Source: Nostoc sp. UHCC 0870 (lineage in GTDB: Bacteria; Cyanobacteriota; Cyanobacteriia; Cyanobacteriales; Nostocaceae). Taken from it: a DNA stretch of 32,000 nt. This document shows, in pieces, positions 1 through 32,000 of the stretch; position 1 is the first letter of the stretch; every line of letters begins with the position of its first letter. The notes beneath the pieces are model-generated. The model saw only the letters and a list, made by a program, of their open reading frames with translations. It did no database searches and was not told the origin of the DNA. A program made the position numbers and the translations under genes. The stretch covers positions 20,136-52,135 of the forward strand of contig NZ_CP091916.1 of the NCBI RefSeq assembly GCF_022063185.1, in the 5' to 3' direction.

Positions 1-410
1 ACTTTTACCCCTTGAAGGAATTACGGTTAATGCTAGACCAAGCTGGATATTCAGAAAAAACATTGCAGGTAGCATGGCGAGAAATGACCAATGCTGATAT
101 TGCTGCTTCAATAATTGGATTTATCCGCCAAGCCACATTGGGGGATGCTTTAGTTCCCTATGAAGAGAGAGTGGACAAAGCAATGAGGAAGATTTTGGCT
201 TCTCAAACTTGGACACCACCCCAACGCAAATGGTTAGAACGTATTGGTAAGCAGTTGAAGGTAGAAACGATTGTGGATAGGGAAGCGTTAGACCAAGGGG
301 AATTTAAAACTCAAGGCGGTGGATTTGTCAGATTAAATAGGGCATTTAATGGGCAGTTAGAAGATATTTTGGTGCAGATTAATGAAGCACTATGGCAAGA
401 TGTGGGCTAA
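1..410 (+). CDS. hsdR: 3' end of a type I restriction enzyme R subunit (HsdR C-terminal domain); the 5' part lies outside the window
   Basis: The frame is open from base 3 to TAA at 408-410; the track ORF 12..410 simply starts at the first TTG. The peptide ...SQTWTPPQRKWLERIGKQL... resembles the helical C-terminal domain I associate with EcoEI-type HsdR. Same-strand hsdM and hsdS follow. Family call from memory. Confidence 0.6.
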   Translation, partial: FYPLKELRLMLDQAGYSEKTLQVAWREMTNADIAASIIGFIRQATLGDALVPYEERVDKAMRKILASQTWTPPQRKWLERIGKQLKVETIVDREALDQGEFKTQGGGFVRLNRAFNGQLEDILVQINEALWQDVG

Positions 411-420
411 TTTATTCTAA

Positions 421-693
421 TTAAATTTCGTTTTGAATTAATGATGTATTTCTAATAATTCGATTTACCAAACTCAGATAATCGTCTAATTCTTCATATC
501 CGTCTAATTCTGTTTCTTCTTCGGAAGTCAGAGCCGATTGTTTTTGTTTAATTAATAAAGTTTCAATTCGTCCTTGGACTAAGCTGGATGCACGAAATCT
601 TGGCACTCCTTCTACTAACTCGATGCGAACAGCACCATCTAAGGGTAGACTATTAGGCAAGTGTGACAATTTCCGAGGTAAATTGATTGTCAT
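421..693 (-). CDS. hypothetical 90-aa protein with an acidic C-terminal half, directly downstream of the minus-strand Uma2 gene
   Basis: Uninterrupted ORF with an ATG start, 19 nt after the Uma2 stop on the same strand. No family recognised. Confidence 0.5.
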   Translation of the reverse strand: MTINLPRKLSHLPNSLPLDGAVRIELVEGVPRFRASSLVQGRIETLLIKQKQSALTSEEETELDGYEELDDYLSLVNRIIRNTSLIQNEI

Positions 694-712
694 GGTAATT
701 ATTTCCCATCAA

Positions 713-1327
713 TTAGTTAGCAGCATCAAAAATCTGCTGTGCGGTTAAATTTAATTGGGGGAAGGTAGGTGATTTAATCGCTGTGTCACCTTGAAACGGA
801 GTCATTTGATATTCACCATCAACTAAACTACATACAAAAATAGTCGGTTGTTTGGGATTACCGATAAATTTCCTAGCTCCCAAAGCAGCATAATCAGCAA
901 TCCAATATTCAGGAATGCCCATTTCCTCATAGTCAGCAAATTTGTTGTAGTAATCATCTCGCCAGTTAGTCGATACAACCTCAACCACTAAAGGCACAGA
1001 TGCAGCTTGGCTGACTGTTGAAGATGAGTGAAAAAGTGGTTCGTTGCTGAGGTTGTCTAGATTTAATAACAATACATCAGGCGAATAAGCAGATTCAGCA
1101 CTAGGAGTTTTGACGAGTGCAGTTTTAGGAATACCATAGGGTAAATTCAGACGATCAAACTCCACCGTTAATTTACGTGACAAAAATGCTATGACTTTTT
1201 CATGTTCTCCGGTTGGAGGGGGCATTTCAAAAATTACTCCGTTACGTAATTCATAGCGTTTATCATCGTTGGGATACCATTCGATAAATTCATCAAATGT
1301 CAGTAATTTTGGCAAAGATTGGGTCAT
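713..1327 (-). CDS. Uma2-family (DUF820) putative PD-(D/E)xK endonuclease
   Basis: N-terminus LTFDEFIEWYP..YELRNGVIFEMPPPTGEHE and C-terminal core VVEVVSTNWRDDYYNKFADYEEMGIPEYWIADY fit the Uma2 layout common in cyanobacteria. It is a paralog of ORF 3128..3745. Confidence 0.85.
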   Translation of the reverse strand: MTQSLPKLLTFDEFIEWYPNDDKRYELRNGVIFEMPPPTGEHEKVIAFLSRKLTVEFDRLNLPYGIPKTALVKTPSAESAYSPDVLLLNLDNLSNEPLFHSSSTVSQAASVPLVVEVVSTNWRDDYYNKFADYEEMGIPEYWIADYAALGARKFIGNPKQPTIFVCSLVDGEYQMTPFQGDTAIKSPTFPQLNLTAQQIFDAAN

Positions 1328-1575
1328 AATCTTACATCCATGTATATTTTACTTTATCAAACGCTGCATATTTTTTATTGGGATAATTCAATTATGTTTG
1401 ATTGTTATAGTGTTTATTTGCAAATATTTTGGATGAAAATTTTAGGCTAATCTTCACTTATATACTTAGGCAATTAGCATAATTAAACAGCCATTGCTTA
1501 ATTTATAGTAAATCAGAAAATAACTTTATCTGTTGTCATCGTTCTTTACGCCAATCATCACAACAATCTTAAACT

Positions 1576-1603
1576 TTGACAACATTACCTAATTGCGTAT
1601 AAT
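1576..1603 (+). promoter_or_regulatory. near-consensus sigma70-type promoter for the hsdM operon
   Basis: TTGACA (1576-1581), a 16-nt spacer, then TATAAT (1598-1603). It lies in an AT-rich spacer about 40 nt upstream of the TTG at 1644. The -10 box overlaps the track start at 1593, which argues against that start. Confidence 0.6.
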
Positions 1604-1643
1604 CACAAAGCAGCAATTATATAGTAACTACTTATTTAAAACA

Positions 1644-3101
1644 TTGAGCGCGACTACTGATATCGTCCAAAAACTCTGGAATCTCTGTCATGTCTTGCGG
1701 GACGACGGGATTACTTATCTCGATTATGTAACTGAATTAACATACCTGCTGTTCCTGAAGATGGCGCAGGAAACAGGGACAGAAAGCCAAATCCCTGAAG
1801 GCTGTCGCTGGGGTGATTTGGTAGTCAAGGATGGCATCGAACAGATGAACTTTTACCGCGCCACCTTGTTAGAGTTAGGTTCTAACAGTACGCCGCTACG
1901 GGTGCAGGCTATTTTTGCTAATGCCCAAACTGCCCTGAAAAAACCGCAAATTCTCAATAAGCTGGTCAAAAGCATTGATGAACTGGACTGGTACTCTGCC
2001 AAGTCAGAAGGCTTAGGCGATTTGTACGAAGGACTGTTAGAGAAAAATGCCGGTGAGAAAAAATCTGGTGCAGGGCAATACTTTACGCCGCGTCCCTTGA
2101 TTGATTGCATGGTGGAACTCATCAAACCGCAACCGGGGGAACTGGTACAAGACCCCGCAGCCGGGACTGGTGGGTTTTTAATTGCCTCAGACCGCTATAT
2201 TAAAAAACATACCGATGATTTATTTGATTTAAGCGAAGCTGAACAGTCGTTTCAGCGTTACCAAGCATTCTGCGGTATTGAGTTGGTGCAGGATGCCCAC
2301 CGACTGTTATTAATGAATATGCTGCTACATGGCATTGAGGGGGCTGTAGATTTGGGCGATACTCTCTCCAGCGATGGGCAGCAGTTACCAAAAGCCAATG
2401 TTATCTTAACTAATCCCCCCTTTGGGACGAAAAAGGGCGGCGGACTGCCTACACGGGATGATTTTACTTATCCTACTTCCAACAAGCAGTTAGCTTTTTT
2501 ACAGCATATCTATCGCGGACTGTTACCCCAAGGACGGGCGGCGGTGGTGTTACCTGATAATGTGTTGTTTGAAGATGGTCAAGGGCGTAGCATCCGCGCT
2601 GATTTGATGGATAAGTGCAACCTACATACAATTTTACGGTTGCCTACGGGGATTTTCTACGCTCAAGGTGTCAAAACTAACGTGCTGTTTTTCCAACGGG
2701 GAACGACGGAGAAGGGGAATACCAAGCAGGTGTGGTTTTACGATATGCGGACGAATATACCTGTTTTTGGCAAGCGGACTCCTTTAACTAGAGAGCATTT
2801 TCGGGCATTTAAAGAAGTTTACGGGGATGATGCTAATGGGGGAAGTCCGCGTGTAGATGAAGGGGAGTTGGGACGCTGGCGTTGCTTTACGCGGGAGGAT
2901 ATTGCTAAACGCGGCGAAAACCTGGATATTACTTGGCTGCGGGATGAAAGTTTGCAGTCGGGGGATGATTTACCTGAACCAGATGTAATTGCGGCGGCTA
3001 TTATGACGAAGTTACAAACTGCGATCGCAGAAATGGAGGCGTTGACGGCGTTGCTAGAAGGGGAGGAAGAAACCGAGGATGAAGCCGCGCTTCTAGAATA
3101 A
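1644..3101 (+). CDS. hsdM: type I restriction-modification DNA methyltransferase subunit M (N6-adenine)
   Basis: HsdM_N-like IVQKLWNLCHVLRDDGI, AdoMet motif DPAAGTGGFL and catalytic TNPPFG. Start placed at the in-frame TTG 1644 (giving MSATTDIVQKLW) because the track start TTG 1593 sits inside the predicted promoter. There is no in-frame ATG or GTG between the two. Confidence 0.93.
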   Translation: MSATTDIVQKLWNLCHVLRDDGITYLDYVTELTYLLFLKMAQETGTESQIPEGCRWGDLVVKDGIEQMNFYRATLLELGSNSTPLRVQAIFANAQTALKKPQILNKLVKSIDELDWYSAKSEGLGDLYEGLLEKNAGEKKSGAGQYFTPRPLIDCMVELIKPQPGELVQDPAAGTGGFLIASDRYIKKHTDDLFDLSEAEQSFQRYQAFCGIELVQDAHRLLLMNMLLHGIEGAVDLGDTLSSDGQQLPKANVILTNPPFGTKKGGGLPTRDDFTYPTSNKQLAFLQHIYRGLLPQGRAAVVLPDNVLFEDGQGRSIRADLMDKCNLHTILRLPTGIFYAQGVKTNVLFFQRGTTEKGNTKQVWFYDMRTNIPVFGKRTPLTREHFRAFKEVYGDDANGGSPRVDEGELGRWRCFTREDIAKRGENLDITWLRDESLQSGDDLPEPDVIAAAIMTKLQTAIAEMEALTALLEGEEETEDEAALLE

Positions 3102-3127
3102 AAGCAAACCCACAGTCATCAATTCTT

Positions 3128-3745
3128 ATGACCCAAGCCTTACCAAAAATAGTCACCTTTGAGGACTTTATCGCGTGGTATCCCGAAAACTCAGGGGTAC
3201 GCTACGAACTGCACAATGGGGAAATTGTCGAAATGGCACAGCCTACAGGGAAGCATGAAAGGATAAAAGGATTTTCGGCGGCTGAATTGACTGTAGAGTT
3301 TAGACGATTAAACCTCCCCTACTTTATCCCTAATCAAGCAATAGTAAGACCACCGGAAAGAGAATCAGGTTATTTCCCAGATGTATTAATCCTCAATGAT
3401 GCGGCTTTAGTTGATGAACCGCTTTGGGAAAAATCTTCTACTGTGACTAAGGGTACATCAATTCCTTTAGTTATTGAGGTTGTCAGTACCAATTGGCGCG
3501 ATGATTACTATCTGAAGCTGGCTGATTATGAGGAGATGGGTATTCCTGAATATTGGATTGTTGACTATGCAGCATTGGGAGCTAGAAAATTTATTGGTAA
3601 TCCCAAACAACCCACTTTTTCAGTCTATCAACTAATTGATGGGGAATACCAAGTGAGTCAGTTTCGGGGTAGCGATAAAATCATATCTCCTACTTTCCCT
3701 GAGTTAAATTTGACGGCAGAAAAAGTTTTTAAAGCTGGTCAATAA
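3128..3745 (+). CDS. Uma2-family (DUF820) putative endonuclease, second copy, inside the R-M operon
   Basis: Same motif layout as 713..1327 (VIEVVSTNWRDDYYLKLADYEEMGIPEYWIVDY). It starts 26 nt after the hsdM stop on the same strand. Confidence 0.85.
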   Translation: MTQALPKIVTFEDFIAWYPENSGVRYELHNGEIVEMAQPTGKHERIKGFSAAELTVEFRRLNLPYFIPNQAIVRPPERESGYFPDVLILNDAALVDEPLWEKSSTVTKGTSIPLVIEVVSTNWRDDYYLKLADYEEMGIPEYWIVDYAALGARKFIGNPKQPTFSVYQLIDGEYQVSQFRGSDKIISPTFPELNLTAEKVFKAGQ

Positions 3746-3784
3746 TTATTGGATGTACTCAATTATCAGAGGTAGGTAGTTAAA

Positions 3785-4000
3785 ATGAGTGATAAACAAT
3801 TGCTAGAGAGGATTAAATTCGACAAAAATATTTTAGCTGGTAAACCAATTATTCGAGGATTAAGAATACCAGTGTCAATGATTTTAGAATTACTAGCCAA
3901 GGGTGCTAATAATCAAGAAATTCTTGAAGATTACCCAGAATTAGAACTAGAAGATATACAAGCTGCGTTATTTTATGCTGATTATCTTGTTTCTCAATAA
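3785..4000 (+). CDS. DUF433-domain protein (antitoxin-like small helix-turn-helix protein)
   Basis: ILAGKPIIRGLRIPVSMILELLAKGANNQEILEDYPELELEDIQAALFYA matches the DUF433 pattern as I remember it. The size (71 aa) is typical. Confidence 0.75.
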   Translation: MSDKQLLERIKFDKNILAGKPIIRGLRIPVSMILELLAKGANNQEILEDYPELELEDIQAALFYADYLVSQ

Positions 4001-4135
4001 GTAGAGATGAAATAGAAAAAGAAATTGCTAGTCGTCGCGGGGGATTACAGGAAACTGACGCATGAAGATAACTTTTATTTTTGATTAATTTTTTATTGTC
4101 GATATTCTAGAGTAATGTCTAAAGGAGAAACAGAA

Positions 4136-4390
4136 ATGCACAGTATTAAATTATCAAAGCGTGTCGGGGCAGATGGGATTTTACATTTAGATATTCCAGT
4201 AGGGATAACGGATAAAGAAGTAGAAATCATGGTGATTTATCAACCGCTAGAAAAACCAAATCAGCTAAAAACACCAGAGGAATTAGGTTGGCCTCCTGGT
4301 TTTTTTGAGCAGACTTATGGTAGTTGTCAGGATGACCCCATTGTTATTGATTCTGAAGGTGATTTTGAAGAAAGGGAAGAAATTGTGTGA
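4136..4390 (+). CDS. antitoxin partner of VapC (family not recognised)
   Basis: Small acidic-tailed ORF whose TGA (4388-4390) overlaps the GTG start of the PIN gene (GTGA). AAGGAG at 4122-4127 sits 8 nt before ATG 4136, so that start is preferred. The track ORF starts at ATG 4115. Confidence 0.7.
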   Translation: MHSIKLSKRVGADGILHLDIPVGITDKEVEIMVIYQPLEKPNQLKTPEELGWPPGFFEQTYGSCQDDPIVIDSEGDFEEREEIV

Positions 4391-4794
4391 GATATTTGCT
4401 GGATACTAATGTTTGCGCTCGTTATCTCAATGGTAGGTCACTGGCAATTCGGGAGCGTTTACGAGCAACAAATATTGCAGATATTGCTGTGTGTTCTGTG
4501 GTCAAAGGCGAGTTATTTTATGGTGCAATAAAAAGCAATAATCCTGAGAAAACTTTATCTAGACAGCAAGAGTTTCTCAAGTTGTTTGTTTCGCTGCCCT
4601 TTGATGATTCTGCTGCCCTCGTTTACGGAAGAATCCGTGCAGAACTGTCAGCTAATGGGACTCCTATTGGCCCCAATGATTTCCAAATTGCAGCTATTGC
4701 AATAGCGAATAATTTAATATTGGTTACACATAATACGCGCGAATTTAGTCGAGTGAATGGATTGCAAATTCAAGATTGGGAGGAAGAAATTTGA
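4387..4794 (+). CDS. vapC: PIN-domain toxin, VapC family
   Basis: MRYLLDTNVCARYL N-terminus with the first acidic residue, later acidic and THN motifs (VTHNTREF), 135 aa. It has a 4-nt overlap with the upstream small ORF. Confidence 0.9.
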   Translation: MRYLLDTNVCARYLNGRSLAIRERLRATNIADIAVCSVVKGELFYGAIKSNNPEKTLSRQQEFLKLFVSLPFDDSAALVYGRIRAELSANGTPIGPNDFQIAAIAIANNLILVTHNTREFSRVNGLQIQDWEEEI

Positions 4795-6377
4795 TGGAAG
4801 ATAGAGATGATTTACTAGAACTTCCAAGCGGATGGACATGGACAATAGTTAGGGAAGTTATTGAAATTATCGATTATAGAGGTAGAACACCCCCTTTTAG
4901 TGCGGGTGGAATTGTTCATCTACGTTCATCTAATATTAAAAATTGTCAAGTTATTTGGGAAGATTTAAAGTATGTTTCCGAAGAAATATACAACCAATTT
5001 ATGACAAGAGGAATACCTCAAAAAGGAGATTTACTTTTAACGACTGAAGGTCCACTAGGAGAAGTAGCACTAGCTCCTGAGCAAAAATTTTCAGTTGCCC
5101 AGAGAATGATGATTTTAAGACCAGTTAAAGGTATATTGTTATCAGAATTTTTACTCTATCAAATAGCGGCACCCTGGTTTCAAACCAAATTAAAAGGAGA
5201 AGGAACAGGAACTACTGTTACAGGAATTTCTTCCAGAAATTTTCAACCTTTGGAAATTGTTGTATCTCCCCTCAACGAACAACGCCGGATAGTTGCGAAA
5301 ATAGAGGCGTTGAAGGCTAGGAGTCAGCGAGTGAAGGAGGAGCTTGAGGATATTCCTCAACTGCTAGACCAGTTCCGTCAATCTGTCCTCGCCGCCGCCT
5401 TTCGTGGCGACCTCACTGCTGATTGGCGGGAGCAGAACAGTAATGTTGAACCTGCTTCAGTGTTGTTGGACAGGATTTATGAAAAATATAATAATCAATA
5501 TCAGGAAGATTGTTCTAAAGCTAAAGCAACAGGAAATAGAAAACCCAAAAAACCTGATTGTTTAATTGAATATAACTTGGCTTGGGAAGAAGTGTTTAAA
5601 ATTCCACAAACTTGGCTAGTAAGACCATTAGGCAAAGTATGTACAAAAGTTACTGATGGCACTCATGACACACCCAAGACAGTTTCACAAGGAATTCCTT
5701 ATATTACTGCTCAACACATTAGAAATGGTTTTATAGATTTTGAAAATTGTTTCTTTATTCCTGAGAGTGAGCATAAAATTATATATTCACGGTGCAACCC
5801 AGAAAAAGGAGATGTAATCATAGTCAATATTGGTGCAGGAACTGCCACACCAGCCCTAGTTAATAGGGACTTTGAATTTAGCATGAAGAATATCGCTCTA
5901 TTGAAACCAATAACTGAAGTTGTAGATGGAAAGTATCTTGAGTATTACCAACTAGCAATCAAGCCAAATATTTTCTCACGAGTTTCCCGGGGTGGGGCGC
6001 AACCTTTTATGAGTTTAAATCTGATTAAAACAATTCCTTTTAAGCTTTCACCACTTTCTGAACAAAAGGAAATTGTCAAAAGAGTAGAATTATTGTTAAA
6101 CCTTGCTGATAATATTGAACAACAGTACCAAGAAGCCAAAGCTAACATAGACCAACTCGACCAATCAATCCTAGCCAAAGCCTTTCGCGGCGAACTCGTA
6201 CCCCAAGACCCCGACGACGAACCAGCATCCGTCCTGCTAGAACGCATCCGCGCAGAACGCGCCAAACTCCAAACCAAAACAGCCAAAAAATCCACCACCA
6301 AAAGCAGCGCACGACGTACCAAAAAACCCCAACCACAACAAGAAGAATCGGTGCAGCTAGACCTGGGGTTAGAGTAG
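4794..6377 (+). CDS. hsdS: type I restriction-modification specificity subunit S with two target-recognition domains
   Basis: Duplicated conserved helices LRQSVLAAAFRGDLT..EPASVLLDRI and LDQSILAKAFRGELV..EPASVLLERI separate two divergent TRDs. ATG 4794 overlaps the vapC TGA by 1 nt (TGATG). The track start at 4776 lies upstream in the same frame. Confidence 0.9.
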   Translation: MEDRDDLLELPSGWTWTIVREVIEIIDYRGRTPPFSAGGIVHLRSSNIKNCQVIWEDLKYVSEEIYNQFMTRGIPQKGDLLLTTEGPLGEVALAPEQKFSVAQRMMILRPVKGILLSEFLLYQIAAPWFQTKLKGEGTGTTVTGISSRNFQPLEIVVSPLNEQRRIVAKIEALKARSQRVKEELEDIPQLLDQFRQSVLAAAFRGDLTADWREQNSNVEPASVLLDRIYEKYNNQYQEDCSKAKATGNRKPKKPDCLIEYNLAWEEVFKIPQTWLVRPLGKVCTKVTDGTHDTPKTVSQGIPYITAQHIRNGFIDFENCFFIPESEHKIIYSRCNPEKGDVIIVNIGAGTATPALVNRDFEFSMKNIALLKPITEVVDGKYLEYYQLAIKPNIFSRVSRGGAQPFMSLNLIKTIPFKLSPLSEQKEIVKRVELLLNLADNIEQQYQEAKANIDQLDQSILAKAFRGELVPQDPDDEPASVLLERIRAERAKLQTKTAKKSTTKSSARRTKKPQPQQEESVQLDLGLE

Positions 6378-6518
6378 CGAAGACAAACTAGCGATCGCGC
6401 CAACTCAATAACTCATCCTCTCACCCAGAGCTTGACACCCTCTATTTATCGCACAAAAGTAGCCAGAGCAAGCATTTCGCCCTAAATCTCGGAATATCCC
6501 TGAATCCCTACCAAACCT

Positions 6519-6602
6519 CTAAAAAGCTAAAAAGCTAATTTTACAAAAAGCTAAAAAGCTAAATTTAGCTAAAGTCAAAAAGCTAAAAAGATAATTAGCT
6601 AA
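6519..6602. repeat. array of AAAAAGCTAA / AGCTAA repeats, candidate partition centromere or operator
   Basis: Five exact AAAAAGCTAA copies start at 6521, 6529, 6545, 6553 and 6577. Within 84 bp there are seven exact AGCTAA and one AGATAA. The array abuts the -35 box of the parA promoter. Confidence 0.6.
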
Positions 6603-6611
6603 ATTTATTAA

Positions 6612-6640
6612 TTGACAAATTAATCAAATGAGTTTAAGTT
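6612..6640 (+). promoter_or_regulatory. putative parA promoter
   Basis: TTGACA (6612-6617), a 17-nt spacer, then TAAGTT (6635-6640), 35 nt upstream of the parA ATG. Confidence 0.4.
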
Positions 6641-6674
6641 AATTGGCTAATTTAATAAATTACTAAAAATATAT

Positions 6675-7454
6675 ATGTTGACCATTACCGTAAGCTCCTT
6701 GAGTGGCGGACAGGGCAAGACGACGACCTCACTGTTCTTGGGGCGGCTGCTATCACGCCAGGGCTTGCCCACCTTGATGCTAGACTCCGACCCCCAACAT
6801 AATCTCACTACCTATCTGGGGTTTGAGTTAGAACCCAACCAACCAACCCTATTGGAATTTCTCAAAAAAACAGTTGCACCACAAGACTGCATTTACCCAA
6901 CACAAGACAACGACAACTTATTTCTCATCCCTGCCGATGACCAACTTGATACCGTACAAGATTATTTATCTAACAGTGGAGTGGGTGCAACCTTACTCAA
7001 ACGACGATTGGAAGCCATCAGCAAAATATTCAAAGTGTGCATTATAGATGCCCCACCCCAGCGATCGCAAATTTGTTTGACAGTCATCGGCGCAGCAGAT
7101 TTTTTGATTATCCCCGCCGAAGCATCAGTTAAAGGTTACGGTTCGCTAGTGCGGACACTGGACTTACTCAGTGGCTTGCAAGATGTCGGCGCAACGAATG
7201 CCCAAGTATTAGGTGTTTTACCCTTCCGCGATCGCTGGTTTGGTAACACCCAAGCCCAAGAAAGTCGGGCGGCTGTAGATGGAATGCGTGACGAAGTTGG
7301 CGAGGAGTTAGTTATACCCTCAATCCGCGAATCAGAACGCTATAAACAAGCCATCAACAAACGTACAACTTTGAGCGAGTTGGGATATACCGACTTGGAA
7401 TATCCATTTGAAATTTTAATTGAGAAAATTCAGGCTGCACTTGGGGGTAAATAA
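6675..7454 (+). CDS. parA: ParA/Soj-family partition ATPase
   Basis: Deviant Walker A SLSGGQGKTTT, Walker A' LMLDSDPQ and Walker B CIIDAPP. The size (259 aa) fits. Confidence 0.9.
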   Translation: MLTITVSSLSGGQGKTTTSLFLGRLLSRQGLPTLMLDSDPQHNLTTYLGFELEPNQPTLLEFLKKTVAPQDCIYPTQDNDNLFLIPADDQLDTVQDYLSNSGVGATLLKRRLEAISKIFKVCIIDAPPQRSQICLTVIGAADFLIIPAEASVKGYGSLVRTLDLLSGLQDVGATNAQVLGVLPFRDRWFGNTQAQESRAAVDGMRDEVGEELVIPSIRESERYKQAINKRTTLSELGYTDLEYPFEILIEKIQAALGGK

Positions 7455-7456
7455 TA

Positions 7457-7915
7457 ATGTCAGATAACGTACTCAACCAACTACGCAATAAACGCAATCG
7501 CTCCACAGTTGAACCACGCCAGGATGCACTCGTTCCCAAAGTACAACCAGAACCCCAAACAGAAGAACAAAACTCACCACAGGAAACCAGCCCAGTACCA
7601 GCTACCGACAACCCAACTGCTACACCAGCAGACACAATCGCTGAACTTCAAGCCGAACTGGAAAAGTACCCCGAAACACGACGACATTCAGCGATCGTTT
7701 TAGAAAAAGACCTCGACCAAGAATTAACACGGTTTTGTAAAGATAGGGGCATCACAGTTGAGGTATTTCTAGAAGCTGCTTGGACTTTTGCTAATGCAGA
7801 TAACGCACTTTTAGAAAAAATTACCACTGAAGCCAAACGCCGCTACGACCAACGTAAGCGAGTTGGTCAAATTAAGCGGTTAATAACTATGTTGAGTAAT
7901 TCATCAAAGGAATAA
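7457..7915 (+). CDS. putative centromere-binding partition partner (ParG-like, ribbon-helix-helix C-terminus)
   Basis: Starts 2 nt after the parA stop. It has a basic N-terminal peptide (NQLRNKRNRS), a P/Q/T-rich linker and an RHH-like segment HSAIVLEKDLDQELTRFCKDRGITVEVFLEAAW. The functional call rests on position only. Confidence 0.45.
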   Translation: MSDNVLNQLRNKRNRSTVEPRQDALVPKVQPEPQTEEQNSPQETSPVPATDNPTATPADTIAELQAELEKYPETRRHSAIVLEKDLDQELTRFCKDRGITVEVFLEAAWTFANADNALLEKITTEAKRRYDQRKRVGQIKRLITMLSNSSKE

Positions 7916-8011
7916 ATGTTGGGCGATCGCATCGGTGAATGAATGCAACTTACGAGTGTAGTGAATATGCAGCCAGATGAATGATACTGTTTGAGCGTTT
8001 GATTGTGATAT

Positions 8012-8419
8012 ATGACTAAAACCAACTCAGAAATTTTAGAACAGCTAAAACAGGCATCGTCAGGCTTGTTGTTTATGAGCGAGTCAGATTACCCATTTGA
8101 GGTTTTTTTGTGGGAAGGAGTTGCACCTCCTGTTACACCTGAAATAGTCTTGCAGCAGACAGATCATGGACAAGATACGTCTTTTAAAGTGGTAGACATT
8201 GACAGCTTTTTTAGCAGAGTAACTACTCCCCAAGACTGGCATGAGGATGCAGAAAAGGCTGTAGTTGCTAAATTTCAAAAACTGCTAGAGGTAATAAAAT
8301 CGAATTTAAAAAACCCGCAGGTGTATCGCTTGGGAAGGATTGAAATCGATGTTTATATTATTGGTGAAACTCAAAGAGGAAATTTAGCTGGTCTTTCTAC
8401 TAAAGTTGTGGAAACCTAG
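8012..8419 (+). CDS. nuiA: nuclease A inhibitor NuiA
   Basis: 135 aa. MTKTNSEILEQLKQAS..LFMSESDYPFEVFLWEG... matches my memory of Anabaena sp. PCC 7120 NuiA almost along its length. It is convergent with nucA. Confidence 0.85.
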   Translation: MTKTNSEILEQLKQASSGLLFMSESDYPFEVFLWEGVAPPVTPEIVLQQTDHGQDTSFKVVDIDSFFSRVTTPQDWHEDAEKAVVAKFQKLLEVIKSNLKNPQVYRLGRIEIDVYIIGETQRGNLAGLSTKVVET

Positions 8420-8436
8420 ATTAATTGTTGTTCAGG

Positions 8437-9291
8437 TCAATTAACGGTCACATTATCAACTTTAGATTCAATCACTGACTGAATATTTGGGGAAACATTA
8501 GACAGGAAATCATAGCCTGTGAGTGTTTCTAATTCGTCAACACTGACTTTATAAGCCCTCCAATCGTTATTTAATTCTGGCTCGTTGGGAATATTCACTG
8601 CGATAACGCGAGTATTAGCTGTAATACCTTTAAGCCCTGAGCCTGGGCTATCTAATACAACAACTATCTTCCAAGTGGATTTGGGAACTGTCACTTTACC
8701 TTTGAGGGGTTCGCCAAGACTACCACTAGGCCCAGCGACAATATAAAGTTCTTTACCCTGGCTGACTAATTCTCGACAATAATCTTCTAAATTTCCCCAC
8801 GTATTTCTATTGTTATCGGGTGTCTGGGGCATCATGTTTGTCATCAGGAAAGTAGCTGCATTATCCTCTATTGTTCGGGTGCGGTCTGCTGAAGGTGCAA
8901 TATGACCTCTGTCATATCCACTTCCAGAGTACATAGAAGGAGTCACTCGCACCCAACCCGCAGGTAAGGTGTTGTCTGGGCGGAAGTTATCTTGACGCTC
9001 TGCATCTCCGAACCATGAGGAGTTAAGCTGCCAAGCTACCCAGTTGGCAGTTCCCTTGCTGTTGTTGTAGGAGAGTGCATATTGATTTTTGACCATCAGG
9101 TAATTATCAGGCGTAAGCTTTGTTGGCGTTGCACCACTGGGATTTCCCAGCAGTAAATGCACGCTTATTGATGGGGAAAGTTCAGTTAATGGTGGCACTT
9201 GGGACTGGGCTGGCGAACAACCGACAATCAACGCCACCAACGCCGCTACAGATACACCCCAATTTCGACAAATTCCCATAAATTGACGCAC
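8437..9291 (-). CDS. nucA: secreted sugar-non-specific DNA/RNA endonuclease NucA
   Basis: Active-site motif GYDRGHIAPSADR and downstream NMMPQ..N, as in Serratia/Anabaena-family nucleases. Signal or lipobox-like N-terminus VAALVALIVGCSP. An alternative start is Met5 at 9279. Confidence 0.9.
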   Translation of the reverse strand: MRQFMGICRNWGVSVAALVALIVGCSPAQSQVPPLTELSPSISVHLLLGNPSGATPTKLTPDNYLMVKNQYALSYNNSKGTANWVAWQLNSSWFGDAERQDNFRPDNTLPAGWVRVTPSMYSGSGYDRGHIAPSADRTRTIEDNAATFLMTNMMPQTPDNNRNTWGNLEDYCRELVSQGKELYIVAGPSGSLGEPLKGKVTVPKSTWKIVVVLDSPGSGLKGITANTRVIAVNIPNEPELNNDWRAYKVSVDELETLTGYDFLSNVSPNIQSVIESKVDNVTVN

Positions 9292-9717
9292 TCTTAGAGA
9301 TTTATTTCACTTCAGCATTTCTGATTGTATTTCCTGACTTTCACTCAGCTAGGCTTCAAATTGTAAAGTCTCCTGCCCCATCAGATCTGATTTTTCCTCT
9401 CTCGAAGCCATCGCATCGCATCCTTGTACGCATCTTCTCACTAACTCACAGGATGATATAACCCTGTATTTTGGTTAAATTCCCAGCCTAGCCCTGCTCT
9501 ATCCTTGCTCTTGCACCATGCCACAAAAAGCGCATGAGTGTTTGCCCCAGCTTGCGACACTGGTGCGCTCGCCATAGTACCAGTGCCACAAGATGGGTCA
9601 GATAGAGTGCTACACTGCGCTCGCCTACTTCAGTTTGTTACTTCAGTCCAGTATGATTAAATTCTTTTAAAGTTCTAAATTTATGAAAATTACCAGACCA
9701 CTTTAGGCAATGGAGAA

Positions 9718-10233
9718 TTGAATAATAACAGTAATTTAATGGATATCAACCAACAAAAAGAACAATTTAGCATCACCTATATTAGAGCCATCGCCGCCGT
9801 TGCAGGTTATTCTTTATATAGACCAGAAGTAGATAACGATAGTGTAGACTTAGGCATAGTTAGTAGAGGTGGCACAGGTAAAATCCTTTCTCCTAGACTA
9901 GAACTACAACTAAAATGTACAGCCAGAGAGATTCTTGAGGAAAACTATATTAAATATCCCCTCAATCTCAAAAATTATAATGATTTAAAAATCAATGCCC
10001 TTGTCCCTCGAATTTTAGTAGTTGTTTTAGTTCCCGAAAAAATAACAGATTGGATAAAACAAACAGAATCCGAACTGTGTCTGAGATATTGTGCTTACTG
10101 GGTATCCTTGCGCGGGATGCCAGACACAGAAAATATAACCAATGTTACTATTGAAGTACCCCGTAGTAATCAGTTTACGCCTGATGCACTGCAAGCCATT
10201 ATTGAACGCATTAGTTTTGGAGGTTTGCCATGA
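9718..10233 (+). CDS. DUF4365-like PD-(D/E)xK nuclease-fold protein
   Basis: The pattern G(E/Q)xFxxxYIRAIAAVAGY ... D44-LGI ... E62-L-Q-L-K66 ... ILVVVLVP ... W fits DUF4365 as I remember it. The track start is TTG 9718; ATG 9739 is an alternative. Confidence 0.65.
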   Translation: MNNNSNLMDINQQKEQFSITYIRAIAAVAGYSLYRPEVDNDSVDLGIVSRGGTGKILSPRLELQLKCTAREILEENYIKYPLNLKNYNDLKINALVPRILVVVLVPEKITDWIKQTESELCLRYCAYWVSLRGMPDTENITNVTIEVPRSNQFTPDALQAIIERISFGGLP

Positions 10234-10769
10234 AAGTTACTATTAAAGATAGTCAAATCCTCAAAACAGTTAACCCTGAAGTGATACAGGCACATTTGCA
10301 AGCAACAGGCTGGCATGAAACAGGGCGTATATATAATGATGCCGGGGCAATTTGGCGACTGAAAAAAGATGCCGCCGAATATGAAATCTTGCTACCTCTC
10401 CAACATAGTTTAGGAGATTATGCTGAAAGAATCAGCGATATATTAAAAACATTAGAGATAGTAGAAAATCGTGACCAAGTTGAAATATTAAGCGAATTTA
10501 TTACCAATTATCCCAACTTCACCTTTCTTGGCATAATTATGCAAATTGCCACTCCATCAATTGATTCTCTGAGTGGAGAAATTATTTTATTAGGTGAAGT
10601 TTTTGAGAAATTACGAGAAATCAAAACCCAACTGGCAGACCATGATTATATCTTAGCTATTCAAGCCTATCAGGAACGTTTACCAGTTCGCTGCACAGGT
10701 GATTTAGTAAAAGTTGACAATCATTTTATTCTCGAAAATCCCCACAATTTGCTTCTTAATAATATCTAA
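10230..10769 (+). CDS. hypothetical 179-aa protein translationally coupled to the DUF4365-like gene
   Basis: Its ATG overlaps the upstream TGA (ATGA at 10230-10233). Clean ORF; no family recognised. Confidence 0.6.
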   Translation: MKVTIKDSQILKTVNPEVIQAHLQATGWHETGRIYNDAGAIWRLKKDAAEYEILLPLQHSLGDYAERISDILKTLEIVENRDQVEILSEFITNYPNFTFLGIIMQIATPSIDSLSGEIILLGEVFEKLREIKTQLADHDYILAIQAYQERLPVRCTGDLVKVDNHFILENPHNLLLNNI

Positions 10770-10938
10770 ATCCGGCTGGTCAAGATTTTTAGGTTTTTTC
10801 TAAATCAATTCTGATATCGAGTCACTCATCTGCTGAGGGCAAACGCTGGCGGTTATCATTCATATTTCAATGCCGTCTGCACTTGAGCGTGTCTGCTGAA
10901 TCGCACAGTTGCACGGTAGTTGCCATTATTGAGATGCA

Positions 10939-11448
10939 ATGTCAATCATGAGTCAGATAGAGCCACTGCCAGAAGAAAAAAGCATTACCATCTATGACAT
11001 GATGGACGAAATCTTAGTAGTTTGTCCAGGCTGCCAATCGTGTGCGCGAATTACTCCAACAAAAAATGCAAATACATTTTGTTTAAGCTACTTCCAACCA
11101 CAGCGTCTTGTGTGTCAAGATTGTGGGCTAGTCAAAGATTGGAATGGTAAGGGTTTGGGATTTAACTGGTATGCCGACCCAATGTGCGATAGCTACTTTA
11201 GACTACCACTGTGGCTACAGATTAGCTGTCGTCATCATGTTTTGTGGGCATACAACGAACGCCATCTATTACTACTAGAAAAATATATTCAGGCAAAACT
11301 ACGTCAATCAAAACGCGTTGCACCATACGGTTGGCATAATCAAAGCCTATTTAGTCGTTTGCCAAAATGGATGGTTATTGCTAAAAATCGCTCTAGCGTA
11401 TTAAGCGCGATCGCAAAACTTAAGCGAAAATCTCAAAAGATTGGCTGA
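10939..11448 (+). CDS. hypothetical zinc-ribbon protein
   Basis: Two CxxC pairs (CPGCQSC ... CQDCG) near the N-terminus and a basic C-terminal tail. No family recognised. Confidence 0.5.
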   Translation: MSIMSQIEPLPEEKSITIYDMMDEILVVCPGCQSCARITPTKNANTFCLSYFQPQRLVCQDCGLVKDWNGKGLGFNWYADPMCDSYFRLPLWLQISCRHHVLWAYNERHLLLLEKYIQAKLRQSKRVAPYGWHNQSLFSRLPKWMVIAKNRSSVLSAIAKLKRKSQKIG

Positions 11449-11820
11449 TGTTTAAGAATCGAAGAGAAAATATTCAAAAATCCAAAGCACAGATCGCATT
11501 CTTTCAGGACTTGTATAGAAATTGGTACAGACGAGCGTATATACACAAGCTCACTCAAAGCAAGTAAAGACCACAGCGATGGCCTACGCTCGACCTTACG
11601 AGATTGCTGTTGCTTTTGCTCTTGCTCCCAGGAGCGGTTTCTAAACTGACTTGCCCAAAAACTGCTGCACCTGAAACCCACATCCCGCTATCAATTTTGA
11701 TATCAAAGCCGGAAATTACAGAACTAGCATCACCAATTGACACTCTATCACTTCCGCAAAACGGATTTAGGTGTTCACGGATTGTAAATATTAATGCACG
11801 ATGTAAGTGACCTACAATAG

Positions 11821-11852
11821 ACGTTATTGGAAACATACATTATCAATAACGT
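11821..11852. other. candidate tyrosine-recombinase core site (13-6-13 inverted repeat)
   Basis: ACGTTATTGGAAA - CATACA - TTATCAATAACGT. The arms match 11/13, and the outer 9 bp are perfect. It ends 14 nt before the recombinase ATG. Confidence 0.4.
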
Positions 11853-11866
11853 AATAGTGAGCAATT

Positions 11867-12889
11867 ATGCCTAATGAGCCGGTTTGGGGGGAATTGGTTA
11901 AAGTCGAGTTAGAAGCGTGTTTAAGTGCGCCGATAACTAGGTATTTTGACGCAGAGCTTCAGGGCGACCCGGATGTGTTGGCGCAGCTGTTGGCAGATAA
12001 ACGCAACCCCAATACTCGGCGTGCTTACGAGAAAGATTTGCGGGATTTCTTTATGAAGATGACTCTAATGCCGCCAAGTGGTGATAGCGTGCTGGAGTTT
12101 CTGCACTTGCAGCGAGAGCAAGCGGTGATGGTGGTGCTGAAGTACAAAGCGAAATTGATAGCTTCGGGGGTGCGGGAGGCCACAATTAATCGGCGGTTGG
12201 CGGCGATTAAGTCTTTGGCGAAGATGGGGCGCAAGCTGGGTGTGTGCAATTATTCCCTGGAAGATGTCGAGGGGGAGAAGGTCAAGGCTTATCGGGATAC
12301 GCGGGGGGTTGATAGCAAGACGATAGCACTTGTGTTACAGCAGTTTGACCGGGAGACTTTGATTGGTAAACGCAACTATGCAATCTTTCTGGTGCTGTGG
12401 GGTTTGGCTTTGCGTCGTCAGGAGATATGTCAGTTAAATGTGGGTGACTTTGATTTTTATGGGCGCAAGTTAAGGGTTTTGGGTAAGGGTAAGGGAACGA
12501 ATGAAGAATATTTAGATATGTCCAAGGATGTGGCGGCGGCTCTTGCAGATTGGTTAATTGCTAGGGGGGATTTGAATGTTAATTTACCAATTTTTACGGC
12601 GTTAGATTTTCATAATGAGGGGCATAGATTGACTGCGGATGCTATCTATAAAATTGTGTCGGCAGCTTTTAAGAAAGCGGGGGTGAAGAAACCGATGTCA
12701 CCGCACAGGGTGAGGCATTCGGCGATTACGGCGGCATTGGATGCGACGGATGGGAATATCAGAAAGGTGCAGAAGTTAAGTCGTCATGCTGACCCCAGAA
12801 CACTGATGATTTATGATGATAACCGCAATAAAGATTTGTGGGAAATGTCGGAGTTGTTAACGGGAATGTTGAAGGATTCGGGCGAATGA
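11867..12889 (+). CDS. tyrosine site-specific recombinase (XerC/D-like, probable plasmid resolvase/integrase)
   Basis: Catalytic signature in order: ALRRQEI (Arg I), LGKGKG (Lys), HRVRHSAIT (His-x-x-Arg), SRHADPRTLMIYD (His, Tyr). Confidence 0.9.
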   Translation: MPNEPVWGELVKVELEACLSAPITRYFDAELQGDPDVLAQLLADKRNPNTRRAYEKDLRDFFMKMTLMPPSGDSVLEFLHLQREQAVMVVLKYKAKLIASGVREATINRRLAAIKSLAKMGRKLGVCNYSLEDVEGEKVKAYRDTRGVDSKTIALVLQQFDRETLIGKRNYAIFLVLWGLALRRQEICQLNVGDFDFYGRKLRVLGKGKGTNEEYLDMSKDVAAALADWLIARGDLNVNLPIFTALDFHNEGHRLTADAIYKIVSAAFKKAGVKKPMSPHRVRHSAITAALDATDGNIRKVQKLSRHADPRTLMIYDDNRNKDLWEMSELLTGMLKDSGE

Positions 12890-12993
12890 AAATTCATAAA
12901 TTGAATAATTGTATTATATTAATTTTAGTCAATATTCAGTATTGGTTAACTGTATTTATTTGCTAACAATAGCATTAATAATGATTATTTTTT

Positions 12994-14274
12994 ATGGAAA
13001 TTATAAATATTGTTTTAGAGAAAGTTAGTTTAATATGGCAATTGCTTGGTGAAAATAAAGAATCACTGCAAGGACTTGGAAGTATTTTAAATCCTTTGGC
13101 AATATTTACAGGTAGTGTGCTGATTCAGATTTGGCTCAATATACAAAATAAAGAAAAATTTAAGCAGGAGCAAAAAGCAGCAGATGATAGATATGAGAAA
13201 CAACAACAACTGACTGAAGAGATAGCCAAGCGTGACGAATATGCCGCTATCGAACGTCTCCGAAAAGAAACTTTGGACAGTTATCTTAATCGAATGACTT
13301 TACTTATAGAAAAGCGGTTTGGAGAGCAGAAGAATGTTGTAATTATAGACCAGATTGCCAGAGCTTTAACTATAGCCACTCTTAGAGAATTAGACTCAGA
13401 ACGAAATAAGCAAATAACAACATTTTTATATGAACTTAACTTAATTCAGAAAGTAGATAGTTTATTAAATACTAGAATACCTTTGTTGTATAAAGCTGAC
13501 TTGGAGAAAGCCAATCTTAGAGGAGCATTTTTAAAAGGAGCAGATTTGAGAGAAGCTAATCTTAAAGGAGCAGATTTGAGAGAAGCTAATTTAGAAAATG
13601 CTTGTTTGGAAGATGCTAACTTAGAGGGTGCATTTTTTGAACAAGCCAACCTGAAAGGCGCAATTTTAAGTGGGGCAACATTAAATTTAGCTAAACTATC
13701 AAATGCAATTTTGAATAACGCAAATCTTGAGAAAGCTAGCCTACGCGGAGCCGATTTATCTAATTCTAGTCTTCATGGTACTAATCTCAAAGAAGCTCAA
13801 ATGAGAGGATGTGATCTATTTCAAGCTGAAATAGTTAATGCAATATTAACGAATGCTGATTTACGTAGAGCCAAATTAATTAACACAACACTAAGTAACT
13901 CAGATTTGAGCAATACATTTTTTAAATGGGCTGATTTTAGTCTCTCCAAACTAACTAATGTCAATCTTCAAAGTGCTTATTTAAGGCTGATTGTCTTTAG
14001 AGATCAAGTTGAGATACCTGCTGAAAAAGGCTCAATTAAACTTAGGAAAGGTTGTTCAATGACGCTGGCGACAGGTACAAAGCTGATTAGTGGAAAAGCT
14101 GAACTAGAAAAAGTAGACTTGAGAGAAGCAACTTTAGATTCAGCCGATTTTAGTGGAGCTATCTTTAAAGAAGTTGATTTGAGAGGAGCAAAATATAAAG
14201 AAGAGTCTAGCAAGCCCGTTTTTTCTGAGGGGTTTGATGAATCTCAAATAAGTAATATAGTAACAGAAGAATAA
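12994..14274 (+). CDS. pentapeptide-repeat protein with an N-terminal membrane helix and coiled coil
   Basis: Long run of A(D/N)Lxx pentapeptides (ANLRGAFLKGADLREANLKGADLREANLENACLEDANLEGA...). Hydrophobic segment LNPLAIFTGSVLIQIWL near the N-terminus. Confidence 0.9.
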   Translation: MEIINIVLEKVSLIWQLLGENKESLQGLGSILNPLAIFTGSVLIQIWLNIQNKEKFKQEQKAADDRYEKQQQLTEEIAKRDEYAAIERLRKETLDSYLNRMTLLIEKRFGEQKNVVIIDQIARALTIATLRELDSERNKQITTFLYELNLIQKVDSLLNTRIPLLYKADLEKANLRGAFLKGADLREANLKGADLREANLENACLEDANLEGAFFEQANLKGAILSGATLNLAKLSNAILNNANLEKASLRGADLSNSSLHGTNLKEAQMRGCDLFQAEIVNAILTNADLRRAKLINTTLSNSDLSNTFFKWADFSLSKLTNVNLQSAYLRLIVFRDQVEIPAEKGSIKLRKGCSMTLATGTKLISGKAELEKVDLREATLDSADFSGAIFKEVDLRGAKYKEESSKPVFSEGFDESQISNIVTEE

Positions 14275-14702
14275 TTGGCACTTTTTAACAAATCAACGCA
14301 GATTATAAAAATCAAAAGTCGCAAATAGTGCGAAAATTCATGTCATTGTCGCACTATGTCCCAGCACAGTGGGGGGAGGGGTTTGAAGAGTAATTGTCAA
14401 TCATCTGACAATAATTTTGGACGTAGAGGAGAAATTTAATGCGTTGGAAGTGTAAGGATTGACGAGCAAGTGCGTAATTTGACGGTAAACGAACATGGTG
14501 TTTCTCATGCCGTCTCTCATATCCCCTGACGGGGTGAGCTTTGGTTTGGGACTACAATAGCGATATCTAGATTGATATCACCATGTCCGCACAGAAAACT
14601 CAAAGCAAGAAACCGCCGCCAAGCGAGATGCTCCGCGTTCCTGTTGCCTTAAAAGAGGCTGTAAGGTAATTAAATCACTACGTATTTTTCAAATCAAAGA
14701 GT

Positions 14703-15374
14703 TCAGCTTAGGTACTTAGATGACGCGATGAATAAGGCATCTTTGATTTTTTGTACAATCGAACGCAGAGCATACTGTTTTTTCGGCTTGAAGTCATCAC
14801 GAGCGTTATCACCCATTTCTAGGTAATACTTGCCCAGTTCTTTATCATGTAGCAGGTCAATTGTTTGTTGTCTGATGTCGGTTTGCAATTCCGTCTGCAA
14901 CATCTTATATTCACCATCAACTTGCATCATGTGTTTATCTACCCATGATTTGAGCTTGATGTGGTCTGTCGCTTGTTGATGGCGTAGGGTTTCTTTATCC
15001 TGGGAGGAAGCGAAATCAAGTTTCATTTCTTCCAGGATATTTGCTAGATGAGTGTCAGCTAATATTGCTGACTGCACTGCTCTTTCAATCTTCTCGCCGC
15101 TAACACCAGCTTGTTTGTAGATATCGCCCAGGACTAGATTTAAGTCCTCAGTCCCTTTGATAGCAGCTAATATTTGCTCTCTAACTTGTGGAGCAAATTC
15201 ACTAATCTTTGCCCCGTCATTCCCCATTTGTCCTATCAGCTTTAGGGCTGATTTATCACCTGTTAACGCTCTGAATACTAAGTTAGTAGATACGTTAAAC
15301 TTATTTTTTAATTGGCGTTCCAGGTGGCGAGATTTGGAAGTTACCTGATTCTTGAGCTTGATTGAATTTTTCAC
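14703..15374 (-). CDS. hypothetical protein (223 aa), last gene of the minus-strand ORFan block
   Basis: Long helical-looking ORF. Its start is ambiguous because it overlaps ORF 15301..15702 by 74 nt; the next in-frame ATG is at 15227. Confidence 0.5.
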   Translation of the reverse strand: MKNSIKLKNQVTSKSRHLERQLKNKFNVSTNLVFRALTGDKSALKLIGQMGNDGAKISEFAPQVREQILAAIKGTEDLNLVLGDIYKQAGVSGEKIERAVQSAILADTHLANILEEMKLDFASSQDKETLRHQQATDHIKLKSWVDKHMMQVDGEYKMLQTELQTDIRQQTIDLLHDKELGKYYLEMGDNARDDFKPKKQYALRSIVQKIKDALFIASSKYLS

Positions 15375-15702
15375 AGCGATACTCTTTTAGGGGGGTAAAT
15401 ATTTTGTGGCAGTGATACTCCATTCGCCTGACGTATTGCTCAATAGCTTGCCTTCTTTTGAGATATTGCTGATAGTTATAATGTTCTAGTATTGGCAGAT
15501 ATACCCAGTAATGTAAGGGCATAATTACAGCAGCGAGCGCACTTAAACTAACAGCAACTCTTGAGAAGTAGCTTAGTTTTGACCAGCGAATTACTAAGCA
15601 CTCAAGTAGTGTGAAGTCATCACTACTGAGCCGCTTTGAGTCTGGTGAGGATACCTGAGAGTTGGCTTTTAGTTTGATTACGGCTATCCTCCAAAGCCGC
15701 AC
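15301..15702 (-). CDS. possible small membrane protein (133 aa)
   Basis: Hydrophobic segment VAVSLSALAAVIMPLHYWVYLPIL. Its only usable start overlaps the upstream gene by 80 nt and its end overlaps the downstream gene by 74 nt, so it may be a shadow ORF. Confidence 0.35.
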   Translation of the reverse strand: MRLWRIAVIKLKANSQVSSPDSKRLSSDDFTLLECLVIRWSKLSYFSRVAVSLSALAAVIMPLHYWVYLPILEHYNYQQYLKRRQAIEQYVRRMEYHCHKIFTPLKEYRCEKFNQAQESGNFQISPPGTPIKK

Positions 15703-16261
15703 TAATGCCCGTTAACCCACGAGATAGTTTGTCTCTGCTTTGTTCATGACGATTAACTACGCGTTCTTGTACAAGAGTCAAGGTCTGGTCAATCTTTGCG
15801 TCAACCTGATTCGCTGAAAAGTCCGCATAAGCGAGTAATGCTGTTTCTACTTGTTCGAGAATTTCGTCAAAGGTGCTGGCTGAGGTGTCAACGCTATCGG
15901 CTATGTCATTGATTTGTTGCTCTGACAGGATTACACCCATAACAGTCGCCTTAGATGTGATCATCTCGCCTACATCTTGAGGGGCCACCGTGAGCGCACC
16001 TGTTTCAATTTCAGTCTCGGACTGTTCGGACTCTACTTGGGTAAGAAATTTTTCTTCAATGGGTTCATCAGCTACGGATAGTTGGCTTGTGGCTTTGGCT
16101 TTGAGATAGTCAACGGCTTGGCTCAATTGCTCTTTGGTGGGATTGTTAATGTCATCGCATCCTACAGCGAGGGCAGCTGTTGTGTAGTCGTCTTTAGTGA
16201 ATCCTTGATAACCCTGTTTATACAAGCGAGCGCGGACGTTATTGGTAAATTTGTCAGACAT
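15623..16261 (-). CDS. hypothetical acidic protein (212 aa)
   Basis: Clean ORF with an ATG start, 12 nt downstream of the preceding gene's stop. No family recognised. Confidence 0.55.
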   Translation of the reverse strand: MSDKFTNNVRARLYKQGYQGFTKDDYTTAALAVGCDDINNPTKEQLSQAVDYLKAKATSQLSVADEPIEEKFLTQVESEQSETEIETGALTVAPQDVGEMITSKATVMGVILSEQQINDIADSVDTSASTFDEILEQVETALLAYADFSANQVDAKIDQTLTLVQERVVNRHEQSRDKLSRGLTGISAALEDSRNQTKSQLSGILTRLKAAQ

Positions 16262-16273
16262 GGTGATTGCGCT

Positions 16274-16786
16274 TTATTTGGTTAGTATTAAAACTTTTGG
16301 GTCAGCAGATTTTACTGGTTGTGATCTCTTATTGATTGCCCATTGCGTTGCTACAAATGCAACAAGTGCTAAATCTTTGCTCTGATAGAGTTTCTCAGTC
16401 TTATAACTTAGCGTTGCTTGACTAAACCAGTAATAACGAGTGCTGCGAGGTACAGCATCTAGGTTGATTTTTAAATAGTTTGCAAGTGCGACCAGAAATT
16501 GCTGACCTGTGTATTGAACTAACTGTGCATCATAGAAGTGTTTGAAGGCTTGCCAGCGTTCGTTAAAATCAGAGGTTCTAAAAGAAAATGCTGGACATTT
16601 GCGCTTCATCAGAGCGTAGGTTTCAACAATGCTTTGAGCATTTGGTGATTCAATTTCAAGTGAGAAATATTGCTTTAAGGATGCAACTAACCGATACCAA
16701 GTGATATCTGAAATGCTTTTGACTGTGATGCGTTCGTAAGTCTGTTTGAGATGGCGATATTTAGCTACATATTTTTTAGTTGCCAC
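16274..16786 (-). CDS. hypothetical protein (170 aa), first gene of the block
   Basis: Clean ORF preceded by a 315-nt AT-rich spacer. No family recognised. Confidence 0.55.
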   Translation of the reverse strand: MATKKYVAKYRHLKQTYERITVKSISDITWYRLVASLKQYFSLEIESPNAQSIVETYALMKRKCPAFSFRTSDFNERWQAFKHFYDAQLVQYTGQQFLVALANYLKINLDAVPRSTRYYWFSQATLSYKTEKLYQSKDLALVAFVATQWAINKRSQPVKSADPKVLILTK

Positions 16787-17101
16787 ATTAATTCCGGTTT
16801 ATTACTTAAGTGTGTATAGAATTGACTGACTATCCGGACATTCAAGTTATTTGTATAGCCAAATTAGGTAGAAACAGTTATCCTGATACACTAAATTAGC
16901 TAGGCACTATCAATAACCTTGGATTTTTGACTTTAGACAAATGTTTTAGCGTTGGCTTGAGAGGCTATAACCACGTAATAACAGAGTTTGTCAGCTTTCT
17001 AGACATACTGACACTTTTTGATTTTTCCCTGTGTATACGCTCCTAAATCACCTATTTAATGCAGTCATAACACTGCGTTAGAAAATATTTGTTACTCCGA
17101 T

Positions 17102-17371
17102 TTAGAACAAACTCAACTGTATTGAGTTGTTAGTTATCTCTGCTGTGTGCTGTCTATATAAGAAAGGAATTTCATAACAACGTCTTAGTACCTTGTCACG
17201 ATTGAGCTTTAAGTCAACTCTTTTAGATTGATGCGGTAAAGGACGGAAATAATATTGTTTGTGTTTGATACTGTCTCTACAGGTTAAATATTTGTACAGC
17301 GTTCCATCAATCCAGTAAGTCTTGCTTTGGGTCAATAGCATGACACATCTGACAAGCTCTTTATCAATCAT
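17102..17371 (-). CDS. hypothetical basic protein (89 aa)
   Basis: Overlaps the upstream 111-aa ORF by 8 nt, which suggests coupling. No family recognised. Confidence 0.45.
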   Translation of the reverse strand: MIDKELVRCVMLLTQSKTYWIDGTLYKYLTCRDSIKHKQYYFRPLPHQSKRVDLKLNRDKVLRRCYEIPFLYRQHTAEITNNSIQLSLF

Positions 17372-17699
17372 TTTTCTTATTTATTACTGGTTTTGGTTGT
17401 GAATACTTTAGCCACTCTTCATAAGTAAAGTTTGAGGAGTTGTAATCATAAAGTTTGTGTTCATTAAGTAGTTCGCCCACTGCTTGAATGGCATCACTAA
17501 GCGTTACGTCTGGATAGTATTTTAGTTGCCTAAATTCTTCTGAATCTCGGATTTCTCTGAGCCAGCATTCTGTAGTTTGTAAACACCTAATCTGGTTAGA
17601 TGTCAGCATTATTTCTCCTTTGTTTGGTAGTTCTCGGATTGCTTCTCGCATTGCGTAAATTGATATACATGAATCCTCTGTCATAACATTCCCGCGCAC
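17364..17699 (-). CDS. hypothetical protein (111 aa)
   Basis: Clean ORF divergent from the RHH/rep genes. An alternative start is Met6 at 17684. Confidence 0.5.
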   Translation of the reverse strand: MRGNVMTEDSCISIYAMREAIRELPNKGEIMLTSNQIRCLQTTECWLREIRDSEEFRQLKYYPDVTLSDAIQAVGELLNEHKLYDYNSSNFTYEEWLKYSQPKPVINKKND

Positions 17700-17997
17700 A
17701 ATTAACGCGACCGCAAATATAGAGCGGACGCATTGCAGATATTGCTGTAATAGTTGAATAAAACAGTACTCGCAAGCCTTGCAACCCTCAAAAGGAACTC
17801 GCCAAGTGCGTTTTACGCTTGGATCTTACTTGTGTCTGTCCTGAGTTATTTGACGTATCGATAACCTTGACACTAATATACTAGTAGATAAGTTCCGAAC
17901 TTGTCAAATAAAATGTGAACCGTTTAGAACCAGATGCTTTTTGATAAGTTTTGATGTTAACTGAAGGTGTCATAATATATCAGAACTTTTCTAATTA

Positions 17998-18159
17998 ATG
18001 GCAACGTCTAAGGCAAAAGTAACTTTTACGTGCAGTCCTGAGTTAAAAGAAAAACTACAAGAATGGGCGGACAGCGAAAACCGAACTCTATCAAACTTGG
18101 TCGAGCTAATTGCCCAGCAAGCAGTAACAGACCACGAAAAAAAATCGAGCAAGAAGTAA
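17998..18159 (+). CDS. ribbon-helix-helix (CopG/Arc-like) protein, 53 aa, not in the ORF track
   Basis: Hand translation: MATSKAKVTFTCSPELKEKLQEWADSENRTLSNLVELIAQQAVTDHEKKSSKK, followed by TAA at 18157-18159. It shows the beta-strand/helix/helix pattern typical of RHH and lies upstream of rep on the same strand. An extended -10-like TGTCATAAT sits at 17968-17976. Confidence 0.65.
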   Translation: MATSKAKVTFTCSPELKEKLQEWADSENRTLSNLVELIAQQAVTDHEKKSSKK

Positions 18160-18316
18160 GATGACTAAGACTGACCAAATCAAAAACAATATGAGACTGG
18201 AGGGAACAAACAATCAACAGATTTAGTATCTCTCATACACAAATCCCCACTAGTAGTAGCTAGAGGGGATGCGTACCAGTGGAGACTGGATTTTCATTAA
18301 TTGTCTTGTCATAACG

Positions 18317-18417
18317 CGGGTAACTCCGAAGAAAAAGTTTACGAGGCTTTTTCGGAACCGCGATCGCACTTATATAATAGCTAATTCTGCGGTCGCGTTG
18401 CAATCAGGAGTTACCCG
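18317..18417 (+). other. nested inverted-repeat structure upstream of rep (origin element or structured leader)
   Basis: Outer arms CGGGTAACTCC (18317-18327) / GGAGTTACCCG (18407-18417) enclose two hairpins. One is GAAAAAG/CTTTTTC (18331-18353). The other is CGCGATCGC/GCGGTCGCG (18359-18397), with an AT-rich 21-nt loop. Confidence 0.4.
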
Positions 18418-18445
18418 GATTTTGAAAAATTCGGAGTAATAAAAA

Positions 18446-21178
18446 GTGCATACTACACAGACAACTACAACACAGACTGCTAACAGACTGACTGACAGAC
18501 ATTATAAAGAGTGCGTCACCAACCGGGGCTTGTGTCCAGAATGGATAGCTGTTAACTGTCGCTCAATGGACACCAAAGAAGCGAGCCAACGCTTAGGATA
18601 CACAGCAAAATCAGCAGGCATCTGGCTAGAAGGAGTCGACGGTTTTGGGCAGTATCGCCCTAACAAGCCCTGGAAAAGCGTAGACGAGAAGAAAGCACCC
18701 AAGTATCGGACAGCGACCAAAGAAGAATATGACGCAATGCTACCCCGTCATCCTCATAATCCGGGCTACTGGCAGGATTATGAGGCACTTAAACCACTTT
18801 GCTATCAGATCAACGGTCATCCTTGCTTAGTTGTAACTGAGGGATTATTTAAGGCGATCGCCGGCTGTTTTCACGGATTCCCTACAGTTGCGCTCGCTGG
18901 AGTGGAACAGGGCTTAACACCGACGGCTAGCGACCCCCAAGGCAAACGTTACCTAGTCGATACCCTAGAATTATTAGCCCGTGCTAAGTTTGGATGGATT
19001 ATTGCTTTTGACGCAGACGAATGCGCCCAAACTAATAAAAATGTGGTGGCAGCACAAAGAAAACTAGCTCATCAATTAGCTAAGTTTAAAGTACCTGTGT
19101 ACATTGCCACGGGCTTATGGAGTGCAGCAGAAGGTAAGGGGATGGACGATTACATTCAGGCCAACGGCGACGACGCTTTTAGAGACAAAGTGTTAGCTAA
19201 GGCTGTTAATTTTGAAATTTGGGAACGCCAGTTCAAAGAAGACGATGCTGATAACAAAACTTTGTCAGAATCCGCTTTTGCGGCACAAATCGCCGAAGAT
19301 TACCGTGCCAAGCTAGCTTGGCACGTAGCCAACAAAGCTTGGTACTGGTATGAAGCAGAAAATAAGTGCGGGGTCTGGAGTGAAATTCCCTCTGAAGAGG
19401 CGATGTCAATTGTTTTAACAGAACTGGAAACGCGGACACGCCATTTCTCCAGCAGGTTTGTCAACGGTGTTTTGACTTTACTCAAGGCCAAACTCAGGGT
19501 TAATCACTGGGAAGTCCGCAAAGGTTTTATTTGTCTTCAGGATTGTGTGCTGGATGTGAATACCCTCAAAGAATATCCACATGAGCCGGGATACAGAATG
19601 CTGAGTCAGCTACCTTTTAAATGGGCTGACCGCAGTGTAGGTTGTGAGCCTGTGAAGGAATGGTTGCTGGAAGCTTGCGAAGGTAAAGCCGACTGGGTGG
19701 AAGTTATTCGCGCTGGGATTAATGCGACCGTCACCGAACGCGGCGGCGAGTTACAAAGATTTATGGAGCTAGTGGGTGCTGGCGGTACTGGCAAAGGTAC
19801 TTTATTGCGGCTGGTGCAAGCACTACTGGGCAGAGAAAACTACGCCATCACCGAACTGAAGCAGTTGGAGCAAAACCGCTTTGAAACTGCGGCTCTCTAC
19901 GGCAAGAAAGCTGTGTTTATCACTGACTCTGAACGCTACACAGGTGATGTTAGCACTCTCAAGAAATTGACAGGTGATGATGAGCTGCGACACGAGAAAA
20001 AAGGCATTCAGCAAACAGGCAGTTTTAGATTTAGTGGGGTGGTCTGGATTGCTGCCAACGAAATCATTCAAAGCAGTGATTACACTAACGCCCTGTCCCG
20101 TCGTCGTCTCTCCATGCCTTTTGAGCGGGTGGTGCCACAAAATGAGCGTCGCCCCTTAGAAAAGGAATTTCAGCCATACTTGCCTGGGGTATTGCAATGG
20201 GTTTTAGAGATGTCGGCTTTGGATGTCGCTGCTTATGTCGGTGACACTAACAAACTAGTGCCTTCACTTGGCTCGTTTAGCACAGAGGTACTGTTAAGCA
20301 CTAACCCTCTGGCTGATTGGGCTAATGACCGTCTTTACTATGACCCGAAAGCACAAACGCAAATCGGTGATAACGGTCAAAGTGCTGAATTGTTCCTCTA
20401 TCCTAACTACTGCGAATGGGCGCAGCGTAATTCTCACGGCATTATGACTAAGCAACGATTCTCAGCCATTTTGCTGAATCTGCTGAATTCTCAACTCAAC
20501 ATTAATGCTGCAAAAGTGAGAAACAAGAAAGGACGTTTTATCACTAAAATTGCTATTCGCCAGTCAGGACAAGACTTTCCGCTCTTAATCTCGGAAAAAG
20601 ATGCTGACCTTGATGCTGACTTTCATAAAAGTCATGCTAACCCGGTGCTGACTTCTATGCTAACTGAAAGTATTGATAGTGCTGACTTTCAGAATGGTGC
20701 TGACCTTTTGGCTGATAGTAACGCATCTGACACCACCAACCAACACTACTTGATGAACACTACTAGCAGTCAAAATCAGGAGGATAAGTCAGCACAGTCA
20801 GCACAGTCAGCACTACCAAGGGTTTCAGCCAGCACTACTGACAGCACTACCGATATCACCACACAAAAACAAGTCAGCACCAAACAACGAATGATTGAGA
20901 CTTGGGAGAACAAGTCAGCCTTGGGTGAAATCGTTCTAAATCTTGATAGTGCTGAATTACAGCAAATTGCTAAAGGTTTCAGTCCTGAACAAGTGCAATA
21001 TATCAAGGACGCAGCTAATAGCGTGTGGCAGTTAGGTGCAAATTCATTGGCTGATTACAACGGCGAACTAGTCTACATTTGGGAGTGCGGACAATCAAAC
21101 GATGTTCGCATTGGTACTAAGACTCAGGCTGGCGCAAAAGTTAGACGCGCTCATCTGCGTCCTTGGTTAGGCATTTGA
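18446..21178 (+). CDS. plasmid replication primase-helicase (DUF3854/Toprim-like N-domain plus P4/D5-type NTPase; CyRepA-like)
   Basis: Toprim-like CLVVTEGLFKA and IIAFDADE. Walker A VGAGGTGKGT, Walker B AVFITDSE, then the WIAANE motif. GTG start 18446 with GGAG 9 nt upstream. Low-complexity linker near residue 720-800. Confidence 0.88.
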   Translation: MHTTQTTTTQTANRLTDRHYKECVTNRGLCPEWIAVNCRSMDTKEASQRLGYTAKSAGIWLEGVDGFGQYRPNKPWKSVDEKKAPKYRTATKEEYDAMLPRHPHNPGYWQDYEALKPLCYQINGHPCLVVTEGLFKAIAGCFHGFPTVALAGVEQGLTPTASDPQGKRYLVDTLELLARAKFGWIIAFDADECAQTNKNVVAAQRKLAHQLAKFKVPVYIATGLWSAAEGKGMDDYIQANGDDAFRDKVLAKAVNFEIWERQFKEDDADNKTLSESAFAAQIAEDYRAKLAWHVANKAWYWYEAENKCGVWSEIPSEEAMSIVLTELETRTRHFSSRFVNGVLTLLKAKLRVNHWEVRKGFICLQDCVLDVNTLKEYPHEPGYRMLSQLPFKWADRSVGCEPVKEWLLEACEGKADWVEVIRAGINATVTERGGELQRFMELVGAGGTGKGTLLRLVQALLGRENYAITELKQLEQNRFETAALYGKKAVFITDSERYTGDVSTLKKLTGDDELRHEKKGIQQTGSFRFSGVVWIAANEIIQSSDYTNALSRRRLSMPFERVVPQNERRPLEKEFQPYLPGVLQWVLEMSALDVAAYVGDTNKLVPSLGSFSTEVLLSTNPLADWANDRLYYDPKAQTQIGDNGQSAELFLYPNYCEWAQRNSHGIMTKQRFSAILLNLLNSQLNINAAKVRNKKGRFITKIAIRQSGQDFPLLISEKDADLDADFHKSHANPVLTSMLTESIDSADFQNGADLLADSNASDTTNQHYLMNTTSSQNQEDKSAQSAQSALPRVSASTTDSTTDITTQKQVSTKQRMIETWENKSALGEIVLNLDSAELQQIAKGFSPEQVQYIKDAANSVWQLGANSLADYNGELVYIWECGQSNDVRIGTKTQAGAKVRRAHLRPWLGI

Positions 21179-21284
21179 TGAGCAGCTTAACTACGCTGGT
21201 TAAGCAAAACTCATGTTGTCTTAACTTACTTGGGATATGAAAGCTGGACTCTTAAAGCATGAGTGAGAGCCAGTGCTGGGCATC

Positions 21285-21392
21285 GCTGTTGCGTGGTCGC
21301 GGCTTGAAAATTGCGATCACCTACGGTGGGGCGTAGCCCATCGCGTGGGGGCATGAATGCTGTTGCCTGGTCGCGGCTTGAAAATTGCGATC
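21285..21392. repeat. two copies of a 34-bp direct repeat downstream of rep
   Basis: GCTGTTGC(G/C)TGGTCGCGGCTTGAAAATTGCGATC at 21285-21318 and 21359-21392, with 1 mismatch. Each copy contains a GGTCGC...GCGATC hairpin. Confidence 0.7.
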
Positions 21393-21579
21393 GCGCCAAA
21401 CAGATGAATGAAGCCATTCGAGATTGAGGCTTGGATTACACGAAATGGCTCGAACGTGTAATGCTGCATCACTCAAAGATCGAAACTTAAGCTATAAACT
21501 TTTTATCTCAATTACGTAATTCAGAACATAAACCATGTGGTATATAAGTAATTAAAATGCCAAGCTTACGAGGTAGTAC

Positions 21580-21978
21580 ATGGAGCCACTAACTGCTGGG
21601 GCGATCGCCTTTCTATATCTGCTAATGGATAAAACACTAGATAAAACAGGCGATGCTATTATAAACCAAGCTTTTGAACAAGGCGGTAAGTTGCTGCAAC
21701 TGCTGAAGCGTAAGTCACCAGAAACTGGAAGTGCTATAGAACGGGTTGCACAACATCCAGAATTAGCCCAAAAGCAGCCAGATGATTATGGTGAAGCAGT
21801 TTTGGTGGAGAAGGTAAAGAAAGAAGCTTATGCAGATCCAGAAATTAGAGCATACGTGGAAGCTTTGGCACAAACGGTAAAGTCCCAGCCGCAAATTAAT
21901 AAAGTGATTGAGAATTGGAAAGGAATAAATATTAAAGGTGGAACTAATACTTTTACTGATACTACCTTCAATTTTTGA
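21580..21978 (+). CDS. 132-aa helical N-terminal module of the STAND/NLR-like locus, ending at an in-frame TGA
   Basis: ATG start, hydrophobic N-terminal helix LTAGAIAFLYLLM and a G/N/T-rich tail. It is in the same frame as the NB-ARC ORF. Confidence 0.6.
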   Translation: MEPLTAGAIAFLYLLMDKTLDKTGDAIINQAFEQGGKLLQLLKRKSPETGSAIERVAQHPELAQKQPDDYGEAVLVEKVKKEAYADPEIRAYVEALAQTVKSQPQINKVIENWKGINIKGGTNTFTDTTFNF

Positions 21979-22092
21979 CTACAGTCGCCCGAATGGAAAC
22001 GGGTAAAATTAAATCCCCCAAATAATATTCCGTTTCAAGGTTCTGCCAACTTTGTTGGAAGGCAGCATGAACTGACTATACTGCGTGAAAAG

Positions 22093-24033
22093 TTGCAAAA
22101 ACCAGGCGTTTTTGCCATCTCTGCTGTCGCTGGTATGGGTGGAGTTGGTAAAACCGAACTGGCGATTAAATACGCCTGGGAACATGAAGCGGATTACCCT
22201 GGTGGTATCTGCTGGTTATCAGCAAGAGAATCAAAAGAATCAAATTTGGCTGTGGAGATTGTGCATTTTGCCCAGCTTTACATGAAACTAAAGGTTCCTC
22301 AGAATAATTTGCAGGGAAAGCTGCTGAACCCCACCGAACAAGTAGCTTGGTGTTGGCAAAACTGGAAACCACTAGAAGGGCTGGTATTGGTTATCTTAGA
22401 TGATGTTACGAATCTGGAGACTTGCCGAGAGTTTCTACCAAAAGGCAAGCGTTTCTGTGTGTTAATGACAACACGGTTACGAAACCTAGACACCAACATT
22501 CAGGAGATACCCTTAGATGTACTATCACCTCAAGAGGCTTTGGAATTATTAACAGCCTTGGTAGGCGAAAAGCTGATACAAAAGGAACTCCAAACAGCAA
22601 AAGAGTTGTGTGAATGGTTCGGATATTTACCTTTGGGGTTGGAGTTGATAGGGCGGTATTTGGCTAAAAAACCTCCTCATTGGACTTTAGCAAAGATGTT
22701 GCAACGGCTAGAAGAGCAAAGGCTGGAAGACGAAGCCATCAATCACTGTCAGCAACAAACTCTGAGTACAGCACAACGAGGTGTTCTAGCAGCATTTGAA
22801 TTAAGTTGGCTGGAACTTAACCCAATGACACAGCTTGTTGGTAAATTATTAAGCTTATTTGCACCGGATATCTTTCGTTGGGAATGGGTAGAGTCTGCAT
22901 CTAGCTTACTCAATTTGAGTTCAACTGAAATTGAAACAGCAAACCAGCAACTTTACGATCGCCATTTGATTGTGTGGGTGGAAGATAAAGATACAGATGT
23001 TTGCTATAAAATTCATCCTTTGATTCGGAAGTTTTTGAAAGTCAAGCTAGATGCAGACTTTGAACAAGCTGACGCTTTGAAGCAACAGTTTTGCCGGGTA
23101 ATGGTAAACGATTCAAAGCTAGTTCCCCAGTCTCCTACTCAGGATGTTACCTTAAGGGTTAATACTGCTGTACCTCATATAGTTGAAGCCGCCACAAGAT
23201 TAAATGAGTGGTTAAAAGATGAAGATTTTTGTTATCCTTTTGTAGCTTTAGGCAGATTCTATGCAGATCAAGGTATTTACCACAAAGCAGAATATTGGTA
23301 CAAACAGTACCTATCCGTTTCTCAAACTCGCTTTGGAGAAGAGCATATAGAAGTAGCTTGTAGCTTGAATAATTTGGCTCTTCTCTATTGTAAGCAGGGA
23401 CGCTACATCGATGCTCAACCCCTTTTTCAAAGAGCTTTAGAATTAAATGAACGTCTTTCTAAAGAAATGTATCCTTATGTAGCGACGACACTAAACAACT
23501 TAGGTTTATTATATTGTGAACAGGGTCGTCCTTTTGAAGCAGAACCTCTATTTCAAAAAGCTTTGGCAATTAGAGAAGAGAGTCTAGGGAAAGACCATCC
23601 TGAGATCGCAACTATCCTAAATAATCTGGCTTATTTCTATTTTTCTCTAGATGAATATAATAAGGCTAAAAAGCTATTAGAGAAGGCTTTAAAAATTAGA
23701 GAAAAAAGCATAGAAAGAAATCCTGTAGCTTTAGCAATTATCTTGAATAATTTGGCTCATATTTATGAATATCAAGAGCGCTATATGAAAGCTAAAGATT
23801 TATATAACGAAGCGTTAGAAATAAGAACAAGCTTCTTAGGAGATAAGCATTTAGATGTTGCTCAAAGCTTAAATAATCTGGGTGTGGTTCATGCTAAACA
23901 AAAACGATATGAAGAAGCTAAATTCCTTTTGAAACAAGCATTAGAAATTTTTGATAAATGTGTAGGAGATAGACACCGTTATACGGTGTCTACTCGCGCT
24001 AGTCTAAGCAATATTTGTGATGACCAAAGTTAA
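22093..24033 (+). CDS. NB-ARC (STAND P-loop NTPase) plus TPR-repeat protein, NLR-like; conserved sequence extends upstream to 21979
   Basis: Walker A GMGGVGKTELA, Walker B LVILDDV, then repeated TPR units (LNNLALLYCKQGRY..A.PLFQRAL, LNNLGLLYCEQGR, LNNLAYFY, LNNLAHIY, LNNLGVVH). The track start is TTG 22093, which would cut off the conserved FVGRQHEL segment. Confidence 0.8.
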   Translation: MQKPGVFAISAVAGMGGVGKTELAIKYAWEHEADYPGGICWLSARESKESNLAVEIVHFAQLYMKLKVPQNNLQGKLLNPTEQVAWCWQNWKPLEGLVLVILDDVTNLETCREFLPKGKRFCVLMTTRLRNLDTNIQEIPLDVLSPQEALELLTALVGEKLIQKELQTAKELCEWFGYLPLGLELIGRYLAKKPPHWTLAKMLQRLEEQRLEDEAINHCQQQTLSTAQRGVLAAFELSWLELNPMTQLVGKLLSLFAPDIFRWEWVESASSLLNLSSTEIETANQQLYDRHLIVWVEDKDTDVCYKIHPLIRKFLKVKLDADFEQADALKQQFCRVMVNDSKLVPQSPTQDVTLRVNTAVPHIVEAATRLNEWLKDEDFCYPFVALGRFYADQGIYHKAEYWYKQYLSVSQTRFGEEHIEVACSLNNLALLYCKQGRYIDAQPLFQRALELNERLSKEMYPYVATTLNNLGLLYCEQGRPFEAEPLFQKALAIREESLGKDHPEIATILNNLAYFYFSLDEYNKAKKLLEKALKIREKSIERNPVALAIILNNLAHIYEYQERYMKAKDLYNEALEIRTSFLGDKHLDVAQSLNNLGVVHAKQKRYEEAKFLLKQALEIFDKCVGDRHRYTVSTRASLSNICDDQS

Positions 24034-25908
24034 CTATTCTTTTCCTCCTTCTATAAGTAAAAACATTCTCTTTAATTGGCGACGCTTCTCGTCTATCTTC
24101 CATCTTTTTATTTTTTTAACCATCAAACAAGAAAATGTGGATACTACAGTTATGATGACAACGATAATCCAGTCGTGCGAATTAGTCTTTAAACTCTTTT
24201 TTAAATCAGTCTCTAACTCAACCAGTTTTGAATGATGTTCTCCTTGAGCTTCTTGTGCATAAAATGACAGAAATCTTAAACGGTCTCTTTGTTTTACTGG
24301 CTCTTTAAGTTGGATACCTACAAGATATGCAAACCGTCCGTGTAACCAAGCTAAATCTCTTGTTTGCATATATCCAGTCAATCCCGCTCGAAACGCTTCT
24401 GCTTCCGATCTAAGCAAATCTTGTTCAGGGCAGTTTCCTAACTTTTCTATACAACTTTGTAGGTATTTGTCCACCTCATCGTAAGCGTCCATACGCGCTT
24501 GATTCATTAAAGATGGAAGATTTTGGATAGAACGCTCTAGCTGACTATTTCCAGGAACATATCTCCAATCCGTATATTTTGCTACATAATCTCCCATCTT
24601 TAAAACTTGAATGCGGTCTCTAGGATTGTTAGCAGAAAGTTCGATTGCTTGATTTAACTTTTGTTCTGCAAGCGCTTTCTTTCCATCCCAGGTATAGATA
24701 ACTGCTAATGCTGCTTGCAATAGAGGGTCATTGGGAACTGTATAATTAAGGAACTGCTTTGCTGTCAAACCTTTTAGCTGTTCTACTTGGTTTGGATCTT
24801 CATATGCCCCTGATATAGCTTTTTGTAAAACATTGTAAGCAGTAGCCCATGCTTGGGGAGTATTAGCAGGCTGGAAGACTGAAAGGTTCAGTCTTTCCCA
24901 TTCCTTGTTAAGTTCCTTTCTACTAGCGGAAATTTCCTTCCACCAGTTTAAAATATCTGTCTTGCCTCTTTGTTGGTCATTTGTTTTGGATTCAGAAGTT
25001 TCATTGCTTATAGAAGCTACCTGAGAATAGAGATCTTCACAACTATCTGGTTTTTTACAAGCTGCTTCCAAAAGTCCCAAAGTTGCTGTTATTGAAGCAG
25101 CACGATCCAACTCCGGCAAAATGGTACGGTAGACAAGAGGACGGTCTTTTATATCCTTGATGAGCGGTAAATAAGGACGTTCCCCTAGAGATTGAGTTTC
25201 GTTATCTACCTCCAATGGAAGACCAAAAGGAGCGCGAAATAAGACTTGAGGTTTAAACTCTAGGCTTACTAATCCTTGCACTTTAGGATCGAAATACAAG
25301 TATATCTGCGGCCAGCTTGCAGGAACACTTTCCCATTGAGTGGCTAGTTTGCGATATTCAGCATCGGTCTTTAGTAATCGCAGAGCTTCTTTGTAGAAAT
25401 ATATTGGTCTTGGCTCAGGAAGTGGCACGTCAGCAAAAACAATTTCATTAGCGAACTTTATATCTGCATCATAAAGCTGATCTCCAATAAGCGTATCTCG
25501 CAACGTCTGATCAATATATCTATTATCTCTCTCCTTACTCGATACGGCTCTTTCATCTTGCGATACTTGAAAAACAAGGTTGTCGGCCTTTTCCACAATT
25601 CCAATGGCTTCCTGCACTATATCGGGACTGACTTTGACCGTTCGCTGTTCACCTTCAATCTTGACATGAAGATGCCCACCACTATAGGATATCGAGGATG
25701 ATTCTAAAAAAAGAGTACCGGATTTATTGATGTCAGCCTGTAATCCACCAATTCCAGATGAGCGTGCTGCCAAGATGGGTCTTGTGTAGGGTGACATTGC
25801 TCTCCAACTTCCTTCATCATACCAAGGATTCGAGAGTGTTTTTTGAGGGATAAGCGTACTCGCTATTAAAACAAAAGCTATCAGTCCATGAAATATATAA
25901 CGTTTCAT
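24034..25908 (-). CDS. hypothetical exported protein (624 aa) with a signal peptide and a C-terminal membrane anchor
   Basis: N-terminus MKRYIFHGLIAFVLIASTLIP and C-terminus DWIIVVIITVVSTFSCLMVKK. Its stop abuts the stop of the convergent NB-ARC gene. No family recognised. Confidence 0.7.
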   Translation of the reverse strand: MKRYIFHGLIAFVLIASTLIPQKTLSNPWYDEGSWRAMSPYTRPILAARSSGIGGLQADINKSGTLFLESSSISYSGGHLHVKIEGEQRTVKVSPDIVQEAIGIVEKADNLVFQVSQDERAVSSKERDNRYIDQTLRDTLIGDQLYDADIKFANEIVFADVPLPEPRPIYFYKEALRLLKTDAEYRKLATQWESVPASWPQIYLYFDPKVQGLVSLEFKPQVLFRAPFGLPLEVDNETQSLGERPYLPLIKDIKDRPLVYRTILPELDRAASITATLGLLEAACKKPDSCEDLYSQVASISNETSESKTNDQQRGKTDILNWWKEISASRKELNKEWERLNLSVFQPANTPQAWATAYNVLQKAISGAYEDPNQVEQLKGLTAKQFLNYTVPNDPLLQAALAVIYTWDGKKALAEQKLNQAIELSANNPRDRIQVLKMGDYVAKYTDWRYVPGNSQLERSIQNLPSLMNQARMDAYDEVDKYLQSCIEKLGNCPEQDLLRSEAEAFRAGLTGYMQTRDLAWLHGRFAYLVGIQLKEPVKQRDRLRFLSFYAQEAQGEHHSKLVELETDLKKSLKTNSHDWIIVVIITVVSTFSCLMVKKIKRWKIDEKRRQLKRMFLLIEGGKE

Positions 25909-26136
25909 TTACACTTACCAATTTAATGAGATGCTAAAAACCCTTGTTCAGTGAGGAATATATAATTTTATGCTTACTATTTTCTTTTTAATTTATTGAT
26001 AATGTTCTCAATAATTTGTTAAGGAAGCCAGTAGGCGATCACTGTTTATCTTCCTTTATTGGCGCGAAGGTTCTGATAATTATTAAGATGTAACCAATGG
26101 TTCTAAGGAAAGATTTCGAGCATTTCTTATGTCTGC

Positions 26137-26307
26137 CTACGAACCGCCAATTCCAGATGAGCGTGCTGCCAAGATGGGTTTTGTGTAAGGTGACATTGCT
26201 CTCCAACTTCCTTCATCATACGAAGGATTCGAGAGTGTTTTTTGAGGGATAAGTGTACTTGTTATAAAAATAAAAGCTATCAGCCTATGAGATAGAAAAC
26301 GGCTCAT
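26137..26307 (-). pseudogene. truncated duplicate of the 5' end of the 624-aa gene (56 codons then TAG)
   Basis: 26147-26307 aligns with 25748-25908; about 96 percent identical over the first ~105 nt and lower near the ATG. It encodes MSRFLSHRLIAFIFITSTLIPQKTLSNPSYDEGSWRAMSPYTKPILAARSSGIGGS. Confidence 0.7.
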
Positions 26308-26543
26308 ATACACCTACTATTTATTAGGGGACTGGGACTAACAGAGAACAGCCCATTAAGTTCAACGCTTTAGGATAAAAGCTACTAGACAAAATTTAGA
26401 AGCTGCACAATATTTTAAATCATATCTTGCGCCATTATTCAGTCAGAAGGAGAACCTGTATATTCTCCTTACCAAACTAAGCCTGGTAACGAAGTCTTTG
26501 AAGGTAGAGCTTCGCAACATTTGAAATTGGTGCAAGACGTGAA

Positions 26544-26777
26544 TCAATCTACTGAACCTACTTGCCTTGATTTGCAGATTGCAGCTTCTAGAATTGCAAC
26601 CTTTTTCTCAAGATTGGTTACCCTTTCAGCTAGAGGAGCATCATCAGTAGTCCCAAAGTAACTGGCCAAAGCACTAATTACAATTTCAGTCTTTGAACTG
26701 CCAATCTGAGAAACATATTCTAAAAGACGCTGATTAAGATGCTTAGGAATTCTGATCCCGAGTTGAACTGTATCCAT
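26544..26777 (-). CDS. ribbon-helix-helix protein with a C-terminal coiled coil
   Basis: VQLGIRIPKHLNQRLLEYVSQIGSSKTEIVISALASYF is a typical RHH pattern. Inverted repeats lie upstream: GCCACTT/AAGTGGC at about 26826-26843 and AAATACCAA/TTGGTATTT at about 26860-26895. Confidence 0.7.
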   Translation of the reverse strand: MDTVQLGIRIPKHLNQRLLEYVSQIGSSKTEIVISALASYFGTTDDAPLAERVTNLEKKVAILEAAICKSRQVGSVD

Positions 26778-27000
26778 GCGTTAAATAATTGCACGTTTGT
26801 CAAACAATGTCTAACAAGTTATGTGCCACTTTTTTAAGTGGCGTTACCAACCTTGGGTGAAATACCAAGAATAGGCCAAAAGTTGGTATTTACAAAGAAT
26901 CTTTCTCACTCTAAGCGTGTGCTACACCTTTGGGCTATTTCGTGGAATCAAGAGCGAAAATTATTAATTCTAGGTTGTTAGAATTTGGTGTAATCAGCAA

Positions 27001-27048
27001 TAAAAATGCTTCTACCGGGAGCAAATGACTCATTTGCTCCCGGTAGAA
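27001..27048 (-). terminator. intrinsic terminator candidate (or operator palindrome) downstream of the 709-aa recombinase gene
   Basis: Perfect 19-nt arms TTCTACCGGGAGCAAATGA (27010-27028) and TCATTTGCTCCCGGTAGAA (27030-27048). On the minus strand the hairpin is followed by GCATTTTTATT. It lies about 90 nt after the gene stop. Confidence 0.6.
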
Positions 27049-27141
27049 ATTGGCTCATGAATATAAAGAACCTGTTTGCAGGTCGAAGTGTTTCTTATTG
27101 CTGACTCCTACAGTTAGGAAGAGCTACAGTCATAGTCAGGA

Positions 27142-29271
27142 CTATGATGATTGAAGCATTTTTATCAATTCAGAACGCTGTTGATCACTCAAAGACTGAA
27201 TAGATTGAAAAATCCCCTGTAAATCAGCCGCATTCGTCATCACTGCTTCATCATCACTACCAGCATCAGGAAACAACAACTCATCAATCGCCTCCTTAAT
27301 TAACCGTCGCTTCTCGGATGGCGTACAGCGTTCATACATCGAACGCAGCGTTTCCAACGTAGAACCCATTGCATCAGCCAAAGACCGTAATTGGGCATCC
27401 GACAGCCCCACTTGGAAACCCCAAGTCGCCCAAATATAGCGCATCGTATGCGGTGTTATCCGTTTGCCAATCAGCATATGTGCCGAATTAGCAAAAAAGT
27501 TAGCAAAGGTACTATCCGTGTAACATTTGCCCACATCAGGCACAATAAAGAAATATCCCCAAGACCACATCTCTGACTTGGTATTTGTTTGCAGACAACA
27601 GGTATCTAGCGGCGTAAATTCGGCTCGCCCCGCCGTCACCCAACGTCCCCTTACCCCTTGTAACCCAGATTCCCACCAGCTATAAGTTTGGGAATTTTTA
27701 TAACTACCAGGCAGCCACCAGCCATAAAGATAGCGTTCAATATAGTCATAAACACAACTACCATCTGCAAACTGGCGATTCGGGATGATCAATGACCTGT
27801 GACCATGAAACTTGTAGGTCTTATAATCCTGAATATCCTTGACCCACACCCCTTCCTGGTAATACTTCCCTTCATAGGTATAAGTTTTGTAGATGTAATT
27901 ATCCTCCAGCGTGCCATCAGGGCGTTTCTCCCGTATAGCATTCGGGGGTAAAGGGTGATATAAACCATTCGCCTTCACATCAGCAGGTCGCACCACCGGA
28001 CAACACAGTGCTACCCTCAAATTTCTCACCTCTTGTTGGCGACGAGCTGGAGTTAATCCCAAATCCACCCAAGCTAAAAACTCCTGATGACTAATAGCTA
28101 TCTGGTGTGGCGAACGAAAATCTCCCCGATGATTGCGAGGTCGGCAGTACAATAGTAACCGCTCAATTACAGTTTCCTCTACCACTTTGAGCGCAGTCTT
28201 GCCCTCTGGCACCTGAGGCCATTTTTGCGATTGGTCAGCAACATAACGGCGATTTCGAGACCATTCTTGCGTCGCATCTGCTTCCCGCTTTAAAAGGTGA
28301 TTCACTAACTTAAATAAGGGAATGTTGTCGTAATCTGATTTATCCTCTACCACATCACGGTAGATGAACTTACCTAGAATCAGAATTGATAATAGCTTGA
28401 GATGACGAGTTCTCGGACTCGTGGAATGCATCACTGACCGTAAGAAATTGAAATACTCACAAATCCACTCTTCTAAGTAAGCCTTCTGTGCCTTCCACAG
28501 CTTTTGCTGTTGTTTGGGAGTCAATTCTTCTAGCTCTTCCTCGGTCACCAAGGGAAACATTAATGACAGTGAAACTTCGTTGTTGACTATACCTACATGG
28601 TGAGGTTTGTGCTTGAAAAACCAACCCAGACATAGCGTGATATTCTTCAAGTGTCCCTGACCCGTTGATTCTTTCACTGGTTCAGTCACTCGTCCGTGCC
28701 AATCAGCCGTGGTCATAAATCTATAGAATTGATTCAATTCGGCTTGCAATTGAGGTGGAGTTTCTTCAGGCTGGAGACGATAAGACAGTGATTTACCCTT
28801 ATCTGGCATTAACGGCGTATTAGACATAGGGCCATACTTGCTCGCCTTGGGTGGACAACACTGAGAGCGAAACTTTTCTTGATGCCGCAAATTACCCGGC
28901 CACCAACTTTCTTTTTCAGCCCAAGTCATCCATTGATTAATTCTGGCTCCATAAGTATTACGACTAGCTGGGGATACGTTCAATTTGTCAAATGCTTTCT
29001 GAATTGCTGTTCTTACCTGCGGTAATAAACTTATAGGTAATGATTGCATGAAAGCTTGAGCCGCCTCCGTTTCTGCCAGAGTCATCTTCTTTTCTGGATA
29101 CTGGCGTTGGAAACCAAATGCAATTAACAAATATCGGAAGATAGCAGTATTACTTTCATTGATAATTCTCTGCAATTGTTGAGAGGAATAAATGGCTGGT
29201 AGAGCAGCACAATAAAGTTGATAAGCTGACCACAAATTCTGAGGATTGTTGGACATAATAAATAACTCCAA
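27142..29271 (-). CDS. large atypical tyrosine recombinase-like protein (709 aa)
   Basis: C-terminal catalytic pattern: PARRQQEVRNL (Arg I), TPHTMRYIWATWG (His-x-x-Arg, Trp), LRSMYERC (Tyr). It has a long N-terminal extension. ATG 29256 (MSNNPQ), with GGAG 9 nt upstream, is the more likely start. Confidence 0.65.
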   Translation of the reverse strand: MELFIMSNNPQNLWSAYQLYCAALPAIYSSQQLQRIINESNTAIFRYLLIAFGFQRQYPEKKMTLAETEAAQAFMQSLPISLLPQVRTAIQKAFDKLNVSPASRNTYGARINQWMTWAEKESWWPGNLRHQEKFRSQCCPPKASKYGPMSNTPLMPDKGKSLSYRLQPEETPPQLQAELNQFYRFMTTADWHGRVTEPVKESTGQGHLKNITLCLGWFFKHKPHHVGIVNNEVSLSLMFPLVTEEELEELTPKQQQKLWKAQKAYLEEWICEYFNFLRSVMHSTSPRTRHLKLLSILILGKFIYRDVVEDKSDYDNIPLFKLVNHLLKREADATQEWSRNRRYVADQSQKWPQVPEGKTALKVVEETVIERLLLYCRPRNHRGDFRSPHQIAISHQEFLAWVDLGLTPARRQQEVRNLRVALCCPVVRPADVKANGLYHPLPPNAIREKRPDGTLEDNYIYKTYTYEGKYYQEGVWVKDIQDYKTYKFHGHRSLIIPNRQFADGSCVYDYIERYLYGWWLPGSYKNSQTYSWWESGLQGVRGRWVTAGRAEFTPLDTCCLQTNTKSEMWSWGYFFIVPDVGKCYTDSTFANFFANSAHMLIGKRITPHTMRYIWATWGFQVGLSDAQLRSLADAMGSTLETLRSMYERCTPSEKRRLIKEAIDELLFPDAGSDDEAVMTNAADLQGIFQSIQSLSDQQRSELIKMLQSS

Positions 29272-29297
29272 ATATCTGTTTTGAACTCAAACCATTT

Positions 29298-29321
29298 CTT
29301 AGGTCTTATGGAAGACCTAAG
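29298..29321. other. perfect 10-4-10 palindrome upstream of the 709-aa gene
   Basis: CTTAGGTCTT atgg AAGACCTAAG, 27-42 nt upstream of the candidate starts. Confidence 0.5.
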
Positions 29322-29632
29322 ATGTGATAGATTAGGCACTAGAGAAAAGTTGATTTTTTCTCATATTTATTAATCATGGGTATCCTAGTTACGGATTTAT
29401 TAGTAATCCTTTTGGCGAACAGCCAAATCTTCAATAAGACTTGTACATCTTGGTAATTAAAGATGATGAGTAGTTTTTCCTCAATCAATCTCAATAAATA
29501 AGTTGATGAAAGTAAATAAATAACAGGTCTTAAATAAATCCTGAGCATGGTTGATAACTGGTTTATTGATGAATTAACAGGGGGGAAATTTGACAAGTTT
29601 TGCAAGTTCATAGGTAAATTAGCTTTTATGTA

Positions 29633-29911
29633 TTAGCTAGAGCTATCGCTATCTACTAATTTGATTAATCCGCGCCCAATACGTTCAATCATTTCGCTCC
29701 TCGAAATTGCCCGTTCTTGACTTAGCTCATCTAATCCAGCTAAAGCAGTTTTTGTAATACCAATGCACGCACGTTTTTTGGTTTCTGAATAATGTTCTGG
29801 TTGTCCGCGTTTTGATTTTATTCCCTTACGGATAGGCTTCTTTTGATGCTCTTTTCTTGATCTTTTCTTGGTTTTGGATTTCGGCGACTTGGGGTGATTA
29901 CTATTATTCAT
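29633..29911 (-). CDS. basic-tailed ribbon-helix-helix-like DNA-binding protein (92 aa)
   Basis: Lys/Arg-rich N-terminal 45 aa, then RACIGITKTALAGLDELSQERAISRSEMIERIGRG (RHH-like). Confidence 0.55.
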   Translation of the reverse strand: MNNSNHPKSPKSKTKKRSRKEHQKKPIRKGIKSKRGQPEHYSETKKRACIGITKTALAGLDELSQERAISRSEMIERIGRGLIKLVDSDSSS

Positions 29912-30095
29912 TGGTCAGATTAGAGGGTGAATTGATTTGTTGACAGTTCCATCATCAAAAAACAATATGTAACTGTTAAGCGGCAAATTAAGGAGTAATA
30001 AAACAATCAGCCAACCAAATTTGTTTACATATTTAGTGGCTACCACAACCGGCTGTTTAAATTGCTCTTTTAGCAATCTCAACGGCAGTTAAGTA

Positions 30096-30126
30096 ATAAA
30101 AAATCAGGCTGTTAATCAGCCTGATT
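30096..30126 (-). terminator. rho-independent terminator of the 389-aa gene
   Basis: AATCAGGCTG (30102-30111) / CAGCCTGATT (30117-30126) with a 5-nt loop. On the minus strand it is followed by TTTTTTATT. It lies 58 nt after the gene stop. Confidence 0.65.
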
Positions 30127-30183
30127 GAAGAATACATGAATGTAATAAGGACGCAACAGTTTGTCGGAATCAGTTAAGAAATA

Positions 30184-31353
30184 TTAAGTCCACTGCCAAT
30201 GTATGTAACCTAATATGTCTACAACTCCTTGAACACGTTGCCGTTTTCTGGTTTTGCGCTTTTGATGTGGTTGTTCACCCACTGAAATTTCTTTTGCTCT
30301 GTAGGGTTGTTCTGCCTGCCAATAGAAATCGTCAATATAAGCTGTTTTGGCTGCTTTTAATGCTTTAGTATATTTCTCCCAAAGCTCCCCAAATTCCCAA
30401 TGCCGTGGTCGCAATGCCAAAATGAAATTACCGTACCACTGATAGTTTTTCAGAAACTTTAGGTATTTTTGGTCTTGTTGTTGATACGTTCCCTGCTCTT
30501 GCTTGTTCTTTTTCTCTTGGCTAGAGGGCTTTTTGGTTCGCTCCATCCAAGGTTTTTGTTCTAATAGATGAATACGTTTTTTCAAGAAATCCTCTTGTTC
30601 CTCGATAGACAACCACTTAGTTTCTGGAGACATTGGCTCTAGACAAGCCGGTCCTAAACTCCAACTGTCGAGGAAAGCTTGTTTTTGAATTGAGACAAAT
30701 AACTCAAATGGATTGTTCTTAAATGTCTCATCAATATTAGGTTCAACCCTTTGGCGAATGTATTGTTCTCCCTCTTTGATGAGTTGATACTCTGCTAAGT
30801 CAACGTTGGTGACGAGATCCAGATTGCGGATGCTAGTTTCTGGGAGGTATTGGGAGAATAATCCATGCTCTTCTAGAGGATTGGGAATTACACCTAAAAG
30901 TTTATGAGCAAATAGCACCCCTCTAGCTTGATAAAAATAATGGTTAGTTTTCAACCAATAACCTTGGTTCTCGTTTTTAAGTTTGACTTGTACTTGCATT
31001 GGAATTTCACCAATCGCCTTAGCGATGGTAGAAAATTCCTGTCCTTGAGGGGTATCTGGAATGTAGATTTCGACAAAGGGAATAAAACGTCTTTCAATCC
31101 GCAATAGCTCATCTTCTTCTTTGGCACGGAGTTTCCATGCATCTAATACCAATTTAATTACAGGCAATTGCCGACGCACTTGTTGTGGAGTTGGAAATAG
31201 ATATTCGGGAGTCAAGATGAGTGGCATATCTTGTAAGGCTTTTGGTCTTTTAAACGTAGACTTTAAGAGTTCATGAATTTCTTCTTCAGTCAAGTTCTTG
31301 GTTTCATAATGATTTTTGTGATAATGCATATCATCCTCATCATGTGAAACCAA
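30184..31353 (-). CDS. hypothetical 389-aa protein
   Basis: Long clean ORF. The track start is TTG 31353; ATG 31329 (MHYHKNHY) is preceded by GAGGA. It has a K/Q-rich internal linker and a basic C-terminus. No family recognised. Confidence 0.65.
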   Translation of the reverse strand: MVSHDEDDMHYHKNHYETKNLTEEEIHELLKSTFKRPKALQDMPLILTPEYLFPTPQQVRRQLPVIKLVLDAWKLRAKEEDELLRIERRFIPFVEIYIPDTPQGQEFSTIAKAIGEIPMQVQVKLKNENQGYWLKTNHYFYQARGVLFAHKLLGVIPNPLEEHGLFSQYLPETSIRNLDLVTNVDLAEYQLIKEGEQYIRQRVEPNIDETFKNNPFELFVSIQKQAFLDSWSLGPACLEPMSPETKWLSIEEQEDFLKKRIHLLEQKPWMERTKKPSSQEKKNKQEQGTYQQQDQKYLKFLKNYQWYGNFILALRPRHWEFGELWEKYTKALKAAKTAYIDDFYWQAEQPYRAKEISVGEQPHQKRKTRKRQRVQGVVDILGYIHWQWT

Positions 31354-31584
31354 TTATTCTATCTGGGGAGATCCAAAAAATAAAATGGCCTGTAGCGAAC
31401 TATTTTTCCAGTGGCTATTGTAGTGCTTATGTATTTTATTGGTAGTAAATTTTGATGGCTGTGAGCGTAAATTCAATTTTGTAAAAAAAAACTTGTTCGT
31501 GAATTATTGCGTACTGTGCGTCAGAAAAAGATGGATTCCAGAGTTTAGGAGTTTATAAGCGTGTTTAATTTGATTGGCTAAAAA

Positions 31585-31760
31585 CCGGGAGATTTGAGAG
31601 AAGTTTTGGTAACTGTTGGGATTTATTGGGGATTTGGGAGTTAATGATAATATCTATTAATTATCTTCTACACTTAGTTAAAAAAGTCACAAAAGAATTG
31701 GGATTTTGGGGTTTAGTTGGGGGGAATATTGGGTGTAATTGGTGAGTCTGAGGATTTAGC
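31585..31760. repeat. cluster of G-tract/T-tract repeats (TTGGGATTT-like), iteron-like
   Basis: TTGGGATTT 31616-31624, TTGGGGATTT 31626-31635 and TTGGGATTTT 31698-31707. Variants: GGGAGATTT, GGGGTTTAG, TTGGGGGGAAT, TTGGGTGTAA, GAGGATTTAG. A very AT-rich stretch follows at 31770-31900. Confidence 0.45.
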
Positions 31761-32000
31761 ATCAACTGCATAAATGAACAAATAAAAGCACAATTGTAAT
31801 TATTATTAAATGCTGAAACTATTGCCTGATAAGAGTTTTATTTTGTTGAAAGGAATTGTTAATTAGATGTCAAAAAAATGAGGAAAATTTTTTTGTGGAT
31901 TTAATGTTGAGTGTTGGTTCTGTTTCAAGTGGAATACAAGGCGTTCACTTTGTTTATGATCTTGAAGATGAACTTTCTACTGCACACCTTGTGATCATCA

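What the first reader, a model, noticed from the sequence alone, without database searches (positions are those of the whole stretch)
9718..10769. Translationally coupled DUF4365-like nuclease plus unknown partner: candidate two-gene defence or addiction cassette
A 171-aa protein with a PD-(D/E)xK-type signature (D44 ... E62-L-Q-L-K66) overlaps by ATGA a 179-aa protein that I cannot assign to any family. The pair sits in a stretch full of nucleic-acid conflict genes: type I R-M, vapBC, Uma2 and nucA/nuiA. It is preceded by a 426-nt non-coding spacer and followed, after a 169-nt gap, by a CxxC..CxxC zinc-ribbon ORF (10939..11448). A small nuclease tightly coupled to an uncharacterised partner is the standard architecture of toxin-immunity or abortive-infection modules. 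I know of no described system with this composition.
Basis: partly seen in the sequence, partly recalled or inferred. Interest (0 to 1): 0.65.

Follow-up and report, generated by a model that had tools for sequence, protein, structure and literature searches.

The report
Small nuclease with OB-fold keeper protein
Two overlapping genes on a cyanobacterial plasmid-like element encode a small DNA/RNA-cutting enzyme of the kind used by Argonaute immune systems and a nucleic-acid-binding partner that appears to keep it in check; the pair is a shortened form of an untested candidate anti-virus system already listed in a defence database.

Summary
Two co-directional genes overlap by ATGA at 10230-10233. 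Gene A (probable start ATG 9739, 164 aa) is a DUF4365/DREN-type PD-(D/E)xK nuclease with an intact D...QxK motif. Its model best matches the nuclease domain of SPARDA complexes.

Gene B (10230..10769, 179 aa) is not unassignable. With A it matches the PADLOC candidate system PDC-M02, so the composition is already catalogued, though untested. B is a short form: it lacks the ~200-aa central domain of the usual ~380-aa PDC-M02B. What remains is an N-terminal alpha/beta domain plus an OB fold.

The short A-B pair is conserved in 318 cyanobacterial genome loci and sits on Nostocales plasmids between parA and a tyrosine recombinase. In one locus it lies between hsdS and hsdR.

Decay is asymmetric. 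A is inactivated in 27 of 69 loci with intact B. B is intact in 57 of 57 loci with intact A. Orphan B stays under purifying selection.

A Nodularia phage encodes a stand-alone copy of B's N-domain.

The zinc-ribbon ORF is not associated with the pair.

Best reading: a toxin/antitoxin-like nuclease module serving abortive defence and/or plasmid addiction. Function is inferred, not shown.

The parts
9739..10233 (+). Gene A: 164-aa stand-alone DUF4365/DREN-type PD-(D/E)xK nuclease (an alternative upstream TTG at 9718 gives 171 aa). Conserved D37 ... E55-x-Q57-x-K59.
   Evidence: Pfam PF14280 E 3e-29 over profile positions 1-138 of 139. PADLOC PDC-M02A E 2.6e-61. Homologues are 164 aa. Invariant D37, Q57, K59. 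AF2 model pLDDT 81.9. Its best PDB matches are DREN-APAZ chains of SPARDA, E 5e-6, TMq about 0.6 over about 160 columns, followed by EcoRV and Hjc.
10230..10233 (+). ATGA overlap: stop codon of A inside the start of B (translational coupling)
   Evidence: Read directly from the sequence. The same 4-nt overlap occurs in 39 of 40 related genome loci scored as having both genes intact.
10230..10769 (+). Gene B: 179-aa short-form PDC-M02B, the partner of the nuclease
   Evidence: PADLOC PDC-M02B E 1.3e-38 in two stretches: B 1-94 matches profile 1-94 and B ~95-172 matches profile ~287-376 of ~380. More than 130 close homologues of ~180 aa, all named ones cyanobacterial. 2620 representatives in the wider family, mostly ~380 aa. 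Alignment shows a clean absence of ~205 central residues. AF2 pLDDT 89.8, pTM 0.78.
10230..10505 (+). B N-terminal alpha/beta domain (residues ~1-92; helix, three strands, two helices). Proposed A-binding or keeper module.
   Evidence: Secondary structure of the model. The domain is conserved between short and long forms. It is shared with Cylst_2839, which has a different C-terminus. A stand-alone homologue exists in Nodularia phage gp166. The A-binding role is inference.
10506..10757 (+). B C-terminal OB-fold domain (residues ~93-176; three strands, helix, two strands). Proposed nucleic-acid-binding or sensing module.
   Evidence: The top Foldseek PDB matches are almost all OB-fold proteins: PolC OB domain, bacterial SSBs, PriB, RPA and CST. 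E 4e-3 to 6e-2, probability 0.9-1.0, ~90-100 columns. Nucleic-acid binding is inferred from the fold.
9292..9738 (+). Upstream intergenic region presumed to hold the promoter of the A-B operon (not defined)
   Evidence: No ORF of known family and no Rfam match. The consensus promoter scan was uninformative. The first ~100 nt match the region next to nucA on other Nostocales plasmids.

Best explanation
The pair is a two-gene, toxin/antitoxin-like nuclease module. It is the short-partner form of the candidate defence system PADLOC calls PDC-M02.

Shown:
- A is a stand-alone DREN/DUF4365 PD-(D/E)xK nuclease with its active-site residues intact.
- B is made from the same transcript by translational coupling.
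- B consists of a conserved N-terminal alpha/beta domain and an OB fold.
- The pair is conserved as a unit in filamentous cyanobacteria. It lies on plasmids next to partition and recombinase genes and, in places, inside or beside restriction-modification operons.
- A is never kept without B, while B is often kept without A.

Inferred:
- B binds A, probably through its N-domain, and holds it as an inactive, non-oligomerised enzyme.
- A trigger relieves the restraint. The trigger could be phage nucleic acid or a replication intermediate sensed by the OB fold. It could also be loss or degradation of B after plasmid loss.
- A then self-associates, as DREN domains do in SPARDA filaments, and degrades DNA and/or RNA non-specifically. 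This kills or arrests the cell, giving abortive infection and/or post-segregational killing.
- The phage-encoded copy of B's N-domain would then act as an antitoxin mimic.
For: Identity of A:
- Pfam DUF4365, PDC-M02A, invariant D/QxK.
- The model's best matches are SPARDA DREN domains.
- DUF4365 is an experimentally shown collateral nuclease whose monomeric DREN domain is activated by tetramerisation (PMC10810196; PMC12205087 abstract).

Identity of B:
- PDC-M02B in two stretches, short versus long alignment, OB fold.

Coupling and co-occurrence:
- ATGA overlap in 39 of 40 loci scored as having both genes intact.
- A lies directly upstream of B across Nostocales, Microcoleus and other filamentous cyanobacteria.
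- Both short and long B follow A in metagenome loci.

Keeper relationship:
- In loci found through B, 27 of 69 with intact B have an inactivated A. The lesions are independent: nonsense codons in L051, L053, L059, L074, L058 and L078, frameshifts, internal deletions and an insertion.
- In loci found through A, B is intact in 57 of 57 evaluable cases. Fisher p = 5e-9.
- Orphan B is under purifying selection. Two Cylindrospermum species share the same A deletion and their B genes have dN/dS 0.16 at dS 0.52.

Conflict and mobile-element context:
- parA - hyp - A - B - tyrosine recombinase on plasmids pNPUN04 and pTCL26-01_E, and in the window.
- hsdS - A-B - hsdR in L044, and a DpnII/MboI REase next to the pair in L050.

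Arms-race hint:
- Nodularia phage gp166 is a homologue of the B N-domain, and Nodularia genomes carry the A-B pair.
Against: - No experiment exists for any member. The PDC systems are explicitly untested.
- No test of A-B binding could be run, because no multimer prediction was available.
- B has no recognisable antitoxin-type DNA-binding domain and no Pfam family.
- The nuclease-first gene order is the less common one for type II toxin-antitoxin pairs (own knowledge).
- The OB-fold assignment rests on modest Foldseek E-values (4e-3 and weaker).
- The two ascertainment sets come from different collections, genomes versus metagenomes. Only the best 80 loci of each were examined, so the asymmetry could be partly a sampling effect.
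- Several neighbourhoods are not defence-like, for example mutS and an FAD oxidoreductase.
Confidence: 0.55

Rival explanations
1. Pure sensor-effector defence system without any antitoxin role. B is only a nucleic-acid sensor that switches on an otherwise harmless A, as short pAgo/APAZ does for the DREN domain in SPARDA.
For: A is structurally a DREN domain. DREN is inactive as a monomer until assembled by its sensor. B has an OB fold suited to nucleic-acid sensing. The pair occurs in RM-embedded contexts.
Against: If A alone were harmless, loss of B should be seen about as often as loss of A. Instead it is 0 of 57 against 27 of 69. Orphan B is kept under purifying selection without its effector. 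A pure sensor model does not predict either result.
Confidence: 0.2
2. Plasmid addiction module only (post-segregational killing), with no role in phage defence.
For: The pair sits in the maintenance region of Nostocales plasmids, between parA plus its partner gene and a tyrosine recombinase. Translational coupling and the decay asymmetry are typical of toxin-antitoxin pairs.
Against: Most of the more distant loci, such as the Microcoleus ones, show no parA or recombinase neighbour by the test used. Some pairs are embedded in or next to restriction systems. The long-form family was picked up by embedding in defence systems. A phage carries a homologue of the B N-domain. Addiction and abortive defence are also not mutually exclusive.
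Confidence: 0.15
3. A solitary restriction-like enzyme. B is the DNA-recognition subunit that directs nuclease A to foreign DNA, for example modified DNA. There is no self-toxicity.
For: A has the restriction-endonuclease fold and matches EcoRV. B has nucleic-acid-binding folds. The pair neighbours RM genes.
Against: This model does not explain why A is so often inactivated while B is maintained under selection. The closest characterised relatives of A are non-specific collateral nucleases.
Confidence: 0.07
4. Housekeeping recombination or repair factors of the plasmid: a junction-resolving nuclease plus an SSB-like protein working with the neighbouring tyrosine recombinase.
For: The A model also resembles archaeal Holliday-junction resolvases Hjc (E 6.5e-4, TMq ~0.45-0.5). 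B has an SSB-like OB fold. A recombinase is adjacent in 17 of the 26 closest loci.
Against: The distribution is patchy and multi-copy, with tandem paralogous pairs. A is frequently a pseudogene. The pair occurs in chromosomal and RM-embedded locations without a recombinase. The best structural match is an immune effector domain, not a resolvase.
Confidence: 0.03

Closest known systems
PADLOC phage defence candidate PDC-M02 (PDC-M02A + PDC-M02B)
   Same: Both window proteins hit the PDC-M02 models and nothing else in the lists shown (A E 2.6e-61 over the full profile, B E 1.3e-38). The gene order and adjacency match a two-gene cassette. Short-form pairs also occur embedded in a type I RM operon (L044), the context used to predict PDCs.
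   Different: B is ~180 aa instead of ~380 aa. It lacks profile positions ~95-290, the whole central domain. This short form is an old, diversified, cyanobacteria-centred clade, not a one-off deletion. PDC systems are untested predictions. Reading 'M' as 'multi-gene', and tracing PDC-M02 to that paper, are my inferences from its wording; its main text does not name PDC-M02.
SPARDA (short prokaryotic Argonaute with DREN-APAZ nuclease partner)
   Same: A belongs to the same domain family (DUF4365 = DREN). It has the same QxK active-site signature, and the DREN chains of SPARDA structures are its best structural matches. SPARDA suggests how A is controlled: the monomer is inactive and the oligomer is an active collateral nuclease.
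   Different: A is the nuclease domain alone (164 aa) and has no APAZ domain. The partner is a 179-aa protein with an OB fold, not a ~450-500-aa short Argonaute (size from own knowledge). Nothing indicates guide-dependent target recognition.
Type II toxin-antitoxin and abortive-infection modules
   Same: Two small, translationally coupled genes. The location is on plasmids and mobile elements. The nuclease is repeatedly lost while the partner persists as an orphan under selection. A possible phage-encoded mimic of the partner exists.
   Different: Neither protein belongs to a described toxin or antitoxin family. B has no HTH, RHH or AbrB-type DNA-binding domain. The nuclease gene comes first. 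Toxicity and neutralisation have not been tested.
Divona (integron-cassette anti-phage protein with an N-terminal DUF4365 domain)
   Same: It is another case of a DUF4365 domain used in a validated anti-phage system outside Argonaute systems (bioRxiv 10.1101/2024.07.02.601686).
   Different: Divona is described as a single fused protein (DUF4365/RecB-like nuclease plus a crr6 domain), not a two-gene pair with an OB-fold partner. No sequence comparison was made here.

Membership tests
Pfam DUF4365 (PF14280) / DREN nuclease domain | Score above the Pfam gathering threshold across the whole domain | tested here: met
   102.2 bits against a cutoff of 24.3, E 3.1e-29, profile positions 1-138 of 139.
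Pfam DUF4365 (PF14280) / DREN nuclease domain | PD-(D/E)xK-type active site with the family's Q-x-K signature | tested here: met
   D37, Q57 and K59 (164-aa numbering) are invariant in 39 homologues and present in the window protein. The QxK corresponds to Q62/K64 of TmuRE (PMC10810196).
Pfam DUF4365 (PF14280) / DREN nuclease domain | Restriction-endonuclease-like fold resembling solved DREN domains | tested here: met
   AF2 model pLDDT 81.9. The top 11 PDB matches are SPARDA DREN-APAZ chains (E 5e-6 to 4e-4, TMq 0.54-0.64), followed by EcoRV and Hjc.
SPARDA system | Nuclease fused to an APAZ domain and paired with a short Argonaute (MID-PIWI) | tested here: not met
   A is 164 aa and the DUF4365 match covers residues 15-164 of the 171-aa ORF. 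The only coupled partner is a 179-aa protein with no Pfam family and an OB fold. None of the window ORFs scanned shows an Argonaute domain.
PADLOC PDC-M02 candidate system | A protein matching PDC-M02A | tested here: met
   E 2.6e-61, residues 8-168 against profile positions 3-164 of 167. All 25 families listed are PDC-M02A.
PADLOC PDC-M02 candidate system | An adjacent protein matching PDC-M02B over its length | tested here: inconclusive
   The match is significant (E 1.3e-38) but comes in two stretches covering only profile positions ~1-94 and ~287-376 of ~380. The central ~200 positions are absent. Whether PADLOC's own coverage rule would call the system was not testable here.
PADLOC PDC-M02 candidate system | Demonstrated anti-phage activity | not testable with these tools
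   PDC systems are described as untested candidates. No paper in the held library mentions PDC-M02.
Type II toxin-antitoxin system | Two small adjacent co-transcribed genes conserved as a pair | tested here: met
   ATGA overlap in the window and in 39 of 40 loci scored as having both genes intact. B follows intact A in 57 of 57 evaluable loci.
Type II toxin-antitoxin system | Toxin is harmful alone and is neutralised by direct binding of the antitoxin | not testable with these tools
   There is only indirect support: A is never kept without B, and B is kept without A in 27 of 69 loci.
Type II toxin-antitoxin system | Antitoxin carries a DNA-binding domain for autoregulation (HTH, RHH, AbrB and similar) | tested here: not met
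   No such Pfam, NCBIfam or fold match was found for B. Its domains are an alpha/beta domain and an OB fold.
OB-fold nucleic-acid-binding proteins (B C-terminal domain) | Five-stranded barrel topology with a helix between strands 3 and 4, and structural similarity to known OB folds | tested here: met
   The model has strands 93-106, 115-124 and 127-136, a helix 137-149, then strands 153-162 and 165-176. The top PDB matches are SSB, PriB, RPA and the PolC OB domain, with probability 0.9-1.0 but E of only 4e-3 to 6e-2. Binding itself was not tested.

The most novel reading that the evidence does not exclude
The short A-B pair is a minimal, Argonaute-independent way of controlling a DREN collateral nuclease. 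B's N-domain is a dedicated inhibitor (antitoxin) of A. B's OB fold releases A on binding phage nucleic acid. Cyanophages such as vB_NspS-kac65v162 counter the system with gp166, a stand-alone mimic of the inhibitor domain. Orphan B genes kept without A would then act as anti-addiction or immunity genes against incoming A-B elements.
Probability: 0.25. Interest if true: 0.75.

Novelty: new variant of a known kind. Interest (0 to 1): 0.55.

Why it matters
DREN/DUF4365 nucleases are so far understood only as effectors of short-Argonaute systems, where filament assembly switches them on. This locus shows the same nuclease as a free 164-aa protein governed by a 179-aa two-domain partner. That makes it one of the smallest possible settings in which to study how such a collateral nuclease is restrained and released.

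The comparative signals give concrete, cheap experiments for a family that is in a defence database but has never been tested. The signals are that the nuclease is never kept without the partner, that the partner is kept under selection on its own, and that a phage carries a copy of the partner's N-domain.

The pair is also a common, unannotated component of Nostocales plasmid maintenance regions. This matters for plasmid stability and for genetic tool building in cyanobacteria.

Tried and rejected
- Zinc-ribbon ORF C (10939..11448) as a third component: rejected. tblastn finds no homologue in 79 related genome loci or 2 plasmid loci. Only sub-threshold zinc-ribbon Pfam hits were found.
- One-off internal deletion of B: rejected. 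The ~180-aa form is conserved from 100% down to ~38% identity in hundreds of loci.
- Sequence search of A and of an A profile against PDB chains: no hit.
- B profile against PDB chains: only noise.
- NCBIfam: nothing for A, B or C.
- Pfam on 68 short and long B-family members: nothing significant. SUKH-3 immunity protein matched in 4 of 68 members at E >= 0.09, which is too weak to use.
- Pfam on long forms: no family for the central domain.
- tblastn of B against 50,697 phage records: no credible hit. The phage homologue was found only by fold search and profile methods.
- Short A-B pair in IMG/VR viral contigs: none.
- Relatives of gp166 outside Nodularia phages: none.
- Rfam on 9000-12000: nothing.
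- Promoter and terminator consensus scan: not above shuffles in any useful way.
- Literature: no paper mentions PDC-M02. DUF4365 papers concern SPARDA and Argonaute systems or mention the domain only in passing.
- My first guess that 'PDC-M' meant candidates from Millman et al. 2022 was dropped after reading the PADLOC group's preprint.
- Lost job: the first structure model of B was lost on the server and had to be recomputed. The two runs gave the same result.
Reading the translations showed they are intact, and the counts were corrected to 42 intact and 27 inactivated.
Full report
**1. Observation**

The two ORFs are present as described: 9718..10233 (+) and 10230..10769 (+). They share ATGA at 10230-10233. 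The flanking gaps and the ORF at 10939..11448 are also as stated.

Two details need correcting.
- Nearly all homologues of the first protein are 164 aa, and annotated plasmid copies are 495 nt. The start is therefore most likely ATG 9739 rather than TTG 9718.

**2. What gene A is**

- A matches Pfam DUF4365 end to end (E 3e-29).
- Its AlphaFold2 model (pLDDT 81.9) is most similar to the DREN nuclease domain of DREN-APAZ chains in solved SPARDA complexes: 9vx6, 9qcc, 9qbp, 9jt2 and 9jsz, with E 5e-6 to 4e-4 and TMq 0.54-0.64 over about 160 columns. EcoRV and archaeal Hjc resolvases follow.
- DUF4365 is an experimentally shown non-specific nuclease. Its proposed active site is a QxK (Q62/K64 in TmuRE; PMC10810196).
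- In NbaSPARDA the monomeric DREN domain becomes active when filament formation tetramerises it (PMC12205087 abstract).
- A is the nuclease domain alone. It has no APAZ domain, and no Argonaute is coupled to it.

**3. What gene B is**

- B has no Pfam or NCBIfam family. It does hit the PADLOC models PDC-M02B, and A hits PDC-M02A.
- The B match comes in two pieces. Residues 1-94 match profile positions 1-94, and residues ~95-172 match positions ~287-376 of a ~380-position profile.
- A profile search of 1.84 billion representatives found 2620 relatives. Most are 375-400 aa with the same split match. An alignment shows a clean absence of about 205 central residues in the window protein.
- This is not a private deletion. 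More than 130 close homologues are ~180 aa at 49-100% identity. 318 loci were found in species-representative genomes, and all 79 examined are cyanobacterial. Further short forms down to ~38% identity follow A in metagenome contigs.
- The AlphaFold2 model of B is confident (pLDDT 89.8, pTM 0.78).
- The model has an N-terminal alpha/beta domain (residues ~1-92). Its core runs helix, three strands, helix, which resembles a dsRBD in topology only; the RNase III, R2D2 and DRBM matches are weak.
- The C-terminal domain (residues ~93-176) has the classic OB-fold order of three strands, a helix and two strands.
- The best PDB matches are OB-fold single-strand binders, namely the PolC OB domain, SSB, PriB and RPA. 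Probabilities are high but E-values are modest, 4e-3 and weaker.

**4. Prior description**

- 145 single- and multi-gene candidates were added to PADLOC, explicitly untested (bioRxiv 10.1101/2024.01.29.577857). That paper's main text does not name PDC-M02, so tracing PDC-M02 to it is an inference.
- No paper in the held library mentions PDC-M02.
- The DUF4365 literature concerns SPARDA-type systems, plus one integron-borne fused protein, Divona.
- The composition is therefore catalogued as a candidate. It has not been characterised, and the short-B architecture is not described as such.

**5. Conservation of the pair and its surroundings**

- In the 79 genome loci, A lies directly upstream of B. 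39 of 40 loci scored as having both genes intact have the same 4-nt overlap.
- The zinc-ribbon ORF has no homologue in any related locus. It is not part of the unit.
- The pair occurs on at least seven Nostocales plasmids.
- On pNPUN04 and pTCL26-01_E the order is parA-like ATPase, small hypothetical, DUF4365, B, then a tyrosine recombinase.
- The window shows the same backbone: ParA 6675..7454, a 152-aa ORF, A-B, and a recombinase at 11867..12889. nuiA/nucA is inserted upstream of A and ORF C downstream of B.
- A plasmid-type primase/helicase (18446..21178) and an NB-ARC/TPR protein also lie in the window.
- Among the 26 closest genome loci, 17 have the recombinase next to B and 9 have ParA. 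The more distant loci do not, by this test.
- Elsewhere the short pair sits between hsdS and hsdR (L044) or beside a DpnII/MboI endonuclease (L050). It also lies next to unrelated genes.
- The pair has 34-39% GC against 44-52% in the flanking genes.

**6. Asymmetric decay**

- Loci found through B: of 69 with intact B and enough upstream sequence, A is intact in 42 and inactivated in 27.
- The lesions are independent:
  - different single nonsense codons in six Microcoleus genomes (L051, L053, L059, L074, L058, L078);
  - frameshifts (L012, L056, L070);
  - internal deletions that leave only the first and last codons (L018, L032, L061);
  - a ~3-kb insertion (L008);
  - bare 3' relics (L046, L047 and others).
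- Loci found through A: every one of 57 evaluable loci with intact A has an intact B. 50 are short and 7 are long.
- The difference is significant (Fisher p = 5e-9).
- Orphan B is not merely young debris. Two Cylindrospermum species share the same A deletion and the same replacement sequence. Their B genes differ with dN/dS 0.16 at dS 0.52. This is within the range of the other pairs, 0.10-0.32 for A-dead pairs and 0.13-0.49 for A-intact pairs.
- Caveat: the two sets come from different collections, and only the best 80 loci of each were kept.

**7. A phage copy of the B N-domain**

- The best BFVD match of the B model is a 101-aa protein of Nodularia phage vB_NspS-kac65v162 (E 2e-6, TM 0.77 on the target, rmsd 1.9).
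- I located it as gp166 (MK605244, 112830..113135), between thyX and the dTMP kinase gene.
- A B-family HMM finds it as the only significant ORF in the phage (E 2e-8). It aligns to B residues 9-89. hhalign gives 95.4% probability.
- Relatives exist only in the same phage group.
- Nodularia genomes carry the A-B pair.
- The second BFVD match is a 381-aa long-form protein of Leptospira phage LE1.

**8. Mechanism**

What is shown:
- a DREN-type nuclease with intact active-site residues;
- obligatory, translationally coupled co-occurrence with a two-domain OB-fold protein;
- carriage on mobile elements and, in places, within defence loci;
- loss of the nuclease tolerated, loss of the partner not observed;
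- the partner maintained by selection on its own.

What I infer:
- B binds A and keeps it from self-associating. Because the N-domain is the part shared with the phage protein and with a variant partner (Cylst_2839), I take it to be the A-binding module.
- The OB fold senses a nucleic-acid cue, or B is lost after plasmid loss.
- Freed or assembled A then degrades nucleic acids non-specifically, giving abortive infection and/or post-segregational killing.

I give this reading about 0.55. The rivals are set out in the rival explanations with what would refute each. They are a pure sensor-activator, addiction only, a specific restriction enzyme, and a plasmid recombination factor.

**9. Comparison, novelty and score**

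- The locus works like a toxin-antitoxin or abortive-infection module with a SPARDA-type effector.
- It is a member of Pfam DUF4365.
- It is not a SPARDA system: it has no APAZ domain and no Argonaute.
- By HMM it belongs to the PDC-M02 candidate family, with a partner that lacks the family's central domain.
- It cannot be filed in any described toxin-antitoxin family.
- I rate it a new variant of a known (candidate) kind, with interest 0.55.
- The locus nevertheless offers a minimal, testable model for control of a collateral nuclease, a clear genomic signature of a keeper relationship, and a possible phage counter-measure.

Noticed in passing
L082:12830-13135 (MK605244.1 112830..113135, Nodularia phage vB_NspS-kac65v162 gp166): A 101-aa cyanophage protein is a stand-alone homologue of B's N-terminal domain (Foldseek E 2e-6; HMM E 2e-8; hhalign 95.4%). 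It sits among nucleotide-metabolism genes. It may be an anti-defence mimic of the partner protein. Relatives are found only in the same phage group.
   Followed up: partly
P0077 (Cylst_2839, 279 aa) next to P0289 (Cylst_2840, DUF4365), Cylindrospermum stagnale PCC 7417: This partner is 87% identical to B over the first ~105 residues and then continues with an unrelated ~170-aa C-terminus in place of the OB fold. It lies beside an 85%-identical A. This suggests a modular partner in which the N-domain is constant and the C-terminal module can be swapped, or else a rearranged gene.
   Followed up: no
L057 (5468-8366), L068 (5228-7469), L074 (5507-7748), Microcoleus genomes: Two paralogous A-B pairs lie in tandem a few hundred bases to ~1.3 kb apart. 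Their A proteins are ~46% and ~60% identical to the window A. In L074 the first A carries a nonsense codon.
   Followed up: partly
L044:4166-9895 (Scytonema hyalinum MAG): A short A-B pair lies between hsdS and hsdR of a type I restriction-modification operon. This is the embedding context used to predict PADLOC's defence candidates.
   Followed up: partly
window 6675..12889; L164 and L165 (plasmids pTCL26-01_E, pNPUN04): A conserved Nostocales plasmid backbone runs parA-like ATPase, small ORF, A, B, tyrosine recombinase. In the window nuiA/nucA (8012..9291) is inserted before A and ORF C after B. The recombinase is on the opposite strand relative to the plasmids.
   Followed up: partly
window 10939..11448 (+): The 169-aa CxxC...CxxC ORF has only sub-threshold zinc-ribbon Pfam hits. 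It has no homologue in any of 81 loci related to the A-B pair. It appears to be a local insertion of unknown function.
   Followed up: partly
window 1593..6377: The type I RM genes hsdM (1593..3101) and hsdS (4776..6377) are separated by a Uma2-family gene (3128..3745) and a PIN-domain gene (4387..4794, overlapping hsdS). These are genes embedded in an RM operon. No hsdR was found among the window ORFs scanned. A second Uma2 gene lies at 713..1327 (-).
   Followed up: partly
window 18446..24033: A DUF3854/D5_N/DUF5906 primase-helicase-like protein (910 aa) and an NB-ARC plus TPR STAND-type protein (646 aa) lie downstream. Several large ORFs have no Pfam family (24034..25908, 27142..29271 and 30184..31353, all on the minus strand). 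The whole window looks like a plasmid or integrated mobile element.
   Followed up: no
BFVD Q6NE06 (Leptospira phage LE1, 381 aa): A long-form relative of B is encoded by a temperate, plasmid-like leptophage (Foldseek E 2e-6 over 375 columns). The long form of the family is therefore also carried by mobile elements.
   Followed up: no

Follow-up and report, generated by a model that had tools for sequence, protein, structure and literature searches.

What does a single in-frame TGA mean when it is all that separates a small open reading frame from the NB-ARC/TPR frame behind it? The question is raised by a locus on a 55,139-bp plasmid of Nostoc sp. UHCC 0870, of which a stretch of 32,000 nucleotides (the window) was analysed; all coordinates are those of the window and all features lie on its + strand. 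An ATG at 21580, preceded at a distance of 6 nt by a Shine-Dalgarno-like GAGG (21570..21573, read from the sequence), opens a frame of 132 codons that ends at the TGA at 21976-21978, with a C at 21979 (also read from the sequence). Past the TGA the same frame stays open through 684 codons until the stop at 24031-24033; its first peptide reads LQSPEWKRVKLNPPNNIPFQGSANFVGRQHEL...GMGGVGKTELA. The first-pass annotation had described two ORFs in one frame split only by this codon, and its coordinates are confirmed. The databases list the first part as a "hypothetical protein" (UKP01310.1) and the second as a "tetratricopeptide repeat protein". Translated through the TGA, 21580..24033 is predicted to yield a product of 817 residues, including the one at the TGA, in the order Bell-BASS7-linker-NB-ARC-TPR. 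An uninterrupted all-in-one Bell-NLR ORF is not present here, as the TGA at 21976 breaks it; one point mutation would suffice to make a sense-codon Bell-NB-ARC fusion. No terminator-like sites were found between the effector and sensor parts, promoter-like matches at the locus are at chance level, megablast against PLSDB returned no plasmid relatives of the locus, and a scan of IMG/VR viral contigs found no copy of the junction motif. For a single locus, finding 38 stop-free codons in a shared frame is mildly unlikely by chance (~0.05 by our own estimate); once the comparative sequence data presented below are counted, the shared frame is far beyond chance.

Judged by its sequence, the 132-aa protein is an effector that combines a Bell domain with a BASS7 amyloid-signalling motif at its C-terminus. 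The effectors of Bell/BASS-NLR systems are about 120-140 aa long, open with a hydrophobic helix that has an acidic residue at position 2 or 3, form a bundle with further helices cupping helix 1, and end in a G/N/Q-rich BASS motif of ~25 residues (Dyrka et al. 2020, bioRxiv 10.1101/2020.01.06.895854). The protein agrees with this description in size, N-terminal hydrophobic helix and acidic residue. Its Bell-like helical domain (residues 1-108, 21580..21903) opens with MEPLTAGAIAFLYLL, which places Glu at position 2 in an N-terminal hydrophobic helix, and E2, T5, A6, G7 and A8 are invariant or nearly so in the family alignment, E2 being nearly invariant in 24 homologs. In a tblastn search residues 1-132 match the protein of locus L017 with 48% identity (E 2e-32); by strain and motif that protein matches OYE01691.1, a listed Bell/BASS7 protein in Table S2 of Dyrka et al. 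2020. The tail VIENWKGINIKGGTNTFTDTTFNF (residues 109-132, 21904..21975) matches bass_07 entries of the same table, for example TTVIENWQGINIKGGKPIIKNNTLNF. The earlier guess of a Bell/HeLo-like module was therefore right, with the tail a BASS7 motif and the module homologous to OYE01691.1. As in Bell/BASS-NLR systems, whose effector has a collinear NB-ARC or NACHT neighbour with TPR or WD repeats, a collinear NB-ARC and TPR protein adjoins directly downstream on the same strand. A paired motif at the N-terminus of the adjacent NLR is absent from the window, and no second copy follows the TGA in any locus with this junction (hereafter TGA-type loci); the other C-terminal motifs found in TGA-type loci do not occur in the table of Dyrka et al. 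2020. An AF2 model of the 132-aa protein is all-helical at moderate confidence (pLDDT 65, pTM 0.57), with helices at residues 2-16, 26-45, 47-58, 72-85, 87-102 and 104-115 and a disordered stretch at residues 115-132 (pLDDT <50). The module matched no family in Pfam, NCBIfam or PADLOC. Foldseek with this moderate-confidence model gave nothing significant against the PDB (top match the Rx coiled-coil domain, E 0.58) and a profile search of PDB sequences gave no match; neither by sequence nor by structure did the module match a solved structure, and no fold-level link to HeLo, MLKL or Babybell was obtained. By analogy with related systems, amyloid behaviour of the motif and membrane targeting by the Bell domain are predicted.

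The sensor part consists of an NB-ARC NTPase domain at 22075..22752 (Pfam PF00931, E 4.4e-14, residues 33-258 past the stop), with the P-loop GMGGVGKT at 22132-22155, and of TPR sensor repeats at 23173..23964 (Pfam TPR_12, E 1.9e-58; TPR_10, E 2.1e-51; TPR_MalT; residues ~399-662 past the stop). Between the stop and the NB-ARC match lies a translated linker (LQSPEWKRVKLNPPNNIPFQGSANFVGRQHEL, 21979..22074) that contains no start codon and carries an FVGR motif at codon 25. The first in-frame ATG, GTG or TTG past the TGA is TTG 22093 (codon 39) and the first ATG is at 22135, inside the P-loop. The first-pass annotation had placed the conserved pre-P-loop segment upstream of TTG 22093 and had found no ATG or GTG before the P-loop Met at 22135; the latter holds on re-reading the sequence, and the NB-ARC match indeed begins before the TTG. 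The databases start the sensor at 22081..22095, at CTG 22081 in RefSeq (650 aa) and at TTG 22093 in GenBank (646 aa). Both codons lie inside the NB-ARC domain and we judge them to be annotation expedients; neither these two nor ATG 22135 is preceded by a Shine-Dalgarno-like motif. Three related loci (L022, L046, L047) have no ATG, GTG or TTG at all before the P-loop Met. Nevertheless, in comparisons among loci, codons 15-50 past the stop show pN of 0.12-0.44 against pS of 0.63-1.0, a pattern of purifying, protein-level selection.

The alignment of orthologous loci, which had been proposed as a check, revealed a conserved TGA at the junction and never a sense codon. The 24 distinct junctions come from Nostoc, Iningainema, Dendronalium, Calothrix, Microseira, Microcoleus, Lyngbya and Coleofasciculus; TGA is the stop in 24/24 and C the base at +4 in 23/24, and the TGA with the ~40 bases that follow it is kept in >20 cyanobacterial lineages. 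The effector modules of these 24 loci share 36-92% identity with that of the window (92% for the Iningainema copy), and the open frame beyond the TGA extends over 100 to >1200 codons. Of 117 other long ORFs in the same DNA only 3.4% end in TGA-C, and UGA-C is reportedly the weakest terminator in E. coli (Poole et al. 1995). Leu at +1 is coded by CTN in 23/23 cases, compared with 47% CTN among Leu codons elsewhere. A Bell-NB-ARC fusion with a sense codon at the junction was absent from the best 120 matches of 5.8 billion proteins and from the best 150 of 305 profile matches in 1.84 billion representatives. A junction-spanning chimeric query returned only two fragments (an effect of the word index) and has little bearing on sense-codon fusions; on this question the profile search is more telling than the chimeric query. 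Transcriptional slippage at the T-run before the TGA was considered and rejected, the run not being conserved, as was a TTG overlapping the stop (TTTTGA), which is out of frame and preceded by a variable codon.

The constraint directly 3' of the stop (21979..22020) acts on nucleotides. Over codons +1 to +10 the mean pS is 0.18-0.20; it rises to 0.33 over codons +11 to +14 and to 0.68-0.83 further on, so that synonymous-site constraint is restricted to codons +1 to +14. Fixed codons in this element are TCG (17/17), CCC (20/22), CGG (20/21) and GTA (17/17), against backgrounds of 9-28%, and codon 6 is kept as NGG even though the amino acid shifts among R, G and W. RNAalifold predicts a hairpin of 5 bp with arms at 21987-21991 (GCCCG) and 22000-22004 (CGGGT) and a loop at 21992-21999, beginning 9 nt after the stop and thus leaving a spacer of 8 nt; 96.7% of cells are paired and 3/5 pairs show compensatory changes, a covariation carried by few divergent sequences. 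Compensatory changes are seen in L024 (GUCCU/AGGAC) and L034 (GUCUG/CGGAC), in which the encoded peptide differs. A C-run at 22015-22019 could pair with the loop Gs as a pseudoknot, a weakly supported arrangement (87.5% paired). In single-sequence folding the energy of the junction is not exceptional (z -0.4 to +1.1 relative to shuffled sequences), so the case for an RNA structure comes from sequence conservation together with a few compensatory changes. No Rfam match was found around the junction, and we know of no established case of structure-stimulated read-through on bacterial ribosomes. The same nucleotide element also occurs, without a stop, in the sensor gene of L038, and is therefore not strictly tied to the TGA; in view of this copy the element may have another role or be a relic.

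The TGA type is the commonest architecture of this Bell subfamily in our sample, with ~30 of ~50 loci, redundancy included. The same junction links Bell modules to NB-ARC-TPR, nSTAND3/5/6, CHASE2, GUN4 and transmembrane partners, and several genomes contain more than one locus. Other relatives are encoded by two genes (L002, L007, L015-18, L020, L027-29, L032, L038, L059). Homologues that are consistently two separate genes with their own starts had been named as grounds for abandoning read-through; such pairs exist, but in a minority of loci. Their sensors have an ATG of their own, often in an ATGA overlap, and their own copy of BASS7 (the repeated N-terminal motif is seen in L002, L007, L016-18 and L038), whereas TGA-type sensors have neither, and this contrast favours read-through in the TGA type. 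The NPPxNIP..FVGR part of the linker is common to both. On the Bell tree the two architectures are interleaved, a sign that they may be functionally interchangeable.

These results lead us to propose that the locus is a Bell/BASS7-NLR amyloid-signalling cell-death system whose effector and sensor are encoded as a single recoded gene, and that programmed UGA read-through probably yields mostly free effector together with a minority of effector-sensor fusion. The conserved TGA-C, the synonymous constraint and the coding selection on a segment that lacks a start form the standard comparative signature of programmed read-through and support the leaning of the first-pass annotation towards it; we infer from this signature that read-through takes place, and its efficiency and the inserted residue are inferred with it. 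Translation would start at ATG 21580 and most ribosomes would stop at UGA 21976, freeing a 132-aa effector composed of the Bell helical membrane-targeting domain and the C-terminal BASS7 motif. A few ribosomes would pass the UGA, favoured by the weak UGA-C context and the conserved RNA element starting 9 nt downstream, and would produce the 817-aa Bell-BASS7-linker-NB-ARC-TPR protein; the most likely decoder of the UGA would be near-cognate tRNA-Trp. In this way a single motif copy would also reach the sensor. Upon a trigger, the TPR/NB-ARC sensor would oligomerise and gather the N-terminal BASS7 segments, nucleating an amyloid fold that would template the excess free effector and lead to membrane damage and cell death. 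The templating and killing steps are proposed by analogy with HET-S/NWD2, with the BASS systems of Dyrka et al. 2020 and with the system of the 2024 Bab preprint.

It is possible, if rather unlikely, that the locus makes two proteins with no recoding. Translation of the sensor would then begin by termination-reinitiation at the CTA or CTG that follows the TGA, or else at one of the weak starts inside its frame (CTG 22081, TTG 22093), and the conserved 40 nt would act as a coupling or re-initiation signal. The codon after the TGA is CTG in 10/24 junctions and GTG in L054, and PGAP starts the L058 sensor at the post-TGA CTG and that of the window at CTG 22081. Half of the junctions, however, have CTA, which to our knowledge is not a bacterial start codon; it is the C at +4, and not a start codon, that is under selection, and the candidate starts lack a Shine-Dalgarno-like sequence. 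The Microcoleus class does have a GTG at codon 11 behind a purine-rich stretch (GGGGAA), a possible independent start, and the stop-less element of L038 would also fit a role other than recoding. Initiation at 22081 or 22093, on the other hand, would cut the conserved FVGR segment off the NB-ARC domain, and a sensor so made would have no BASS motif and be unable to signal to the effector, while every two-gene relative retains one.

We also consider, as an unlikely elaboration of read-through, that UGA decoding is regulated and part of sensing, with the 3' RNA element coupling fusion synthesis to the state of termination. Phage-encoded suppressor tRNAs, stop-codon-recoded phages, RF2 depletion or stress could serve as inputs, and more UGA decoding would raise the dose of the fusion and thereby arm or trigger cell death. 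If this were true, no dedicated cis-acting signal for read-through by bacterial ribosomes would be known before this junction, which would also be a portable adaptor fixing one amyloid-effector module to NB-ARC, nSTAND, CHASE2, GUN4 and transmembrane sensors.

The variety of partners could alternatively mean that the junction is mainly a DNA-level recombination site for swapping effector and sensor modules, where the TGA just ends the effector and the downstream part is expressed after rearrangement. One ~40-nt sequence does join many upstream motifs to many downstream domains, and the interleaving on the tree, the genomes with more than one locus and the element in L038 all agree with such exchange. 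We nevertheless regard this as improbable, as it leaves the constant TGA-C, the kept frame and the coding selection on a start-less linker unexplained, the compensatory changes point to RNA structure, and no recombinase is consistently linked to the loci. Moreover, recombination at a conserved recoding signal would produce the same pattern, and is in that form compatible with read-through and not an alternative to it.

Insertion of selenocysteine at the TGA, or its decoding by a dedicated tRNA for UGA, with the hairpin being SECIS-like, is very improbable. The UGA is indeed in frame, and in the hairpin behind it the loop Gs are ~16-19 nt away from the stop, a distance within the range of bacterial SECIS models. 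The site, however, lies in an inter-domain linker and not in a redox centre, no homologue has Cys at the UGA position (L038 has Ile), and Rfam yields no SECIS match. ARAGORN found no suppressor tRNA or tRNA-Sec nearby and no tRNA gene in the window or the 24 loci, and full decoding would remove the free effector, which every relative keeps. The selenocysteine trait was, in addition, not detected in Cyanobacteria (Zhang et al. 2006, PMC1794560). Finally, that this plasmid carries a recent nonsense pseudogene, or a sequencing or assembly error, as the first-pass annotation had also considered, has a negligible probability and is excluded for the architecture as such: some related copies are decaying (truncated after 99 codons in L004, 37 in L014 and 63 in L046, with a second nonsense codon in L054), but 24 distinct loci, taken from independent assemblies, have the TGA at the same position and in the same context, the downstream ORFs are intact and under selection, and neither protein search showed a sense-codon version among its best matches.

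Bell/BASS-NLR signalling is known only as two genes with matching motifs or as uninterrupted fusions, and neither Dyrka et al. 2020 nor the Bab preprint mentions read-through or stop codons. If programmed read-through is true, one coding sequence gives the motif to both partners, the leaky stop sets the effector-to-sensor ratio, and the locus is one of the rare examples, in a cellular gene family of bacteria, of stop-codon read-through that is conserved and directed by a signal. The TGA type may also account for some Bell proteins whose C-terminal motif has no partner on an annotated NLR. Annotation pipelines place the start of these sensors at arbitrary CTG or TTG codons within the NTPase domain, and truncated sensor versions consequently stand in protein databases. 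The 40-nt element is defined enough for direct reporter testing.

Among known systems, viral read-through offers the parallel for the stop itself. Phage Qbeta makes its coat and A1 proteins across a leaky UGA, alphaviruses their nsP3/nsP4 across UGA-C, and MuLV its gag-pol across a stop followed by a pseudoknot after an 8-nt spacer. As in these viruses, the stop proposed to be leaky here would lie between an abundant short and a rare long product, with C after the UGA and a conserved RNA structure ~8 nt downstream; unlike them, the present case concerns a cellular or plasmid gene family of bacteria with a 5-bp hairpin and at most a weakly supported pseudoknot, and its read-through is predicted from sequence. 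The effector is comparable to that of the Bab/"Babybell" BASS11 antiphage system of enterobacteria, which acts by abortive infection and likewise has a Bell-type helical effector with an amyloid motif (bioRxiv 10.1101/2024.11.07.622273); that system differs in motif family and hosts, and read-through is not reported for it. In HET-S/NWD2 of Podospora anserina an NLR-borne amyloid motif templates a helical pore-forming effector with the same motif, and the all-in-one HeLo/Bell-NLR proteins (Dyrka et al. 2020) have the domain order of our predicted read-through product. In contrast to both, one coding sequence would here give the motif of both partners, with a stop codon setting their ratio, an arrangement that neither Dyrka et al. 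2020 nor the Bab preprint describes. The closest known relatives are the Bell/BASS7-NLR pairs of Nostocales (Dyrka et al. 2020), with which the locus shares a homologous Bell module, the C-terminal ENW[KQ]GINIKGG..NTFNF motif, and a collinear NB-ARC/TPR sensor next to it with the same NPPxNIP..FVGR linker. The sensor of those pairs has its own ATG, often in an ATGA overlap, and its own motif, whereas the sensor described here has neither and lies in frame behind a conserved TGA-C and a constrained 3' element. As TGA-type loci lack the paired motif, they would be overlooked by a paired-motif screen.

The 132-codon open reading frame (ORF) runs on the forward strand from an ATG at 21580, preceded by GAGG, to the TGA at 21976–21978, and the base after the stop is C. 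The same frame continues past the TGA for 684 codons, opening LQSPEWKRVKLNPPNNIPFQGSANFVGRQHEL...GMGGVGKTELA and ending at 24033, with a Pfam match to NB-ARC (E = 4.4e-14) and strong TPR repeats. The NB-ARC match starts at residue 33 past the stop, upstream of the first in-frame ATG, GTG or TTG (TTG 22093, codon 39), and the first in-frame ATG, at 22135, encodes the Met within the P-loop. The anatomy described in the first-pass annotation (coordinates, TGA-C, shared frame, P-loop Met as first ATG) was accurate. The locus lies on a 55,139-bp plasmid of Nostoc sp. UHCC 0870, where a "tetratricopeptide repeat protein" is started at the TTG in GenBank and four codons earlier, at a CTG, in RefSeq. 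Neither start is preceded by a Shine–Dalgarno-like sequence, and with either the conserved FVGR segment is lost. The NCBI pipeline begins this sensor at CTG 22081 and that of L058, another fetched locus (3412–5049), at the CTG right behind the TGA (544 aa). Annotation is inconsistent across sensors of this type, and N-terminally truncated versions sit in databases.

The 132-aa protein has no match in Pfam, NCBIfam or PADLOC. A search of 5.8 billion proteins returned 206 homologs, the best 120 of which are all free-standing proteins of 100–165 aa from filamentous cyanobacteria, none with an extension beyond the stop. Across the family, a helical body of about 105 residues is conserved, with MEP at its N-terminus and E2 nearly invariant, while the tail, rich in G, N, Q and I, varies. 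An AlphaFold2 model is all-helical with moderate confidence and has a disordered tail; a Foldseek search with this model, the structural check proposed in the first-pass annotation, gave no significant match. Gene context gave the decisive link. The Lyngbya aestuarii homolog (L002) terminates in ...ENWKGINIKGGTNTINNPNLNF-TAA, and five bases past the TAA an NB-ARC/TPR gene begins with MDTQENWQGINTKGDTIINNPQMN..., repeating the tail motif; at 12 more loci the effector ends ...NFGSK-TGA, overlaps the next gene by ATGA, and the sensor opens M-T-N-ENWQGINIKGG.... Bacterial amyloid signalling sequences are defined by a motif that the effector carries at its C-terminus and the adjacent NLR at its N-terminus, and this tail motif is listed as BASS7 in Table S2 of Dyrka et al. 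(2020, bioRxiv 10.1101/2020.01.06.895854). The same table contains the pair OYE01691.1/OYE01692.1, from the same strain and with the same motif as locus L017; the small protein encoded there shares 48% identity with that of the window (E = 2e-32). Because of the paired motif in relatives, the Table S2 listing and the homology to L017, we assign the 132-aa protein as a predicted Bell/BASS7 effector; the earlier guess of a Bell-type module is borne out by the motif pairing and by homology to OYE01691.1.

Comparison of related loci (33 genome and 17 metagenome loci, plus a few extra found by exact look-up) yielded 24 distinct junctions at which a TGA closes the small ORF while its frame stays open for another 100 to more than 1200 codons. 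The hosts are Nostoc, Iningainema, Dendronalium, Calothrix, Microseira, Microcoleus, Lyngbya, Coleofasciculus and several metagenome-assembled genomes. The base after the TGA is C at 23 of the 24 junctions; of 117 further long ORFs from this DNA, 26.5% end in TGA and only 3.4% in TGA-C. At 23 junctions the stop is followed by Leu, each time with a CTN codon, whereas TTA and TTG make up 53% of the Leu codons elsewhere; selection therefore acts on the base C and not on leucine. The tails upstream of the TGA fall into several motif classes, and the partners downstream include NB-ARC-TPR proteins, NB-ARC with other repeats, nSTAND3/5/6 NTPases, CHASE2, GUN4 and transmembrane proteins, and a P-loop protein of unknown kind. 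A nonsense pseudogene or a sequencing error, two of the three explanations offered in the first-pass annotation, could not produce this pattern of conserved TGAs with intact frames and diverse partners, and both are ruled out for the architecture. A sense codon replacing the TGA was found neither in the best 120 of the 206 word-index matches nor in the best 150 of 305 profile matches (1.84 billion representatives). A single mutation would give a sense-codon fusion, yet none was found, so that termination itself seems to be selected too. The TGA-type loci are interleaved on the Bell-domain tree with two-gene loci, in which the sensor has its own ATG and its own BASS7 copy, as expected if the two architectures are functionally equivalent.

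Some of the copies show decay. Truncation affects L004, L014 and L046. In L054–L056, three independent assemblies, the junction is TGA-G and a TAG within the NB-ARC domain stands where ADYPGG has its Tyr, which marks this copy as decaying too. Its junction (L054, 387–608) reads TGA GTG GAG CCG CCC GAA CGG..., and gene callers open a 72-aa ORF at the GTG. The closest relative, from Iningainema tapete (L001/L004; about 5397–7041 in L001; 92% identity), keeps TGA-C and the nucleotide element 3' of the stop; its NB-ARC ORF ends after 99 codons. Next come a gene for GUN4 and one for a protein exceeding 1300 aa that has weak matches to VWA and Band_7, and the upstream side holds genes for a relaxase and a type IV coupling protein. 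Besides NTPases, the same TGA junction leads into a GUN4-domain protein (L030, 4439–5521) and a CHASE2-domain protein (L036, 4490–5788). One protein, P0218, is an uninterrupted Bell-N/G-rich-transmembrane-GUN4 protein, and fusions therefore exist for non-NLR partners. Two divergent metagenomic Bell homologs (L049, from 749; L050, from 737) have an in-frame TGA followed by 142–148 codons of different sequence (...LTSF.GSLTW.EEKS), in which no domain was recognised; they may represent a second type of junction.

Compared with their two-gene relatives, TGA-type sensors lack exactly two things, the start codon and the motif copy. The stretch of linker beyond the hairpin described below (NPPxNIP..FVGR) is shared with two-gene relatives, where it stands behind the BASS7 copy of the sensor. 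In codons 15–50, nonsynonymous differences (0.12–0.44) are well under the saturated synonymous level (0.63–1.0), and we infer that the start-less linker is translated. The P-loop Met is the first in-frame ATG, GTG or TTG in L022, L046 and L047; in the Microcoleus class, a GTG at codon 11 could serve as a start. The sensor could instead be started independently, at the CTA or CTG behind the stop or at an annotated CTG or TTG. We consider this improbable: the codon is CTA at half of the junctions, candidate starts have no Shine–Dalgarno-like sequence, and the resulting sensor would carry no motif.

The sequence 3' of the stop is conserved at third positions, with the consensus TGA CTA CAG TCG CCC GAA CGG GAA CGG GTA AAG TTA AAT CCC CCA. 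Codon choice is nearly fixed: TCG for Ser (17/17; background 9%), CCC for Pro (20/22; 20%), CGG for Arg (20/21; 17%) and GTA for Val (17/17; 28%), and codon 6 is NGG while the encoded residue varies between R, G and W. The mean proportion of synonymous differences, over 55 pairs from 11 diverse loci, is 0.18–0.20 in codons +1 to +10, 0.33 in +11 to +14 and 0.68–0.83 further on. RNAalifold predicts a 5-bp hairpin, GCCCG-8 nt-CGGGU (21987–22004), beginning 9 nt past the stop, with 96.7% of cells paired, compensatory changes in 3 of 5 pairs and a covariation score reached by no shuffle. The hairpin is small, and single-sequence folding is no better than shuffles. Pairing is kept where the peptide is altered, in L024 (GUCCU/AGGAC) and L034 (GUCUG/CGGAC), which argues for a constraint on RNA rather than on peptide. 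A pseudoknot between the loop Gs and a downstream C-run (87.5% paired) is possible but weakly supported, and the element has no match in Rfam. The element is not exclusive to the TGA type, because the two-gene sensor of L038 (3359–5695) has it behind its own motif, with ATT in place of TGA CTA CAG. That sensor opens MTDENWQGINLKGG...INF-I-SSERERVKSNPP, and its element reads TCG TCC GAA CGG GAA CGG GTA AAG TCA AAT CCT CCA with no stop ahead. This sensor might represent an intermediate step in evolution; alternatively, the element could serve a second function.

The best explanation, and in our judgement a probable one, is programmed UGA read-through that yields mostly free effector and a minority of effector-sensor fusion. 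Read-through was the third option of the first-pass annotation, and comparison of loci adds to it the conserved TGA-C, the 3' element and coding selection. Most ribosomes would stop at the UGA and release the Bell-BASS7 effector, while a minority would read on into Bell-BASS7-linker-NB-ARC-TPR, a protein of 817 residues in the window. The fusion would provide the sensor with the amyloid motif required to template the effector, the single coding sequence would guarantee identical effector and sensor motifs, and the stop codon would set the effector in excess over the sensor. By analogy with HET-S/NWD2 and the BASS literature, oligomerisation would then lead to amyloid nucleation, templating and membrane damage. 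The junction might alternatively be a recombination site, which would account for the modular shuffling and is compatible with read-through; as it leaves TGA-C, the kept frame and coding selection unexplained, we regard it as very improbable. Decoding of the UGA as selenocysteine is unlikely.

Directly upstream of the Bell gene is a 910-aa DUF3854 + D5_N + P4-type primase gene (18446–21178, forward strand). In L060 (1–2637), the TGA-type Bell gene is preceded by genes for a DUF3854 protein and a DnaB-like helicase, and its partner on the downstream side is a transmembrane protein. It seems that effector and junction move together with a plasmid replication module, whereas the sensor changes. 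A convergent gene for a 624-aa protein of unknown function with a signal-peptide-like start (24034–25908, reverse strand) adjoins the stop of the TPR gene, and a 58-aa ORF (26137–26313, reverse strand), 80% identical to its N-terminus, resembles a gene fragment or the product of a partial duplication. Elsewhere in the window are type I restriction-modification genes, HsdM (1593–3101) and HsdS (4776–6377), interleaved with Uma2-family endonucleases (713–1327, reverse strand; 3128–3745, forward strand), and genes for ParA (6675–7454), a non-specific endonuclease (8437–9291), a tyrosine integrase (11867–12889) and a pentapeptide-repeat protein (12994–14274). With restriction-modification, endonuclease and integrase genes nearby, the Bell/NLR plasmid is thus rich in defence and mobility genes.

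The two BASS papers nowhere mention read-through or stop codons, and full-text literature searches found no report of this effector-TGA-sensor arrangement, which is the majority architecture within the sample of fetched loci. The system itself is of a known kind and belongs to Bell/BASS-NLR amyloid signalling. What is new is the proposed expression logic, in which the sensor would be made as a read-through extension of the effector, directed by the conserved context of the stop and by the element 3' of it.
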